Shown here in pieces: positions 1 to 64,000 of a DNA stretch of 64,000 bases. Where the stretch lies: NCBI GenBank assembly GCA_016927185.1, contig JAFGND010000060.1:36035-100034 (forward strand). The letters run 5' to 3'. The notes beneath the pieces were generated by a model. That model had not been told where the DNA came from. It worked only from the letters and a program-made list of their open reading frames with translations, and made no database searches. Source of the DNA: Candidatus Coatesbacteria bacterium (GTDB lineage: Bacteria > JAFGND01). Every line of letters begins with the position of its first letter. The first letter of the stretch is position 1. The translations under genes and the position numbers were made by a program.

Positions 1-1230
1 CGTGCTTCAAATACCAGAATAATCTATGAATATGGTCATAGTTCTGTTGCAGAGCATGCTTATTTCAATTTTGATATAAGCAGGATATCAAGGCTTGCAC
101 TGGAATCTCTTGAAAGTTTCAGAATTGCCAGCTTTACTGAAAAATCACAAAGATATGTTGTCTTTTCTCCACCTGACATATGCATTCCAATTGAGATAGA
201 GAATCAGGAGATAAGGAAGAAATATGTTCATGTGATTTCTACTTTGTTTAATTTCTATGAAAAAGCGAATAACATGCTTGTTGAGAAATTCGGAAACAAG
301 CAGAAGGGAAGATGCATTGCTCAGGAAGATTCAAGATACATACTTCCTCTTGCAACAAGAAGTCAGGTTGGTTTTTCTGTAAACGGACGAAGTCTTGAAA
401 GGATTATAAGCAGACTTCAATCAAGTCCTCTATCAGAAGTCAGAACCCTGGGAAAATTCCTGTTTGATGAAGTATATGATTACGCTCCTTCAATAATAAA
501 ATATGTAGAACCTCACGGGTATTTTGAAAAGAGTTTCAAATACTGCAAGGATATTGCAGAACTTTATGGCAAAAAAACAGTGGAAAAGAATGATGAAGAT
601 GTGAAGCTGGTTTATTTCACGCCAAATGGAGAGGACAGATTGCTGGGAATCCTTCTTATGGAACATGGCAGATTATCAGCAGAAAAATCTTTTGCTGTTG
701 TTAGAAAAATGAAGGAGGAGCAGAAGGAAGAATTGATAAGGGAATGCTTTTATTTCCAGGAGTATTACCAGGATCCACCAAAGCAGTTTGAACTACTGGA
801 ACTGGGTTTTGAGGTTAATATTTCAGCAACTGCATTTGCACAACTTAAAAGGCATAGACTCACAACTCTAATCAAGCAACCATATTCAACATCACTGGGA
901 CTGACTATTCCTAAAACCATTACGCAAATAGGATTAGAAAATGAGATTAAAGGAATCAATGAAGAGCTTATAAAGGTTTATGAAGAATTGAAAACGAATT
1001 ATGGAAATGATGTAGCGTCTTATATTTTAACAAATGCCCATAAGAGAAAAGTATTCATAAAATTCAATCTCAGGAATTTCTTTTCATTTTCAAGACTCCG
1101 CATAGATAAGCATGCTCAGTGGGATATTAGGGAGATTTCCGAAAAAATGCTTGATCAGGTAAGGGAAGTCTATCCAATTTGCAGCCGATATATAACAGGG
1201 AAAGATAACCACAGGACATTGCTGCCATGA
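1..1230 (+). CDS. thyX: FAD-dependent thymidylate synthase (ThyX) family protein, 5'-truncated by the window edge, apparently with two ThyX-like modules
   Basis: Frame 1 is open from nt 1 (RASNTRIIYEYGHSSVAEHAYFNFDISRISR...SFTEKSQRYV), which fits the ThyX H-x-SV-x-EH and S-x-x-SQRY signatures. A second module with AQLKRHRLTT lies downstream. The listed ORF 232..1230 starts at an internal ATG of the same frame. Confidence 0.7.
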   Translation, partial: RASNTRIIYEYGHSSVAEHAYFNFDISRISRLALESLESFRIASFTEKSQRYVVFSPPDICIPIEIENQEIRKKYVHVISTLFNFYEKANNMLVEKFGNKQKGRCIAQEDSRYILPLATRSQVGFSVNGRSLERIISRLQSSPLSEVRTLGKFLFDEVYDYAPSIIKYVEPHGYFEKSFKYCKDIAELYGKKTVEKNDEDVKLVYFTPNGEDRLLGILLMEHGRLSAEKSFAVVRKMKEEQKEELIRECFYFQEYYQDPPKQFELLELGFEVNISATAFAQLKRHRLTTLIKQPYSTSLGLTIPKTITQIGLENEIKGINEELIKVYEELKTNYGNDVASYILTNAHKRKVFIKFNLRNFFSFSRLRIDKHAQWDIREISEKMLDQVREVYPICSRYITGKDNHRTLLP

Positions 1231-3299
1231 AAAGTCAATATAAATGGTTGGTTCTGATTTTCTTCATAATGATAATGATTATTTTCTTTTATATGACCTA
1301 TGAAGATATAAATTCACAAGCAGCGGAGAGAATTCAAAGTCAATTGGCAGATCTTGGAAAGGGTATAGAACTCAGTCTTCAGGATGATTTTACCCTGATT
1401 GATAAAAGGATAGATTCAATTTTTACTGCAAGCAACAATCAAATCCACGTTTTTGCATCCAAGTACAAGAATAGCTATACTTCCTGCAATTTGATAAAAC
1501 AGGTATTTATACTGGATAGCAGTAACAAGGAAATCTACACTTCGTCATCTATTGATGATACGCTGAAATCTGTCTTACAGAAGGATATCGAAAAAACTGG
1601 ATTTGCCAGGAAAGAGATGGAGAAGTATTATGTCTATCACACAAAGCAAGATGCAAAAAACTGGTTACTAGTTTTATATAGACCTTTATATAATGATCAT
1701 GCTTACCAGGGTGTTGTGATTGTTTTGCTGAATAGAGAAGAGATGGAGAAATCCCTGAAGAAGTGGACTATTTATTTCAGAGATCTCAACTTCCTTATCA
1801 GCGATCAGAATAAGCAGATAATTTTCAATACTAGAGATTCTAGTTTTGTAGGGTGTAATAGACTGAGTTTTGAAGTGACTACCCAGTCAGACCAACTAGA
1901 GGAATATTACAAGGAAATTTTCTCCAGAAAGTCAGGATCTACCAATATTATGATGAGAAAGGGTAAAAGCCTTATTATTGCATATCAATCAGTTATGATA
2001 AACAAGAAGGATTTCTGGGTAATTGAACTGAATTCTCCTTACGGAAGTATAAATGAATCTACAAAGACAATTCATATATATATAGCTTCTATTATTGTAT
2101 TATCGTTGCTCTTTGTTTTATGTATGACATATATCTTTTTAAAAGAAAGAAAGAAGGAAATGCATGATTTGCAGACTAGAGATCTTCAAACATGCCATGA
2201 ATTACAGAATTGCCTGACTGATGCAAATGATGAGTTGAATCTATATAAAGCAATTTTAAAGACCATTTTTAGATATCTTGATAATCCAACCTTTGTTATT
2301 CTTGATATTCATGGAAGAATACAAAGCATGTCCCATCATTTGTTAATGATTCTTAATTACAGAAATTTTGAAGAAATAAAGGGACATCCAGTGGAAGAAC
2401 TATTCACAAGTGATGAATTGGGAAATGTTGCAGAATTACTTACCACTGTAAGACAGAAGAAGATTTTCAGCAGCAATTCCATCTCAGTTCATTCAAAAGA
2501 CAGAAAGACTATTGTTGTAGAATTGAATGCTTCTTCATTGATTGATCCTGAAGGTAATCTTATCGGTATTTATATACAATTTCTTGAACAATCAAAGACA
2601 AAGGAATATGTTTCACTAATTGAAAGAGAGCTTTTCGAGGATCTGAATCGTTATTATCTCAAGAGATTCGAGATGATAATGTTAAGACTGGAAGCACAGT
2701 TAGGTCTTATCGATAATTCATTTCTTACAGTTTCAGAAAGGAATGTTTCTACTCAGGAGTTTATACAGATTATAGACAGGAACACAAGACAGGAAAGAAA
2801 ATCATCATTACAAAAGCTTTTCTTGAATAATATCATAGAACAGCATTGCAGTTACTGGTTGAGTGAGAAAAATATTAATTTGAAACTTGATGAGAAACTG
2901 CCTCATTTCAAGGGAGTGATTATAGAGATTATTTTTCTTATTGATTTGGTTATAAACTACCTGGATAATTATCTTCTTACAAATGTAAGAGAAAGACAGA
3001 TAGCTACTTCTTTCGATAATTCAAAGATATATATAAATTTTGCTTTTTACGGGAAAAGGCTAAGGCTGACAAGGGAAAGTGCAAAACCTGATACAATAAG
3101 AATCCAGGCAGAAAAGATAAGAAAGAGAATTGAAATAGTATTAAAATGGTATGAAGCTGACTGGCATATAAAGGAAATTGGGGAAGAGGAAGTAATTATA
3201 ACAGTTCATTTTCCAATTATTTCTTCAAAAACCCAGTTTACAAGAGAATTTCCTCCAGCTAACAAAAATACTGAAGGTAGAAATACTAAACAGGATTAA
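1227..3299 (+). CDS. Membrane sensor protein with a periplasmic domain and a PAS-like domain; output domain unclear
   Basis: The ATGA start overlaps the thyX stop. There is an N-terminal TM (WLVLIFFIMIMIIFFYM) and a second TM (IYIASIIVLSLLFVLCMTYIF). A PAS-like stretch follows (NPTFVILDIHGRIQSMS...GHPVEELF). I could not find a clear H-box or HATPase motifs. Confidence 0.45.
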   Translation: MKSQYKWLVLIFFIMIMIIFFYMTYEDINSQAAERIQSQLADLGKGIELSLQDDFTLIDKRIDSIFTASNNQIHVFASKYKNSYTSCNLIKQVFILDSSNKEIYTSSSIDDTLKSVLQKDIEKTGFARKEMEKYYVYHTKQDAKNWLLVLYRPLYNDHAYQGVVIVLLNREEMEKSLKKWTIYFRDLNFLISDQNKQIIFNTRDSSFVGCNRLSFEVTTQSDQLEEYYKEIFSRKSGSTNIMMRKGKSLIIAYQSVMINKKDFWVIELNSPYGSINESTKTIHIYIASIIVLSLLFVLCMTYIFLKERKKEMHDLQTRDLQTCHELQNCLTDANDELNLYKAILKTIFRYLDNPTFVILDIHGRIQSMSHHLLMILNYRNFEEIKGHPVEELFTSDELGNVAELLTTVRQKKIFSSNSISVHSKDRKTIVVELNASSLIDPEGNLIGIYIQFLEQSKTKEYVSLIERELFEDLNRYYLKRFEMIMLRLEAQLGLIDNSFLTVSERNVSTQEFIQIIDRNTRQERKSSLQKLFLNNIIEQHCSYWLSEKNINLKLDEKLPHFKGVIIEIIFLIDLVINYLDNYLLTNVRERQIATSFDNSKIYINFAFYGKRLRLTRESAKPDTIRIQAEKIRKRIEIVLKWYEADWHIKEIGEEEVIITVHFPIISSKTQFTREFPPANKNTEGRNTKQD

Positions 3300-3871
3300 T
3301 CCCAGTACTCAAGAAATTTCTTGTGAATTCTTGTATCTTGAGAAATCTCTGGATGAAAAGTCAATCCCCATATCTTGTCTTGTCTTATAAAAACAGGGGA
3401 TTCTCTGTAAGTTGACAAGATTTCAATTTCCCCATATAATTCTATGATTTTTGGAGCTCTGATGAAAATACCTGTAAATAATTCATCTAGACCATCGATT
3501 TGTAAGGGAACTTCGAAACTTTCAACTTGTCTTCCATAAGCATTTCTTTGTATTTTTATATCAAGAAGTGATAAGCTTCTCTGATCAGGAATGACATCCC
3601 TGGCTAGTAGTATTGTTCCTGCACAAGTTGCAAACATGGGGAAGTCTTTTTTTTGGCATCTTTCATTTATTGCTATATCAAGACCTGTAAAGGAAAGCAA
3701 GCGAAGCATTGTAGAGGATTCTCCTCCTGGGAGAAAAAGCCCTTCCACTTTTTTCAGATCTTCAGGTTTTTTTACCCAGATTGTTTCAATCCCCAAATCC
3801 CACAGTATTTTTTGATGCTCTTGAATATCTCCCTGCATCGCCAGGATGCCAAGAGGAGGGTATTTTTTCAT
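3296..3871 (-). CDS. pdxT: Pyridoxal 5'-phosphate synthase glutaminase subunit PdxT
   Basis: LGILAMQGDIQEH, LPGGESSTM, catalytic-Cys context ATCAGTILLA and TFHPE are all present. It lies immediately downstream of pdxS. Confidence 0.9.
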   Translation of the reverse strand: MKKYPPLGILAMQGDIQEHQKILWDLGIETIWVKKPEDLKKVEGLFLPGGESSTMLRLLSFTGLDIAINERCQKKDFPMFATCAGTILLARDVIPDQRSLSLLDIKIQRNAYGRQVESFEVPLQIDGLDELFTGIFIRAPKIIELYGEIEILSTYRESPVFIRQDKIWGLTFHPEISQDTRIHKKFLEYWD

Positions 3872-4756
3872 TTACCATCCACGTTCCTGAAGTTTTATTT
3901 CAAGATTCTCTATTTCTAGTCCGATCATCGGAGTTCCTACATTCTCACTTATTTTTGCAAGTTCCTCAGGATCATTGTAATGCATTACTGCTTTTACTAT
4001 TGCCTGAGCCATTTTTGCAGGATCCTTGCTTTTAAATATTCCAGAGCCAACAAATACTCCATCTGCTCCCAATAACATCATCAAGGAAGCATCTGCAGGG
4101 GTTGCTACTCCACCAGCTGCGAAATTGACAACAGGCAACCTTCCACCCTTTTCCTTGACCATCAGAACGAGTTCATATGGAGCCTGGATTTCTTTTGCAT
4201 AAGTCATTATTTCTGCATTATCCATACTGGTTACGCGTCTCATTTCACCCATTATTGCTCTCATATGTTTAACTGCTTCAATTATATTGCCTGTACCTGC
4301 TTCTCCTTTTGTTCTTATCATTGCAGCACCTTCGCCAATTCTTCTCAATGCTTCTCCAAGATTCCTGGCGCCACATACAAACGGAACTTTATAATCCCAT
4401 TTGTTTATATGAAATTTATCATCTGCTGGAGTCAATACTTCACTTTCGTCAACAAAATCAACTCCAATCGATTGAAGGATATTGGCTTCTGCAATATGTC
4501 CAATTCTTACCTTGGCCATTACAGGGATATTCACTGATTCCATAATTTTCTTGATGAGACCGATATCAGCCATCCTTGCCACTCCACCTTGTTTTCTTAT
4601 GTCTGCTGGAACTCTTTCCAATGCCATGACCGAAGTGGCACCTGCATCTTCAGCGATTTTTGCTTGATCCGGAGTAGTCACATCCATTATAACACCATTC
4701 TTGAACATATCTGCAAAGCCTTCTTTTATCTTGAATGTACCTTTAAGTTCTGACAT
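3872..4756 (-). CDS. pdxS: Pyridoxal 5'-phosphate synthase lyase subunit PdxS
   Basis: [42 protein letters not shown] is the hallmark PdxS N-terminal block. The 294-aa length fits. Confidence 0.95.
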
Positions 4757-4825
4757 TTTTACCTCCTTTTCTTTTAATTGACATTTTTTTAAGGGCTTAT
4801 TTCAGTCAAGCATAAACAAAAATAT

Positions 4826-5581
4826 CTATTTTGTTTCATTCTCCTTTTGCTTTATGAACTTCGAGAATTCATAGAAGCCACTAAGGCAACACAATATGAA
4901 ACCTTCCAGCCCATCCAGGAATCCCATTTTCAATATATACATACGTATGAAGGTTTGTATGAACTTTGTTGGAATATGATAGTATTTTATTCTCCTTCCT
5001 CTGTTAATTCTTTCTATCGCTTCTAAAGTAGTATATATATTAAGCTTATCCATATAGTCTTCAAGATTTTCATATGAGAAATGAAAGAATTCTCCTGACA
5101 ATTTACCTATCTTACCATTTGTTCTGAAACTTTCATGAATTCCAGTTTCATCCATACTTACTTCGCTTTTCTTGAATAATCTGAAATTATACTGGGGATA
5201 CCAGCTAGAATGTCTTATGAACTTCCCACAGAAATAAGGCTGCTCTGGAATTTTGAATCCTGAATGTTCCTGATCATTCAATACTACATCAATTATTTCC
5301 TTCTGTAGCCTGATTGAAAGACTTTCATCTGCATCAAGATTGAGTATCCAATCATTACTTGCTTTGGAGAGAGCAAACAGTTTTTGTTCATAATATCCTT
5401 TCCATTCTTTCTGGAAAACTATTATTTCAGGGAATTGCTTCAGAATCTCCATAGTCCTGTCAGTAGAAAAACTGTCGACTACAATTATTTCAGATGCAAA
5501 GTATATGCTTGATAGGCACTCTTCTATCCTCTTCTCTTCATTGTAGCAAATTATTATCACACTTAATGGTATTTTATTCAA
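4826..5581 (-). CDS. Family 2 glycosyltransferase
   Basis: LSVIIICYNEEKRIEECLSSI, DSFSTDRT and the DxD-type LNLDADE are present. Confidence 0.8.
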   Translation of the reverse strand: MNKIPLSVIIICYNEEKRIEECLSSIYFASEIIVVDSFSTDRTMEILKQFPEIIVFQKEWKGYYEQKLFALSKASNDWILNLDADESLSIRLQKEIIDVVLNDQEHSGFKIPEQPYFCGKFIRHSSWYPQYNFRLFKKSEVSMDETGIHESFRTNGKIGKLSGEFFHFSYENLEDYMDKLNIYTTLEAIERINRGRRIKYYHIPTKFIQTFIRMYILKMGFLDGLEGFILCCLSGFYEFSKFIKQKENETK

Positions 5582-6875
5582 TGATTTCTCCTATCATGTC
5601 AGGATAAAGTATTTGTTTTATTACTATTTTCTTGAAAGAACCTGATCTGATTTTCACTGAGCTATTTTCTATCAGAACATGTCCGTCAATATCATCTGCA
5701 GAGAAATATGGCCTCGCATGAATTCCTTGAAAATCTTTTCCAATTATCAAGCAATTATAAGTCTTGTCCATGAATTCATGCAGCTTTTCATTTGTACATC
5801 TATCTCGCAGTTCAGTAAGAAAATTGTATCTTCTAATTTTTTCATTATAAGGAATCTGTTCAGCAAATCCATAAGATAAAGTATTTTTCATATTTGAATA
5901 GGCAAATATTCCAATCCATGTAAACAAGTTATCTTGAACCAAGTCAGCCAACCTGAGAAAATCCTTTTCAGTTTCTCCAGGGAATCCTACCATCAATGTT
6001 GTTCTCAGAACCATATCAGGTCTTGCTTCTTTCAGCAACATCAAGTTGTCTTTTATTTTTTCAAGATCCTGATTCTCTCTATTCATTTTTTTCAATAAAT
6101 GGTTTGAAACATGCTGAATAGGTGTATCAAGATAGGAAACCAGATTCGGGAATTTTTTATATAAATCTGCGAGGTATTTGTCAATTCTTGCTGGATGCCA
6201 GTAAAGAAATCTTATCCATGGAACAGAAGAAAGCATTTTAAGAAGCTTGTAATGGTTTTCATATACCTGTTTTTCCGATCCCCATGCAGACAAATCTTGT
6301 GAGATCAGATTTACTTCCCTGGGTTTCCTTTTTTTTATTTCTTCTATTGATTTTTCCAGATCATTAATTGAATTGCTCTTGAGTTTTCCTCTGATAATTG
6401 GAATAGTGCAATAAGAGCATCTATTATTACAGCCATCACTTACCCTCAGATAAAATATCCCACCCTTTTTTCTTGAATAGTACGGTAATTCATTATTGGA
6501 AAATTTTTTTGAAGATTTCCCAGGCTTCTCAGAGAATTTTTTAATATCATTTAAAGTAAGGTAGTTTATTTTATTGAGTTTCTGTTTGGCTGTTTTCAAA
6601 TAAAGATTTACCAGACATCCATAGAGAAACAAATTCTGTCCTTTCTTGAGGCTATGCCTGACAATATCTATTGTTTGCATTGTCTCTTCTATTGCGTCTT
6701 GAATAAATGCACATGAGTTGACAATTACTATTTCTGCTTTTGAAATACTTGTTTCTTCCCATCCAATCAAATTGAATGCTTTTTCAAGTCTGCTAGTTTC
6801 AACCTCATTCTTTGCACAACCAAGAGTTATAACGCTAAAGGAGAAAGGCAATATAGTATTTTTTATTTTATCCAT
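5574..6875 (-). CDS. rimO: Radical SAM methylthiotransferase of the MiaB/RimO family (RimO-like)
   Basis: It has an N-terminal UPF0004 block (VITLGCAKNEVETSRLE) and a CxxxCxxC cluster (SDGCNNRCSYCTIPIIRGKLKS). A C-terminal TRAM-like tail and the 433-aa length fit the family. Confidence 0.6.
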   Translation of the reverse strand: MDKIKNTILPFSFSVITLGCAKNEVETSRLEKAFNLIGWEETSISKAEIVIVNSCAFIQDAIEETMQTIDIVRHSLKKGQNLFLYGCLVNLYLKTAKQKLNKINYLTLNDIKKFSEKPGKSSKKFSNNELPYYSRKKGGIFYLRVSDGCNNRCSYCTIPIIRGKLKSNSINDLEKSIEEIKKRKPREVNLISQDLSAWGSEKQVYENHYKLLKMLSSVPWIRFLYWHPARIDKYLADLYKKFPNLVSYLDTPIQHVSNHLLKKMNRENQDLEKIKDNLMLLKEARPDMVLRTTLMVGFPGETEKDFLRLADLVQDNLFTWIGIFAYSNMKNTLSYGFAEQIPYNEKIRRYNFLTELRDRCTNEKLHEFMDKTYNCLIIGKDFQGIHARPYFSADDIDGHVLIENSSVKIRSGSFKKIVIKQILYPDMIGEIIE

Positions 6876-6932
6876 AAATATCCAGCATAAATCAAACTTG
6901 ACAATAAGCTCATAGTTTATTTGTAAAACCTT

Positions 6933-7694
6933 ATGCTAATACTAATTGTTTTGCTTGGTATCAGTTCCTTTATTCATTCATCTTCACTAACTTATAATTA
7001 TTCTACCTACAAGCAAGTGCGTTATAAACTTTCAAGTCAAGGAAATATTTCCAACATTTTCAGCAAATCTCCTCCAGTAATAAGACTGGATAGTGAATCA
7101 GACGTTCTTGTATCTGTGCTTCCTTCCAGGGGAGATTCACTTCATATAAGAATAGATATAACCCCCTTAACAGTTACAATTAATGGTTTAACCTGGCCAT
7201 TGTCAAAAAAATACAATATGACTGCTATATTGACAATGCTGCCAAGCGGAAAAGGATTAAAATTACGCTATTTCAAGGGATACAGAATGTCATCTAATGT
7301 ATTCATGGGAATTTACTATGGTTTGTTACCTCAGTTTCCTGATAATATAAAAATAGGAACCACTTGGCAGCAAGCTCATGACACGAAATTCAAGATAACA
7401 CCTGACTATTTTCCAAGCCTTAGTGTTAAAAGCATATTCAAGTATGAAAGGGATGAACATATAGAGGATTATGATTTGATAAACATTGTTGTAAGGAGTA
7501 CTCAGATAATTACTGAGAAGAGAGTGAAGGGTAGGGGAAAAGCGGATATGCTTCTTAAATTCTATCCTTCAAAAGGCATTGTCACTAGCGGAACATTGAG
7601 ATGGTTGATGAATACAGACTTTTTCAAGGATGGAGAAAAAGAAAGAGTATTCTGGGATCAAGTGTTTTCTTTGAGTTTCATAGAAGCAAAATGA
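6933..7694 (+). CDS. Hypothetical secreted protein
   Basis: There is an N-terminal signal-like segment (MLILIVLLGISSFIHS). I recognise no family. Its stop overlaps the maf start. Confidence 0.4.
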   Translation: MLILIVLLGISSFIHSSSLTYNYSTYKQVRYKLSSQGNISNIFSKSPPVIRLDSESDVLVSVLPSRGDSLHIRIDITPLTVTINGLTWPLSKKYNMTAILTMLPSGKGLKLRYFKGYRMSSNVFMGIYYGLLPQFPDNIKIGTTWQQAHDTKFKITPDYFPSLSVKSIFKYERDEHIEDYDLINIVVRSTQIITEKRVKGRGKADMLLKFYPSKGIVTSGTLRWLMNTDFFKDGEKERVFWDQVFSLSFIEAK

Positions 7695-8284
7695 AGGTTT
7701 TCTTGTATTCTACTTCTCCAAGAAGAGCTGAAGTTCTTAGATTGATAGGTTGTGATTTCATTATTAAGGAACCATTAGGAGATGAAAGAGGGATTTCCAA
7801 AACACTTTCTCCGGAAGACTATGTCATAAAATCTTCGCTTGTAAAATTGGGTAATAGAGAGAAGATAAAAGATAGCGGATTGTGTATTAGTGCCGATACA
7901 ATAGTCTTCTTTAATGGGCAATATCTTGAAAAACCGGATAATGAAAATGAAGCTTTCCTGATGCTTGAGGCTCTTTCAGGGCATTGGCACCATGTATATA
8001 CTGGAATGACATTATTTAATTCAATTGATAGATCTTTATTTTCTTTCTCTGAGATAACTGAAGTGAGTTTCAGGCATTTTAACAGTGAATTCATAAAAAG
8101 CTATCTGAGTACCGGAGAGCCTTTTGATAAAGCTGGAGCTTATGGTATTCAGGGGTATGGTGCAAGCCTGATAAAGGAGATAAAGGGTTGCTATTATAAT
8201 GTAATGGGATTTCCACTTGCAAAATTTCTTGATGTAATTGAGGAAAGGAATTTCAGAATATCTTTATTCAAAAGGAGAATATGA
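7691..8284 (+). CDS. maf: Maf-like nucleoside triphosphate pyrophosphatase
   Basis: MKVFLYSTSPRRAEVLRLIG, ADTIV and DKAGAYGIQG are present. The start is taken at the ATG at 7691 (ATGA overlap with the upstream stop) rather than the longest ORF start at 7601. Confidence 0.85.
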   Translation: MKVFLYSTSPRRAEVLRLIGCDFIIKEPLGDERGISKTLSPEDYVIKSSLVKLGNREKIKDSGLCISADTIVFFNGQYLEKPDNENEAFLMLEALSGHWHHVYTGMTLFNSIDRSLFSFSEITEVSFRHFNSEFIKSYLSTGEPFDKAGAYGIQGYGASLIKEIKGCYYNVMGFPLAKFLDVIEERNFRISLFKRRI

Positions 8285-9549
8285 AGAAGTGGGTGTTTTA
8301 TTTGCTGCTAGTTCTTATTACTATCGGCTGCAGAAGGAAAGATGGTAAAATTGAGTTTTCCTGTCCTGGAAAGGAAAAAGAGATAGTTTTTTGGCATGCT
8401 ATGGGAGGTCCACTGGGAGAGACTTTAGAATCATTAGTTAATGATTTTACAAAGCAATACCCAAAATACAAGATAAGGCTTGTTAACTGCGGAAATTATA
8501 ATGCTCTTTCTCAGAAAGTAATGGCATCACTTGCAGCCAAGAATACTCCGACAATAGCTCAAGTATTTCCAACTCAAGTTGCAGTTATGATAAAATCAGA
8601 TAGAATCCATCGTCTTGATGAGATGCCTAATGCAAATCTTGTTATAAAGAGAACATTTCCTGTACTTATAAGAGAGAATACCTGGAATGATCAACTGTGG
8701 TCTATTCCTTTCAATAAATCAGTACAGGTAGTATATTACAATGTAGAGGAGTTCAAAAAAAATGGATTAAAACCTGCTACAAGCTGGACAGAATTTGATC
8801 AGCTGGTTGATAAACTGACAAGAAAAGATGAAAATGGAAAGACTTTGCGTTATGGTCTTGGAATGAGCTTGTCAACCTGGACTTTCCAGAATTTCCTTTC
8901 TCTTGCTGGAGGAGAATTACTAGACAAGGATGGAAATCCTCAATTTCATAATGAAACTGGTATTAAGACTTTGTCTTTCCTGCTTAATCTGATTCACAAG
9001 AAAAAAACAGCAAAGGTTCTTGAAGGTTTCGAGATTCAAAATGAATTTCTTGCAGGAAATATTGGAATGGTTCTGGGATCATGCGCTTCTTATTCATTCA
9101 TGAAACAGATATCAAGATTCAAGCTTGGTGTATTCCATCTTCCTGCAGACAAGAAAGCATTAACTATTGTTTCAGGAACCAATATTGTTCTTTTCAAGGG
9201 AAAACCTGCTGATCAGACTGAAGGGGCATGGCGTTTTCTGGAATGGCTTACGGAGCCAAAGCAGAGTGTAAAATGGTCTATGGCAACAAGTTATGCTCCA
9301 TTAAATCCAGAATGTTTTCAGGATAAGGAATATCTTGAATATCTTGACAAAATTCCTGGATTGAAAGATGCTTATTTGACGATGCAGAATGGAGACATGG
9401 AGCCAAGATTTTCTTTCTGGGTAGATGGAAGAAAGATACTTTCTGATCATCTTGAGAAATGCCTCATAAAGGAGGATGCTGATCCCAAAAAGGAATTGAC
9501 AGAAGCAGCTCAGGAGATCTCTGCAATAAAAGAAAGAGAAAGTAAGTAA
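8281..9549 (+). CDS. ABC transporter extracellular solute-binding lipoprotein (carbohydrate type)
   Basis: It has a lipobox (LITIGC) and the size and composition of a family-1 solute-binding protein. No permease or ATPase gene is adjacent. Confidence 0.65.
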   Translation: MKKWVFYLLLVLITIGCRRKDGKIEFSCPGKEKEIVFWHAMGGPLGETLESLVNDFTKQYPKYKIRLVNCGNYNALSQKVMASLAAKNTPTIAQVFPTQVAVMIKSDRIHRLDEMPNANLVIKRTFPVLIRENTWNDQLWSIPFNKSVQVVYYNVEEFKKNGLKPATSWTEFDQLVDKLTRKDENGKTLRYGLGMSLSTWTFQNFLSLAGGELLDKDGNPQFHNETGIKTLSFLLNLIHKKKTAKVLEGFEIQNEFLAGNIGMVLGSCASYSFMKQISRFKLGVFHLPADKKALTIVSGTNIVLFKGKPADQTEGAWRFLEWLTEPKQSVKWSMATSYAPLNPECFQDKEYLEYLDKIPGLKDAYLTMQNGDMEPRFSFWVDGRKILSDHLEKCLIKEDADPKKELTEAAQEISAIKERESK

Positions 9550-10292
9550 TATATTAACAGTCTTTACTTCTTCTGAAATAACATAATAATCTTGGAAGAT
9601 TCTAATAACTTGACTTTTTAGAAGCGGTTTCAGTTTCAATTCTTAAATAAAAATTCAGATAATGAGCACAAAACCACATTACTATGGACATAGAAGCAGA
9701 TTGAGAGACAAGTTCCTAAAGTTAGGTGCTGAAAGTCTTTCTGACTATGAAATAGTTGAATTGCTTCTTGGTTATGCTTTACCAAGAAGAGATGTGAAAC
9801 CATTAGCCAAAGAGCTTATTGCCTTATTTTCCGGATTTGCTTCATTGTTTGATACAAAGACAGAGAAGTTAATTGAAGAAGGGAAATTATCTGAAAATAC
9901 TGCATTGATTTTTGCTCTTACGAGAGAGATTCAAAGAAGATATGCGCTGGATAAGATTGAACAAAAGCCAGCCGTACAAAGTCCTGAAGAAGTTTATAAT
10001 TTTGCCAGACCTACCCTTGCAGGCTTAGAGAAGGAGGAATTCTGGATAGCTTTTCTTGATGCCGCAAACAGGGTGATAGCTTTCGAGAAAATTGGTCAGG
10101 GTACTGTGAACCAGAGTGTTGTTTATCCCAGAATTGTCGTTGAAAGATGTATTAAATTTAATACAACAGCAGTGATCTTCATGCACAATCATCCTGCAGA
10201 AAATCTTCAACCATCAGTTGCAGATATCACATTAACTCAGAAACTGAAGAAATTACTGGCAGATATTGGTATATTTCTGCATGATCACGTAA

Positions 10293-12913
<2,621 letters not shown>

Positions 12914-13759
12914 GAGAAAGTCGTCTTTTCAGTAATGGATGTTTTACAGCATTGTAAGCAGGGAAATACTGATTCATTAACGATATAGCAGCCTTCCTGT
13001 CAATTTTCTTGGTGATTATTCTCAAAACATTTTCAGATTGTGAAAAATTTGAGGGAAGAACAAGATGACGTATTAAAACTCCTCTATAAGCAATCTTGTT
13101 TTTCAATTTCAGTCTTCCTGTCTGTCGATACATTTCTTTTATAGCCTTGATTGCAATGTTTCTGTAACCAGGCATTTTTGAAATCTCTTTTGAAACCTTG
13201 TTTGATGAATACTTGAAATCAGGCAGGTAAATATCTATAAGTCCATCTAGCAAGGCAAGACATTCCATAGTCATATAAGCATTGGTGTTAATTATTAAAG
13301 GTAAATTCAACCCTTTATCTATCGCAAGATACAAGGAATCTATGAATAAAGGAATATGAGGTGTTGGAGTTACTAGTCCTATATGATGGACTTTTCTGTT
13401 CTGCAGTTTTATCATTTCTAAGGCAAGATCAATGCTGGCTATTTCATTTCCTACCCCAAGCTGGGAAATAGGATAATTCTGGCAGAATGTGCATCTTGCA
13501 GTGCAGCCTGAAAAGAAGATATTACCAGTTCCCCTGAAATTATCGCCTTCTCCTGCTAAACAGGGCTCCTCTCCAGTATGAACTATTATGCTGGCAACCT
13601 TCAGTTTACTTCCTTGTCTGCAAAAGCCTTTTTCTCCCTTCAGTCTGTTTATCTTGCATCTATGACCGCATAAAGTACAGCAAGATAACATCTTGAGTGA
13701 CTGTTCTTTCTTTGCAGCCCAGTCTGCATCAGAAAGATTCATATAAGAAGGATATTTCA

Positions 13760-14092
13760 TTACAAAGAAATGACTGTATCTGATTCAAGAAGAATCTTTG
13801 ATATTTCTCTCATGTTGGAAATAGTTCCGATTTCAATCTTGTCTTTAAGATCAAAGAAAACCAGACAAGTTCCGCAGCAGAGTATTTTCACTCCCTTTCC
13901 TTCCAGTTTTTTTAAAGGCTCAACGGTTGATTCTCCCCTTAAAGCAAGTTTTACTCCTTTATTCATCAAGATTATTGTGTCTGGAATTTTATCAAACTCA
14001 AGAATTGTATTGAAAAAATTAAAAATTAATTTTGTTCCTAAATCCTCGTTATCTGGACCAATCTTATTATCATGACAGAAAATTGTCTTCAC
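13760..14092 (-). CDS. DsrE-like / YedF C-terminal-domain-like small protein
   Basis: ILMNKGVKLA...LCCGTCLVFFDLKDKIEIGTISNMREI is present. It shares a 1-nt overlap with the downstream radical SAM gene. Confidence 0.5.
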   Translation of the reverse strand: MKTIFCHDNKIGPDNEDLGTKLIFNFFNTILEFDKIPDTIILMNKGVKLALRGESTVEPLKKLEGKGVKILCCGTCLVFFDLKDKIEIGTISNMREISKILLESDTVISL

Positions 14093-14282
14093 AATTACCC
14101 CTTTCTTTTCTGCAAAGGATTGGAATTATTGGTAATCAGTCAATGAAATAAGGATAAATTGGATTTCAGTCATAAAATGTTGTAAATGAATAAATTAGAC
14201 GTTTTCAATAAAAATTAAAACAGGAAATTTCTATAACTATTTAAAAGAAAAAGCTTTACAAAAAAGATGGTTATTTCTTTTT

Positions 14283-14777
14283 TTGAATTACATGAAAATT
14301 ATGGTATTAATTATTCTTCTTCTGGCAACTACCTGCTTAATTTCGGCTAATGTAAAATATTATGCCCATCTTGGTATTCCTGCAGATTTGAAGCAACTTT
14401 ACAGCAAAGGTTTTAACCTCAGGAACCAGTTGAAAAAGAATAGCAAAAAGGCTTCTTATAAGTGCGTTTTAGATAAGAATGGAATTATAAGGGAAATAGT
14501 ATTCACTGGGAAAAAAACCAAAAAAATAAAATACGCAAAAATAAGAATTTCTTACAAGAAGGGAAAAATAGACAATATACTTTTCTTGAATTCAAGTGGT
14601 AAGCCAGTTGATGCTGGTCCTCAGAATTATGCAAAACTAATGTTCTTGAAAAAGAAAGGTAAATTGGTAGTATTGAAATATAGAGCTAGAAACATAAAGA
14701 AAAAGAAATCCCAGAAAACAGAAAGTATTTTCAACATAAATAGTGAATCAATAAATAACTGCAAAGGCGGAACTTGA
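14283..14777 (+). CDS. Hypothetical lysine-rich secreted protein
   Basis: There is a signal-like N-terminus (MKIMVLIILLLATTCLISA). The true start is probably the ATG at 14292. Confidence 0.4.
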   Translation: MNYMKIMVLIILLLATTCLISANVKYYAHLGIPADLKQLYSKGFNLRNQLKKNSKKASYKCVLDKNGIIREIVFTGKKTKKIKYAKIRISYKKGKIDNILFLNSSGKPVDAGPQNYAKLMFLKKKGKLVVLKYRARNIKKKKSQKTESIFNINSESINNCKGGT

Positions 14778-14795
14778 GGTTATTAGAGCTTTAGG

Positions 14796-15638
14796 TTAAA
14801 GCTCTTCATTCGTTTTTATAACTATCTTATGAATTGCAGTTAATTGTTCCAGTAACCATCTCAATTTATTCAAGTGAAGCATTGATGAAGCATCGCATAA
14901 TGCATTATAGGGTTCCGGATGAGTTTCAATAAAAATTCCCTGAACACCTGATGCTACTCCAGCTCTTGCAAGCAAGGGAATAAATTCGGGTTGTCCTCCC
15001 TTGGGGTCATGACTCGAGTATCCATAAATCCTTAAAGAATGAGTAACATCATAAATAACAGGATAACCCAGATCAGCCATTATTTTCAATGCCCTGAAAT
15101 CATTTATCAGTGTTCTGTAACCAAAACATGAACCTCTTTCAGTGAGAAGTATTTTTTTGCAATCTACTGATTCTGCTTTCTCTATTGCATTTGCCATATC
15201 CTCGGGTGCAGAGAATTGACCCTTTTTTATATTGATAGGTTTTCCGGTTCCAGCGGCTTTTATTATCAGTCTTGTCTGCTGGGATAAATATGCGGGAATC
15301 TGAATACAATCAAGATATCTGCTTGCAAGATCTATTTCATCTCTGCAATGAACATCAGAAAGAACGGGAACATTTACCTCCTTCTTGACCTTGCCAAGAA
15401 TCTTCAATCCCTTTTCAAGCCCTGGGCCTTGATATCCATAGGATTTGGAACGATTATCTTTCAAATAACTTGATTTGAAAATAAACGGTATATTTAAATC
15501 CTTTGTTATAAGATCTATTTCCTTTGCTGTCTCAATAACCACTCCTTCATCTTCTATTACACATGGACCAGCTATTAATACAAGAGGCTTGTTCAGGCCA
15601 ATAATAACATTTCCGACATGGACATCTCTCATATTCAA
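14796..15638 (-). CDS. kdsA: 3-deoxy-8-phosphooctulonate (KDO-8-P) synthase
   Basis: LIAGPCVIEDE, YDVTHSL and GIFIETHPEP are present. The 280-aa length fits. Confidence 0.9.
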   Translation of the reverse strand: MNMRDVHVGNVIIGLNKPLVLIAGPCVIEDEGVVIETAKEIDLITKDLNIPFIFKSSYLKDNRSKSYGYQGPGLEKGLKILGKVKKEVNVPVLSDVHCRDEIDLASRYLDCIQIPAYLSQQTRLIIKAAGTGKPINIKKGQFSAPEDMANAIEKAESVDCKKILLTERGSCFGYRTLINDFRALKIMADLGYPVIYDVTHSLRIYGYSSHDPKGGQPEFIPLLARAGVASGVQGIFIETHPEPYNALCDASSMLHLNKLRWLLEQLTAIHKIVIKTNEEL

Positions 15639-17023
15639 ACCTCCAGTATCTTTTTTGCTGTAATTAATAGAAAATCAAGATTTTCCTCTTTCCTGGCTTC
15701 TCCAATTATTCTTATTATCGGTTCAGTATTTGACGGTCTGATATGAATCCATTTATCAGGCCAGTCAAATCTGTAACCATCCTCTTTATTGACAGTACTG
15801 CCAGCAAAAACTTCCATTAATTCATCAATTCTCTCTTTTATTATCTCTGCCTGAGCATTAAACCTGGTCTTTTTCATATAGTATTTCGGTATTGTTTCAA
15901 TCATAGAAGAAAGCTTGATATCCTTCTCAGCAAGTAAATTCAATATCAACGCTATCCCGATACTTGCATCTCTTGTAGGATTTATATTTCTGTAAATGAT
16001 TCCTCCATTTCCTTCCCCGCCAAACAAAACATTCTCTCTTTTCATCCTTTCAACAACATTTGCTTCTCCAACTGGGGTTCTAAGTAATTTTACACCATTC
16101 AATGAACAGATATCATCAAGCATTCTTGAACTTGAAAGATTGGTTACTATATCTGACTTCATCCTTTTTAAGAAAAGCATGCTGGAAAGAACCAGGGAAT
16201 ACTCTTCACCTACTGCATTTCCCTTTTCATCAATCAATGCAAGCCTGTCTGCATCGGGATCGGTTGCAAATCCAATATCGGCATTATTTTCAACTACCTT
16301 TTTGCATAATACTGATAGATTCTCAGGAACTGGCTCTGGATTTCTGCTGAAGATACCATTCATTTCTTCATTAATCATTATCACTTCGCATCCAAGTTTT
16401 TGAAGCAGTTCCTTGTTGATTTTCGAACCAGCACCATTCCCTGGATCATAAACAACCCGTAATCCTCTTTGTTTTATAACTCCTTTATCAATAATATCAG
16501 AAGATAATATTCCTTCTATATGGTTTCTATATGCTTCATGGTCTTCCCTGAAATTTCCTATTCGATTATAATTCTCCCATTCATTTGTTGATGATTTTTC
16601 TATAAGGAACTTTATATCATCTTTCAAAATGAAAGTCCCATCACAGGAATAGAATTTGAGAGCATTCCATTCAATCGGATTATGGCTTGCAGTTATAACA
16701 ATTCCTCCTGCAGCATCTGAATTTTTTATATTATATCCAACAGAAGGAGTTGGAAGTATTCCAAGAGATATTACATCGCATCCTGATCCCATAAGTCCAG
16801 CAATGGCAGCATTTTCAAGCATTTTACCTGTTATTCTGGAATCTCTGCCAATAAGGATTTTAGGTTTCGCTCCATGATTCCTTATGCAGAGTTTTCCAAA
16901 GCCATAGGCAAATCTGAGAACAATCTCTGGATTAAGGTTTTGGCCTACAATCCCTCTTATTCCGCTTACTGACGTCATCAATTCATTTTGTTTCATAAAT
17001 AATTCCTTCAGATAAAATGTCAA
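15635..17023 (-). CDS. Phosphoglucomutase/phosphomannomutase-family phosphohexose mutase
   Basis: The active-site loop ITASHNPIEWNALKF is present, with the metal loop GFATDPDADRLAL and the sugar loop GGEGNGG. The start may be the internal MKQNEL (16996). Confidence 0.85.
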   Translation of the reverse strand: MTFYLKELFMKQNELMTSVSGIRGIVGQNLNPEIVLRFAYGFGKLCIRNHGAKPKILIGRDSRITGKMLENAAIAGLMGSGCDVISLGILPTPSVGYNIKNSDAAGGIVITASHNPIEWNALKFYSCDGTFILKDDIKFLIEKSSTNEWENYNRIGNFREDHEAYRNHIEGILSSDIIDKGVIKQRGLRVVYDPGNGAGSKINKELLQKLGCEVIMINEEMNGIFSRNPEPVPENLSVLCKKVVENNADIGFATDPDADRLALIDEKGNAVGEEYSLVLSSMLFLKRMKSDIVTNLSSSRMLDDICSLNGVKLLRTPVGEANVVERMKRENVLFGGEGNGGIIYRNINPTRDASIGIALILNLLAEKDIKLSSMIETIPKYYMKKTRFNAQAEIIKERIDELMEVFAGSTVNKEDGYRFDWPDKWIHIRPSNTEPIIRIIGEARKEENLDFLLITAKKILEV

Positions 17024-17131
17024 ATACCTAAGGTTTGTTGCAAGTTAAAACTAAAAATTATACCTGATTCAAGGCAACTTGACAAAGAACCCCTATTTTT
17101 ATTAGTTAACTTGAAAAATATAAGGAGATTT

Positions 17132-17878
17132 ATGAAAAAGTGTTTCTTGATTTTCTTCTCTATCATATATATAGTATTTTTCTCCTGTTCAGATGATGTA
17201 ACAAATGATGATAATACTGGAACTGGGACTGGAACCAGTACAGGATATAATAAACCTCCTTCCCTGACGATAAAGAAACCTTCAGGAGAAAATGATATTG
17301 CATTTGCAAAATATACTATAAGCTGGGCTTACTGGGATCTTGATAGTTCTGATACTTTGAAATTGAATCTATATTATGATACTGACAGGGATTATAGTTC
17401 ATTTAGTGGAATCATCGCAGAAAATATTGATCCCAAGGACGGCAGCTATATATGGTCTCTGGAAAATGTTGCCCTGGGAGATTATTATATATTGGGAGTA
17501 ATCACAGATAAGCAGAATATAGTCAGAGCTTACAGTGAGGGCTACCTTACGTTAACTGATGATCCAAGACCATTGATAGAAGTAACAAAACCTGATAGTG
17601 CTGGAGCAAGCGCTTCTGATTTCTATACAATTGAATGGGTTTCTAAAAGTCCTGCAGGAAGCAGTCTCAAGTTTGATTTATATTATGATACAGACACTAC
17701 AAGTTCAAATGGGGTTATTGGAACTATAGCAGAGAATCTTCCTGATTCAACCTATTATAAATGGGATGTAAGCGATGTTCATAGTGGAACATACTATATC
17801 AAGATAACTGCTAAAGATACTCTGGGGAATTCAGTTTACGATTATAGTGAAGGAGCAATAAGAGTAGGGCAGTTTTAA
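17132..17878 (+). CDS. Lipoprotein with a Gly/Thr-rich linker and two repeats of a roughly 90-aa beta-sandwich-like module
   Basis: An AAGGAG RBS precedes the ATG at 17132. The lipobox is FFSC, followed by the linker TGTGTGTSTG. Repeated blocks are YTISW...LYYDTD and YTIEW...LYYDTD. Confidence 0.6.
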   Translation: MKKCFLIFFSIIYIVFFSCSDDVTNDDNTGTGTGTSTGYNKPPSLTIKKPSGENDIAFAKYTISWAYWDLDSSDTLKLNLYYDTDRDYSSFSGIIAENIDPKDGSYIWSLENVALGDYYILGVITDKQNIVRAYSEGYLTLTDDPRPLIEVTKPDSAGASASDFYTIEWVSKSPAGSSLKFDLYYDTDTTSSNGVIGTIAENLPDSTYYKWDVSDVHSGTYYIKITAKDTLGNSVYDYSEGAIRVGQF

Positions 17879-17933
17879 GGTTTTTACCAGTATTTAATTC
17901 AGCATTTGCCCTCTTATGGATAAGGCGGAGCAT

Positions 17934-19382
17934 ATGAAAAGAACTGGTTTGCTTTTTTATTTTTATTTCCTGATCCTTGCTTTTTCATGTGGAGATGACG
18001 CTACTGATAATGGTGATAACACAGGTTCAGGAACATCTACAAGTACAAGTACGGGAACAGGAACTGGAACAAGCACTGGTGAAAATCTCTCAATAACTAT
18101 CACTAATCCACCTGAGGAAGGGGCATATACTGATAGATATTTCACTATTGAATGGAGTTACACAAAACCAGATGGGACTTCTCCTTTAGTTAGCTTGTAT
18201 TATGATAATGACACAATTCAGGGAGGAGAAACAAAGATAAAGGATCAAATTGCTGTTCAAGTAAAATGTTACAAATGGGATACTTCAGGTTTACCGGATC
18301 ATACCTCTATTTACATATTAGCAATAATAGATGATCTAGGTGTGAAATGCAACTTGAAAGAAATCAAACAAAGTTTATACAAGCGAAGCAGACTTAGATC
18401 GGAGAATATCGGAAAAAATATGACATTAAATATGGATTATTCTGAAGGCACAGTAAATATTGACAGAACAGGATTGATAAGAACATTTAATGGCCACGAA
18501 AGCAAGGTGAATTCAGTTTCCATCTCTCCAGATGGTAATTATGCTTTGTCAGGAGCAGGTGAATATTATTATGGGTACAATGTTCTTAAGTACTGGAGAA
18601 TATCAAACGGAACATGTCTTAGAACTTTTTCCGGTCATTCAAATGTAGTTAATTCTGTTTGCTTTTCACCTGATGGTCAATATGCTTTATCTGGAGCTGG
18701 ATATTATTCGGGAGTATCAGATAATACGATAAAGTACTGGAGAATATCAGATGGAATATGCATTAGAACTCTTTCAGGTCATTCTGATGCAGTCAATTCT
18801 GTTTGTTTTTCTCCAGATGGTAAATATGCTCTATCTGGAAGCAGCGATAGGACTTTGAAATTGTGGGATTTAAAAACTGGAATGCTAATCAGGACATTTT
18901 CTGGACACAGCAATAATGTTTCTTCTGTTTGCATTTTAAGAGATGGGCAATATGCTTTATCTGCTGGCTGGGATAACAAGGAAATATACTGGAGAGTATC
19001 TGATGGACAAAGAATAAGAGAGTTCAGCGGACACGAGAGTTGTGTCACATCAGTTTGTATATCCACTGATGGAGAATATGCGTTATCTGGAAGTTATGAC
19101 AATACTTTAAGATACTTTAATCTTGCGGATGGAACTAGTATATTTACTTTTAATGGACATGATGGTGCAGTCAATTCTGTTTGTATATCTCCTGATGGTA
19201 AATATGCAGTTTCAGCAAGCATGGACAAGACAATCAGGTATTGGGATATATCAACTGGCAATTGTGTAAGAACATATAGAGGGCATAGCAGCAATATCTC
19301 TTCAGTATCAATCACGCCAGATGGGAAATTCGCCTTAAGCGGAAGCTGGGATAGGACACTTAAATACTGGAGATTATTCTAA
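17934..19382 (+). CDS. WD40-repeat lipoprotein sharing its N-terminal module with the upstream gene
   Basis: The lipobox is AFSC, followed by the linker TGSGTSTSTSTGTGTGTSTG and one FTIEW...LYYDND module. At least 7 WD40-type repeats follow (GH..xVNSVCFSPDGxYALSG...W). Confidence 0.75.
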   Translation: MKRTGLLFYFYFLILAFSCGDDATDNGDNTGSGTSTSTSTGTGTGTSTGENLSITITNPPEEGAYTDRYFTIEWSYTKPDGTSPLVSLYYDNDTIQGGETKIKDQIAVQVKCYKWDTSGLPDHTSIYILAIIDDLGVKCNLKEIKQSLYKRSRLRSENIGKNMTLNMDYSEGTVNIDRTGLIRTFNGHESKVNSVSISPDGNYALSGAGEYYYGYNVLKYWRISNGTCLRTFSGHSNVVNSVCFSPDGQYALSGAGYYSGVSDNTIKYWRISDGICIRTLSGHSDAVNSVCFSPDGKYALSGSSDRTLKLWDLKTGMLIRTFSGHSNNVSSVCILRDGQYALSAGWDNKEIYWRVSDGQRIREFSGHESCVTSVCISTDGEYALSGSYDNTLRYFNLADGTSIFTFNGHDGAVNSVCISPDGKYAVSASMDKTIRYWDISTGNCVRTYRGHSSNISSVSITPDGKFALSGSWDRTLKYWRLF

Positions 19383-19411
19383 TTTCAAGATGAAACTGTT
19401 TCAGTTTTTTA

Positions 19412-20266
19412 TTACTTCTTGTCCAGACCATTACCTTCAAACCAGTCGGTTTTAATATATCTCTTGAGAGCTGAGCGGAATAGGTAATCACGATAATTGC
19501 AGTATCCAGACAGGCATTGATTATGTCCCTGTTTGGTTTCAAGAAAGACTATTCTTGTCTTTGTCAAAACCTTTCTTTGAAGTTCTCCTTCTTTTGCAGT
19601 CTTGAAAGATATACCTTCCTTTTTCAGCAGGTTCATTACTTTTTTGCTTGATGATTTAGTACTTGGACCTATCAAATTCAGATAACGCCTTGCCTTATGC
19701 TCCTTCAGCCATTTTACGAATGTATCTTCCTCACCATATTGGCTGTCAAACATTATCACTTCCCTGATAGGAATTCCACCATTCTTTATTGCATAAGCCA
19801 TTGGTTTATAACCACCTGAATGTGATGAAATAACGATAATTCTGGGATTTATTTTTTTTGCATACTTTTTGTTAACAAGGAATGATCCTGTTTCCAGTAT
19901 GAATTTCTTTAAGCCATCTTTTTTCATGAGTTCACCTGAATTAGAAGATCCATCCAAATTGGGAATTATAAGAATCGCATTCTGTTTGCTTTGAAATAGC
20001 TGTTCTCTTAGTTCATATCCCTTCAATGCATATTCCATTGAGCAATTATGCCCATGAAAATGTATTAAAGCGTCCCACCAGGAAAATTTTTTATAATACT
20101 TTGGAATAAAGATAGCTACTTTATTCATGGAAGATTTGAAAGACCATGGACCAGATTTCAATCTTAATATGTAAGTAGTCCCGAGGTTTGATTTCTGGAC
20201 ACTCAGCTCTTCATATGAATAAAGTAATGTGAATGAAAGGAAAAGAAACAGGATATATTTAAGCAT
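19412..20266 (-). CDS. Hypothetical secreted alpha/beta-hydrolase-like protein
   Basis: There is a signal-like N-terminus and a possible nucleophile elbow (VISSHSGGY). It is the last gene of the coupled minus-strand operon. Confidence 0.35.
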   Translation of the reverse strand: MLKYILFLFLSFTLLYSYEELSVQKSNLGTTYILRLKSGPWSFKSSMNKVAIFIPKYYKKFSWWDALIHFHGHNCSMEYALKGYELREQLFQSKQNAILIIPNLDGSSNSGELMKKDGLKKFILETGSFLVNKKYAKKINPRIIVISSHSGGYKPMAYAIKNGGIPIREVIMFDSQYGEEDTFVKWLKEHKARRYLNLIGPSTKSSSKKVMNLLKKEGISFKTAKEGELQRKVLTKTRIVFLETKQGHNQCLSGYCNYRDYLFRSALKRYIKTDWFEGNGLDKK

Positions 20267-20586
20267 TATTCTTTCTTCAGGATAGGCATCAATGAATTGT
20301 CAATATGAAAAAAAGCAATCAGTTCATTTAATGATTCAACTTTGTTCTCTGGAAACAAACTGACTCTCATATTAGGCGAATTTTTTATACCCTTGAGCAT
20401 AAATGATCCATTTCTGAATACCTTGTAAAAAGGTTTTGGGAACTCAGTATAATATTCAAACTCACCTAATGATGAAAGGGAGTTTATGAAATCATCTTGA
20501 AGTGCTTTCGAGAATATGAAATCAAACAATGTTGTATCCTTGAAACAATCATCAAGAACTTCTATCTTAACTACTGAGATTTTCAT
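20266..20586 (-). CDS. Hypothetical 106-aa protein
   Basis: The ORF has start/stop overlaps on both sides (a 4-nt ATGA upstream and a 1-nt overlap downstream). I recognise no family. Confidence 0.4.
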   Translation of the reverse strand: MKISVVKIEVLDDCFKDTTLFDFIFSKALQDDFINSLSSLGEFEYYTEFPKPFYKVFRNGSFMLKGIKNSPNMRVSLFPENKVESLNELIAFFHIDNSLMPILKKE

Positions 20587-21728
20587 TTCAGTACTGATAT
20601 CTGGTTTAGAGCTTTAATCAATCTTTCAACCTCCTCTTCCGAATTGAAGTAGCTTAATGAAATCCTTGCTGTTCCTATGGGTAGGGTTCCAAGTATTTCA
20701 TGTATCATTGGAGCACAATGAAGACCTGTTCTTATTATTATATTGAATGAATTTGTAAGTACATAACCTATGTCATCAATCAGCCAGTTTTTGATTGCGA
20801 AGGAGATTGTCCCTACACTTTTATCAAGATCATCAGGGCTGTAAAGAATAATTTTTTTGTTATCTTTCATGGCATCAATAAGTATACTTAATAATGCATG
20901 CTTTTTTTCTATAATCTTGCTTATGCCAATTTTCTTTACAAATCTTACTCCTTCAGTCAATCCTACAATTCCTGGAACATTTCTTGTACCAGTTTCATAC
21001 CTGACAGGTATCCTTTCAGGCTGGAATGGATCTTCACTGAGTATACCAGTTCCACCTTGCTTGAAAGGAGGAAAATCAAATCCTTCAGCAATATAAGCAC
21101 CTCCTATACCTCTCGGACCAAACAAAGCCTTGTGGCCAGTAAAAACTAGATAAGCGACTGGAGTTTCTTTGAGTGAGATTTTTATATTTCCTGCAGTCTG
21201 GGAAGCATCAAGCAGCAATGGAACTTTATGTCTGAAAGCTATATCTGAAATCTTCTTGATATCCTGCAAGGCACCAGTAACATTAGAGCCATGATTAATT
21301 ACTACAAGTCTTGTATTATCCTTGAATGCTTTACTGAAATCGTCAATGTCCAGATATCCTCTCTCATCAACCCTGACATAAGTCAGTTCTACTCCATTTC
21401 GCTTGCTTGCAGTATTCAAGGGACGAATGACTGAATTATGTTCTGCGTAAGTACTGATTGCATGATCACCACTTTTGAGTGTCCCATGAATAATCGCATT
21501 CAGAAGCTCAGAAGCATTGCTTCCGAATACTATCCTGTTTGAATCGGGAGCTTCAAATAAAGAGGCAATCTCCTCTCTTGCAATTTTGACTACATCCTTA
21601 GCAGAGGCAATATTCTGCCTGTCTCCAAATACTGGACATTCAGTCAGATTTCTTTTCATTGCTTCAATCACTTCAGGAGGTTTTGGCCAGCTAGTAGCAG
21701 CGTTATTGAAATAAATGTAGTTTTCCAT
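20583..21728 (-). CDS. Class V aminotransferase / cysteine desulfurase-family PLP enzyme
   Basis: The PLP-lysine context FTGHKALFGPRGIGGAYI and HGSNVTGA are present. The 381-aa length fits. Confidence 0.8.
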   Translation of the reverse strand: MENYIYFNNAATSWPKPPEVIEAMKRNLTECPVFGDRQNIASAKDVVKIAREEIASLFEAPDSNRIVFGSNASELLNAIIHGTLKSGDHAISTYAEHNSVIRPLNTASKRNGVELTYVRVDERGYLDIDDFSKAFKDNTRLVVINHGSNVTGALQDIKKISDIAFRHKVPLLLDASQTAGNIKISLKETPVAYLVFTGHKALFGPRGIGGAYIAEGFDFPPFKQGGTGILSEDPFQPERIPVRYETGTRNVPGIVGLTEGVRFVKKIGISKIIEKKHALLSILIDAMKDNKKIILYSPDDLDKSVGTISFAIKNWLIDDIGYVLTNSFNIIIRTGLHCAPMIHEILGTLPIGTARISLSYFNSEEEVERLIKALNQISVLK

Positions 21729-23140
21729 TATTCAGTAAAATCATCCATTTCCAGGTCTTTATAATAGCTTTCCTTGAAGATCTTGTTTTTGTTGTTAAGC
21801 TTTTCAATCTCTTCATCAATCTGAGTTTGTGATTCTATTTCAATATCTGTATAGCTTTGTTTTCGCGGCTTAATGTAGTTTGAAAGAATACCTTTCTTGG
21901 GTTCTGTTTCCGTTTCCTCACTCTTTATGGTCTTTTCTCTCTTTATATAGGGTGAATTATCTAACGAATATCCATCCTTCTTTAGTTTGTTCACAGCATA
22001 ATCAAATGAAATATTGATTATGGGCTTGAGATTTTCAAGCTGATCTCTTCTTGTAATATTGAATTCCATATCTCCTGAGCCCCAATGCTTTATTTTAATA
22101 ACGTTCCTTATAAAAGGAGGTTTGTTTTGGATGGCATCCCACGGAAGGTTTATCCATCCCCTTAGTTTGTTTGTATGAATATGAAGGCTTGCGAAAAGGA
22201 GTTGTTCAATTTCCCAGGTTATATACAATGCCCTGTATGTCTTGTATATTGCTTTATTAAGGCTGAGACAATACCTATCCATTTCTTTGTATAATTCCAC
22301 AATAGAGTGTTTTCTCTTGCTTGTATGATGGTTTTCGTCATACATTTTTCTCGCTCGAGTTCTCATATATACATGTTCTTCTGGATGACTTTCCTCTATG
22401 TAATGTAATTTTGGTTCACCTAAAGGTTTCTTGATAAGAGAAGGTTCCTTTTTTGATATAAGAGTTGCAACAGTCTCCTCCTTTGCAACATTCCATATTC
22501 TAATAAGACTCTCCTTTATTCTTTCATCTGACAGCTTTATTCCCTGTAGATTTACTTTTATGCTTTCCATAAGGAAATCAGGAGGATTTTTCATGATCTT
22601 GTTTACTGATCTTCTGATTCTGCTATCAGTGAATAAACGTTCCCAAATCTTGTCCAGTTCGCCTTTCTGCATTTCCCTTTTTGAGAATGGCCATAAAAGC
22701 GAAGCTGGTTTGTTTAAATCCTGATCAGCAGCATTATAGTATACTTCATAAAGCAACCTATCAAGTACAGGGCAGCTTTCAAGACTGCTGTAGAATTTCC
22801 AGATCACGCCATTAGTTATTGCACACCATTTTACATTGCTTGCTGCAGTATCCTGTACAACCTGTGTTATGAATGCAGGATCATTTATTGGGCTATCAAG
22901 AGGTACTGCCATTATGAAAAGCAGATTTCTTCCTTTGTCACGCAGGGCGTAACTCATTGTTCTTCCGCCGCCAATGGGAATTTCTACCCGAACTTGTTCA
23001 GGATCATGGATGTCCCAGCCCAGAGTAGATAGAATTGGATCAATAAAGACAATTCTTGTCTGCATTACACTCATTTTTTCGCGCCAATACTTACTCCACT
23101 TCTCTCTCAATTCCTCTAATTTTGCTACTAGTTCTTCCAT
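21728..23140 (-). CDS. HsdR-N-terminal-like (PD-(D/E)xK fold) protein with degenerate catalytic residues and a DUF5655-like C-terminal domain
   Basis: The N-terminus (QTRIVFIDPILSTLGWDI...MSYAL...LLFIMAVPL...WCAITNGVIWKFY) aligns with its neighbour but has S for D and M/V for E/K. The C-terminus has HWGSGDMEFNITRRDQLENL. Confidence 0.5.
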   Translation of the reverse strand: MEELVAKLEELREKWSKYWREKMSVMQTRIVFIDPILSTLGWDIHDPEQVRVEIPIGGGRTMSYALRDKGRNLLFIMAVPLDSPINDPAFITQVVQDTAASNVKWCAITNGVIWKFYSSLESCPVLDRLLYEVYYNAADQDLNKPASLLWPFSKREMQKGELDKIWERLFTDSRIRRSVNKIMKNPPDFLMESIKVNLQGIKLSDERIKESLIRIWNVAKEETVATLISKKEPSLIKKPLGEPKLHYIEESHPEEHVYMRTRARKMYDENHHTSKRKHSIVELYKEMDRYCLSLNKAIYKTYRALYITWEIEQLLFASLHIHTNKLRGWINLPWDAIQNKPPFIRNVIKIKHWGSGDMEFNITRRDQLENLKPIINISFDYAVNKLKKDGYSLDNSPYIKREKTIKSEETETEPKKGILSNYIKPRKQSYTDIEIESQTQIDEEIEKLNNKNKIFKESYYKDLEMDDFTE

Positions 23141-23173
23141 GATTTTTCCTTTCTATATTTTACGTTTGAGTTC

Positions 23174-24322
23174 TTATTTGTTTTTTATTCCATCCCTTAT
23201 TTTATTGTAGGATTGCTTGATCAGTTCTAAAGCAGCTGGTATTTGTTCTATAGAAGTAATATTTAATTCAAGATTACCTCCACCATAATGACCTACTTTT
23301 TTCCCATCAATAACCATAGGTCTTACAAAATCGTATTTGTTAAAGTCAAAATAATCAATATCACTGGTTTCTATCCATATTTTAAGAGATCTTGAATTGC
23401 TTCTGATTTTACCTAAATGAATCCAACAAAAAGCCTTATTTAAATATAACCAATTTATTGTCATTTTAACAGCTTTTTTATTTATTTCATTAAACGATGA
23501 ATTAATAAGTCTATCAAGTTCAAAATAAATACAAATTACCCAATCTGGTTTGCCCTCAAGGTGCATTTCTTCAGTATAGATTGAGTTATCACTTACTTGA
23601 TTAATAGAATCAATAGTAGGTTCTTCAATTTCCTTTTCTTGTTTTTCTGTTATTTGGAGTGCTTTTTTTAATTGCATTCTTTTTATTACTGCTTCTATGT
23701 TCTTATTTTTAATACATTTCACTATTGATTCTGGTAATGATTGATGAATAGCATTAATAAATGCTTTGCTAGGATTTTCCAACAAATATTCAATAGTTTT
23801 TTCTATCTCCTTATCAAAAACTACTTGAGAAATTGTATTGTCAAAATCAGGACTATTCACTTCATCATATAATAATAGTTTTAAATAATCAATTACCTGA
23901 TTAATATCATCATTTATTATATTTATTTCTATTACTATTTTTTCAGGTGCAGGACACAGTTTGCTTGAATCGAATATTTTCCATAGTACTCCGGTTGATA
24001 AAATAAACCACTTATGACCAATATTAGAAGCATAGCTATCTATCTGAGAAATGTCTTTTGGATCATTTAAGGGATTTTTCAAAGCTTTAGCTTCTATGAA
24101 TATCTTAGCTTTATTCTCTATCATTAGTGCATAATCAGCAGTTTTTCCAGCTAATGTAGGGAACTCTAGCCTAACCCTCTTTCTATCATGTATAAACCAG
24201 TTTAATTGGTTGAGTATCCTATCTATAAATATTTGCCTGGTTTCCTGTTCATTTAAACCTTCGTTTTTGTTTTCATGATAGCATTCTCGTAATTCATTTA
24301 TTAATCTTTTCAATTCTTCCAT
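23174..24322 (-). CDS. HsdR-N-terminal-like PD-(D/E)xK protein with intact D/E-x-K residues and a DUF5655-like C-terminal domain
   Basis: ETRQIFIDRILNQLNW...TADYAL...IFIEAKAL...WFILSTGVLWKIF is present. The C-terminus has HYGGGNLELNITSIEQIPAALELI. Confidence 0.55.
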   Translation of the reverse strand: MEELKRLINELRECYHENKNEGLNEQETRQIFIDRILNQLNWFIHDRKRVRLEFPTLAGKTADYALMIENKAKIFIEAKALKNPLNDPKDISQIDSYASNIGHKWFILSTGVLWKIFDSSKLCPAPEKIVIEINIINDDINQVIDYLKLLLYDEVNSPDFDNTISQVVFDKEIEKTIEYLLENPSKAFINAIHQSLPESIVKCIKNKNIEAVIKRMQLKKALQITEKQEKEIEEPTIDSINQVSDNSIYTEEMHLEGKPDWVICIYFELDRLINSSFNEINKKAVKMTINWLYLNKAFCWIHLGKIRSNSRSLKIWIETSDIDYFDFNKYDFVRPMVIDGKKVGHYGGGNLELNITSIEQIPAALELIKQSYNKIRDGIKNK

Positions 24323-24325
24323 CCA

Positions 24326-25132
24326 TCACTCCTTAACTATATTTCTTACGCATCTGAATCCTACGATTTCACTTGTAAGAAGAGGGTCATAATGGTGCCT
24401 GTCAGCACATCTCAAGCAGAATCCAAGATTCAAGTAGCTTCCACCCTTGACTACTTTTTCAATCCCGTATGAAGGTCCTTGTGGATTAACATTTTCATTG
24501 CCTGCTTTGTACCAATCATCATGATACCAGTCTGAAGTCCACTCGAAAACATTGCCTGTCATTCCAGCAGCTCCATAAGTGGATATATTACAAGGGAATG
24601 CATCAATGGGGCAGGTGAATTCATATCCACAGATTTTCCTGTTATTGCCAGGAGAGTAGTTAGCCATTATTATGCCATTATCATCAGGTTGCTTGTTCCC
24701 CCATGCATAGATCTTTCCATTTTCACCTCTTGCTGCTTTTTCCCATTGTGCTTCAGTTGGAAGATCCTTGCCTGCCCATTTGGCATATTCCAGTGCATCC
24801 CTGTAAGATACTGAAACAACAGGATGGTCGCTTATTCCAAGGACTGGATGATCAATAGTTGCAGGTCTTCTTGGATATCCGGTTTTATCCAGAAAAATTC
24901 TGTATTCTGCATTTGTAACAGGATAAATATCTATGTAAAAAGCATCAAGATATATAAGTCTCTGGGGTATCTCATTTTGAGATTTTTCCTTTAATGGTTT
25001 TTCAGGTCTCATATCATTATATTTTTTGCACTCTATTCTCATATTTTCAATCGCGATAATAATATCCGATTCTTTTGAACCCATCAGGAAATTTCCTGCT
25101 GGAACTAATATCATTCCTTCTACTCTTATCAT
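24326..25132 (-). CDS. Formylglycine-generating-enzyme (FGE/SUMF1) family protein
   Basis: MILVPAGNFLMGS, WEKAARG, VFEWTSDWY and KGGSYLN...RCADRH are present. Confidence 0.8.
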   Translation of the reverse strand: MIRVEGMILVPAGNFLMGSKESDIIIAIENMRIECKKYNDMRPEKPLKEKSQNEIPQRLIYLDAFYIDIYPVTNAEYRIFLDKTGYPRRPATIDHPVLGISDHPVVSVSYRDALEYAKWAGKDLPTEAQWEKAARGENGKIYAWGNKQPDDNGIIMANYSPGNNRKICGYEFTCPIDAFPCNISTYGAAGMTGNVFEWTSDWYHDDWYKAGNENVNPQGPSYGIEKVVKGGSYLNLGFCLRCADRHHYDPLLTSEIVGFRCVRNIVKE

Positions 25133-25133
25133 T

Positions 25134-26030
25134 TCAATATACAGCTACACTCATGAAATATGGTATCCCGTTAGCATCAAAAGATATATAAGGTCTATAT
25201 CTTATTCTTTTTTTCCCCTGTGCAATTTGATGAGGTGTGATATTTGGTAGTTCGCTTGTGTCTATAAAAGTTGAATCATCTGTATTGACTTCTCCATCCT
25301 CATCCAGACCAAATGACTTAAGTTTATCAATATCATCCTGTGATCTGAACTTGTTCTTCTTTACTTCATCTTCCTTTATACCAAGTCCCTCAGCAATGAA
25401 TTTCTCAGGCATAGGAAAAAGCGGGTTGTCCTGACCTTTCAGTAAACCTATTTCCTGATAATTCCTGAGAACAACTTTTACATAATTCTGGGTTTCCTTG
25501 AAGGGAGGAATTCCGTTATATTGTTTCACTCTTTCGGGTCCAGCATTATATGCAGCTAGTGCAAGCAGATAATTATTATTGAATCTGCTCAGCATTTTCT
25601 GTAAGAAACCTGCTCCAGCTCTTAGATTCTCTTCAGGGTCAAAGGGATCATTTACCTTGTAATCTATTATATTACCTTTAGTTATCTGCATGAGTCCCAT
25701 TGCTTTTTTGGGTGATAAAGCCCTTGGATTGAAATTACTTTCCACTTTCATTATGGCTTTTATTAAAACTGGATCCAGCCTATATTTGTTTGCATATTTA
25801 AGTATCAATTCGTCAAAGTTGTGATTTTGCTTGATAGGTTTTGTTTTAGGAACTGATGTAGTTTTAGGAGAGGTTGTTTTTCTTTCTTTTATACCTGAAT
25901 CACTAATTTCATTAGGTGAGAGTCTTGGAACATTTGTAAGAACTACATTTCCATCCTTATCAGTCTTAAGATATACTTCTCCAATTATGAAAGGAAAAAT
26001 CCATAAAGTAAATAAAATTGAACGTAGCAT
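25134..26030 (-). CDS. Soluble lytic transglycosylase (SLT domain) protein
   Basis: The catalytic block IMKVESNFNPRALSPKKAMGLMQI and AAYNAGPERV are present. The N-terminus is signal-like. Confidence 0.85.
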   Translation of the reverse strand: MLRSILFTLWIFPFIIGEVYLKTDKDGNVVLTNVPRLSPNEISDSGIKERKTTSPKTTSVPKTKPIKQNHNFDELILKYANKYRLDPVLIKAIMKVESNFNPRALSPKKAMGLMQITKGNIIDYKVNDPFDPEENLRAGAGFLQKMLSRFNNNYLLALAAYNAGPERVKQYNGIPPFKETQNYVKVVLRNYQEIGLLKGQDNPLFPMPEKFIAEGLGIKEDEVKKNKFRSQDDIDKLKSFGLDEDGEVNTDDSTFIDTSELPNITPHQIAQGKKRIRYRPYISFDANGIPYFMSVAVY

Positions 26031-26182
26031 ATCTACTCCTGTAAAATGAACTAAAACACTGTTTAGATTCTAGAGTTTTTAGGCAAGCAAAAAAGAAAAA
26101 TATTTCAAAAATATGTCATTAAATACATAAAAATCATAATGAGTTAGTATTTAATTCAATGTAATGCATATGATTATAGAAA

Positions 26183-26198
26183 TGGCATAAATGTTGCT
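26183..26198 (+). promoter_or_regulatory. Candidate sigma-54 (-24/-12) promoter
   Basis: TGGCAT-aaatg-TTGCT matches TGGCAC-N5-TTGCW with exact GG/GC spacing. It lies 25 nt upstream of the ATG at 26223, and an AAAGGAGGA RBS lies between them. rpoN is encoded 1.2 kb downstream. Confidence 0.4.
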
Positions 26199-26222
26199 AT
26201 ATTTATTAATAAAGGAGGAAAT

Positions 26223-26594
26223 ATGGCAAGACCAAAAGATAAAATGGGACTAGACAGGATAATGAGGCTAATAAGCAGCTTACCTCAGCCTAGCAAACTC
26301 AACATATCTACTAAAACATGGAAACAGCTCTTGATACAATCTGTCCAGAAAGGTGAAACACACTGGATAAATGAATTCCTTGGCAGGAAAGATATTCCTG
26401 AAAATGACAAATTGATAGGTGAAGCTGTTATCGAATTGATTGCACAAGCAAAACATCTAAAAGCAGAGAATGAGAAATTGAAAAAGACCTTGAATTGGAT
26501 TGTAAACAAGAGTAAAGACGCTGCCCCGTGGGAGGAATTGACAACATGTGAAATTAATGCAGTTGCTGAAGAAGCTTTATATGCTACACAATAG
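26223..26594 (+). CDS. Hypothetical 123-aa protein
   Basis: There is a strong RBS (AAAGGAGGA) 4 nt upstream. I recognise no family. Confidence 0.5.
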   Translation: MARPKDKMGLDRIMRLISSLPQPSKLNISTKTWKQLLIQSVQKGETHWINEFLGRKDIPENDKLIGEAVIELIAQAKHLKAENEKLKKTLNWIVNKSKDAAPWEELTTCEINAVAEEALYATQ

Positions 26595-26629
26595 TATAAA
26601 TAACTTGACTAATTTACCGTATTTTATAT

Positions 26630-27379
26630 TTGATGTGTATGCAGACAAAGCTGGTAATACACATCTCAAGAACCTATGGTATTTCAAGGAGAAAAGCTGC
26701 TGAGCTAATAAAAAATGAATATATCAGAGTAAATAATGAAATCATAAAAGATCTTACTTTTCAGGTAGAGATTTCCAGAGATAGAATTGAATGTTCCAGC
26801 ATAGAATTGAAATCAAACCAGAAGGAAAAAACAATACTAATATTCAATAAACCAAAAGGTTTTGTTGTTTCCAAGAATCCTTCTGACAAAGAGAGATTTC
26901 CATCAGTCTATAAACTGATTCCTGAGGAATTCAGAACCACCTTTAATCCTGTTGGAAGACTTGATGCAGATTCTGAAGGTTTACTTCTCTTTACAAATGA
27001 TGGGGAAATGAACTTCAAATTGACACACCCAAGTTATGAAATACCAAGAACTTATTTGATATGGCTTAATAGGAAAATCCCAATGCATATTATTCACAGA
27101 ATAAGGAGTGAGGGAGTTGTTCTTGAAGATGGCATATGCAAGCCTTCATTGATAGAAACAGGGAGAACCTCAAGAGATGCAATAAAGATAATCTTGACAG
27201 GAGGCAGGAAAAGGGAAATAAGAAGACTTTTCTGGACGTTTTATCTGACAGTTGAAAGATTGTTAAGGATATCTTATGGTCCTTTCAGATTAGGCAATAT
27301 GAAAAAGGGTGAGATAAGATTTCCTGAAACTATTGAAATGAATGGACTAAGAAAAATTTTTCAATTAAAGCTTGACTGA
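26630..27379 (+). CDS. RsuA/RluB-family rRNA pseudouridine synthase
   Basis: There is an S4-like N-terminus and the catalytic Asp block NPVGRLDADSEGLLLFTNDGE. GGRKREIRRLF is also present. Confidence 0.85.
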   Translation: MMCMQTKLVIHISRTYGISRRKAAELIKNEYIRVNNEIIKDLTFQVEISRDRIECSSIELKSNQKEKTILIFNKPKGFVVSKNPSDKERFPSVYKLIPEEFRTTFNPVGRLDADSEGLLLFTNDGEMNFKLTHPSYEIPRTYLIWLNRKIPMHIIHRIRSEGVVLEDGICKPSLIETGRTSRDAIKIILTGGRKREIRRLFWTFYLTVERLLRISYGPFRLGNMKKGEIRFPETIEMNGLRKIFQLKLD

Positions 27380-27430
27380 TTCTATTTCATATATATCCAT
27401 ATTATCAAGGAAACAATCAAGAGAGGAAAA

Positions 27431-28825
27431 ATGACTGACCTAAGACCAATACTGGGGCTGAAACAGCAGCAAAAATTAATTCTAACTCAAAAGCTTCAAC
27501 AAGCATTAAAGTTGCTTATCTTGCCAACAGCAGAACTGGTAGAAGTTATAAATAGAGAAGTATTGGAAAATCCCATGCTTGAAATAGACGAAGATGCAAC
27601 AAGAGAAAAGCAATTGCCTCTTCCAAAGGTAAAGAAGGAAGAGAGAAGATCTGAAATAGAGTTTCAGGATGTAATAACAGACAACAATGTTCCTTATTTT
27701 AGTTATGCAGTTTATAATGAAATATTCACCAAGCAGGATTTCATAGAAACTCTAGCAACAGAAACCCCAACTTTGCAGGAACACTTGCTAAACCAGCTTT
27801 CACTTCAAATGATATCAAGAGACGATAGTCTTATAGGGGAATACATTATAGGCAATCTTGACGAAAGAGGGTTTTTAACAATTTCGGAAGAGGAAATAGC
27901 TTCAAGTCTTGACAGGAGTATTGAAGATGTCAGGAAAATTCTATCCATTATACAAACATTTGATCCATACGGGGTAGGAGCAAGAGATGTTAAAGAATCA
28001 TTACTTATTCAGATAAGGCAATTCAATGGCTTGCATCATGTTGCAGATAATATAGTAAGGGAATGCTGGGATGACTTTCTGAAGAGAAACAAGAACAAGA
28101 TAATGCATGCCCTTAGTATAAATGAAGATGAATATCATGAAGCAATTGAGTTCATAGAGTCGCTTGATCTTTCCCCGGGAATGATATTTGCTGATACAAG
28201 AGCAAACTATATAATACCTGATCTGTTTGTAGAAAAAGTGAATGATGAATTCTATATTTATCTTTATGATCAGCAGGTTCCTGTGCTAAGACTGAATGAT
28301 GATTACCTGAAATTAGTAACCAAGAAGAAAAGCAAGGATAAGGATCAGGCTTACTTGAAGAAATCTATCAGTTCAGCAATCTGGATTATAAAGGCTATTG
28401 AACAAAGAAGAGAGACATTGATAAAGGTCATGGCAGCGATCATTAAGTTGCAGAAACCTTTCTTTGACGGGATAACAAGTGATCTTAATCCATTAACCCT
28501 GCAGGATATAGCAGATGAGGTAGATCTTCATTTTACTTCTATAAGCAGGGCAATAGCAAACAAATATGTAGAATTTAGTAATATGACATATCCCATGAAA
28601 TTCTTCCTTAGCGGCAAATTGAAAAGGAATGGAAGTGATATTGCAACAAAAAATGTAAAAAGCAGAATCAAGGAATTGATTGAAAATGAAAATCCTAAAA
28701 AACCATATAGTGATCAGGATATAGTTGCAATACTTTCAAAAGAAGGGATTGAAATAGCAAGAAGAACGGTTACCAAATATAGAGAAAATCTTGGTATACC
28801 CAAAAAGATACACAGGATACATTGA
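27431..28825 (+). CDS. rpoN: RNA polymerase sigma-54 factor
   Basis: The Gln/Leu-rich region I is present (LGLKQQQKLILTQKLQQALKLL). The RpoN box ARRTVTKYRENLGIP is at the C-terminus. Confidence 0.95.
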   Translation: MTDLRPILGLKQQQKLILTQKLQQALKLLILPTAELVEVINREVLENPMLEIDEDATREKQLPLPKVKKEERRSEIEFQDVITDNNVPYFSYAVYNEIFTKQDFIETLATETPTLQEHLLNQLSLQMISRDDSLIGEYIIGNLDERGFLTISEEEIASSLDRSIEDVRKILSIIQTFDPYGVGARDVKESLLIQIRQFNGLHHVADNIVRECWDDFLKRNKNKIMHALSINEDEYHEAIEFIESLDLSPGMIFADTRANYIIPDLFVEKVNDEFYIYLYDQQVPVLRLNDDYLKLVTKKKSKDKDQAYLKKSISSAIWIIKAIEQRRETLIKVMAAIIKLQKPFFDGITSDLNPLTLQDIADEVDLHFTSISRAIANKYVEFSNMTYPMKFFLSGKLKRNGSDIATKNVKSRIKELIENENPKKPYSDQDIVAILSKEGIEIARRTVTKYRENLGIPKKIHRIH

Positions 28826-28828
28826 AAT

Positions 28829-30013
28829 TTGCATATATTGTTCATTTTGTCACGATACTATCCTGCAATAGGTGGAGGGGAGCTTGCAACAAGAGCTCTT
28901 GTAAATGAACTAGCTAAAACCAATAAAATCACAGTAATTACTCAAAGGACAGATAATGATACAAATTGGCTTTATGGCACTACAATAAATGCCCCATCAG
29001 AAGAACTGAGAATTCGAGATATAAATTCTGACATAATTATGATTTCACCTTCCAGAATATCAAGAATTGCAATGTATCCCTGGGTAAAACTATATGACAG
29101 AGTGAGATTCTTGTCTGTTCCAGCTTTGGCAAAAATTATTCTTCCATATCTGAGGATAAGTGAAAAGCCAGAAATAATACATAATGTATATATTGGGAGG
29201 GAATATTTATCTCTTGCATCTCATTCTCTATCAAAAGAGTACGGAGTTCCATTTGTTTTCACTCCCATAGCGCACACTCATAAAGTTTACTGGAATTCAT
29301 ATTATATGAATTATCTTTATGAGAATGCAAATGGACTTGTTGCAATGACTGAATATGAAAAAGAATGGTTGCTGAAAAAAGGAGCAAAAGGAGAAATAAT
29401 TGTAAATGGTGTAGCACCAGTTGGAATTGGGGAAGAAGTAAAAACCTTTGATTTCAAATCGAAGTTTACTAACGGGAAGGATTATATATTATTCATCGGT
29501 CAGAAGAATCCATATAAAGGTTATAAACTGCTTGTAAATGTTTTCAAGGTATTGAAAGATGAATTTCCTGAATTATGTCTCGTTTTGATGGGAGCAGGTT
29601 TTGGAGAGAAGTTTTTTGGGGAAAACACTGATGAAAGAATAATATATAGAGGTAATGTAACAGATGAAGAAAAAAAGTCTGCTTTTGCATCATGTATTGC
29701 ATTCTGCTTGCCTTCCACAGAAGAGAGTTTTGGTGGGGTTTTTCTTGAAGCATGGAGTTTCAAGAAACCTGTAATTGGATGCCCTCTCAAGGAGATATCA
29801 AGCTGGATAGAAAACGAGAAAGAGGCTTTGCTTGTATCTCCTGAAACAGATAAATGGACAGCAGCGTTGAAGCGACTACTCAAGGATGAAGATTTGCAGA
29901 AAAGGCTTGGAGAAGCAGGATATGTGAAACTGAAATCAAAATACAGCTGGGAGATCATTTCAGAGCGAACATTGAAATTTTATGAAAGGCTTAAGGTAAA
30001 GAAAAATGCTTGA
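28829..30013 (+). CDS. Family 1 (GT4-like) glycosyltransferase
   Basis: YYPAIGGGE is at the N-terminus and the E-x7-E block is present (STEESFGGVFLEAWSFKKPVIG). The ORF begins with TTG at 28829. Confidence 0.8.
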   Translation: MHILFILSRYYPAIGGGELATRALVNELAKTNKITVITQRTDNDTNWLYGTTINAPSEELRIRDINSDIIMISPSRISRIAMYPWVKLYDRVRFLSVPALAKIILPYLRISEKPEIIHNVYIGREYLSLASHSLSKEYGVPFVFTPIAHTHKVYWNSYYMNYLYENANGLVAMTEYEKEWLLKKGAKGEIIVNGVAPVGIGEEVKTFDFKSKFTNGKDYILFIGQKNPYKGYKLLVNVFKVLKDEFPELCLVLMGAGFGEKFFGENTDERIIYRGNVTDEEKKSAFASCIAFCLPSTEESFGGVFLEAWSFKKPVIGCPLKEISSWIENEKEALLVSPETDKWTAALKRLLKDEDLQKRLGEAGYVKLKSKYSWEIISERTLKFYERLKVKKNA

Positions 30014-30401
30014 AATTCAGGTAAAAACAAACTCAAGATCCGAATTCATTGATATTACATCCAATATCCAGAAAATACTTGATGACAATCACTTAGAAAA
30101 TGGATTAATATTTCTTCATGTACCTCATACCACTGCAGGGATTACTGTTAATGAACATGCTGATCCGTCAGTAGTTGTGGATATAAAGAATGCTCTTGAA
30201 AAGCAAATTCCATGGAGCTCTAATTATCTTCATAACGAAGGGAATTCTGCTGCTCATATAAAATGCAGTATGATAAACTGCTCAGTTGCTGTCGCTTTTG
30301 AAAAAGGCAAGTTAATGCTGGGCATATGGCAAGGCATCTTTTTTGCTGAATTTGATGGACCAAGAGTAAGAAAAGTCTGGGTAAAGATTTTAAAAGATTG
30401 A
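30006..30401 (+). CDS. yjbQ: YjbQ-family protein (secondary thiamine-phosphate synthase family)
   Basis: LHVPHTTAGITVNEHADPSVVVD and NSAAHIK are present. The 131-aa length fits. Confidence 0.85.
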   Translation: MLEIQVKTNSRSEFIDITSNIQKILDDNHLENGLIFLHVPHTTAGITVNEHADPSVVVDIKNALEKQIPWSSNYLHNEGNSAAHIKCSMINCSVAVAFEKGKLMLGIWQGIFFAEFDGPRVRKVWVKILKD

Positions 30402-30402
30402 C

Positions 30403-31374
30403 ATGAAAAAGGTTTTAATACGTTTGCCTAACTGGTTGGGAGATACTGTAATGTCTCTCCCATTAATCCAGGGTTTGACAGAAAATAAGGATTTATTAAT
30501 TGGACTTTCAGGGCCGGAAGAATGTCTTGAAATCCTCAGGAATGAAAAGAGGATTGATATTTTCATACCACTTATTCCTCATCGTTCCTTCTGGAAGCAG
30601 ACTCTATGGAGAGATGAAGTACTTGGATGGAAGGCAGATTCAATAATAATACTTCCAACAAGTTTATCTTCAGCACTTCTTTCATGGTGGGCTAAAATTC
30701 CTGAAAGAATAGGATATGCCAGTGAGGGTAGGGGATATCTTCTTACTTCATCACTGCCTTATGATGAAAAAAGTTACAGAAGACTTCATCTTACGAGAAG
30801 TTACAAGGAACTTGGTAAGCTAATGTTATACAAGCATATAGACTTTCCTGAAAATCCTGTTTTTTCTGAAAGTTCTCCTGCCAATTTCAACAAGGATTCT
30901 CCAATTCTCATTTTTCCCGGAGCTACTTATGGTTCTGCAAAAAGATGGGATATAACTAATTACGTTGAAATTACTAAATTAATAAGACAGGTAAGTAACA
31001 GGAAAATTCTCATACTGGGAAAAGACAATGAAGTTGTGATTGAAAACTTTGAATGGGCTTCAGGGACTTTTCTAATGCTCGGAAAAACAACAATCAGACA
31101 GCTTATTGATTATATAAAGGAGTCTTTTCTGGTAATAGGCAGTGATAGTGGTCCTGTCCATTTATCTGCAGCTTATCTTAAAAATACTGTTGCCTTGTTT
31201 GGTTCAAGCAGTACAGCATGGACTGCGCCTCTGGGATCCAGGGTAAGGATTGTAAAATCTGATGTACATTGTTCTCCCTGTTTCAAACCAGCTTGCCACA
31301 AGAGAGTGTGCTGGGAAAGTCTTACCATTAGCAGAGTCTGGGAGAAAGTGAAAGAAATTATTGAGGATAGCTAG
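30403..31374 (+). CDS. GT9 ADP-heptose:LPS heptosyltransferase
   Basis: LPNWLGDTVMSLPLI, FPGATYGSAKRW and GSDSGPVHLSAA are present. Confidence 0.8.
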   Translation: MKKVLIRLPNWLGDTVMSLPLIQGLTENKDLLIGLSGPEECLEILRNEKRIDIFIPLIPHRSFWKQTLWRDEVLGWKADSIIILPTSLSSALLSWWAKIPERIGYASEGRGYLLTSSLPYDEKSYRRLHLTRSYKELGKLMLYKHIDFPENPVFSESSPANFNKDSPILIFPGATYGSAKRWDITNYVEITKLIRQVSNRKILILGKDNEVVIENFEWASGTFLMLGKTTIRQLIDYIKESFLVIGSDSGPVHLSAAYLKNTVALFGSSSTAWTAPLGSRVRIVKSDVHCSPCFKPACHKRVCWESLTISRVWEKVKEIIEDS

Positions 31375-31462
31375 ATATGTAGTTTATATATAGGTATATA
31401 CTAATATATTAAGAGGATGTTTAGCTATTATTAGCAAAATAACAAGCAGGAGTTTAGATGAA

Positions 31463-33010
31463 TTGAATACGAATTTGGAGGTAATCATGATAAAGCGAAT
31501 TGCATTATTGCTTGTTTTACTTATTGTTTCTTCTTGTCAGAAAAAAAAGGAACCTGCAAAGGAAATTATCAGCTTGATTCCATGGGAATCATATTATATA
31601 ATGAAACTCCAGGGAAAGATTCTTGGATATAACTTTACCAAGTTTGAAAAAACAGACCAATCTGGGAAAACAATATATAAAACTACAACCCAAACAGAGA
31701 TGGGAATTATAAGACTTGGTATAAAACTTTCTATCAAGTATTTTCATGTAATAGAGGAAGATGAGAATTTGAATCCATTGAGTTTCAAGTTGAAATACAG
31801 TATGGCAACTAATGAAATAGAAATGGAAGGCAAGGTTAAAACTGACACACTTTATCTTACACAATTATCGGAGGGGCAAAAAACAGAGAAAAGCATATTT
31901 ATTGGGAAAGTAAAGAATGAAAAGGACAAGCAGGTTTATTTTCAAATCCCGCTTCAATATCTTTTTCTCAAGAATCCTCCCAAAACAGGTGATGAGTATG
32001 AGCTGAAGATTTTCATGCCAATTCTCAATCAAGTACAGAATGACAAAATAAAGATAGAAGGAATTGATACAATTACTGTGGAAGATAAGAAAACAGAGGC
32101 GTTTCGTCTATATGGAAGCATACCTATGATGAGTGAAGGAGAAACAAAAATCTGGGTAGATAAGAAAGGCATGATACTTGCCAGCAAAACTGAAGTTGCT
32201 GGAATGACTATAGATATGGAGAAAGTCAGTAAGGAATTTGCTCTTTCACAGGAAACCGGTGGAGAGCTTGATTTGAATATATATGTTCAGCCAACAGGAA
32301 AGACAATCGCTAATCCAAGAAAAGTTGCTGATCTGACTGTCAGGCTTTCAATTCCTTCAGGTAAGATAAAGCAATATATATCAACAGACGAGCTTAATAA
32401 AATAACAAAGGAAGATGGTGAAAATTCTGTTATAATGAATATTAAGAGTGACATGAAGAAGATCCCAGACAAGGAGACTGAGATAAATGAGGTTGATCTT
32501 AAACCTTCATTAGAACCGACAGTATATGTCCAGTCAAACGATTCGGAAATAAAGAAACTTGCACAGGAAATTGCAGGAAATGAAACCAACAAATGGAAGA
32601 TTGCACTCAAACTTGCAGAATGGGTAAACAAAAACCTTGGTAAGAATTATCTAACTGGTTTTGCAACCGCAAAGGAAGTATTCAAGACTAAACAGGGAGA
32701 TTGCACTGAGCATACTGTATTGCATATAGCCTTATGCAGATCCCTTAATATTCCGGCAAGAGCAGCAAGCGGATTAATGTATGAAAGGGGAAGATTTGCA
32801 TATCATATGTGGAGTGAGGTATATTATGACGGATGGAAACCAATTGACAGTACATGGCCATTACAGAACAAGCAAAATAGAGTATTTGTTGATGCAACAC
32901 ATTTAAAACTTGCTGCTAGCAATCTCGATGATAATCTGCCACTTGATCTGGGACAGAAACTCATTGCATTAATAGGAAAACTGCAAATTGAGATAATAGA
33001 TTACAAGTAA
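31463..33010 (+). CDS. Transglutaminase-like cysteine protease-fold lipoprotein
   Basis: The core is KQGDCTEHTVLHIALCRSLNIPARAASGL...HMWSEVY...D (Cys-His-Asp). The probable start is MIKRIALLLVLLIVSSC at 31487. Confidence 0.8.
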   Translation: MNTNLEVIMIKRIALLLVLLIVSSCQKKKEPAKEIISLIPWESYYIMKLQGKILGYNFTKFEKTDQSGKTIYKTTTQTEMGIIRLGIKLSIKYFHVIEEDENLNPLSFKLKYSMATNEIEMEGKVKTDTLYLTQLSEGQKTEKSIFIGKVKNEKDKQVYFQIPLQYLFLKNPPKTGDEYELKIFMPILNQVQNDKIKIEGIDTITVEDKKTEAFRLYGSIPMMSEGETKIWVDKKGMILASKTEVAGMTIDMEKVSKEFALSQETGGELDLNIYVQPTGKTIANPRKVADLTVRLSIPSGKIKQYISTDELNKITKEDGENSVIMNIKSDMKKIPDKETEINEVDLKPSLEPTVYVQSNDSEIKKLAQEIAGNETNKWKIALKLAEWVNKNLGKNYLTGFATAKEVFKTKQGDCTEHTVLHIALCRSLNIPARAASGLMYERGRFAYHMWSEVYYDGWKPIDSTWPLQNKQNRVFVDATHLKLAASNLDDNLPLDLGQKLIALIGKLQIEIIDYK

Positions 33011-33019
33011 CAAGGAGGA

Positions 33020-33244
33020 ATGATGCAAAAGGTAGTATATGAGTATTTTGATGATTCTCTTAAACAGAATGAGAATAGCGAAGTTAACAAGCTTCTGAAG
33101 GAAGGCTGGGAGATATTTGATTTTGCTATAAATGAAAAAGGAATGGTCCTGTATGTTCTGGAATTTATTGAGGAATATGACGAATCTGATGAGGAGTATG
33201 AGGAAGAGGATTACACTGAAAATGATGGGTATTCTAATAACTGA
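33020..33244 (+). CDS. Small protein with a strongly acidic tail
   Basis: The 74-aa ORF ends in EEYDESDEEYEEEDYTENDG. Its stop overlaps the next start. Confidence 0.4.
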   Translation: MMQKVVYEYFDDSLKQNENSEVNKLLKEGWEIFDFAINEKGMVLYVLEFIEEYDESDEEYEEEDYTENDGYSNN

Positions 33245-33702
33245 TGGATCTCGAATTAGTTGAAATAAAAGTATGGTGCATGGGTTGCAGACAGCAGCTT
33301 GAAATCGAACAGGCTGCTCTTGTAGGATGGAAATACTGCGGTAATTGCCACCATTTCATATGTCCTGAATGCCTCTCCATAATCGGTTCCAGAAAAGCAT
33401 GCCTCAGTGATAGGTGCAGGGAAGAAGGTTTGATGATGGATATTCAGGACATACCGCTTGCAAAGATAACCTTGTTTGCAAGAAGCCAGCTTACTGAGTT
33501 ACCAGAAGATAGTCTTTTATATAAACTATTCTATAAGAAGGAAGAGCTCCTTGCAAAAGACAAAACCAAGCCAATAGAGAATGAGGTAGCAGATATATTC
33601 ATTCAAACAGCGGAGGAAGTCTGGAAAAACAAGAGAATAGTTCTTGCCAAGAGAAGACGGGGCAGGTTTATTTCCTGGCAGAATCTTGGAAAGGAATCTT
33701 AA
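33244..33702 (+). CDS. Cys-rich (putative zinc-binding) 152-aa protein
   Basis: CMGC...CGNCHHFICPEC...C...C is present. I recognise no family. Confidence 0.4.
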   Translation: MDLELVEIKVWCMGCRQQLEIEQAALVGWKYCGNCHHFICPECLSIIGSRKACLSDRCREEGLMMDIQDIPLAKITLFARSQLTELPEDSLLYKLFYKKEELLAKDKTKPIENEVADIFIQTAEEVWKNKRIVLAKRRRGRFISWQNLGKES

Positions 33703-33845
33703 GGGATTTTTTAAAACCAATGCAATAATTTTGAGTTGCAAAGGATTATATTACTTGATGCTGCTTCAACAAGACATTCTCAAGGTTTTTCAAATCTATC
33801 TTGACACAAAAAATATATTTAATAGTCAGGGCATGTAACTTAAAT

Positions 33846-33918
33846 GCCCCTGTAGCTCAGCCGGTAGAGCGGATGGCTGTTAACCATCATGCCGTTGGTT
33901 CGAATCCAGCCGGGGGCG
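33846..33918 (+). tRNA. tRNA-Asn (anticodon GTT); CCA not encoded
   Basis: I folded the cloverleaf by hand. The acceptor stem is gcccctg/cgggggc and the D arm is gctc-agccggta-gagc. The anticodon stem is gatgg/ccatc with loop ctGTTaa. The T arm is gttgg-ttcgaat-ccagc and the discriminator is g. Confidence 0.9.
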
Positions 33919-34379
33919 AATTTGTTCAAAATCGTCTTTTTTATCACTTTTCTGACACTTCTTTTTCATTTCTTGCTTATTCAAGCTCTTAATTGTGAAC
34001 TTTTTTAAACTTCCTCTATTGATAGTTTCCTGTTGCATGGAGTTCAAATGTTCTTTCATCTTGCATCGGAGTTATTGACGAACTAAAACTATGAACAAAA
34101 CAGGAAGTCTTTGAATGCCATTGATTTACAAAGTAAAACACCTAATGATATGTCCTGTAATGATTTACTTCATTGTATTAGTATGTTAGTTTGAATATCA
34201 TGAATTAATCAATAGTATTCATGATGGTTTAAGGGCATAATTTTATTCTAAATCACAGGCAAAGGATCATGGGATAATAATTCAGTAAATATTAAGTACT
34301 TAATATCATAAGATTGTCATTTATACAAACATATTAAGATCTATAAAAGATTTCAGGGGATGCTTTTATTTGATCTCTC

Positions 34380-35306
34380 CTAATCTTCCTTCCTGAATTC
34401 CTCTATATACTTGATAAAGACCTTTCTGAAAAGAACTATATTCTCATAAAACCAGTTGAAATTGTTTTGCCTTTCTTTATCATAAACATCCGATACATAC
34501 TTTCTTTTTATTATTCTTTTTTGTGGAGTAGAATCTTTCCATTCCAGCTTTTCTCCAATCTCTTCTTCTATTTCATGTTTCTTTTTTTCAAGAAAATCAA
34601 ATAAAGGTTTGTCATATGTGTCCAAGCCACAATCTAAAGCTCTATCTTTCGTTCTAAGTACTAAATCAATATTTACATTTTTCTTCCCTATATTAAAAGT
34701 ATAATAATGTATTGGTTTCGGTTTACTAAAGCTCGTTTTTGTATCTTTCTTCACAATGTATTCCCTGAATTCAGTCCAGAAAGATAGTCTATTATTTTCC
34801 GTCTCCGTCATATCTCCTCTATAGGCTTCTTTCAAAGACTTTGCCCATTCATTAGGACTCACTATTATCTGGAACTTTGGTGCAGGTTTTGAATCTTCTA
34901 TCTGCCAGACTTCAATCTTGATTAGAAAGAATGAAATATTTTCATCAGTATGTTCATTAAGCCAATTAACAGCATTCTTATGATCATCAGTAAATTCTTT
35001 CACAATCCAGATAATGATTTCTGCATCCAGTCCTGAAGCATACACAAGCAACTTCCCAAGATGATCATGATTAGTAGATTCCAGCTGGTTTTCAATTACA
35101 ATTTTTCTGCTTCTTTCATCTTCTGCATAAATATCAGCTTTATAAGCTCCAAGAGGCTTTTCAGTCTGAATAAGATTAATATCTATCCCTATTTCCTCAC
35201 CAAGCATGTCAAGATTCTCTTCTTCTGCCAGCCACGGTGTGAAATCCTTACCTTCATCTTTCCAAATATCTCTTAACGGTCTTTTTTTTAGTTCCGATAG
35301 TTCCAT
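34380..35306 (-). CDS. DUF4268-like protein with an N-terminal PD-(D/E)xK-like module
   Basis: YKADIYAEDERSRKIVIENQLESTNHDHLGKLLVYASGLDAEIIIWIV...AVNWLNEHT...ISFFLIKIEVWQI...APKFQIIVSPNEW is present. It lies 40 nt downstream of the methyltransferase on the same strand. Confidence 0.6.
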   Translation of the reverse strand: MELSELKKRPLRDIWKDEGKDFTPWLAEEENLDMLGEEIGIDINLIQTEKPLGAYKADIYAEDERSRKIVIENQLESTNHDHLGKLLVYASGLDAEIIIWIVKEFTDDHKNAVNWLNEHTDENISFFLIKIEVWQIEDSKPAPKFQIIVSPNEWAKSLKEAYRGDMTETENNRLSFWTEFREYIVKKDTKTSFSKPKPIHYYTFNIGKKNVNIDLVLRTKDRALDCGLDTYDKPLFDFLEKKKHEIEEEIGEKLEWKDSTPQKRIIKRKYVSDVYDKERQNNFNWFYENIVLFRKVFIKYIEEFRKED

Positions 35307-35346
35307 ATTTTCCCCTTTCTTCTATTTCATTTAAAACTAACGACTT

Positions 35347-38300
35347 TCATTCTCCAAGCAATTCCTCTTCATCCTCTTCAACAATCTTTTTTTTCCTTGA
35401 TATTTTTGCAGGGAGGGATTTGAGTTCTTCTTCGTGGTATTTGTGGTTGAGCTCTAAGAGACGTTTCAAAATCTCTCGTCTTGCAGTTTCTGATATTGTA
35501 TATCTTATCCTGTCTTCTTCAGGCAGATAGTCAACTTCATGGAAGGAATGCTCAAGATTGACATTTGTCCAGCCGTATGCTTCCAACACCTTGTCATCCA
35601 TATTCTTATGCAGTTCACGTAGTTTCAGAATATCTTGATAAGCACTTCCAGAAATATCCTCGTCTTCCAGTTTGCTTTCCTGTCTTACTTTCTCTACTGT
35701 CAAGTCCTTGTCATGAAACAGGTTATAAGTCTTTGTAAGTCCCAGTTTCATCTTAAGCATCATCTGCCGTCTATGTTCATGATAGGTTTTTCCGATTTCC
35801 TCCAAAGTCCTTTCCATGTCAGGAGTTAAGACAGGGAAGGGAAAGTTTTCAAAACAATCTGTTGGTGAATATCTTAGAACAATACCATATGTTGAACTAT
35901 ATTTTCTTACCCAAATATCGTAAAATGAGTTTTGTACTATACAATAGTCTATGAATGAATTTGAAGTAAATACAAACAAACCATCAGAAAAAATAAAAAT
36001 AGGTTGTGTTTTACTAAAGTTCAAATATTTGGTTCTTGCTCTAGCTACTACAAAACAACCATCCAGCTTTGACAGCGCGTTGTAGAGTGCTGGTCTTGAT
36101 CTATGAAAAAGCCACCAGTTTTCTCTAATATGGTTTTTGTTTTCGTTTGAGTCCTTCACAATCCTGTATGGTTCTTCATATTGCATTGCTTTTTCTTCTG
36201 GCCAGTCAAAGAAATTTATAATATATCTTGAGGGAGACTGGTCATATCTGTCATTCAAATCCTTGCCATTCAATAAAGGAAATATTACTTCTGCATTTTT
36301 GGGATTAGCTTCAATCAATTCATTTCTTTTATTTTCATCAAGGAGAAAACCTTCGCCTAGGAAAATCGAACCTTGAAACATCTTGTTTTTATTGTTATCT
36401 AAAGAATAAGGAGTGAGTAAGTCATCTTCAGGATAATAAGTAAGCATGGCACTTATATATGGAACAACTATATTATCCAATATTTTCCCTGACTTCATAC
36501 TCCTGATATCTTCTGTCTCTAAATTAACATCAGGTTGATAAAAATATCCTGTTTTAACATCAACTTTCTTTCTCAAGGAAAGCAAAGAAACAAAGACCTT
36601 GGCAATCCCAGGCCATCTTACAGAACGTTTTGCGAATACTATTTCTCCTTGCTTGTTGACTATATAAAACAGACCGCTTTCTCTTGTTCTTCCTTGTGAT
36701 ATAGTATTTGTTGCAATCAATGCACAAAAACCGTTCTCTTTCATAATTTCATAATCTCTTCTCAGGAAATAAGTTACAATATCACAACCACCAGATGGAT
36801 AATATTCCGTTTGCAGCCAATTTAGATAATCATCTCCATGTGTTCCGCTTATGGATTGCGTTCCAAGATACGGTGGATTACCAAGAATGCAGTCAAAGCC
36901 ACCTTGCTCCATGATTTCAGGAAATTCAAGAAAATAATGAAAAAACTGCTTTTTCTGTGCAATTTCAGAAGCTTTTCCTGCCTTCTTCTGATTGATTGTT
37001 CCAGGATTTTCTAGAAATTTCCTGAATTCACCATCAGTAACAAAATCTTGCTCATTATCAGAAGTCTTAGGCATGAAAAACTGCGCTGTTACAATGTCTG
37101 CAAGCTGCTTTGTCCTCCAGTAACCTGAATTATTCTTTATCTCGTCAAATCGCTTCTTCTTCTCATCAATCCTGTCTGCAGTGTCTTCTGGAAGCATATC
37201 AAGATACAAGTATTCCCTTATATATTCATCAGTTCCGCTCTTTATATCCGAAAAATCAAGTCCCTGTTGTGCAGCATTTTTCCTCTCATCCTTGTTTGTT
37301 CTCAATAATCTTCTTGAAACATCAGCATCATCTCCATAAATCTTCTTGAATGCCTCGTCAGGAATTCCTTTCTCAAGCTCGCTTTCATAAGCAAGCCCGA
37401 CAATTGCATCACCACATTTGATATGATGGTCCAAGAAACTCAAAGGTTCTCCAGGACAATGTGCCTCAAGCCACAAGGATACTCTGCATAACTCTACTGC
37501 AAGCTCGTTCTTATCCACTCCATAAATGCAATGCCTTATTACATCCCTGACTGCCTTTCGCAAATCAGGAGGGGGAGGCTGGTCTGATCTGCTTCTTACT
37601 CTTGCAAGTTCAAGTCCGATACGTCTTGCTGCATTCAGAAGCATGTGACCACTCCCGGAAGCAATGTCGCAGACCTTTATGGATAAAAGTGCCTTCTCCA
37701 CGTCAGCTTCCTTCCTCTTCTCTTCAATTATGTAGTCAAGTGAATGTCTAATGAGAGGTTGCACAAGCTCGTCAGGTGTATAATGAGAACCTGTTGTTGA
37801 ACGTTCATTTCCCTTGATGAGAGCGAATTCCCTTGCTTCAGTATTAATAAATGGCTTGAAGTCAAGCAAGCTTTCATATACTGAACCGAATTCCTCTACA
37901 TTAAGGGATGCATAATTTATGCGTCTTGTGCTTCCTGTCTTTGCATCAATAAAAGTGTTTATGGAACATATTGCAGAAAGAAGATCCCTGTTTTCAATGC
38001 AGCATTCATTCAATATGCTAATTGCCTGCTCCTTGAACAAATCTCCATTAAGCGGTTTTATCTCAAGAGCTTCTCCAAACCTTCCATTCTCGAATATCTT
38101 GAAAGTAAGAAGAAGAGCATTCCATAAATCGCTGTAATTGTTTTCATAAACATGCTTTTTTTCCGAAAGTTTTCTCAATCTGGTAACACTATAGTAATTA
38201 TAATAGATATCCCTGATGCTACTGTCCGTTCTATTTTCAAAAACAAGATTGCGCTCCTCAATGACTATGAGAAAAAGTATCTTGTAAACAAGCCTCAAGA

Positions 38301-39174
38301 GCAACCTGTTCAACTTCAGATCCGCTCCTTCATCCTTGAGGAAATCAGATAGTCTCTCCTGATTATCACACTTCTTGATGAAACCGTTTGCAAGTCTTTC
38401 TATGGATATCTTTACAGCCTCCGACAACTTGTCTCTTATCCTTGCTCCATGATCCAGAGCATCCTGATGATAACGCTCTAATATGCATTCAGAAGCAGTT
38501 TCTATTGACTGGGGCATCCTGCTTGAATGTATCAGTCTGAACATTATGGCAAATTCACTGAAAAGCTTCTCTTCAAGTATTTTCTCAAGATCGAATTCAA
38601 GATATGACAACCTTATCAATCTGCTGCAGTCTCTCAGAATTCTCAACCGCAAGCCGTCTGTAAGTATTCCATACAAATGCTCTTCAGTAAGATTAAGATA
38701 CTCCTGAATACATGAATGCGGGGAAAGCTTTCTTCTTTCTGCTTTTTCCATATCCTCGTTGAAGCCTATTATATAAACAGGAAGATTTGCCTTTCCTCTG
38801 TAATTTATTGGATAATAATTGTTATTGATTATTATGGCTGGCTCAGTTTTCTCAAGTTCATATCCAAGAAGACGCAGAAGTGGTTCAATAAAATAGACTC
38901 TTGTCTCTGATACACCTGTCTCAGTCTTTCCTGTTTCATAAGATATTGAGCTTTTTCCCTTTTCTATTATCCTTTCTCTATGCCTTTTGAAAATCGTCCA
39001 GTGAGCTTGTGCTTCTGTCCATAAATCAATGATGATTTCCTTCAACTTGACTTTTTTCTCAAATCCGAAACTTTCTGATGTCTGATGCGAAACCTGCTCA
39101 TCTCCTTCTGACAGCAGATCCAGTATATCATAGGAAAGTATTGATCCTTCTATGCGTATTGCATTGTATTTCAT
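35347..39174 (-). CDS. drmMI: Large gamma-class N6-adenine DNA methyltransferase (Eco57I/PglX/DrmMI-like) with a degenerate HsdR-N-like N-terminal domain
   Basis: Motif I is VCDIASGSGHMLLNAARR and motif IV is ILGNPPYLG. The N-terminus has ETRVYFIEPLLRLLGYELEK...YGILTDGLRLRILRD without a D/E-x-K triad. Its start shares 1 nt with the SNF2 stop. Confidence 0.65.
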   Translation of the reverse strand: MKYNAIRIEGSILSYDILDLLSEGDEQVSHQTSESFGFEKKVKLKEIIIDLWTEAQAHWTIFKRHRERIIEKGKSSISYETGKTETGVSETRVYFIEPLLRLLGYELEKTEPAIIINNNYYPINYRGKANLPVYIIGFNEDMEKAERRKLSPHSCIQEYLNLTEEHLYGILTDGLRLRILRDCSRLIRLSYLEFDLEKILEEKLFSEFAIMFRLIHSSRMPQSIETASECILERYHQDALDHGARIRDKLSEAVKISIERLANGFIKKCDNQERLSDFLKDEGADLKLNRLLLRLVYKILFLIVIEERNLVFENRTDSSIRDIYYNYYSVTRLRKLSEKKHVYENNYSDLWNALLLTFKIFENGRFGEALEIKPLNGDLFKEQAISILNECCIENRDLLSAICSINTFIDAKTGSTRRINYASLNVEEFGSVYESLLDFKPFINTEAREFALIKGNERSTTGSHYTPDELVQPLIRHSLDYIIEEKRKEADVEKALLSIKVCDIASGSGHMLLNAARRIGLELARVRSRSDQPPPPDLRKAVRDVIRHCIYGVDKNELAVELCRVSLWLEAHCPGEPLSFLDHHIKCGDAIVGLAYESELEKGIPDEAFKKIYGDDADVSRRLLRTNKDERKNAAQQGLDFSDIKSGTDEYIREYLYLDMLPEDTADRIDEKKKRFDEIKNNSGYWRTKQLADIVTAQFFMPKTSDNEQDFVTDGEFRKFLENPGTINQKKAGKASEIAQKKQFFHYFLEFPEIMEQGGFDCILGNPPYLGTQSISGTHGDDYLNWLQTEYYPSGGCDIVTYFLRRDYEIMKENGFCALIATNTISQGRTRESGLFYIVNKQGEIVFAKRSVRWPGIAKVFVSLLSLRKKVDVKTGYFYQPDVNLETEDIRSMKSGKILDNIVVPYISAMLTYYPEDDLLTPYSLDNNKNKMFQGSIFLGEGFLLDENKRNELIEANPKNAEVIFPLLNGKDLNDRYDQSPSRYIINFFDWPEEKAMQYEEPYRIVKDSNENKNHIRENWWLFHRSRPALYNALSKLDGCFVVARARTKYLNFSKTQPIFIFSDGLFVFTSNSFIDYCIVQNSFYDIWVRKYSSTYGIVLRYSPTDCFENFPFPVLTPDMERTLEEIGKTYHEHRRQMMLKMKLGLTKTYNLFHDKDLTVEKVRQESKLEDEDISGSAYQDILKLRELHKNMDDKVLEAYGWTNVNLEHSFHEVDYLPEEDRIRYTISETARREILKRLLELNHKYHEEELKSLPAKISRKKKIVEEDEEELLGE

Positions 39175-42014
39175 TACATTACCCCCTTGTCAGGGACGAG
39201 TATGTAAAGACCCAGCAAGTCTGGGGAAAGAGGATTCAATTTCCTGTAACTGCTTCCCTTATCAATGATTTTCTTGTATCTTTCATGGGATTCTATGAAA
39301 TTATCAAGCCTTGTTTCAGAAAGCAACTTGAGCCTTTCCTGCAGTCCTGTGTTGTAAAATCGCATTATTTCCTCAAACCAATATACCTTTTCTTCCTTTT
39401 CCATGTTTGCAGAAGGAGGCATGCTCAAAATCTTTTCTAGTTCTTCTCTGTCAGTGATCTCAACAGCATCTGATAGACCGGAATAACCGAAAAGAATCAC
39501 TTCCTCAGCATATATCTTTCTGCCTCTTTTCTTTTCCTCAATGACATGCCTTAAGCGAAGTATGAATATGCTCGTAATCTTATTAACTTCACTGGATTTT
39601 ATTACTGAAACTCTCCTTATGTAGTCATCACGAACTTCCTTGCTGAATGCTTGCGCTATAACCATTTTCGATAACTGCTCTACAAAAGGATGATTGCGTC
39701 CAATGTATGTAAATCCCTCATCTACAGGTGATTTGAAACTGATCTTTAATGTATCTTTCTTCTTGCTCTTGAAAAGCTCATGACTTAATATTTCATCAAG
39801 ATCTTGCGCATTAACATAATAGCCTTTGCCTGCTCCCTTGAGATTTATGCCTCGTATGGCTTGAACAGCATTTATTACGAATTTTTCGACTGCTTCAGGG
39901 CTGCCTATAGTATCATCCAGAGCAAGAAGATCTTCTTCAATCTCATTTGCTTTTATTGCGTTCTGGGCAAAAATCTCCCTTGATTCTTCCTCTCTTTTTC
40001 TGGCATTATCAATCTCTTCTTCTGCTTTCCTTGCAAGTTCTACATAACGAATATCTTCAAATATTTCCCCCTGGTCAATATGTCTGTCAACTGCCTCCTT
40101 TTTCAGTATCCCTTCAAATAAAAGATCCATAAGTGTTGCATTATCTTCTGGAAAAGGAACTGAAATACCTGTATTCTTCCTTATATTCTTTATCTTTTCA
40201 AGAAGAATATCCCAGATAACCTTGTCTATGCGATTATTCTCTCCAAGTATATAATAGACCTTGACTTCCTTGCACTTCTGACCAAATCTGTCTATTCTGC
40301 CTTCCCTTTGCTCAAGCTTGTTGGGATTCCAGGGCAAATCATAATGAATGACTGCATTGAATTTGTCCTGCAGATTAATACCTTCGCTCAAGCAGTCTGT
40401 TGCAATAAGAATCCTCTTTTCATACAACAACATGTCATCAATTCTTATTTTTCTTGTTTCATCGTCATCCTCGCTTGTAACAGCCTGAACAATTATTGAC
40501 TTATGAATCTTTTCCAGTTCTCCCTTCAGGAATTCTTCTATATATTTTGCAGTATTAATAAATCTGCAATACACAATTGTATTGAATCCCTCTTTCAACA
40601 GGCTTTTCAGTATTTCATTCAATTTTGCAAGTTTGCTGTCATTTTCCAATCCCTTGAAGCTTTCAAGTTCTGATGCAAATTCCGATAATTTTCCCTTTTC
40701 ATATGAGTTGAATTCAGTCCTGTCAATTATATCAGTTCTGATATTATCATCAGGAGTGAAATCCTTCTCTATATATGGAATATCATCCTCTATTTCCTCT
40801 AATCCCTTGTCTTCCTCCCTTTTTATCCTGTTCTTCAGCATTTCAATTCCTGATGCCGGGCTTGAAGTTATACCTCTCAGAAGAACAAGTGCTGACCAGT
40901 ACCTGAATTTCTGCTGAATTGCTTTAAGAGTATTGTCTTTTTTCATCAGTTTCAAGGCAAAAGTGTGTATTTTTTCATAATAAGCCAGGAAATTATCGCT
41001 GAAACTGTAATAGAAAACATTAGGTATTCTGTTCGGGAAAGGTGTCTCTTCATTAAACCATTTTTCTAGATCATTCCTTCTTCTTTGAACATAGTATTTT
41101 GCAATCTGTCTTCTTTGCTCTGCATCTGCAGTCGTTATATCCATTTCAAGGAAATCATTGCTTATCAATCCCAGAAGTGATTGAAATTCATCTATTTTAC
41201 CACTGTGTGGAGTTGCTGTAAGAAGTATCAATCCTTTATCACTGTTTTTTGCAAGTTCCTCTACAATGCTGTATCTGAGTTTCTGACTGTTATTTGTACC
41301 TGAAGGTCTTGAACAAGAATGTGCTTCATCAATAACTACCATTTCAGGTGCATTGATTATGAATTCATTTCGTCTTTTCTCGAATTTTATGAAATCTATT
41401 GATATTATCTGATAGGGATAGTAATCATAAATGCTTCTGTCGCCATGCATTTCCCTGTCCAGTCTTCCCTGAGTATTAGTCCTTATTATTACAGGATCAA
41501 TACCCATTTTCTCCTGCATTTCCTTTTGCCACTGATCACAGAGATGAGGGAGACAGAGAACTGCAAATTTTTTTATCTCTCCTCTTTCAATAAGCTCTTT
41601 GAGAACAAGAATCGTCTCTATTGTCTTGCCGACACCTACATCATCAGCAATGAATAGTCTGATATTCTCTTTCTGACGCAATGCCATCACAAGTGGAACT
41701 ATCTGGTAAGCTCTTGGTCTGAAAGATAATCTGGCAATTGATCTGAAGGTGCTTGATGAACTTCTTATGGATAGTCTTATTGCATCAAATAGAAGCATGG
41801 TCAAAGATTTCTCACCTATGTCACTTTTGTCAGGCAATGGAAAAGTATAGGGTTCAAGATTATCAAGCTGCATACCAAGCTGCTTATAGATTCCTACTGT
41901 CTCTTCTTCAGTTCCATTCAATGGTTGAAGCAATACCAAATCATTATTATTGGATGGAATTTTTACCCATTGCCTGTTCCTGAACTTCACCAAAGAGCCA
42001 TCTTCAAAAAACAT
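39174..42014 (-). CDS. drmD: SNF2-family helicase (DrmD-like)
   Basis: Motif I is LFIADDVGVGKTIETI, motif II is MVVIDEAHSC, motif III is LLTATPHSGK and motif VI is EQREGRIDRFGQ. The region before motif I (SFRPRAYQIVPLVMAL) resembles DISARM-associated SNF2 proteins as I recall them. Confidence 0.65.
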   Translation of the reverse strand: MFFEDGSLVKFRNRQWVKIPSNNNDLVLLQPLNGTEEETVGIYKQLGMQLDNLEPYTFPLPDKSDIGEKSLTMLLFDAIRLSIRSSSSTFRSIARLSFRPRAYQIVPLVMALRQKENIRLFIADDVGVGKTIETILVLKELIERGEIKKFAVLCLPHLCDQWQKEMQEKMGIDPVIIRTNTQGRLDREMHGDRSIYDYYPYQIISIDFIKFEKRRNEFIINAPEMVVIDEAHSCSRPSGTNNSQKLRYSIVEELAKNSDKGLILLTATPHSGKIDEFQSLLGLISNDFLEMDITTADAEQRRQIAKYYVQRRRNDLEKWFNEETPFPNRIPNVFYYSFSDNFLAYYEKIHTFALKLMKKDNTLKAIQQKFRYWSALVLLRGITSSPASGIEMLKNRIKREEDKGLEEIEDDIPYIEKDFTPDDNIRTDIIDRTEFNSYEKGKLSEFASELESFKGLENDSKLAKLNEILKSLLKEGFNTIVYCRFINTAKYIEEFLKGELEKIHKSIIVQAVTSEDDDETRKIRIDDMLLYEKRILIATDCLSEGINLQDKFNAVIHYDLPWNPNKLEQREGRIDRFGQKCKEVKVYYILGENNRIDKVIWDILLEKIKNIRKNTGISVPFPEDNATLMDLLFEGILKKEAVDRHIDQGEIFEDIRYVELARKAEEEIDNARKREEESREIFAQNAIKANEIEEDLLALDDTIGSPEAVEKFVINAVQAIRGINLKGAGKGYYVNAQDLDEILSHELFKSKKKDTLKISFKSPVDEGFTYIGRNHPFVEQLSKMVIAQAFSKEVRDDYIRRVSVIKSSEVNKITSIFILRLRHVIEEKKRGRKIYAEEVILFGYSGLSDAVEITDREELEKILSMPPSANMEKEEKVYWFEEIMRFYNTGLQERLKLLSETRLDNFIESHERYKKIIDKGSSYRKLNPLSPDLLGLYILVPDKGVM

Positions 42015-45000
42015 TATCTCACCTTCTTGAAAATATATTTATATTTGGCAACCCAATCATCCAGATTGTCTTTATAATCATAGACTATAACATGATAACC
42101 AGATTCTTTCAAACTAGTTCTCTGTTCTTTATCTCTTTCTTTCACATCATCCTTTTCATGTACACTTCCATCTATAAAAACAAGAATGTCAGGTTTGTAA
42201 AAGAAATCGCAGCAAGAATATATATCTTTTGTTCTTACCTGGGCGTCATCAGGTAGCTTTAATCCATTTTTAAAAAGGAATTCAAGGAAAACGCTTTCAG
42301 TAGCAGAATTCTTGTCTACCTTGCTTCTTATTCTTTCATGCTGTTCTTCATAGGATTCATTGCTTAGTGTCTGTTTTATTGTAATCCTGCTTTTAATTAG
42401 AACATCAAGCAATTCCTTTATCTTGAATCTGTCTATCTCATTATGATGTCTCTGGTTGTAGTAACTCAACAGATCATCATATGAAGCCAAATCCTTATAT
42501 TCCTCATCATCAAATCTGCATATTTCATAAGCATTGGCAAAGACATTTGTAAACCGCTTAAACTCTTCGGTAAATGATTTCAAGATACCAAGACTGCCTT
42601 CAACATTCTCGAACAAGAGTATATTTCTCTTGTTTCCTTCGCCAATCATTTCCCCACCAATTTCACCTTCTTCAGCATTGTATTCTTTATTAATGCCTGA
42701 TATAAGGGAATAAAGAAAAGTGATATTTCCCCCGCTGTTCCATTCTTCAATATTAATTGCATCAGTCGGTTCAAGATAAATGATGTCAGAAATAAATGTT
42801 GTATATAACTTCACTCTTCTGAAATCTTGGTTACCGGTTTCCTTTTCACTTCCCCAATCTCCGTTTTTGTAATTAAGCAGGAAGCCTTCTTCATCTTTTG
42901 TTGTCCATTTGGAATTCACTCTGTAAAGAAGAGCACTAGGTATATATCTTGCTTTGAAAAGATCGCCTATCAAGATTTCAGTTGCTTTTTCAAGCCCGTC
43001 AGGTGATGCAAAAAGAGTCTTGATTTCATATCCTTTTGAAATCCTGTTTTCTTCTTCGCATGATATTCTTGAACTTCTTTCCGTCTTCATATTCTGCAGT
43101 TCTATGAGATTATTCAGGTTAACAAGAGGCTGGGTATCATTGAATGTTTTCTGGCAGAAAGGACAGATGTCTTTACTGAATTCATCCTTTATCATTATAT
43201 AACCCGTATTCCTGCATACTTTTGCTTTTTCAATCCTGTTCAGAACGTCCCTTTCTTCAGTTGGCAAGATCATTTTTGTTATTCTGTATTTTGAACCTGA
43301 ATGATAAATCAGGTTTTGAGGACCTGACTCATTAATCGCAATACCTCTTGCTCTTGATATGTATTCTCCCTTTATTCCATCTGAAATATATGTCCAGATG
43401 GGAAGCCTTGAGAAATTAAAACCTGGAAGAAAGCCTTCTGATGCAAGATATCTGTAAGGATAAAAATCACTGTTATAGGAAGAACCTTTGTTTTTTGAAT
43501 CATTCATCAAGAAGTCCAGCTGAATTTTAGCTTGTTTCACTCTTATTTCTGCATCTATCCATTTCTCACTTGTTTTTTTCAGGAAATGGTTTTGCATGTC
43601 ATTTAATGCTGTTTTTAATTGTGCATTTGCTGATGAGTAAAGTTCCCTGAATCTCTTCAATGCCATGTCAAAATTATCACAAAGATGATCAATCTGGTTA
43701 TTTATCCATTCAGGATTCAGCCAAGAAAGGTCTTTGGGGTGATTGTTTCTAATATCCTCAGTAACTCTACTGAAGACATCAAAAATCTCTTTCTTTGTTG
43801 CATTATTAAGATTAAGCTGTTGTTTACTTTCTTCTTTTAATGGTAAGCCTTCCTTTTCTATATCAACTATATCTCTTAGTGAATTTCTCAAATCAAGATT
43901 GGCATATGAAAGACAGATTGAATTTAAATGTGTTTCAAGGAGTTCCTTGTTTGTCAAATCCATATTAGCTGTTTTCACTGTACCAGAAACCATTTCCCTT
44001 GAATTTGCAAAATAGTGCCTGTCATGAGGGGAAAAAGGCGTGCAATAAGTGAAAATAATTGCAGGTTGTCCGCTTCTTCCTGCTCTTCCGCTTCTCTGTG
44101 CATAATTAGAAGGACTTGGAGGAACATTCCTCATGTATACCACGTTCAGTGTTGAAATGTCAATTCCAAGCTCCATGGTAGGAGAACAGAACAGAGCATT
44201 GACATTTCCTTTCCTGAACTCTTCTTCAATCTCTCTTCTTTTCTCACTACTTATCTGTCCTGTATGTTCCCTCGCAGTTATAGGAATAAAGAAGGATTCT
44301 CTATAGAGATTCTGAAAATACTCATTAGGAAGGATTTCAAGAGTACTTCTGAAAGGTGTTCTTACAGGATCGGGAAGCACTGTTTTCTCATTTCCTCGCT
44401 TCCATACTATATTATTCAATTCCAGTTGATATGTAAATATCTCTTCATTATTGCTATAAAGTTTGTCTTTTCTCAAAAAACCATTTTTAGAAAGTACATC
44501 AAACAATTCCTCCATGCACAATGCATATTCATCTTTGTTCAATAAATAAGTATTTTCCTTAAGTTCATTTCTCAAATACTTGCCTAGATAACTCTGGAAA
44601 CCAAGGGTTTTCGCATATCTTACTTTTCTTGCTTTTTTAATACTTCTAATTGTAAAAATGTAAGGTTCATCAATCTTGTTATCATTCTCAAATCTATATT
44701 CTTCAGATAAAAGCTCATTAATCCTCTTCATATTGATATCAATTTTACCATAGTTCATCAAGCTTTCACTGTAAATGGCATAGTTCTTTCTGAAATAATC
44801 AAATATTTGAAAGAGTAACTCTTGCCTTTTTTCTTTTGTAATTCCGTTGAATATCTTGCATTTTCCAGTGAACACATCTTCAGATATTTCCTTTAGATTC
44901 TTATACTCAATCTCAAGTAGTGCACATTGTTCCAGATTTGGGAACGCAGTTTTCCATTCAAATCTCAAATCATCAATGATTTTATATAAAAGATAATTTA

Positions 45001-47047
45001 CGAAGACATCCTCGTTTTCCTTCTTTTTTGAAGCTATATCAGATGGACTTCTTGCATAATCCTTCTGTTCGAGATTAAGTGCCTGCAATACATGATTTCC
45101 TATGTTTGAATAATCCAGTCCTTCATTACTGCTTTTTACAGCAGCGTATATTGCAGATCTCAGTCTTATATTCTCTACAAAGCTATTGAAATGACCAGAC
45201 TGGAATGCTGCATCCTGTCTGTTGTCAATAAAACATAATACTTTGCTTTCCTCTTTACTTAGTTCGCTTTTCTGCATGGATTTTAATGTAGATAAGACTA
45301 TGATATCACTGGCAGTGCTTCTTCCTTCGTCTCCAAGTCTAAGTAATTTTGTTCTTTCTTTTGTATATTTGCTATAGAATTCCTTGCTTGTCGGATCAAA
45401 TAACAGATTACAGGGCATATACCAGCCTGAATAATCTAAATCCTTCTCTTGTGAATATGAAAATCTGCAATCACTATTGAAGAATATTCGTCTGGGAAGC
45501 CTTTTTTCTATTTCCTTTTTGATGATCTGTTCAGATCCTTTGAAATCAAACCATTCAACAGGAAGATTCTCCTTCTCAGTATCGTCCCAGACATCCTGAT
45601 ATGGAATTATATATCCTGATTCTTCATTATCTTCCTCATCAAAAGAATCAGCAAATTCCCTCGGAATAAGCTTATCTTTGCTTAATTTCACGCAATAGAA
45701 TTCATAACCAGATAATCTGCTGAAAACAACAGGAAAAAATGTTTTACCGATTTCATTGCCAGCTTCAGCTTTTACATCTAAATAATCCCTGTTAAGAGTT
45801 GCATAAATTGCTCCTTTGGGAGCTATGAATTGATGAAGTTTGAAAGGTAAATATGCTTGATTGAATTTCTTATTTATTTGTGTAATAGAATGAAGCAATT
45901 CCTTTATTCTTGAAATGCAAAAGTCTATATCCCTGCCAATCTTTTCAGCGAGCTTTTCTGCAATTTCATTAAATCTCATCGGTTCATTTCTTCTTAGAAC
46001 TCCGTCCTTTTCAATTAATGCAATTTCATTTTCAAGCCAGCATGCAAATAATGATTTTTTAATATTTTCAGTATTTTCGGTTATTCTTGCACTTGAGAAA
46101 TTGATTATATCTTTTAACAGGTCATTTTTAGAGATACTCTCCGAGTATAGAAAGTACTTGCTTAATGTTTCATCTATTATTGAATTTGTTTCAAAAGGTC
46201 TTCCAAATATCAATGTTGCTACATCAGCTATTTTCTTCTTGTCTTGATGCAAATCCTTTTCAGAAGTCATTGTTGCTGAAGTTCCTATGAATACTAGCTT
46301 TTGTCTTGCTTTTGAACTTAAACGTCTTATTAGTATTGCTACATCTGATCCTTGTCTTCCCCTATAAGTATGCAATTCATCAAGTACAAGAAATTTGAGA
46401 TTGTTGAAAATAGATTCCCTTAAAACGCTTTCACTTGCTCTGGTCAATATTAAATCCAGCATGACATAATTAGTTAGAATGATATCAGGTGGATTTTCCT
46501 GAATCTCATCTTTCTCTACTTTACTTTCTTGTCCTGTATAAATTCTGCAAGAGATTGGATATTTGATTTCAGAATTATTTATGTATCTCTCCATCTCTTT
46601 ATTTTGAGAATTAATAAGTGCATTCATAGGATAGACAACTATACCTTTTATTCCCTTTTCTTTTCGTTTTAATGCATAATTTACAATGGAAAAGAAATAA
46701 ATCAGGGATTTGCCAGAGCCTGTTCCTGATGTTACAATGAAATCCTCTTCTTTTACTCCCTTTTTTATACCTTCTATTTGATGTTGAAATAGTCTGGGGA
46801 TTTTAAATATATTGGATAATTCCTTATCAAGAGATTCTTTTCTACATAATTCTTCAATTGTTGAACCAGTTTTAAAAGCAGGATTGAATTTTATATATGG
46901 TTCAGGAAAACACACTCTCTTTTCAAATTCCTCATCCAAGAAATCTTTTATTTTCTCATTTTTCAAGTTGACAGGTGTTTTGATATAAGATTTATAATCA
47001 TTTCTTATTGATTCATAGATATTAAATATATCAATTGTGTTTTCCAT
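42014..47047 (-). CDS. 1677-aa DExH helicase with a DUF1998-like region and a C-terminal DUF559/Vsr-like endonuclease domain
   Basis: Motif I is IVTSGTGSGKSL, motif II is FLVLDELHTYRG, motif III is GTSATM and motif VI is YAQRSGRAGRSGQ. Further downstream lie YPYRYLASEGFLPGFNFSRLP and CRNTGY...CPFCQ. The C-terminus has CDFFYKPDILVFIDGSVHEKDDVKERDKEQRTSLKESGYHVIVYDY. Confidence 0.7.
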   Translation of the reverse strand: MENTIDIFNIYESIRNDYKSYIKTPVNLKNEKIKDFLDEEFEKRVCFPEPYIKFNPAFKTGSTIEELCRKESLDKELSNIFKIPRLFQHQIEGIKKGVKEEDFIVTSGTGSGKSLIYFFSIVNYALKRKEKGIKGIVVYPMNALINSQNKEMERYINNSEIKYPISCRIYTGQESKVEKDEIQENPPDIILTNYVMLDLILTRASESVLRESIFNNLKFLVLDELHTYRGRQGSDVAILIRRLSSKARQKLVFIGTSATMTSEKDLHQDKKKIADVATLIFGRPFETNSIIDETLSKYFLYSESISKNDLLKDIINFSSARITENTENIKKSLFACWLENEIALIEKDGVLRRNEPMRFNEIAEKLAEKIGRDIDFCISRIKELLHSITQINKKFNQAYLPFKLHQFIAPKGAIYATLNRDYLDVKAEAGNEIGKTFFPVVFSRLSGYEFYCVKLSKDKLIPREFADSFDEEDNEESGYIIPYQDVWDDTEKENLPVEWFDFKGSEQIIKKEIEKRLPRRIFFNSDCRFSYSQEKDLDYSGWYMPCNLLFDPTSKEFYSKYTKERTKLLRLGDEGRSTASDIIVLSTLKSMQKSELSKEESKVLCFIDNRQDAAFQSGHFNSFVENIRLRSAIYAAVKSSNEGLDYSNIGNHVLQALNLEQKDYARSPSDIASKKKENEDVFVNYLLYKIIDDLRFEWKTAFPNLEQCALLEIEYKNLKEISEDVFTGKCKIFNGITKEKRQELLFQIFDYFRKNYAIYSESLMNYGKIDINMKRINELLSEEYRFENDNKIDEPYIFTIRSIKKARKVRYAKTLGFQSYLGKYLRNELKENTYLLNKDEYALCMEELFDVLSKNGFLRKDKLYSNNEEIFTYQLELNNIVWKRGNEKTVLPDPVRTPFRSTLEILPNEYFQNLYRESFFIPITAREHTGQISSEKRREIEEEFRKGNVNALFCSPTMELGIDISTLNVVYMRNVPPSPSNYAQRSGRAGRSGQPAIIFTYCTPFSPHDRHYFANSREMVSGTVKTANMDLTNKELLETHLNSICLSYANLDLRNSLRDIVDIEKEGLPLKEESKQQLNLNNATKKEIFDVFSRVTEDIRNNHPKDLSWLNPEWINNQIDHLCDNFDMALKRFRELYSSANAQLKTALNDMQNHFLKKTSEKWIDAEIRVKQAKIQLDFLMNDSKNKGSSYNSDFYPYRYLASEGFLPGFNFSRLPIWTYISDGIKGEYISRARGIAINESGPQNLIYHSGSKYRITKMILPTEERDVLNRIEKAKVCRNTGYIMIKDEFSKDICPFCQKTFNDTQPLVNLNNLIELQNMKTERSSRISCEEENRISKGYEIKTLFASPDGLEKATEILIGDLFKARYIPSALLYRVNSKWTTKDEEGFLLNYKNGDWGSEKETGNQDFRRVKLYTTFISDIIYLEPTDAINIEEWNSGGNITFLYSLISGINKEYNAEEGEIGGEMIGEGNKRNILLFENVEGSLGILKSFTEEFKRFTNVFANAYEICRFDDEEYKDLASYDDLLSYYNQRHHNEIDRFKIKELLDVLIKSRITIKQTLSNESYEEQHERIRSKVDKNSATESVFLEFLFKNGLKLPDDAQVRTKDIYSCCDFFYKPDILVFIDGSVHEKDDVKERDKEQRTSLKESGYHVIVYDYKDNLDDWVAKYKYIFKKVR

Positions 47048-47324
47048 ATTTCACCTTTCTTAAATCCTTTTAAAATTCGCCATATTAAAAGCATACTTAT
47101 GTCAAGCCAATAATATTTGTTAGTAATGAAAACTAAAAGTATAGCAGACTGATGTTTTGCATCCTGCAATTCAAGGCATTAGAACTGCATTCTATTTTAC
47201 GAAAGTCAATGCACTAACTTAAATTAATAATGCATTAACAATGAAAGAGTAATTCTTAATTTGCTTTCTTTCAAGTATATATGGAGAAATATGAACAGAA
47301 AATTTAAACTTTCACTATCAAGAT

Positions 47325-48125
47325 TTACCTAAATGCCTTCCCCTCAAGAATAAAATTCTTTACATTCTGAATATTTTCCTCATATCTTAAACCTTCAAAT
47401 TTAATTGGTTCTTTAGTTATTGTCTTTTTCCCTTCATATAACCTTAATCCTTCAGGAGATGCAATCCCAAAACGTTTTACATTCATTTTTTGGGCATACC
47501 TACTTGCTTGCTTAAAGGCTCTCTGTATACCAGCATTGCTTTTTATAGTTTTTTTATCCTCAAATAAAAAGACTCCTTTTCCATTACGCAATATGAGAAA
47601 GTCTATATGCCTGTCTTTGAAAAAACCTTCATGGAAATATTGATATTTATAGTCTTTTTCTTTTACAAAACCTAGTGACTTGAGAAATATCCTTTCCATG
47701 ATTTTCTTATCGAACTCAATTTCTTTCTTATTTGTAAAATTTTGTATATCACTGTACCATAGTTCTTTGAATTGAGTGAAATCAAATTTCTTTCCTTCTA
47801 ACACATTATCAATTCCCTTGGCATATTTTTCTATTTTTTCTGCTCCTTTTGATATCAAAAATTCTGCAATTTCCCTATGCTCATTATAACAAGCATACAC
47901 TAAAGCATTTGCTCCCCTTTTATTAATCCTGTTTATTTCTGCACCATTTTCAATTATAATTTTGACTATCTCCCTGTGACCATTTAAACAAGCCATTGTT
48001 AATGGTGAATTTTTTTCTTCATTGTATATATTAACATCTATCCTATTTGAAACAGCTTCTTTCACTTTCTCCAATTTTCCTTTTTCTGCAGCTTCAAACA
48101 AGTCTCTACTATCTTTGTTGTCCAT
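47325..48125 (-). CDS. Ankyrin-repeat protein fused to a C-terminal HsdR-N-like PD-(D/E)xK domain
   Basis: Ankyrin repeats are present (SPLTMACLNGHREIVKIIIENGAEIN, GANALVYACYNEHREIAEFLISKGA). The C-terminus has ERIFLKSLGF...IDFLIL...VFLFEDKK...QASRYAQ...FGIASPEGLRLYE. Confidence 0.65.
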   Translation of the reverse strand: MDNKDSRDLFEAAEKGKLEKVKEAVSNRIDVNIYNEEKNSPLTMACLNGHREIVKIIIENGAEINRINKRGANALVYACYNEHREIAEFLISKGAEKIEKYAKGIDNVLEGKKFDFTQFKELWYSDIQNFTNKKEIEFDKKIMERIFLKSLGFVKEKDYKYQYFHEGFFKDRHIDFLILRNGKGVFLFEDKKTIKSNAGIQRAFKQASRYAQKMNVKRFGIASPEGLRLYEGKKTITKEPIKFEGLRYEENIQNVKNFILEGKAFR

Positions 48126-48180
48126 AAAAACTTCCTTTCTTTTTTTCCCTTGATTTTATACTATAACCAACAAAACCTTC

Positions 48181-48588
48181 CTATTTTTCTGAATCCTTTA
48201 ATAAATCCTTATTCATCAATGCTTTATATAGCTCCAGTGAGATTTCATAAATATGCTTTTCAAGATATTTCTGGTCTTTCCAGTCTTTTCTTGACAAGAA
48301 TTCATTTGAGAACTTCTCAAAAGGCTCATTACTTGCTTTATGGTTTTCAAAAAGGTAAAACAGTGTCAAAAGAACGTGATCCCCTAAAGATGAAGTATAC
48401 CATGCTGGAGGGATATATGAATTGAAAACTTTCTGATTGAATTGCATGGAAAACTTAGCTTGTGGAATAAAATCAAAGAAATCATTTTCCGCAATCCCAC
48501 AGGATGGGCAAACAATGCCTCTTTTGAACGGAATATAATGAGCCTGACATTTGCTGCATTGATGATTATAAAATATATGATGTGTCAT
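48181..48588 (-). CDS. Hypothetical Zn-ribbon protein
   Basis: CSKC-x14-CPSC is at the N-terminus. I recognise no family. It lies downstream of the McrC-like gene on the same strand. Confidence 0.4.
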   Translation of the reverse strand: MTHHIFYNHQCSKCQAHYIPFKRGIVCPSCGIAENDFFDFIPQAKFSMQFNQKVFNSYIPPAWYTSSLGDHVLLTLFYLFENHKASNEPFEKFSNEFLSRKDWKDQKYLEKHIYEISLELYKALMNKDLLKDSEK

Positions 48589-48674
48589 CTGTTCTCCTTT
48601 AATACGGTTTTCTCAAACAGCTCACAATTATAAACAAACAGATCCTTAATATTGATATGTACTTAAAATTCCCT

Positions 48675-49598
48675 TCATTTTAATCCCATTTTTTCTATTG
48701 CTTCATTTATTCCATTTCTGACATTTTCCTTCAAGTCCATGCCAATAGCTATTATGCAGACATTGTTTTCTGTTGTTTCTGAGAACTCTATTTCGCTCTT
48801 GGGATACAAGAGATATGCTATTTTGCAATCCTGTTGAGTTGCATAAAAAGAAACCTGGTAAATATCATCATTTGATGGTTCACTTGCATCCTTGTACTTT
48901 GTATCTAAAATGTATTTTGTCTCAGTTTCAAGATGCCTCAGCAACAAATCAATCTTGCAATCCTTTTTACCAAATCTGAATTCCTTCTGTGCTTCTATAT
49001 CCAAGAATTCCTTCATATGCTTCTTGAAGTATGAAGCAACAAATTTTTCAAATAACAAGGGCATGTCTATTACAAAAGGGATCATCCTTTCATCACCATA
49101 TTCATGAGAAGGGGAGAGTAAATCAAGAAAGAATGCACACAGATTATGAATGGGAACATAATCCTCATTTAGCCTGTTATAATTCAATACATGGCAATCA
49201 TGAGATGTAAAATGCTGCAAATTTATACATCCTGCAAGTATACGGAAACAATACATTACGTTGTTAGAGACAAAGTCATCTTTTATTATATTCCTGAGAA
49301 GATATAGAGTATAAAGGATTATCCTGTTTTCTTTTATATCAATTGTATTAAGTCTGTACAGACATGGGATTTTAAGTAATACCGGATTACTTATCATGTC
49401 ATTGATTTTCAGTCTACCCCTTAGATAGTCCTCATTTCCGTCATATCCTAAATAAGTCTTATATAGCCCCTTCTTTATCCTTTCATCAACCAAGTCTGTC
49501 AGATGCTTTGCTATCCTGTTTAATATCTCGTCAAAAGTCTTTGTTTCTGTTTGACCAATTATTTCAAAAATATCAAGCTCATATACGTAATCAAGCAT
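48675..49598 (-). CDS. McrC-like PD-(D/E)xK restriction-system component; no McrB partner present
   Basis: YLRGRLKINDMI, IPFVIDMPLLFEKFVASYF and KIDLLL...YILDTKYKD...DDIYQVSFYA are present. At 307 aa it is shorter than the McrC proteins I recall. Confidence 0.55.
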   Translation of the reverse strand: MLDYVYELDIFEIIGQTETKTFDEILNRIAKHLTDLVDERIKKGLYKTYLGYDGNEDYLRGRLKINDMISNPVLLKIPCLYRLNTIDIKENRIILYTLYLLRNIIKDDFVSNNVMYCFRILAGCINLQHFTSHDCHVLNYNRLNEDYVPIHNLCAFFLDLLSPSHEYGDERMIPFVIDMPLLFEKFVASYFKKHMKEFLDIEAQKEFRFGKKDCKIDLLLRHLETETKYILDTKYKDASEPSNDDIYQVSFYATQQDCKIAYLLYPKSEIEFSETTENNVCIIAIGMDLKENVRNGINEAIEKMGLK

Positions 49599-49667
49599 CT
49601 CAAATACATTCTTTATCGGGATCTTGGGATTAACTATTACTACCCCGAAGATGAGAGATTGAAAGAA

Positions 49668-50408
49668 ATGACGAAGTTGGAAACAACAATGTCTGAAAAT
49701 ATTGGAATATTTGAAAATGCAACTAACAAAATGCTAGAACAACTTGATAAGACTTCAAATACACTTCTGGATGCATCAAACAACATGACGGAACCTGTAA
49801 ATAATCTTAATGAAACCTTGAAATCTTTTGATGAGCTTAATAAAACATCCCAAGACTTGGTTATAAATGCCAATGATATCTATGGAAGGATTAACAAATC
49901 TAACGAATCTATTAATGATTTGCTTGGAAAACTGGATTCTCAATTATATAAGATAGCTGAAGATGATAAAAACAGAATTGATGCATTGAAGGAATTTACA
50001 GACAAGCTTGTTACAATCATTTCAGAGCTGAAACCTGTCAAAGATGGAATTAGTAATAATTTGGCTGATTTTCACAAGCAGTTGAAAGATGGTCAGAAAA
50101 ATATGGAAGATATGATTTTGAATATCGAAAACCTAAAAACTTCATTAGATTATTTAAACGCAACTATAGAAAAAATGAAAGAATCTCTGGAAGAGATAAA
50201 TACAAAACGTACTGAAAAAGTCATCAGTATGTTTGAGGAATGGGATAATCTGACAATCAGATTGACAAACGTAAATGAAAAAATTTCTGAGTATCAGAAA
50301 AATCTTAAGGATATGATTAATATGGAGAGAAGGGAATATAATAATTTGAATATAGTAATGGAGAATTTTGCAAATCATATAAAATCGCTGGTTGAAAATG
50401 CTCAATAG
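49668..50408 (+). CDS. Coiled-coil protein with no TM segment
   Basis: The sequence is heptad-like and rich in N, K, E and L throughout (LNETLKSFDELNKTSQDL...IENLKTSLDYLNATIEKMKESLEEI). The start is taken at the ATG at 49668, because the track start (TTG at 49551) overlaps the McrC-like gene. Its stop is within 1-17 nt of the next start. Confidence 0.45.
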   Translation: MTKLETTMSENIGIFENATNKMLEQLDKTSNTLLDASNNMTEPVNNLNETLKSFDELNKTSQDLVINANDIYGRINKSNESINDLLGKLDSQLYKIAEDDKNRIDALKEFTDKLVTIISELKPVKDGISNNLADFHKQLKDGQKNMEDMILNIENLKTSLDYLNATIEKMKESLEEINTKRTEKVISMFEEWDNLTIRLTNVNEKISEYQKNLKDMINMERREYNNLNIVMENFANHIKSLVENAQ

Positions 50409-51225
50409 AATGACTGAATATAATTATTCTGACGAAAGCCCTTGGTGGCAGGCATTAGGTGATGCATTTGTAGGATTTGCTGGATTGATGATGGGCATTT
50501 TTATCTTATTTTATGCTTTATCTACATTACTGATGAAAGTAACAGATGAGCAAAATAAAGTTACTAACGAAATGAAGAAGAAATTAAACATGATAATAGA
50601 AAGATCTGTAATAAAAGACAATATATTGTTTGGAAGTGGAAGTCATTCTTTAAAACCTTATGCTTATTATGAAATAAGGATCGCTTTAGAAAAACTCAGA
50701 AAAAATTATCAAAAAAAAACCAATGAGTTTATAAATCAAAAAGAAGCACCTCCAACAATTAGATATCTTGTTATTATTGGACATACTGATTCTGACCCGA
50801 TTGGAAGATCAAAAAAAAATGCAAAAGACAATTGGGATTTATCTACTCGTCGTGCAAGAGCTATTGCTGATTTCCTATCCAACAGTGAGTATGGAAGAGA
50901 AATATTAAGACAAAATGGTTTTCAAGAAGTTAATATTATGATTGCAGGAAGATCCTATTTTGAACCGCATATTGATAATATAAAATCATTTTTAAAAAAT
51001 GATAGAAAATACAATAAATATGTCTGGTGGTATAAAGAGAAGTATGTCAAAACAAATTTAATGAGTGAAGAGGATTACTTAAAGAGAGAACCTGTTTTTA
51101 TCTGGGAATTTCTGTATAATAATTATACAAATGAAGCATTACTAGATAGAATTGAAGATTTTGCTAATAATACTAAAAGAAAAATGGAAAAAAATCGAAG
51201 AATTGAATTCGCAATAGAAATGTAG
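50392..51225 (+). CDS. MotB/OmpA-family peptidoglycan-binding membrane protein
   Basis: The N-terminal TM is preceded by Asp (WWQALGDAFVGFAGLMMGIFILFYAL). The OmpA-like block is LFGSGSHSLKP...LVIIGHTDSDPIG...NWDLSTRRARAIADFL...NRRIEFAI. Confidence 0.7.
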   Translation: MKMLNRMTEYNYSDESPWWQALGDAFVGFAGLMMGIFILFYALSTLLMKVTDEQNKVTNEMKKKLNMIIERSVIKDNILFGSGSHSLKPYAYYEIRIALEKLRKNYQKKTNEFINQKEAPPTIRYLVIIGHTDSDPIGRSKKNAKDNWDLSTRRARAIADFLSNSEYGREILRQNGFQEVNIMIAGRSYFEPHIDNIKSFLKNDRKYNKYVWWYKEKYVKTNLMSEEDYLKREPVFIWEFLYNNYTNEALLDRIEDFANNTKRKMEKNRRIEFAIEM

Positions 51226-51292
51226 AGATAAATAGCAATCTTTATGAAATTTTTCAAGTTTACCCCTTTGTCAAGACTAAAATTTACCTTTG

Positions 51293-51821
51293 CTAATGTG
51301 TAACATTTCCTGAACCCACTATCATCCTTTTGCGTAAGTAAAAGGATTTGTGATTGTTAATACTACCATTTTCCTCACCATATACCTCATCTGGTGTCCT
51401 GTAATTCAATGATTGATGAGGTCTTATCTCATTATAGAACCAGAAGTAACTGTTTATGCTTTCCTGCATTCCTTCAGATCTTTATATTCCTTGAGATAAA
51501 CCTCCTCGTATTTCAAACTCCTCCTGATTCTTTCTATGAACTCATTATCTATTGCTCTGCCTTTACCATCCATGCTTATTCGTATCCCATGTTCCTTGAG
51601 TTTCCCTGTGAAATCATTACTACTGAACTGGCTACCCTGATCAGTATTGAATATCTCTGGCGTGCAATATCTATCTATTGCTTCTTCCAGCTGTTTATCT
51701 GGTTGGGATGAACTTCATATATGTTTGACAATTCTGCTATTGTCTTCTCGCCCTTGATATCTTCTAAGGTTACCCTCACCTTAAAGGCGTTTTCATAATG
51801 TTTTCTCTTCTTCTTTTTCAT
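51293..51821 (-). mobile_element. Decayed IS3-family insertion sequence remnant (OrfA HTH fragment joined to an rve C-terminal fragment; internally deleted and frameshifted)
   Basis: My minus-strand translation gives MKKKKRKHYENAFKVRVTLEDIKGEKTIAELSNIYEVHPNQINSWKKQ* (HTH_Tnp_1-like). In another frame it gives PEIFNTDQGSQFSSNDF...ISMDGKGRAIDNEFIERIRRSLKYEEVYL...*. After a further frameshift it gives SYFWFYNEIRPHQSLNYRTPDEVY. The N-terminal part of the DDE core is missing. Confidence 0.8.
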
Positions 51822-52005
51822 AGTCCCTTTTCTAAACTCCTTGACTTTTTATTCAAGTACTTCTACACCTTAGAACATAGTACTATTTTCGAGGTGCAGC
51901 TCATACATTAGGTCAAAAGAGGGTGAATAATTAGGTTTGAATAATTGATCAAGATTTATAAACGATATTTTCAGTATAAAATTAGCTAAATGAAAGGATT
52001 GAAGA

Positions 52006-53360
52006 ATGAACAAGCAGGATAAAGATTTATTGGATGGAGCAGAAAAAGGGGATTTAAAGAAAGTCAGGGAAGCAATAGAAGAAGGAGCAAACATAGCAGC
52101 AATTAATTCTTATGGTTCGAATGCACTAATTTTAGCAGCTTCGAGAGATCACTATGAAGTAGCAAAGTATTTAGTGGAAAAAGGCTGTTATGTAAATGTA
52201 AAACAAAAACATGGATGGACACCATTAATGTTTGCTTCTGAAAACGGAAATAAAAATATTGCAGAGTTACTATTAAATAATGGTGCTGAAATTGATGCAA
52301 AAGCATTTTTTATCAAGGTGAAGGTTTATTTGAAGAAACACCTTTAATGATAGCTTTACGGAACGGTAAGAAAGAGGTAGCAAACTTACTGATAGAAAAA
52401 GGGGCAAATATTTTTGCAGTAGACAAAATGCGAAACTCAGTTCTACATTATGCTGTGGAGGGAGATCAATCAGAAATTATTTGCGAATTAATCAGAAAAG
52501 GTATAGATGTAAATCTTAAAGGACAAGCAAATTTTACTCCTCTTTTTTTAGCTTGTGACTTAGGGCATATAGAATCAGTGAAAGTATTATTAGAAAATGG
52601 AGCGGATATTGATTTTTATGCTGAAGTAGAAAGGATAGAGTTTGAAATAACAGCTTTAAAACTAGCATGTTTTACTGAGCAAAAAGAAATAGTAGAGCTA
52701 TTATTAAAAAAAGGTGCAAAAGTAAACCAGGCAACAAAGAATGGAGTAACTGCATTAGTAGATGCTTGTAATGCTGATAATAAAGAAATTGCAGAAATGT
52801 TGATTTCATATGGAGCAACTAAAATAGAACCTTATACATCTGAAATAAACAACTTCTTGGATGGAAAAGGATTTAATATTAGTCTTTTTCCTGAAATTTG
52901 GTATTTAAATATGCCTTTTGATGATGAAAAAGCATTTGAAAACAGAATTATGGAAAGAATTTTTTTCAAGATCCTTGGTTTAATTCCTGATGAAGATTAT
53001 ATATATCAATATAGTGTAAAAGATGTATGGGTAGGTTCAGAGAGGAAACCTATAAGGGTTGATTTTTTCATTCTTCACGATGGTGAAGGAGTTTTCCTGT
53101 TTGAGGATAAATCAAGTATTACTAATGATGATGAACTTATGAGTGCAGTTTATCAAGCAAGATCTTATGCATTACAGACTGGAATAGAACGTTTTGGAGT
53201 AGCTGCTAGAGAAGGAATATGGTTATTTGAAAATAACCTAAAGACATTCAATAGGCTTACAGATAAACCGATTAAATTTGAGAGTTTAAAGTCTGAAGAA
53301 AATAGAAAGAAAATAAAGAGATTCATATTTGAAGGTGAGTTTGAAGAGATAAAATATTAA
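52006..53360 (+). pseudogene. Ankyrin-repeat / HsdR-N-like PD-(D/E)xK fusion gene split by a frameshift in a T6 run (52306-52311)
   Basis: ORFs 52006..52347 and 52347..53360 are both ankyrin-repeat coding. The second frame is already open from 52296 and reads QGEGLFEETPLMIALRNG, which continues the repeat pattern. The C-terminus (ERIFFKILGL...VDFFIL...VFLFEDKS...QARSYAL...FGVAAREGIWLFE) is a paralogue of gene 47325..48125. Confidence 0.6.
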
Positions 53361-53395
53361 CAGCATCCTTCTGCCAAGCTGAAATGTTCCTCTGC

Positions 53396-53859
53396 TAATC
53401 TATCCCCATAGACATCATGGACTGACTTATTAAAAACTGTAATTTACATATTTTAATGCTGTTTTTTTGAAGATTTGACAACAGGTTTAAAGATTCAAGT
53501 CAAAAAACCAAATTCGAATTTAGTGTTGCTTTTTGCAGTTAGGGACAGGTAGGAACGTATTAGAACTGCTTTGATATCTCCCAATAAGGATGTTATTGAA
53601 ACTTATGAGATGTGCAGAAGATTCCTGAAAGAATTCTCTGATTGATTACAAATGTTTCTTCTGACAAAAGCAGCAAATTGGCGGGACATTTTTAAGGATC
53701 TGTTTCTAGCTCCCAGTTATGAAACAAAAATGGCTTTCAAGATAGCAAGGGAATTACTGAAAGTTTGTTGAAAAGAGGTTTACTTTATTTGAAATTGAGT
53801 TTTCTGTTATTATAATAATTCCTCTATAACTCAGTCCATCATGTCCAGGGGATAGATTA
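53396..53859. repeat. 464-bp non-coding element bounded by roughly 30-bp imperfect terminal inverted repeats (MITE-like)
   Basis: The left arm is taatctatccccatagacatcatggactga (53396-53425). The reverse complement of 53831-53859 is taatctatcccctggacatgatggactga. About 26 positions are identical, including a perfect 12-mer at the outer ends. The track lists no ORF between the arms, and I found only short ORFs by eye. Confidence 0.5.
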
Positions 53860-54377
53860 AACTCAGCAGATTTTTCTATTGACACGAATGAAGCGAATAT
53901 TTAAACGAAAAAGATTAACTCTCAATATAAAAAATAGGAATAACTATGAAACTTCCATTAAAGCGCTTGTTAGTAAGATTTCCGCTGCACGATAATGAGT
54001 GTAATGGAACATGCTTCATAGATGCTCCTGCCAAGAATTCAAAACAGGGATATTGAATTGAGGAGAAAAACAAAAGCAAGAGATCTGATGAAATTGAAGC
54101 AGGTAAATCTCCTTGCCTGTTAGAGAAAGTATCATTTATGGCAGATTATAAGATAGAAAATAGCATATCACATCCATACTCAAGTAATGAACTATTTTCT
54201 GATGCAGAAGTAAATTGAACAAAAAGAAGGAATGGTATGAAAAGAATGGTTGTTTTCTTTTAGAGAAATGAACCGTAAGGAAGATAAAATACTGATTAAT
54301 TATCATGATAAACATGATGGTATTGATTCAAAGGAGATTGAAATAATAATGAAAAGATTTCTGAAAATAAATTTTTC

Positions 54378-57300
54378 ATGCAATTAGGTAAAAGGAGGTT
54401 TACTTTGGAATATCAATTATCATACAAAGACAAAGAAGATCTAATATTAGAATTAAAATCATATGTAAGAAAGGAACACTGTTCTGACGAAGTACTGCAT
54501 GAAAAAATAACAAAATGGAAAGAGGATATAAATCCTCTATACGGTTTTGAAGCAATACTTATAAAGGAAGTACAAAGACTCTCAAAATATTTATCATCTG
54601 ATGATCTCGATCATAATATGAAAAAAATGGTGAGAGGATCCCTTAGCTACATCCTTGATATTAACAAAAAAAGGAAATTACCTGATGATTTGAAATTACT
54701 TAATGAAACATTTGTCTGCTGTTTTACAGTTAATGAAATATTAAAGGCATTTGGACAATCAATAGATTATGATATTCCTAGGTTAACAAAACATGAAGAA
54801 GGAGATGCAAGACAATTGTTCCAGAAGATGTCCACAACAAGTATCTGTTCTGATGAAGAATTAATAGAGAAAGTAAAATGTGTTTTAAGCAAACTCATAG
54901 ATTATAATTCCCTTGGACTTATGCTCAGGTTGAAAAGCAACATTGAATTTCTGATTGGTATCGTAACAAATCAACAAAAAGACAATGAAACATTAGATTA
55001 TACTAGAGGTGCTTTAAATTATTTCATAAAGGAATTTGATGTTATAAATGATACTCTGGGAATAATAGGATATATAGATGATTTCTATATTACCGAGATT
55101 GCTATTGAAATTACAGGGGAGGACAGAACCGAATTCAATGATGCTCTAAACAATATTCTGAATAAGTATCCTTTCATTAATAATATAATTATGGATGATG
55201 GAACACATGTATGCAAATTATCTGAGTTTATGTTGGTCAATTTTGCAATTTATGATGTTATGTTTAAGAATAATGAGATTTTTAATACGGTTGTTCTGAT
55301 AGAACCTTTTCATGGTTTTACTCATTTCCTGGTTGGATTTATTGCATCATTGTGCCTGATAAATTCTACAAACAGAAGCAAAATATCCATTGATTTCTTC
55401 AAGAAAGGACAGAAAGTAATAGTTGATAATGATAGTTCTGTAGTTGCTGAGTATACAGGAATAACTGAAATCAAGAATCAGTCTTTTTTCGGACTGAAGC
55501 AAGAAAAACAAGTAAAGGGAATAAAAGGAGATCAAATCATTTATCTTCCTGTTTCTCATATGCACAGATTAACCCTAGTAGATTCTTCAAGGATTCCCAA
55601 GGGACGTATAATTCCTGACCTTTCAAAATCAAGCAAACCTGTTTCTCCTTACACATATATTTTTCAGGAACAAATAAATCCCGGATCAATAACCATGGAT
55701 AAATATATTATTATAGTAATGCAAATTTCAGATGCATGGTTTCTATCAAATGAGATCTCCATCTATGGTCATCCATTGAAGGAAGTAATTCCAGTAGGTC
55801 ATCTTAATAACAAAGGAACTTTAACAACCTGGTCAAGGAGTTTTGGTACGACACAACCTATCATCGTTTTTATATCAGATATAGATGTAGCATGTTCGTT
55901 TCTTAACGAAAACATAGAAAAATGTCATTCAATAATAATAGATGCTGCTAACAGAAATAGAAGCAAAATATCAAGTTTGAAGCAGATTGTTCAAAAAAAT
56001 GTTAATACTCTCATTTTTTCTACATCAAGGAATGTTGAAGAACTTGATATTATCAAGGATGACAGAATTGATATATGGGAATGGACAAAAGACAGTCTAT
56101 CTGCACTACTCTGGTCATCCTGCAAATCTCCTGAAATAGAAGAATCTTCAAGTATTTTTTCAAGGAATGAAAACACTATTTATAAAAGCATGAAATGTAT
56201 TCCTGTAATAAAGAATATCAGCTTTCCTTTTTCAGAAGATATTTTTGATGCTGTAAGATCTATTAATTATTTAGCCAAATCTGCTGATAACAAGATTGAA
56301 GCACTCAATGAAGCAGCAAAAAGAACCTTCTCATTAATGAATAGATTACTTAAATGCACCTTTCCTTTAGGCAAATCTCCTGCTTTACTGGAGAGGATTA
56401 ATAACAAAATAAGAGATATTAAAGATATTTCAGAAAAATCAATATACCTATCAGAAGATGCAAGAAACAATATTAAAAAAGCAATGATTATGCTAGAAGA
56501 AATAACAAATATTTTTACAACCAAGAATCCCAAAGCCGAAGTCATGGAAGAGATATTGTCTAAGAATAAGAACCTATCATTTGTTTGTCCAGATAAGGAA
56601 ATAGCTAGCTCAGTCAAGGAAATCTATAAAAAAAGACTATATGTTATCAGCAGTTTCGACGAGAATGAGAATTTCCCTGAAGGAGTAATTATACCAGGTT
56701 GGTTCAGAAAGGAGATAATGAGAAAGATGCTGTTCCCTTCGATTGCCGATCCCTTATTTCTTTTGTTATATGATTCTGAAAACAATTGGTACAAGAATTT
56801 TTCAGATATACTACAGAATGAACAGAGAAAGAGAATTGCAATGTCAAATAAATCTTCACTTTTTTCAGGATTTAAAACCAGGAAATCGCTTCCTGAAAAA
56901 GACAAAACTGATATTATTAATTCCTTTATGGAGATAGATGAAATTCAGAAAATTATTGACAAAATTGATGAAATAGATATATCAGAAGGAGAAACAGGAA
57001 CTAGCGAAAGAATTCCAGCGACGCTTATTTTGTTTGAAGAAGGTTATAAAGGATTCTTTACTGATTCTTTCAGGGCTAATACTGTGACGCATCTACTGGA
57101 TGTCATTCCTGAATATTTTGATGAAAGTGATGAGATCAGGACAAAAAGAATAAGTGATCTTAGACCTGGGGATACCTTACTATTCCATGCTGGATCAGAT
57201 TGGGATGTCATCAAGATAACAGCAGACAAGTTACTGGGAGCAGGAGTAAGGGATATGTCATATTTATGGAGGAAAGCAATTTTCAGTTATCTTGAATCCG

Positions 57301-57713
57301 GAAAACTTACATATAACGATCTATGGGAAAAGCTAAAACAAAAAGGATGCTTGCTACAGGAATCAACAATAAGATTATGGACAGAGGATGATTATTTCAT
57401 GATATCTCCCCAGGATTATGAAAAATATGTTCCAATGATTGCTGAAGTTACAGATAACAAACTGTTAAAAAACAATATAACTGAAGTAATTTCAGCTATT
57501 TATATTGTACGGGGAGCTCATATTAAAGCTTCCCATCAATTAGCAAAAGAAGTGAAAGAACTTGTAGTAAGAAAACTGAAGGAAGGAGACAGGGATGCCT
57601 CTAATTTTAACATAAGATCTGATGTCATTATGACAAGAATATTATTAATTGATGACAAGAAGACAATGATAAAAAAGAACAATGTAAATAGATTATATAA
57701 TACGGATATATAA
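54378..57713 (+). CDS. drmE: Large protein of unknown function in the position of DISARM class 2 DrmE
   Basis: The 1111-aa ORF has no motif I can recognise. The assignment rests only on size and synteny, directly upstream of the C5-MTase, DrmA and DrmB. Confidence 0.45.
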   Translation: MQLGKRRFTLEYQLSYKDKEDLILELKSYVRKEHCSDEVLHEKITKWKEDINPLYGFEAILIKEVQRLSKYLSSDDLDHNMKKMVRGSLSYILDINKKRKLPDDLKLLNETFVCCFTVNEILKAFGQSIDYDIPRLTKHEEGDARQLFQKMSTTSICSDEELIEKVKCVLSKLIDYNSLGLMLRLKSNIEFLIGIVTNQQKDNETLDYTRGALNYFIKEFDVINDTLGIIGYIDDFYITEIAIEITGEDRTEFNDALNNILNKYPFINNIIMDDGTHVCKLSEFMLVNFAIYDVMFKNNEIFNTVVLIEPFHGFTHFLVGFIASLCLINSTNRSKISIDFFKKGQKVIVDNDSSVVAEYTGITEIKNQSFFGLKQEKQVKGIKGDQIIYLPVSHMHRLTLVDSSRIPKGRIIPDLSKSSKPVSPYTYIFQEQINPGSITMDKYIIIVMQISDAWFLSNEISIYGHPLKEVIPVGHLNNKGTLTTWSRSFGTTQPIIVFISDIDVACSFLNENIEKCHSIIIDAANRNRSKISSLKQIVQKNVNTLIFSTSRNVEELDIIKDDRIDIWEWTKDSLSALLWSSCKSPEIEESSSIFSRNENTIYKSMKCIPVIKNISFPFSEDIFDAVRSINYLAKSADNKIEALNEAAKRTFSLMNRLLKCTFPLGKSPALLERINNKIRDIKDISEKSIYLSEDARNNIKKAMIMLEEITNIFTTKNPKAEVMEEILSKNKNLSFVCPDKEIASSVKEIYKKRLYVISSFDENENFPEGVIIPGWFRKEIMRKMLFPSIADPLFLLLYDSENNWYKNFSDILQNEQRKRIAMSNKSSLFSGFKTRKSLPEKDKTDIINSFMEIDEIQKIIDKIDEIDISEGETGTSERIPATLILFEEGYKGFFTDSFRANTVTHLLDVIPEYFDESDEIRTKRISDLRPGDTLLFHAGSDWDVIKITADKLLGAGVRDMSYLWRKAIFSYLESGKLTYNDLWEKLKQKGCLLQESTIRLWTEDDYFMISPQDYEKYVPMIAEVTDNKLLKNNITEVISAIYIVRGAHIKASHQLAKEVKELVVRKLKEGDRDASNFNIRSDVIMTRILLIDDKKTMIKKNNVNRLYNTDI

Positions 57714-57857
57714 CTATATCACGTATCAACTACATGGATTTAATTTCAATGACTTCTATCAATAATGAATAGAAAGAGAAAGAACTACAATTAACGGAAA
57801 GGTTCGATAAGCAATAGTGACAAATCACTAATACAGTATTATGAATGGAATTATGAT

Positions 57858-58820
57858 ATGAAAAAAACAGATATAAAACTGTTTGACCTTTTTTGTGGAG
57901 GAGGAGGTAGTTCCTGGGGGGCATTCATGCTGGGGATAGATCCCATAGCAGCATTAGATAAATGGGATATTGCAGCTTCCACATATAGCTTAAATTTCAG
58001 GAATGCAAAAGTTTTCTGTACTGAAGCAGGGAGTATTTCGCTTAACTACATTGCAAAAGAAATAGGTAGAATTGATCTTCTTATAGCATCTCCTGAATGT
58101 ACAAACCATAGTCTGGCAAGAGGAAATAAACCTCAATGTGAAAGAAGCAAGGAAACAGCATTTGAAGTAATCAGGTTTGCCAGGTTTTTTAAACCAAGAT
58201 GGCTGGTGGTAGAGAATGTAGAACAGATGCGAAAATGGAAACGATTTGAAGAATGGAAAAGAGAATTGGAAAAGATTGGTTACAAGATAAAAATAAATAT
58301 ACTTGATTCTATTTTTTTTAATGTTCCCCAGACAAGACGCAGACTCTTTATTATTGGAGATTCTGAGGAATTCCCGGAATTTCCCAGTCAGCAAAAGAAG
58401 ACTGATATAAAAATAAAAGATATAATAAATTACAGAGAACCAGCAAAAGGCTGGAATTTCACACAATTGGTAACCCCCAATAGATCAGTCAAGACTTTAA
58501 AAAGAGCACAAAAAGCGATTATGGAACTAGGAGATACAAAACCTTTCTTGCTTGTATATTATGGAATGGGAAAAGGATATCTGGATCTAAACCAGCCTTT
58601 CAGGACAATCACAACACATGATAGGTTTGCATATGTGGTTCCAACAGAAAATGGTCATAAAATAAGAATGCTTCAACCTGAAGAACTGGCAAAAGCTATG
58701 GGATTTCCAGATGAACATAGATGGGCAACTATAAACAAGCAGGAAAAAGTGAAAATAATAGGAAATGCTGTCTGTCCTCCTGTAATGAGAAGCGTTCTTG
58801 AGAAATTGATAAATGGATAA
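57858..58820 (+). CDS. drmMII: DNA (cytosine-5) methyltransferase (DrmMII-type position)
   Basis: Motif I is LFDLFCGGGGSSWG and motif IV is the variant LLIASPECTNHS. Motif VI is WLVVENV, motif VIII is PQTRRRLFIIG and motif X is IIGNAVCPPV. Confidence 0.85.
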   Translation: MKKTDIKLFDLFCGGGGSSWGAFMLGIDPIAALDKWDIAASTYSLNFRNAKVFCTEAGSISLNYIAKEIGRIDLLIASPECTNHSLARGNKPQCERSKETAFEVIRFARFFKPRWLVVENVEQMRKWKRFEEWKRELEKIGYKIKINILDSIFFNVPQTRRRLFIIGDSEEFPEFPSQQKKTDIKIKDIINYREPAKGWNFTQLVTPNRSVKTLKRAQKAIMELGDTKPFLLVYYGMGKGYLDLNQPFRTITTHDRFAYVVPTENGHKIRMLQPEELAKAMGFPDEHRWATINKQEKVKIIGNAVCPPVMRSVLEKLING

Positions 58821-58846
58821 TCAATTATTGAAGGTTAGGTGAATGA

Positions 58847-61800
58847 ATGGAAGATTATGAAGAGTTTCGGAATGGATTGATTGAATCTATTCATGCTGAA
58901 ATTATTGGTCCCGAAATCGATCTTGATAAAGACAATAACAGCGCATCAAAATCCCTGAATGAGATTATTGAAGGGGAACCGCTTAAGAAATATATTGCTG
59001 GAATACTTTTTCCCAACAGATCTATATTCAACGAGATAGCCAATAATCAAACTGAAGATGACAATTATGAAGAAGACAGTGACCTCATAACAAATAGTAT
59101 TGGGTATAGTTCAGGCAGTAATGACACCCATGACTCAACTAATGATAGTTACTCAGAAGCATACGATGAATCCATAAGAAGGGCAAATGAGTATAATCCT
59201 TCATCTATAGGAATGTCTTTCCTTTCATCTTTAATTAAAAACGATTTTTTGATTAAACCTTATGCTGCTATTTACAAAAAAATAGATTCAGATGATAATT
59301 ACAGAAATCCCTGGCAAAGAGTTGGATTAAACCTTGAACCAATTCTTTTGAAATCACTTCCTGAGGATAATATTTGTTCATATGAAATTGCTGAAAATCT
59401 TGAAATGAGAATATTCATAACCAGACGCAATGATAATTTGTTACTTTTCTCTATTATCATGCTTAACAAGAATATTTCAACTTCCAGTTATATAAAAAGC
59501 TCTGAATGCTTCTTTCAGGTAGGTTTTGAAGTTTCCGCTTGTGAAGATGATTACATTTTCGCTGAATATGGAAAAAGCAATTTCAATCAGATATCTGATT
59601 TATGCAATTCAAACAAGAGGGAGGATCTGATACAGGATTTTCTGTATAGAAAGAGGAAAACATTTGCAGTAGGTCATGGTTGTGCAGTAGAAAACGGAGC
59701 AGAAAGGGACGGTTTTACTAATAAACTCAAGACTGTGGTTTTCCCCCAATATAAAGTGCATTTTCTTGAACCTAGAAAAGAAGGGGGAGATGAACTCAGT
59801 ATGTATGTGCTTTCTGGTGCAGAAGGAAAAGTATCTCCAGATAGCATAGTGATTCTACTAAAAAAATTAACGGATGATTATGAGAAATGGATTACCTTTC
59901 AGGAAAGTGGATTATCTGGAATGTCTGTTTCAGACAATCTGGTGGCAGGAAAAAACATTATAAATTGTAGGGAATGTCTGGAAAGAATCAAAGACGGGAT
60001 TTCTCTATTGAGCAGGAACGAAAAAGTCATGAGGGTATTTATGCTGGCAAATGAAGCTATGTTAATGCAACAATATCATTCTAGAAGAAAGAACCGTAAA
60101 ATAAACGATAATTGGGAAGATTTTCCTGTTTCATATGGAACAGACAGTAAAACTGGCAGGTGGTATGCTTTCCAGCTTGCTTTTATATTAATGAATCTTC
60201 CTTCACTTTTATCTAATCCAGAAGAAAAAAGCAGTTATAATGATTATGTAGATCTTGTCTGGTTTCCAACAGGAGGAGGAAAAACAGAAGCTTATCTTTG
60301 CTTGATTGCTTGTTTCATTTTCTTCAGGCGAATGAATAATAATGAAAACGCAGGTTGTTCAGTTTTGATGCGCTATACATTGAGATTGCTTACTTCACAA
60401 CAATTCCAGAGAGCCAGTTCATTGATTTGTGCTTGCGAAATCATCAGAAGAAATAATCCAGATTTACTTGGTGCTGAACAAATATCAATTGGTTTATGGG
60501 TTGGTGATTTGACTCCAGGGAAAAGAGGAGAAGCAATTGAAATATTGAATAAAATGAATAAGGAATCAGTTAAAACAAGGAATCCCTTCCTTGTTCTTAA
60601 ATGCCCATGGTGTGGAACATCACTTGATGATAAAGAACACTATGGATATATAATACATAAATTTTCAAGCGGAAAAAAGACAGTTATTTTTGTATGCCAG
60701 GAATCCAGATGCCATTTTTCCAGATACAGCGGAGAAAAAGAAAACTCATTACATTTGCCTGTGTATGTAATTGATGAAGACATTTATGATAATCCTCCAT
60801 CTTTACTGATCGGGACAGTTGATAAGTTTGCAATGATTGCCTGGAACGAAAATTCTGGAAAGATTTTCGGGAAACATGCTGATAAGAATTATGATCCTCC
60901 AGATTTAATAATCCAGGATGAATTACATCTCATATCTGGCCCACTTGGATCAATTGTTGGTTTATATGAATCTGCAATAGAGCTCTTGTGTTCCTGGAAA
61001 GGAAAAGAACCTAAAATAATTACCTCTACTGCTACAATAAGCAGATCTTCACAACAATGCAAGTCACTGTACGGAAGAGAAGTCTTTGTTTTTCCTCCAC
61101 AATGTATAGATATTTCAGATACTTTTTTTGCTTCAGAGAACAAGAAGGATTCTGGAAGAGTTTACATAGGAGTATTCCCCACTAATGCTACAATACTTAC
61201 ATCCTTGGTGAGAATCCTTGGAAGATTGTTTCAATCTTGCAAATCTAATCCTATACATGGATTAGCAAATGAACGAGTTAGAGATCCCTACTGGACAGTT
61301 ATTCAATATTTCAATAGTTTGAGAGAGCTGGGACATGCTTTATCTCTTGTGGAAGCAGATATTCCTGAGTATTTAAAAGTGATAAACAAAAGGAGACAGA
61401 ATCTAGGTAATTCATGGCGTTATATAAATAATTATAGAGAACTAACTAGCAGGTGTTCAGCGGATGAAATTCCTGAAATACTGCAAAAACTGGATGTGTC
61501 TTATCCGGAAGATCCAGAAGCAGGGAAGCATCCCCTTGATACACTCCTTGCAACAAACATGATTTCAGTTGGAATTCATATTGACAGATTGGGATGCATG
61601 GTCATTAATGGTCAACCTAAAACCACTTCAGAATATATTCAAGCCAGTAGTAGAGTAGGTCGTTCTTTTCCTGGGCTTGTGCTGACAATACTTAATCCAG
61701 GAAAACCAAGAGACAGATCACATTATGAAAATTTTATCAAGTATCATTCTGCTTTTTACAGGTATGTTGAGCCAACAAGTGTCACTCCTTTTTCCTTGCC

Positions 61801-62176
61801 AGTATTAGAAAGAGCTCTTCATGCAGTATTTATTATTCTGGTTCGTCACTTTACAGATAAGCATTGTCCTTCTGAAATTGATTTTGATGATGAAAAGATA
61901 TCTGAAATAAGTGATTATCTGATAAAAAGATGCAAGAATATTGATCCCAGACATTCAGTATTTTTTGAGAAAAAACTCAAGAAGCTTATAGGAGACTGGA
62001 AGCAATATAAACCCAAATCATGGGGAGGATTCTCAGCGAATGAAGATAAACCGTTGATGTATCTAGCAGGAGATGATATTTTCAACAACAAAATTGGATT
62101 ATGGCCAACTTTAACTTCAATGAGAAATGTTGACAGAGATTGCGAGGGAATGATAATAAAAAAATACGAATCTTGA
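58847..62176 (+). CDS. drmA: DISARM DrmA-like DExH helicase
   Basis: Walker A is WFPTGGGKTEAYL, motif II is LIIQDELHLISGPLGS, motif III is ITSTATIS and motif VI is YIQASSRVGRS. A DUF1998 gene follows 11 nt downstream. Confidence 0.8.
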   Translation: MEDYEEFRNGLIESIHAEIIGPEIDLDKDNNSASKSLNEIIEGEPLKKYIAGILFPNRSIFNEIANNQTEDDNYEEDSDLITNSIGYSSGSNDTHDSTNDSYSEAYDESIRRANEYNPSSIGMSFLSSLIKNDFLIKPYAAIYKKIDSDDNYRNPWQRVGLNLEPILLKSLPEDNICSYEIAENLEMRIFITRRNDNLLLFSIIMLNKNISTSSYIKSSECFFQVGFEVSACEDDYIFAEYGKSNFNQISDLCNSNKREDLIQDFLYRKRKTFAVGHGCAVENGAERDGFTNKLKTVVFPQYKVHFLEPRKEGGDELSMYVLSGAEGKVSPDSIVILLKKLTDDYEKWITFQESGLSGMSVSDNLVAGKNIINCRECLERIKDGISLLSRNEKVMRVFMLANEAMLMQQYHSRRKNRKINDNWEDFPVSYGTDSKTGRWYAFQLAFILMNLPSLLSNPEEKSSYNDYVDLVWFPTGGGKTEAYLCLIACFIFFRRMNNNENAGCSVLMRYTLRLLTSQQFQRASSLICACEIIRRNNPDLLGAEQISIGLWVGDLTPGKRGEAIEILNKMNKESVKTRNPFLVLKCPWCGTSLDDKEHYGYIIHKFSSGKKTVIFVCQESRCHFSRYSGEKENSLHLPVYVIDEDIYDNPPSLLIGTVDKFAMIAWNENSGKIFGKHADKNYDPPDLIIQDELHLISGPLGSIVGLYESAIELLCSWKGKEPKIITSTATISRSSQQCKSLYGREVFVFPPQCIDISDTFFASENKKDSGRVYIGVFPTNATILTSLVRILGRLFQSCKSNPIHGLANERVRDPYWTVIQYFNSLRELGHALSLVEADIPEYLKVINKRRQNLGNSWRYINNYRELTSRCSADEIPEILQKLDVSYPEDPEAGKHPLDTLLATNMISVGIHIDRLGCMVINGQPKTTSEYIQASSRVGRSFPGLVLTILNPGKPRDRSHYENFIKYHSAFYRYVEPTSVTPFSLPVLERALHAVFIILVRHFTDKHCPSEIDFDDEKISEISDYLIKRCKNIDPRHSVFFEKKLKKLIGDWKQYKPKSWGGFSANEDKPLMYLAGDDIFNNKIGLWPTLTSMRNVDRDCEGMIIKKYES

Positions 62177-62187
62177 AAGGAAATATA

Positions 62188-64000
62188 ATGAATAAGAAAA
62201 CAATCAGGAGTTTTCAGGTGATAATGCCATTTGGAATAGGATCAATCATTGATTTCCCTAATGAGAGTCTTATGATGGCAGGTCTTGATGCATGGGAAGA
62301 TATGAAAAAATTTCGAATTTATGACCAGCGACTTGCAAATTGGCTGTCAATTGATTATTTCCAGGTTCCCCCATCAAAGTCTTCTAAATTCACGAAAGAT
62401 TCTGACCAAAATCATGATTCATATCTTCCATATGTAAGATTCCCGTTGTGGTATTACTGTCCTTACTGTCGCTCAATGAAAAAAGCTGACTGGAATGATT
62501 CATCCATACCAAGATGTGATAGTAAATATAAAGCGAATCCGAATTCAAGATCATGCTCTTCCCTGAAAGGAAAAAATAGGAGGAGAATGATTCCAATAAG
62601 ATTTATAATTGCATGCGAGAATGGTCATATAGATGATTTTCCATGGATAGAATGGGCTCATAGCATTCCAGGACAGAGTCTTGATAAAACAGAGATCTGT
62701 GAAAATCCTAATTTAAGATTCATTTCAACAGGAAGTCCTGGACTGGAAGGATTAAAAGTGCAATGTATTAGCTGCCATAAATCAAGATCATTATATGGTT
62801 CGGCTGGACAAGGAGCATTAATAGGATTGAAATGCAAGGGAAACCGTCCATGGTTAGGTCCTGAAGGAAGAGAAAAATGCATTCCCGAGAAAGAACCAAT
62901 AATGCTTCAAAGAGGAGCTACCAATCTCTATTTCCCTGATGTTGCAACATCTATCCTGATCCCTCCATTCAGTGGCAGCAATTACAGAAGGGAAATTGAT
63001 GATCCTGAAGTCTGGAATAAAATAGTCTCCTGGATAAACGAAGGGAAATGTATAGATGATTTTCTTGATGTATTTTTGCTTAACAAGAATCTTGATAAGA
63101 ATAGAATGAAAGCAATAATAAAAGAGAAAATATCCACGGACATTGGAAAAACTGAAGATGAAGAGGACTATCGTTATAAAGAATACATAGCTCTTCAAGA
63201 AAGTGCTGAGGATATTGAAGATGATTTTCATACTGTAAAACAGGATATGAAAAATTACAAAAGATGGATATCTGATTTTTTTGAAAGCATAGTGCTTGTA
63301 GAAAAAATGTCAGTGACTCATTCTTTAACAGGTTTTTCCAGGATTTTTCCGCCTTCATATGACAAGAAAAATGTTATGGTACTCAGTTTGAAAAAAAAGA
63401 ATTGGTTACCAGGGATCAGGATTTACGGGGAAGGATTTTTTCTTAAACTGGATCAAAAAGCAATTGAAACCTGGATAAAAAAAAATTCAAGGAAACTATC
63501 ATCTAGATATTTATCGAAGAGTACTACTCTGAATATAAAAAGTGTAAAAATCAATCCAGAATTTTATCTTTTACATACACTTGCGCACATACTTATAAGA
63601 CAAACCATTTTTGAATGCGGATATGGAACTTCTGCTCTTAGAGAAAGAATTTATTTCAGCAACAAGGAAAACAGGAAAATGAATGGTATATTGGTCTATA
63701 CAGCTGCTGGTGATTGTGAGGGTACAATGGGAGGATTAAGTCAACAAGGAAGTCCAGGTTATTTCGAAGATCTACTTGAAAATGCTCTTCGAAAAGCAAT
63801 ATGGTGTTCAAATGATCCTTTATGCATGGAAAGCAGGGGACAAGGGATCTCTTCCTTAAATCTGGGTGCTTGTTTTGCATGTACATTGCTACCTGAAACT
63901 AGCTGCGAGGAAGGTAACAAATTGCTTGACAGATTTGCCTTAACAGGATCGCTTCAAGAACCTGAATCAGGTTTTTTTGGTAATATAATAAATGAATTAA
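62188..64000 (+). CDS. drmB: DISARM DrmB (DUF1998) protein, 3'-truncated by the window edge
   Basis: I checked this frame codon by codon. It is open for 604 codons from the ATG at 62188, which follows an AAAGGA RBS, to the window end. Cys clusters are present (CPYC, ACENGHIDDFPW). The DUF1998 C-terminal signature is LHTLAHILIRQ...GYGTSALRERIY...GILVYTAAGDCEGTMGGL...CSNDPLC...LNLGACFACTLLPETSCEEGNKLLDR. It is not in the ORF track because no stop lies within the window. Confidence 0.85.
   Translation, partial: MNKKTIRSFQVIMPFGIGSIIDFPNESLMMAGLDAWEDMKKFRIYDQRLANWLSIDYFQVPPSKSSKFTKDSDQNHDSYLPYVRFPLWYYCPYCRSMKKADWNDSSIPRCDSKYKANPNSRSCSSLKGKNRRRMIPIRFIIACENGHIDDFPWIEWAHSIPGQSLDKTEICENPNLRFISTGSPGLEGLKVQCISCHKSRSLYGSAGQGALIGLKCKGNRPWLGPEGREKCIPEKEPIMLQRGATNLYFPDVATSILIPPFSGSNYRREIDDPEVWNKIVSWINEGKCIDDFLDVFLLNKNLDKNRMKAIIKEKISTDIGKTEDEEDYRYKEYIALQESAEDIEDDFHTVKQDMKNYKRWISDFFESIVLVEKMSVTHSLTGFSRIFPPSYDKKNVMVLSLKKKNWLPGIRIYGEGFFLKLDQKAIETWIKKNSRKLSSRYLSKSTTLNIKSVKINPEFYLLHTLAHILIRQTIFECGYGTSALRERIYFSNKENRKMNGILVYTAAGDCEGTMGGLSQQGSPGYFEDLLENALRKAIWCSNDPLCMESRGQGISSLNLGACFACTLLPETSCEEGNKLLDRFALTGSLQEPESGFFGNIINEL

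Follow-up and report, generated by a model that had tools for sequence, protein, structure and literature searches.

A probable ARMADA Type I operon with a cysteine-poor helicase in a defence island of Candidatus Coatesbacteria

We conclude, with a probability of roughly 85%, that three adjoining minus-strand genes in the window (the whole stretch of 64,000 nucleotides analysed here) make up an intact ARMADA Type I system, armC-armA-armB, with a predicted anti-phage role, situated in a defence island of a deep-branching uncultured bacterium. ARMADA Type I was named in September 2025 and has the layout YprA-family helicase, BrxHII/RapA-like SNF2 helicase, PglX-like methylase, with a Vsr-type nuclease at the C-terminus of the first of these (Bell, Gaudin, Wu ... 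Beisel, Koonin, bioRxiv; PMC12458937). The operon is neither a new system nor an atypical DISARM, the readings put forward in an earlier note made from the sequence alone, and belongs instead to a family already described in 2025. Its helicase falls by alignment in a cysteine-poor subclade of that family.

Results

Organisation of the operon

Three intact open reading frames, all on the minus strand, were recovered by ORF checking. They and their immediate flanks are as follows.

42014..47047, minus strand: armC-like gene, first of the operon, encoding a 1677-amino-acid YprA-family DExH helicase-nuclease (ORF, Pfam, PADLOC, Foldseek, homologues, tree)
39174..42014, minus strand: armA-like gene, encoding a 946-amino-acid SNF2 (BrxHII/RapA-like) helicase (Pfam, PADLOC, NCBIfam, BLASTP)
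35347..39174, minus strand: armB-like gene, encoding a 1275-amino-acid PglX/DrmMI-like N6-adenine DNA methyltransferase (Pfam, PADLOC, NPPY motif, BLASTP)
47048..47324, minus strand: 277-nt intergenic region 5′ of the helicase gene, with the ribosome-binding site (RBS) AAAGGTGA before the ATG; presumed promoter region (sequence)
34380..35306, minus strand: DUF4268 / PDC-S11 gene (Pfam DUF4268 7e-21, PADLOC PDC-S11 2e-107)

Both the helicase/SNF2 and the SNF2/methylase junction read TAATG, so that stop and start codons overlap by 1 nt (at 42014 and 39174), and a purine-rich, RBS-like stretch lies immediately 5′ of each. Through these junctions, translation of the SNF2 and methylase genes is coupled to that of the helicase gene. 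The overlaps had been reported in the earlier note, together with the assignment of the products as a DExH helicase, an SNF2 protein and an NPPY methylase, and both observations were reproduced by the ORF, Pfam and motif analyses. A sigma-70 consensus scan of the upstream region scored no better than shuffled sequence and no promoter was assigned; taken together, the promoter and terminator consensus scans never exceeded the level of shuffled sequence and yielded no signal that could be used.

The DUF4268 gene begins 40 nt past the methylase stop codon on the same strand, with an RBS present. No terminator-like site was found between the two genes, either in the sequence or by consensus scan, and the DUF4268 gene is probably co-transcribed with the ARMADA operon. 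As a candidate component of the system it was rejected, a homologue being linked in only one of 80 loci from relatives (L050, where it lies 5′ of the helicase gene). No PLD domain was detected in any ORF scanned from 27 to 62 kb of the window, an interval that takes in the operon and its neighbours, and the claim that the operon has no PLD gene stands.

The helicase and its fused modules

The 1677-residue protein contains the motifs GSGKS (at 110), DELH (223), SAT (257) and QRSGRAGR (984), and Pfam places a DEAD domain at 89-263 and Helicase_C at 899-993. Its parts, in order along the chain, are these.

46253..46795, minus strand: RecA1 lobe, about residues 85-265, with Walker A GSGKS (K113) and DELH at 223-226 (Pfam, motif scan)
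44393..46150, minus strand: insertions between and within the RecA lobes, about residues 300-885, helical, then beta-rich (about 400-545), then helical/winged-helix (secondary structure of the N-terminal model)
44003..44353, minus strand: RecA2 core, about residues 899-1015, with QRSGRAGR (Pfam Helicase_C, motif)
43493..43948, minus strand: long helical segment after RecA2, about residues 1034-1185 (helices at 15-161 of the C-terminal model)
42413..43465, minus strand: predicted OB-CON-DUF1998 (MZB) 'canopy', about residues 1195-1545 (Foldseek, sub-threshold Pfam MZB, cysteine comparison)
42017..42325, minus strand: predicted Vsr/DUF559-type PD-(D/E)xK nuclease, about residues 1575-1677 (conserved residues, hhalign, Foldseek, ArmC alignment)

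Walker A and DELH residues are invariant in alignment A1, which holds 20 family sequences. The protein was modelled in two halves, with pLDDT values of 82 and, for the C-terminal half, 85; MrfA (6znp) was the top Foldseek match for both, and whole-chain Foldseek of the models reports the helicase cores only. The succession of helical, beta-rich and helical/winged-helix inserts follows the order of inserts in the published description (BrxA-like, beta-barrel, MarR-like), a match of order rather than of individual folds, and the long helical segment corresponds in position to the HTH/coiled-coil 'finger' of ARMADA helicases. By PADLOC the helicase matches DruE3 (7e-79) and DruE1 (9e-73) far better than DrmA (1e-13), NCBIfam DISARM_DrmAS scores 22 bits against a cut-off of 950, and the best match in a PDB sequence search was 9tu7, a helicase of 2108 amino acids. 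Since PADLOC-DB 2.0.0, which dates from 2023, has no ARMADA model, DruE is the nearest profile available to it.

For the C-terminal model, Foldseek returned MrfA 6znp with E=9.8e-8 over 355 columns and DrmB (7s9v_B) with E=7.4e-4. The Pfam MZB profile scored 18.1 bits where 24.2 are required, and its match spanned positions 3-65 of the 80 in the profile; with the same tool it passed the cut-off in the homologue P0007, used as a control, and it is a precomputed match in most homologues. Judged from these models, the DUF1998-like region does exist at the level of the fold, and the supposition that DrmA-like and DrmB-like functions share one polypeptide was well founded.

A nuclease of other than PLD type had also been proposed at the C-terminus, and the evidence favours it. 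No variation occurs within the family at residues E1584, D1614, D1626-G1627, H1630, D1639 and R1643, and the domain aligns in register with the Vsr domain of E. coli ArmC. Pfam DUF559 itself matches only below threshold (E=0.002-0.004), as it does among the members of the nuclease profile; homology to DUF559 is transitive, through the C-terminal domain of a relative (L082) that passes the DUF559 cut-off and that hhalign joins to the window domain with 99% probability and E=7e-18. Foldseek adds a match to 3r3p_B at probability 0.87. Direct hhalign comparison with E. coli Vsr gave no significant match, and a search of PDB sequences with the domain profile returned nothing meaningful. With moderate confidence, we predict a Vsr-type PD-(D/E)xK nuclease that has kept its catalytic residues. 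The helicase is a YprA/MrfA-type core to which an OB-CON-DUF1998 module and this C-terminal Vsr/DUF559-type domain are fused.

The SNF2 and methylase proteins

The SNF2 protein has GVGKT at 127 and DEAH at 229 and matches SNF2-rel_dom and Helicase_C in Pfam. PADLOC assigns it to DpdE (9e-142, one model), DrmD (1e-79) and BrxHII (7e-52), and NCBIfam to DISARM_DrmD at 300 bits (cut-off 610), the DpdE equivalog at 166 bits (cut-off 500) and RapA at 5e-37; RapA also heads its sequence relatives in the PDB, and BLASTP against E. coli ArmA gave 6e-42. The methylase has a SAM-binding DIASGSG motif near 505 and NPPY at 766. Pfam recognises Eco57I, MmeI_Mtase, MmeI_TRD and N6_Mtase, and with them a target-recognition domain of the MmeI type, and it detects no N-terminal nuclease domain of that type. 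The PADLOC matches are DrmMI (2e-203), Type IIG REase-MTase models (2e-103) and PglX (2e-12); the NCBIfam match to BREX PglX is weak and far below cut-off, BLASTP against E. coli ArmB gave 2e-22, and among PDB sequences there was no relative at E<=0.001.

Family placement and gene order in relatives

At least four full-length homologues of the window helicase, 41-44% identical to it (P0019, P0071, P0106 and P0111), carry the label ARMADA Type I helicase in the available part of Table S1 (PMC12458937); the nearest homologue overall is 45% identical. A simple neighbour-joining distance tree, in which bootstrap values are moderate (68-76), unites the window protein with these four in one clade (bootstrap 76), and leaves E. 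coli ArmC of Type II and the Druantia III DruE outside the ARMADA I group (bootstrap 68), with the DrmA of this same genome as outgroup. The Type II reference proteins were those of E. coli ATCC 8739. The gene order is likewise that of Type I: helicase, SNF2, methylase, with no GajB-RelE ArmD, the next gene downstream encoding DUF4268 and not a UvrD-like helicase.

A genome search with the single protein as query gave no relatives; a query built from an alignment recovered them, and linkage was surveyed in 80 species-representative genomes with a homologous helicase. Helicase, SNF2 and methylase genes follow one another on one strand in 50 of the 80, in a further eight the helicase and SNF2 genes are followed by the end of the contig, and 58 of the 71 loci that are informative agree with this order. 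The same arrangement was seen in two metagenomic relatives whose genes were inspected one by one. The linkage of the three genes is far beyond chance and is conserved across many phyla, the helicase being the most tightly conserved partner. Both the co-occurrence of the genes elsewhere and the leading position of the helicase gene, on which the earlier note had remarked, recur in most of these genomes. A conserved fourth gene was sought 3′ of the methylase gene in the relatives and none was found.

A side observation concerns the gap between the SNF2 and methylase genes, which in relatives holds hitch-hiker genes of kinds seen in R-M operons.

Loss of the DUF1998 zinc cluster

The four-cysteine DUF1998 zinc cluster characteristic of the YprA family is absent from the window helicase, its place being taken by CRFDD...ASYDDLLSYYNQ; aligned with the C, C, C, C of E. 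coli ArmC are C, F, S, D. A partial cluster (C1278, C1295, C1298, C1330) remains in the OB insert, a single CxxC motif is left in the protein, and no CxxC motif occurs in the insert region of about residues 300-885, including the beta-rich insert, where the family description has them. These comparisons were made with ArmC, DruE and relatives, and the cluster count depends on the alignment. The cysteine-poor state and the conserved ASYDDLLSYYNQ replacement motif recur in dozens of relatives that are full-length, come from many phyla and retain the operon, which points to purifying selection. The subclade without the canonical cluster, to which the alignments assign the window helicase, is widespread, with members in Bacteroidota, Desulfobacterota, Ignavibacteriota and related uncultured lineages.

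Of the DUF1998 or Zn-binding region claimed originally, the fold therefore stands, whereas the canonical zinc ligands are missing and the MZB match is sub-threshold. Presumably the canopy fold is retained without zinc. Dpd helicases have undergone a comparable loss and are still counted within the YprA family (PMC12458937), so that the zinc cluster is a characteristic of the family and not an obligatory one.

The defence island

The island also contains genes for PDC-S11, an McrC-like protein and, 7 kb from the operon, a class 2 DISARM cluster of canonical type. The operon helicase is a different protein from the true DrmA and DrmB of the window; that DrmA is recognised by PADLOC at 3e-220, and aligns with the operon helicase over only 100 residues with 45 bits. 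No boundary or att site could be defined, as the window does not contain the tRNA-Asn 3′ end a second time, and an Rfam scan found only the tRNA.

Discussion

The earlier note took the operon for a class 1 DISARM of atypical form, with a DrmA-DrmB fusion, another nuclease in place of DrmC and a changed gene order. It was correct in seeing a probable defence operon with kinship to class 1 DISARM, by way of the DrmD-like SNF2 gene (PADLOC 1e-79, NCBIfam 300 bits) and the DrmMI-like adenine methylase gene (2e-203); the C-terminal module of the helicase resembles DrmB in structure, and gene sharing with DISARM is stressed by the ARMADA authors themselves (PMC12458937). However, SNF2 and methylase genes are common to ARMADA by definition, and the DISARM_DrmD score lies below its cut-off. 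The helicase is DruE-like, with 7e-79 for DruE3 against 1e-13 for DrmA and with DISARM_DrmAS at 22 bits where 950 are required, and the true DrmA of the window, itself detected at 3e-220, is a distant outgroup in the tree. The operon has neither a separate DrmB nor a PLD DrmC, and its layout is already known under a name and clade of its own, all of which makes a DISARM variant very unlikely. The affinity with DruE and MrfA that had been offered as an alternative for the helicase is borne out by PADLOC, but the combination with SNF2 and methylase is not the undescribed one it was thought to be, since layout and order are those of ARMADA Type I (PMC12458937), with homologues in the available part of Table S1. 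Cataloguing of this exact layout had been named beforehand as evidence against novelty, and such a description exists in the literature, if not in the 2023 PADLOC-DB, which has no ARMADA model.

A DruE-like helicase might instead signal a Druantia variant (for example Type III-B, in which DruE sometimes has a Vsr nuclease) lying beside an unrelated SNF2-methylase pair. The leading PADLOC matches (DruE3, DruE1), the best PDB sequence match (the 2108-residue 9tu7) and the presence of Vsr nucleases on some Druantia III-like helicases would all suit it, but PADLOC found no DruH, DruA-D or DruF/G/M among 15 neighbouring proteins, the sole trace being a DruC match of 2e-4 to a coiled-coil protein. 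In most genomes, moreover, the SNF2 and methylase genes accompany the helicase gene, to which they are here translationally coupled; the available part of Table S1 enters close homologues under ARMADA Type I and not under Druantia; E. coli DruE lies outside the clade, and the PADLOC ranking comes from a database with no ARMADA model. We give this reading a slim chance. The same slim chance attaches to a BREX-like, Type IIG/ISP-like R-M or Dpd-like system with the methylase, with or without the SNF2 protein, as core and the helicase as accessory. It would account for the methylase matches to Type IIG REase-MTase (2e-103) and PglX models, for the SNF2 matches to DpdE (9e-142) and BrxHII (7e-52), and for the R-M-type hitch-hikers in the SNF2-methylase gap of relatives. 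Yet among the neighbours scanned there is no BrxA/B/C, PglZ or BrxL, nor any 7-deazaguanine gene (dpdA-C, queC-E); NCBIfam PglX and DpdE fall far short of their cut-offs (166 bits against 500 for DpdE), no MmeI-type N-terminal nuclease domain was seen in the methylase, and of the partners it is the helicase that is conserved most tightly. Least probable of all is a decayed remnant in which zinc-site loss has inactivated the helicase: the canonical DUF1998 cysteines are indeed gone and one CxxC is left, but three long ORFs are intact, every ATPase, methylase and nuclease motif is kept, the C-terminal model is confident (pLDDT 85), and the cysteine-poor state with ASYDDLLSYYNQ is common to dozens of full-length relatives that have the operon.

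An ARMADA Type I assignment leaves room for a further proposal, which we consider unlikely: that the operon represents a distinct zinc-free subtype in which the DUF1998 cluster of the helicase and nearly all its CxxC modules have given way to a conserved non-cysteine motif. A separate subtype would be merited if zinc loss altered the regulation of the helicase or helped it to evade phage inhibitors, and likewise if the three-gene form worked without the fourth helicase of Type II, perhaps in cooperation with the class 2 DISARM alongside. Defence by Druantia III requires the MZB/DUF1998 domain, and the cysteine-poor subclade offers a natural test of the zinc requirement of this domain in YprA-family helicases.

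The mechanism sketched here is drawn entirely from parallels with ARMADA Type II, DISARM and Druantia III, which have been tested. The PglX-like methylase would place m6A on a host sequence motif and, as in BREX and ARMADA II, would probably also be needed in the defence reaction as such. The SNF2 protein, a RapA/BrxHII-like ATPase, may act as a DNA translocase or remodeller. The ArmC-like helicase would load at single-stranded or forked sites of unmodified invader DNA and translocate 3′ to 5′ at the expense of ATP, DruE being a 3′-to-5′ ssDNA-dependent helicase, and the fused Vsr-type nuclease would then cut the invader, clearing the infection with survival of the cell. The ARMADA experiments were carried out with Type II, where armD is a fourth, essential gene (PMC12458937); all genes, the Walker motifs and NPPW were required, and defence was non-abortive. 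Synergy between ARMADA II and Druantia III has been reported, and the position of an ARMADA I operon beside class 2 DISARM is a parallel to it; by this analogy, the neighbourhood suggests that two YprA-based systems with different marks (m6A and 5mC) may form a functional pair. The candidate of the window judged most non-canonical thus falls in a family named in 2025, and the question is mainly closed, with no case for pursuing the operon as a new system. As a compact, translationally coupled three-gene ARMADA Type I with all catalytic motifs intact, it is a reasonable candidate for cloning.

Comparison with known systems

Class 1 DISARM, which Ofir and colleagues are said to have described in 2018 as DrmD, DrmMI, DrmA, DrmB and DrmC, resembles the window operon in combining an SNF2 protein and a large N6-adenine methylase with a YprA-family helicase and DUF1998 function, and in being a likely modification-aware defence directed at DNA. 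It differs in that its helicase belongs to another branch of YprA and its DrmB is a separate gene, whereas the corresponding module of the window is fused; in place of the PLD protein DrmC the window has a fused Vsr-type nuclease, and the gene order is different. Druantia Type III (DruH-DruE), whose DruE is the nearest PADLOC profile, likewise has a large helicase-nuclease of the YprA family, which shares the MZB domain and the series of insertions. It has, however, neither SNF2 nor methylase, its DruH was not found among the operon's neighbours that were scanned, and DruE carries two PLD domains rather than a Vsr domain.

Nearer still is ARMADA Type II (armABCD of E. coli NCTC 12900, EDL933 and ATCC 8739), with a homologous SNF2 protein (ArmA, 25% identity over 643 aa), ArmB methylase and ArmC YprA helicase-Vsr nuclease; direct, non-abortive defence is presumably common to both. 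Its gene order is reversed (armA-armB-armC-armD), it has the essential armD, a GajB-like helicase with a RelE domain that the window operon lacks, its ArmB has NPPW where the window methylase has NPPY, and its ArmC, at 2113 aa, bears additional inactive EEP and Vsr domains and nine CxxC motifs. With ARMADA Type I the likeness extends to the content and order of the three genes, a helicase of DruE-like rather than DrmA-like type, the fused OB-CON-DUF1998 module, the C-terminal Vsr-type nuclease and the absence of both ArmD and a PLD gene, although the subclade of the window lacks the DUF1998 four-cysteine cluster and the CxxC zinc modules of the family representative. The window copy is best described as a divergent member of that family, in a compact form whose genes overlap by 1 nt, with no cargo gene separating SNF2 from methylase and with a DUF4268 gene appended.

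The operon and its assignment to ARMADA Type I

Three genes make up the operon:

42014..47047, minus strand: helicase gene, 1677 aa
39174..42014, minus strand: SNF2 gene, 946 aa
35347..39174, minus strand: methylase gene, 1275 aa

The open reading frames lie exactly where the earlier note had placed them; both junctions read TAATG, stop and start overlapping by one base, and each is preceded by a purine-rich stretch resembling a ribosome-binding site. Every motif it had named is present: GSGKS at 110 and DELH at 223 in the helicase (Pfam DEAD, residues 89–263; Helicase_C, 899–993), GVGKT at 127 and DEAH at 229 in the SNF2 protein (SNF2-rel_dom and Helicase_C), and NPPY at 766 in the methylase (Eco57I, MmeI_Mtase, MmeI_TRD and N6_Mtase). 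A PLD domain, said to be lacking, was indeed found neither in the operon nor in the neighbours scanned.

The locus is a divergent example of ARMADA Type I, a system named in 2025 with an identical layout (Bell et al., 2025; PMC12458937). There a YprA-family helicase, nearest to DruE and with a C-terminal Vsr nuclease predicted to be active, is combined with an SNF2 helicase resembling BrxHII/RapA and a methylase resembling PglX. A homologue search with the helicase returned relatives in the thousands, and the best 120 are full-length proteins of about 1690 aa with 41–45% identity. When the accessions of several relatives were compared with Table S1 of that paper, NQV36814.1, MBF0224892.1, MBF0238118.1 and MCX6170646.1 proved to be labelled ‘ARMADA Type I helicase’. 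Labelled references were ArmA–D and DruE from E. coli ATCC 8739, whose island has been validated experimentally. By BLASTP the helicase is roughly equidistant from ArmC (130+101 bits) and DruE (101+97 bits) and barely matches the DrmA of its own genome (45 bits), whilst the SNF2 protein matches ArmA at 6e-42 and the methylase ArmB at 2e-22; the nearest solved structures to the SNF2 protein are those of RapA. In a neighbour-joining tree built from 27 sequences over 1649 columns with 100 bootstraps, the helicase groups with the four that carry the Type I label (bootstrap 76), and ArmC (Type II) and DruE (Type III) fall outside the wider Type I group (bootstrap 68). No ArmD-like gene lies downstream of the operon, where a DUF4268 gene comes next.

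The locus had been proposed as an atypical class-1-like DISARM operon or, should the helicase be DruE-like, an undescribed arrangement. The relatedness to DISARM holds; the claim of novelty fails, because this exact layout is already catalogued as ARMADA Type I. The DruE-like alternative was well founded, PADLOC profiles scoring 7e-79 for DruE3 and 9e-73 for DruE1 against 1e-13 for DrmA. A DISARM DrmA identity was considered and rejected on that DrmA score, on the NCBIfam DrmA equivalog (22 bits against a cut-off of 950) and on the position of DrmA as a distant outgroup in the tree.

Fold of the helicase and its C-terminal nuclease

The helicase was modelled as two halves, cut at residue 1020, from an alignment of 55 homologues (mean pLDDT 82 and 85). 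Foldseek against the PDB gave MrfA (6znp), a YprA-family helicase, as the top match for both halves (E=1.6e-10 and 9.8e-8), the sole other significant match of the C-terminal half being DrmB (7s9v_B, E=7.4e-4). On these matches a DrmA-like core and a DrmB-like OB-CON-DUF1998 ‘canopy’ are joined in one polypeptide, as had been suspected.

The final ~100 residues, previously read as a non-PLD nuclease, are a predicted PD-(D/E)xK domain of the Vsr/DUF559 type, with family-invariant residues E1584, D1614, D1626-G1627, H1630, D1639 and R1643. Pfam DUF559 is sub-threshold on the helicase itself, and E. coli Vsr, compared directly by profile, gave no significant match. A profile of the domain matches the C-terminal domain of L082, a 33%-identical relative, with 99% probability (E=7e-18), and that domain clears the DUF559 threshold. 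The Vsr domain of E. coli ArmC and this domain align in register, and Foldseek matches the helicase domain to the Vsr-like catalytic domain of I-Bth0305I (probability 0.87).

Loss of zinc ligands in the DUF1998 module

The DUF1998-like region recognised earlier stands as a fold, given its MrfA and DrmB matches; as a Pfam MZB domain it is sub-threshold, and its canonical cysteines are replaced.

42413-43465, minus strand: cysteine-poor DUF1998 region of the helicase

The window helicase has one CxxC motif, E. coli ArmC nine and DruE six. The canonical cluster CxC...GCxxC is kept in ArmC, DruE and the window DrmB; in the helicase and its closer relatives a conserved CR(F/Y)DD...ASYDDLLSYYNQ stands in its place.

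Pfam MZB scores, one tool throughout (gathering cut-off 24.2 bits)
E. coli ArmC: 50 bits, full profile
E. coli DruE: 48 bits, full profile
L082 (Cys-rich Type I relative): 40 bits, full profile
Window DrmB: 28 bits, full profile
P0007 (Cys-poor helicase homologue): 26 bits, profile positions 1–64 only
Window helicase: 18 bits, below cut-off, profile positions 3–65 only

Since the match stops at position 64 or 65 in P0007 and the window helicase, the cysteine-bearing tail of the module is, as judged by this profile, missing from both. At most one cysteine occupies the four canonical positions in 39 of 59 aligned species-level helicases, and these include every relative with 36% identity or more to the window helicase (Bacteroidota, Desulfobacterota, Ignavibacteriota and others); the other 20, with two to four, come from Chloroflexota, cyanobacteria and Planctomycetota at 31–35% identity. 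In the neighbour-joining tree these groups form sister clades, the Cys-poor with 0–1 CxxC motifs and the Cys-rich with 5–8 and an intact canonical cluster (loci L006–L085). Loss of the DUF1998 cluster was noted for Dpd alone (PMC12458937), and it appears to be an unremarked trait of a large subclade within Type I. With the replacement motif conserved, the operons intact and the model confident, a working fold that does not depend on zinc is favoured over decay.

Conservation and cargo

When species-representative genomes were scanned with an alignment, a helicase relative turned up in at least 597; 80 loci were retrieved and scored by tblastn with the window SNF2 protein and methylase.

Architecture of the 80 retrieved loci
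Helicase, SNF2, methylase in this order on a single strand: 50/80
Helicase then SNF2, followed by contig end: 8/80
Block order reversed: 3/80
SNF2 and methylase both present, otherwise arranged: 2/80
Methylase fragment at the upstream edge: 2/80
Too short for judgement: 9/80
Neither SNF2 nor methylase in the visible flanks: 6/80

The genes thus co-occur elsewhere, a point on which the earlier proposal depended, and two metagenomic relatives, examined one gene at a time, carry the same trio. The reversed order is reported for cyanobacteria and archaea (PMC12458937). No conserved fourth gene lies 3′ of the methylase in the relatives. Of the 50 complete loci, 20 have more than 500 nt between the SNF2 and methylase genes, and this gap holds SLFN/AlbA_2-HATPase_c_4 genes in seven loci and elsewhere YhcG/DUF1016, PDDEXK_13, PLD nuclease, GmrSD, AbiEii, HNH, Fic, DUF3800 or an Hsp70-like gene (cargo loci L004, L007, L009, L011, L015, L016, L020, L029, L030, L044, L056, L061, L072, L074, L082 and L085). 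These inserts are mixed, unrelated defence-island hitch-hikers; the window operon is the compact, cargo-free form.

Of the 57 loci in which the methylase was matched, about 22 lose similarity to the window methylase near residue 769 (L009, L011, L029, L038, L040, L045, L048–L050, L058, L060, L062, L065, L066, L069, L071–L074, L077, L082 and L085). This is just past NPPY; the C-terminal target-recognition half therefore varies strongly or is encoded separately, as a diversifying specificity would predict.

The defence island and its host

33845-33919, plus strand: tRNA-Asn(GTT), boundary between housekeeping genes and defence island
34380-35306, minus strand: DUF4268 gene, PADLOC candidate PDC-S11, starting 40 nt past the methylase stop
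47325-48125: ankyrin protein with a weak HSDR_N-like C-terminus
48181-48588: orphan ORF, 135 aa
48675-49598, minus strand: McrC-like gene (Pfam McrBC 1e-34)
49551-51225, plus strand: overlapping coiled-coil and OmpA/MotB-like proteins (weak ZorA-tail, 1e-7; ZorB, 2e-12)
52006-53360, plus strand: two more ankyrin-repeat proteins, PADLOC candidate PDC-M72A
54378-57713, plus strand: DrmE_C-containing protein, 1111 aa
57858-58820, plus strand: DrmMII 5mC methylase (PADLOC 3e-80)
58847-62176, plus strand: DrmA (PADLOC 3e-220)
62188 to window end (64000), plus strand: DrmB-like ORF (Pfam MZB 28 bits, canonical Cys cluster)

On the housekeeping side of the tRNA lie rpoN and LPS glycosyltransferases; neither an integrase nor a repeat of the tRNA 3′ end was seen within the window. 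The island holds the ARMADA trio together with the ankyrin and McrC-like genes, the latter with no recognisable McrB GTPase beside it. The DUF4268 gene is probably co-transcribed with the methylase, and among the surveyed loci a homologue lies directly upstream of the ARMADA helicase only in Desulfofundulus thermobenzoicus (L050). A canonical class 2 DISARM cluster (54378-64000, plus strand) shares the island, so two YprA-family systems of different methylation chemistry are adjacent. The host is a poorly sampled, uncultured, deep-branching bacterium: its RpoN (27431-28825, plus strand) has a single 62%-identical metagenomic match and otherwise at most 42% identity to any protein, the best named matches being Latescibacteria, Krumholzibacteriota and Zixibacteria.

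Proposed mechanism and comparison with known systems

The gene set and its coupling are established, as are the folds, the evolutionary linkage and the integrity of the motifs. A plausible mechanism can be drawn by analogy with ARMADA II, DruE biochemistry and DISARM. In ARMADA II every gene is required, as are the ATPase motifs in both ArmA and ArmC and the NPPW of the methylase, and the system protects directly and non-abortively (PMC12458937). DruE is an ssDNA-binding 3′-to-5′ helicase whose MZB domain is required. By extension, the methylase would place an m6A mark on self DNA and probably also take part in target discrimination, the SNF2 ATPase may translocate along or remodel DNA, and the ArmC-like helicase would grip single-stranded or forked parts of unmodified invader DNA, which its Vsr-type nuclease would cleave.

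Side interest is modest and lies in the putatively zinc-free subclade, a further Type I example and its co-residence with class 2 DISARM. ARMADA Type II requires a fourth gene, for which the window operon has no counterpart, and the cargo slot of ARMADA I resembles the hitch-hiker slots in Type I R-M operons.

Follow-up and report, generated by a model that had tools for sequence, protein, structure and literature searches.

The window (the whole 64,000-nt stretch of DNA analysed) carries two paralogous genes, designated A and B (Table 1), in which an N-terminal ankyrin array is joined to a C-terminal domain that motif comparison and structure prediction support as an HsdR N-terminal-type PD-(D/E)xK nuclease with its catalytic residues intact. 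Ankyrin arrays on restriction-fold nucleases are already known, and among the sequences searched the pairing with an HsdR-type nuclease is seen here alone. We give roughly even chances to the view that these proteins are stand-alone sensor-effector defence nucleases, in which the ankyrin array would bind a protein ligand and the nuclease would then cut DNA.

Table 1 Positions in the window of the ankyrin-nuclease genes and of the features between them
Feature	Coordinates	Strand	Remarks
Copy A	47325..48125	minus	intact ORF, 266 aa
Nuclease core of A	47328..47729	minus	about residues 133-266; AlphaFold, Foldseek
Zn-ribbon protein	48181..48588	minus	135 aa
McrC-like nuclease	48675..49598	minus	Pfam McrBC (PF10117) 1e-34; NCBIfam McrC 1.7e-22
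Coiled-coil gene	about 49689..50408	plus	
OmpA/MotB-like gene	50392..51225	plus	
IS3-family remnant	about 51250..51870	minus	rve_3 match; three-frame translation
Copy B as a whole	52006..53360	plus	1355 nt; two ORFs, not one
Copy B, ORF 1	52006..52347	plus	113 aa; ankyrin repeats 1-3
Copy B, ORF 2	52347..53360	plus	337 aa; ankyrin repeats 4-8 and C-terminal PD-(D/E)xK domain

Two diverged ankyrin-nuclease genes

A and B both point outward, and A shares 42% identity with B ORF 2 over 269 aa (protein alignment, E = 9e-66), which bears out the positions and the paralogy proposed in an earlier, sequence-only reading of this DNA. That reading had also described N-terminal ankyrin repeats followed by a C-terminal domain of ~130 aa in both copies, and Pfam and a repeat HMM agreed: the ankyrin matches were strong in A and B (Pfam, E = 1e-19 to 1e-29, the value for A being 1e-19), with three repeats in A and eight (3 + 5) in B. 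The motifs that it had quoted, i.e., ERIF(L/F)K, (I/V)DF(L/F)IL, GVFLFEDK, QA(S/R)xYA, RFG(I/V)A, and EG, were found, and all C-terminal motif residues are intact in B ORF 2. In A, the repeats occupy about residues 8-97 and are followed by a linker (residues 101-113), two linker helices, and then the PD-(D/E)xK core (about residues 133-232); AlphaFold assigned the linker a pLDDT below 50, pointing to a flexible two-domain design.

B had been taken for one gene; the homology to A stands, but the single gene does not. Its two ORFs are parted by a -1 frame change (1 nt) within a T6 run (52306-52311), and ORF 1 stops 12 codons past the frame change at a TAA (52345-52347) that overlaps the next ATG (TAATG). 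Adding one T gives a protein of 451 aa with the 8-repeat array unbroken. The identical split occurs in an independent Logan contig (SRR13394437). From the sequence, ORF 2 could be translated separately via the stop-start overlap, giving a 5-repeat version. The frameshift in B was counted against the defence model.

The genes between the copies (McrC-like, Zn-ribbon, coiled-coil, OmpA-like, and IS remnant) are as earlier described, and the arrangement had suggested an inverted duplication or a bracketed module. The nucleotide comparison through which the duplication was to be dated does not support this suggestion: A and B are about 64% identical over 693 nt, in coding sequence only, with neither flank similarity nor terminal repeats, and the interior is not a single unit, being made up of two divergent transcription units and an IS remnant. 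A composite transposon and a cassette bounded by inverted repeats were rejected on the grounds of this identity and its limits. By sequence comparison, A and B are paralogues that have diverged and lie back to back by chance, with no bracketing structure. The IS3-family remnant directly upstream of B is internally deleted, and comprises an OrfA N-terminus and rve fragments in three frames.

The C-terminal domain and its relatives

The C-terminal domain had been proposed to be an HsdR-N-type PD-(D/E)xK module with an intact D and E-D-K, and motifs, sub-threshold Pfam matches, HsdR-only PDB matches, and AlphaFold/Foldseek all argue for this assignment. The core of A is laid out as alpha1(E)-beta-beta(D)-beta(ExK)-alpha(QxxxY)-beta-beta plus a C-terminal helix, and E135, D175, E189, K191, Q206, and Y210 (A numbering) are family invariants (alignments of 60, 40, and 27 sequences). 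The catalytic D and (D/E)xK are present in strands beta2 and beta3, as D175 and E189-D-K191 in A and as their equivalents in B. AlphaFold modelled the domain (pLDDT 85, pTM 0.77) with an alpha-beta-beta-beta-alpha-beta core (H35-51, E56-65, E68-80, E83-90, H97-113, E118-123, and E126-131), and Foldseek identified the model as a PD-(D/E)xK fold, with PD-(D/E)xK nucleases making up most of the top matches in PDB and BFVD, many at probability 0.97-1.00. Cas4, MGME1, RecE, the DrdV nuclease domain (TM 0.54), SduA, and HsdR were among the matches. A phage protein annotated as 'Type I restriction enzyme R protein N-terminal domain' matched at E = 7e-4, and no Foldseek match against PDB had E below 1e-3.

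Matches to the Pfam family HSDR_N were below the gathering cut-off of 25.1 bits in both copies (A: 18.5 bits; B: 18.1 bits), and above it in one relative (P0041, 26.1 bits); HSDR_N was matched at E < 1e-3 in 6/60 relatives, and HSDR_N_2 matched two relatives (6.9e-5). The sequence-profile matches in PDB were HsdR chains only (E = 0.04-0.07), and five motif residues all align with the HsdR fragment 3h1t, whose QQAKDYA and NEAD match Q206/Y210 and E135, respectively. Each database link to HsdR was weak when taken singly.

The HsdR N-terminal domain (PF04313, PF13588; 3h1t, 2w00) shares with A and B the D, the ExK, the QxxxY, the glutamate of the upstream helix, and the fold, with marginal sequence similarity. 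The helicase/translocase motor and the HsdM/HsdS partners are, however, missing in A and B: no helicase domain was found in the 266- and 451-aa proteins, and no hsdM or hsdS gene in the neighbourhood. Identity as the HsdR subunit of a type I restriction enzyme was rejected for want of the SF2 motor and of HsdM/HsdS.

When 1.84 billion representative proteins were searched exhaustively with a profile, 129 distant relatives of the nuclease domain were returned. Ankyrin repeats were present in none of them (0/129) and only in A and B, and the ankyrin and HsdR-type fusion was found in no other sequence searched, making it a singleton architecture. The fusion had not been recognised as a named defence protein; its rarity stands, but fusions of ankyrin repeats to a restriction fold had already been described for a different nuclease family (Tox-REase-8, PMC3482391). 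An EVE-like N-terminal domain occurs in 64/131 family members, and thioredoxin, DUF3320, HhH, and EAL are further partner domains among the relatives. The four distant relatives whose contigs were usable are set in ordinary chromosomal surroundings, not in defence islands, which counts against the defence model. Among the look-ups made, none of the 131 representative clusters carried a functional name.

Proteins in which an EVE/PUA-like reader is fused to a nuclease have been established or predicted to be modification-dependent (type IV) restriction enzymes (Lutz et al. 2019, PMC6765204). Their C-terminal nuclease is homologous to that of A and B (E = 1e-14 to 1e-3) with the same invariants, they share the layout of recognition domain, linker, and C-terminal nuclease, and one subgroup shares part of the A/B linker (the 'KGFD(I/F)S..LP' segment). 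They carry a reader domain where A and B carry ankyrin repeats, and the relatives examined are, unlike A and B, solitary genes outside defence islands. We rejected A and B as type IV EVE/PUA-nuclease enzymes proper, since their N-termini are ankyrin and an EVE-like HMM built from the relatives had no match in either.

The ankyrin and Tox-REase-8 proteins of Wolbachia and Amoebophilus, which are proposed host-directed endosymbiont effectors (Zhang et al. 2012, PMC3482391), resemble A and B in being bacterial proteins with ankyrin repeats N-terminal to a restriction-endonuclease-fold domain. Unlike A and B, they are not defence-island residents, and Tox-REase-8 is another nuclease family (GxxxQ, DD, QxK); membership of A and B was rejected on their signature of E, D, ExK, and QxxxY.

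Defence-island setting and possible function

A and B lie in an anti-phage defence island, which begins just past a tRNA-Asn in the AT-rich window (about 34% GC). An ARMADA-like system (ARMADA: PMC13463889) lies 278 bp downstream of A, and the DISARM class 2 genes DrmE, DrmMII, DrmA, and DrmB lie 1017 bp downstream of B, each in the same orientation as its copy. In PADLOC, PDC-M72A matched the ankyrin part only (protein residues 9-106 vs profile 201-298 of 392), and the C-terminal domain had no match; identity with PDC-M72A was rejected because the match covers repeats and not the whole profile. From this genomic context, a defence role of the ankyrin-nucleases is plausible.

In the sensor-effector model, A and B are long-diverged paralogues of a cytoplasmic protein with two domains, in which a flexible linker joins an ankyrin array (3 or 8 repeats) to a catalytically intact PD-(D/E)xK endonuclease of the HsdR N-terminal type. 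The nuclease module is portable, with an EVE/PUA-like reader in about half of the relatives, and in this window the reader is exchanged for a protein-binding repeat array. Because ankyrin repeats take the place of the EVE-like reader, a protein, and not a modified base, is the expected ligand. Small molecules are another class of ankyrin ligand, an example being 2-5A for RNase L. The ligand would most simply be phage-encoded or DNA-bound, and its binding would recruit or activate the nuclease for DNA cleavage. More tentatively, we propose a 'protein-triggered restriction', in which the array might sense a phage protein and switch on the HsdR-type nuclease from which EVE was swapped out, or might alternatively recognise the neighbouring ARMADA/DISARM helicase complexes as a detachable nuclease, with 3 vs 8 repeats reflecting ligand diversification.

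RNase L, in eukaryotic innate immunity, offers a parallel: its ankyrin array is the ligand sensor that controls a C-terminal nuclease, a KEN/HEPN RNase, with 2-5A as ligand and a pseudokinase dimerisation domain. RNase L (listed in PMC3710099) and A/B would follow the same sensor-nuclease logic, but their effector domains are not homologous.

That A and B are instead accessory subunits, A serving the ARMADA-like system and B DISARM class 2, is in our view unlikely. The array would then dock and supply or regulate cleavage, like DrmC in DISARM, and DrmC is not visible in the window, which ends inside DrmB. Published descriptions of ARMADA and DISARM contain no such component (PMC13463889, PMC9142583), and a weak match suggests that the ArmC-like protein carries a Vsr/DUF559-like C-terminus of its own. 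In favour of this reading, A and B each directly precede, in the same orientation, a system of the DISARM family, and the small genes are paralogous much as the two big systems are related. The intervening gaps are not operon-tight, and for the sole retrievable ArmC-like relative (L007, 42% identity) the 955 nt ahead of the gene contain no ankyrin-nuclease gene.

The McrC-like and Zn-ribbon genes lie upstream of A on the same strand with gaps of 86 and 55 bp, because of which A is possibly co-transcribed with them, and it is uncertain that they belong with A. No McrB accompanies the McrC-like gene, and about 90 bp from its start a coiled-coil gene begins in the opposite direction. A could accordingly be pictured as the third gene of a McrB-less module in which the ankyrin protein takes McrB's recognition/assembly role; we hold this improbable, since B is accompanied by neither a McrC nor a Zn-ribbon gene, the sole Zn-ribbon homologue elsewhere (49% identity) has NAD synthase as its neighbour and neither McrC nor a nuclease in its vicinity, and no comparative support for a McrC/Zn-ribbon/ankyrin operon was found.

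A and B might also be decaying relics without present function, in which case the fusion would have had a single origin in a poorly sampled lineage and would now be disappearing. A is intact, however, and at only 42% identity both copies retain every catalytic and structural family invariant, implying that purifying selection has acted for a long time. Two assemblies show the frameshift in B, the IS remnant abuts this copy, and the architecture is missing from all other sequences searched; but the frameshift is a single base, the TAATG overlap could still yield a 5-repeat version, and there seems little likelihood that the genes are relics. A host-directed or inter-bacterial toxin effector akin to the Tox-REase-8 proteins is very improbable. 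In its favour, ankyrin and restriction-fold fusions are documented in endosymbionts (PMC3482391) and the AT-rich window contains IS debris. Against it, the Tox-REase-8 motifs do not match, the A and B sequences on reading show neither an evident signal peptide nor a domain associated with secretion, the genes are placed between two defence systems, and the nuclease has relatives fused to EVE readers, as is typical of cytoplasmic restriction enzymes.

If the proteins are active, they would show that a restriction-type module which a modified-base reader usually directs can be guided by a protein-binding array instead, and A and B would be a bacterial counterpart to the ankyrin-sensor and nuclease logic of RNase L. 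Since ankyrin arrays are easy to engineer, the fusion is a possible handle for protein-triggered nucleases. Its practical weight is limited, since it is a singleton, B carries a frameshift, and such domain shuffling is common in defence islands. The search also brought out a little-described family of EVE-like and HsdR-type nucleases, comprising 131 representative clusters.

The two ankyrin-nuclease genes

The sequence-only reading described two genes, A and B, each with N-terminal ankyrin repeats and a C-terminal nuclease-fold domain (hereafter the C-domain). Both are present and paralogous, but B, which had been read as a single gene across 52006..53360, consists of two ORFs and not of one gene frame. 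A T6 run (52306-52311) holds the -1 frame change between them, and one added T gives a 451-aa protein with a normal ankyrin repeat at the junction (AEIDAKAFFYQGEGLFEETPLMIALRNGKK). B is split likewise in the Logan assembly of run SRR13394437, where a 7.7-kb contig is identical to window positions 47208..54896. We rejected programmed frameshifting for the run in B: its sequence, A-TTT-TTT, does not fit the canonical heptamer X-XXY-YYZ, and a run of six T's is rather short for slippage during transcription. In TAATG, the first ORF's stop codon and the second ORF's ATG overlap, so that a 5-repeat version of B could still be translated from this start.

Identity between A and the second ORF of B is 42% (269 aa, E = 9e-66), and the extreme N-termini of A and B are alignable as well (36% over 94 aa). 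The main difference between the paralogues (three ankyrin repeats in A, eight in B) is therefore five internal repeats. In the full-length model of A (pLDDT 77), the linker (residues 101-113) is disordered, as would be expected if the two domains fold independently of each other. A repeat and domain search of the window's other ORFs found none with ankyrin repeats or a C-terminal domain of the A/B type.

The predicted nuclease domain and its relatives

We have high confidence in the prediction that the C-domain is a PD-(D/E)xK nuclease of the HsdR N-terminal type with intact active-site residues, as had been proposed from the sequence. Columns E135, D175, E189, K191, Q206, Y210, and G226 (A numbering) are invariant in alignments of 60, 40, and 27 members, and the invariant order is a helix glutamate, D, ExK, and QxxxY, the arrangement of motifs I-III in HsdR endonuclease domains. 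Pfam HSDR_N is sub-threshold on A (18.5 bits) and B (18.1 bits; cut-off 25.1), and the PADLOC and NCBIfam matches of both are confined to the ankyrin part. HSDR_N reaches E < 1e-3 in 6 of 60 relatives and exceeds the gathering score in one (26.1 bits); HSDR_N_2 matches two. A PDB sequence search with a profile of the A and B C-domains gave no match, and one with a 40-sequence profile returned HsdR chains only (E = 0.04-0.075), the best of which, 3h1t, has all five residues aligned (segments NEAD, RADYLL, VVEAKP, and QQAKDYA). We relied on 3h1t only, and set aside the EcoR124I alignment, which is off-register against the catalytic residues known for EcoR124I.

The AlphaFold2 model of the 166-aa C-terminal region, predicted with the 40-sequence alignment (pLDDT 85, pTM 0.77), has an alpha-beta-beta-beta-alpha-beta-beta core, preceded by two linker helices and followed by a C-terminal helix. 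When this model was compared with PDB by Foldseek, nothing fell below E 1e-3, and the top matches were nearly all PD-(D/E)xK nucleases (probabilities up to 0.99), including Cas4 SSO0001, MGME1, RecE, BsaXI, the HsdR entries 2w00 and 3h1t, the DrdV nuclease domain (TM 0.54-0.59), and Shedu SduA (TM 0.51). Against BFVD, four matches were below 1e-3, one of them from a phage and annotated as 'Type I restriction enzyme R protein, N-terminal domain containing protein'.

Word-indexed searches were nearly empty (the C-domain alone found itself only, and the 40-sequence profile five proteins), so that an exhaustive HMM search was needed to find relatives. The profile of the two C-domains, run against 1.84 billion representative proteins (E <= 1e-3), yielded 131 proteins including A and B; only these two were below 1e-30, and the next best was at 1e-14. 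No ankyrin repeats were found in the other 129 members (Pfam for the 60 best, a motif scan for the full set of 131). The fusion of ankyrin repeats with an HSDR_N-like domain, for which a search of other genomes had been suggested, is unique to A and B among the sequences searched, and it is partly degraded.

Pfam EVE is present in 15 of the top 60 relatives. In a subgroup of ~510 aa, the N-terminal domain has no Pfam match but shares homology with the one in the EVE group (hhalign probability 99.7%, E = 2e-25), and an HMM of this EVE-like domain matches 64/131 family members. The remaining members have short N-termini (38) or other partner domains (27), among them thioredoxin (5), DUF3320 (3), HhH, EAL, and globin. 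The HsdR-type nuclease is therefore a portable effector, and its most frequent partner is an EVE/PUA-like reader. Modification-dependent restriction enzymes, both known and predicted, are built from such a reader and a nuclease (PMC6765204). In A and B an ankyrin array takes the place of the reader. The ~510-aa subgroup also carries a further N-terminal region of ~200 aa, again without a Pfam match, and the relatives P0003-P0131 (about 130 representative clusters) bear no functional name in the entries looked up. The 495-aa phage family phrog_37753 weakly matches residues 101-254 of A (E = 2e-5). No C-domain relatives were found in IMG/VR, PLSDB, or GenBank phages, and EVE-type relatives used as queries gave only two weak matches, to Deinococcus plasmids, and none to phages. 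In GTDB representative genomes, neither the C-domain alignment nor the ArmC-like helicase encoded left of A gave any match.

Known designs, gene context, and a role in defence

RNase L is the classical example, from eukaryotic immunity, of a protein that joins an ankyrin sensor to a nuclease. It is listed in PMC3710099. The sequence-only reading did not recognise the fusion of an ankyrin array with a restriction-type nuclease fold as a named defence protein, and the papers searched on ankyrin with DISARM, anti-phage, or nuclease describe no bacterial defence protein built in this way; as a design principle, however, the fusion is not new, being known from Tox-REase-8, the nuclease domain of ankyrin-array proteins in Wolbachia and Amoebophilus (PMC3482391). 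The Tox-REase-8 signature of Zhang et al. (GxxxQ, DD, and QxK; PMC3482391) differs from that of A and B, which are therefore not members. A and B are best explained as modular sensor-effector nucleases, in which a type IV-like restriction enzyme has exchanged its EVE reader for a protein-binding ankyrin array.

Genomic context was read for four relatives on contigs of 17-45 kb (five other look-ups gave 1-2.6 kb and no usable neighbours). All four are solitary genes among housekeeping genes, in non-defence contexts, and context therefore does not establish the wider nuclease family as defence-linked. Two of the four, both with an EVE-like domain and the HsdR-type nuclease, lie near SOS-mutagenesis genes, which may be chance. 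At one of these loci (L009, 3542-7348) the relative's gene runs 4 nt into that of an S24 (UmuD/LexA-like) peptidase downstream of it, and a Y-family polymerase is found two genes beyond the peptidase; at the other (L014, 734-11356) a DnaE2-like polymerase lies ~6 kb upstream.

A and B probably act in defence; the only argument for this role is their own gene context.

Features of the defence island and of the interval between A and B (window positions)
Feature	Positions	Strand	Remarks
tRNA-Asn(GTT)	33845-33919		immediately before the ~30-kb defence island
ARMADA-like block	34380-47047	-	four genes; left of A, co-oriented
DUF4268 protein	34380-35306	-
MmeI/Eco57I-type methyltransferase	35347-39174	-
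SNF2 helicase, DpdE/DrmD-like	39174-42014	-	E 1e-142 and 1e-80
YprA/DruE-like helicase (ArmC-like)	42014-47047	-	1677 aa; weak C-terminal MZB (DUF1998) and DUF559 (Vsr-like) matches
Copy A	47325..48125	-	intact ORF, 266 aa
McrC-like nuclease	48675-49598	-	PF10117, E 1e-34
Coiled-coil and OmpA/MotB-like genes	49689-51225	+	overlapping pair; ZorA-tail/ZorB model matches
IS3-family remnant	51250-51870	-	~620 bp; OrfA N-terminus and rve fragments, three reading frames
Copy B, first ORF	52006..52347	+	113 aa
Copy B, second ORF	52347..53360	+	337 aa
DISARM class 2	54378-64000	+	right of B, co-oriented
DrmE	54378-57713	+	DrmE_C, E 2e-9
C5 methylase	57858-58820	+
DrmA	58847-62176	+	E 3e-220
DrmB	from 62188, beyond window end	+	MZB, 28 bits

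The position of the tRNA-Asn gene suggests a tRNA-linked integration hotspot; its 3′ end was rejected as an att repeat, there being no significant repeat in the rest of the window. In its gene content the left block resembles ARMADA as published (ArmC, ArmA, and ArmB; PMC13463889); the UvrD-like ArmD is absent from it. The ORF-free 1.8 kb after DrmA is an artefact, since DrmB has no stop inside the window and was therefore unlisted as an ORF.

That the ankyrin-nucleases act in defence alone is the reading we prefer, with a probability of about one half. A lies 278 bp upstream of the ARMADA-like system and B 1017 bp upstream of DISARM class 2, so that each copy precedes a DISARM-family system on its own strand; this placement suggests that they could instead be accessories of their neighbours. 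Such a role is not corroborated by the only retrievable ArmC-like relative (L007, 42% identity), which has in its 955 nt upstream only a small divergent gene, helix-turn-helix-like as judged by eye; we regard the two versions of the accessory reading, even combined, as rather unlikely.

The 1-kb stretch from copy B to DrmE (53361-54377) is without ORFs and gave no Rfam match at the gathering threshold; it holds a 26-nt inverted repeat whose arms, at 53405-53430 and 53826-53851, are 85% complementary and lie 395 nt from each other.

The inverted pair and the genes between

A and B had also been suggested to be an inverted duplication or a bracketed cassette. At the nucleotide level, A matches the reverse complement of B in two stretches, one of 693 nt (64%) and one of 54 nt (72%), which are confined to coding sequence, and similarity between the flanks is nowhere above chance; a recent inverted duplication or repeat-bounded element was rejected on these grounds, and the two genes are an old duplication or two separate acquisitions. 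A promoter and terminator scan of 46.8-54.6 kb did no better than on shuffled sequence.

The interval between the copies is heterogeneous. On the minus strand, the McrC-like gene is followed after 86 bp by a Zn-ribbon gene, which is followed after 55 bp by A. No McrB GTPase gene accompanies the McrC-like gene, whose D...DxK motif looks intact by eye, and a divergent gene begins ~90 bp away from the McrC-like start codon. For the 135-aa Zn-ribbon protein, the only homologue (49% identity; L006, a JGI metagenome contig, 1248-1637) adjoins an NAD synthase gene and is unrelated to McrC or nucleases. The IS3-family remnant is internally deleted and sits directly upstream of copy B. The overlapping plus-strand pair, which diverges from the minus-strand genes, resembles either part of a Zorya-like stator or an independent module of two genes: its coiled-coil protein has weak ZorA-tail matches and no evident membrane segment, and its OmpA/MotB-like protein is membrane-anchored and matches ZorB models (E = 2e-12).
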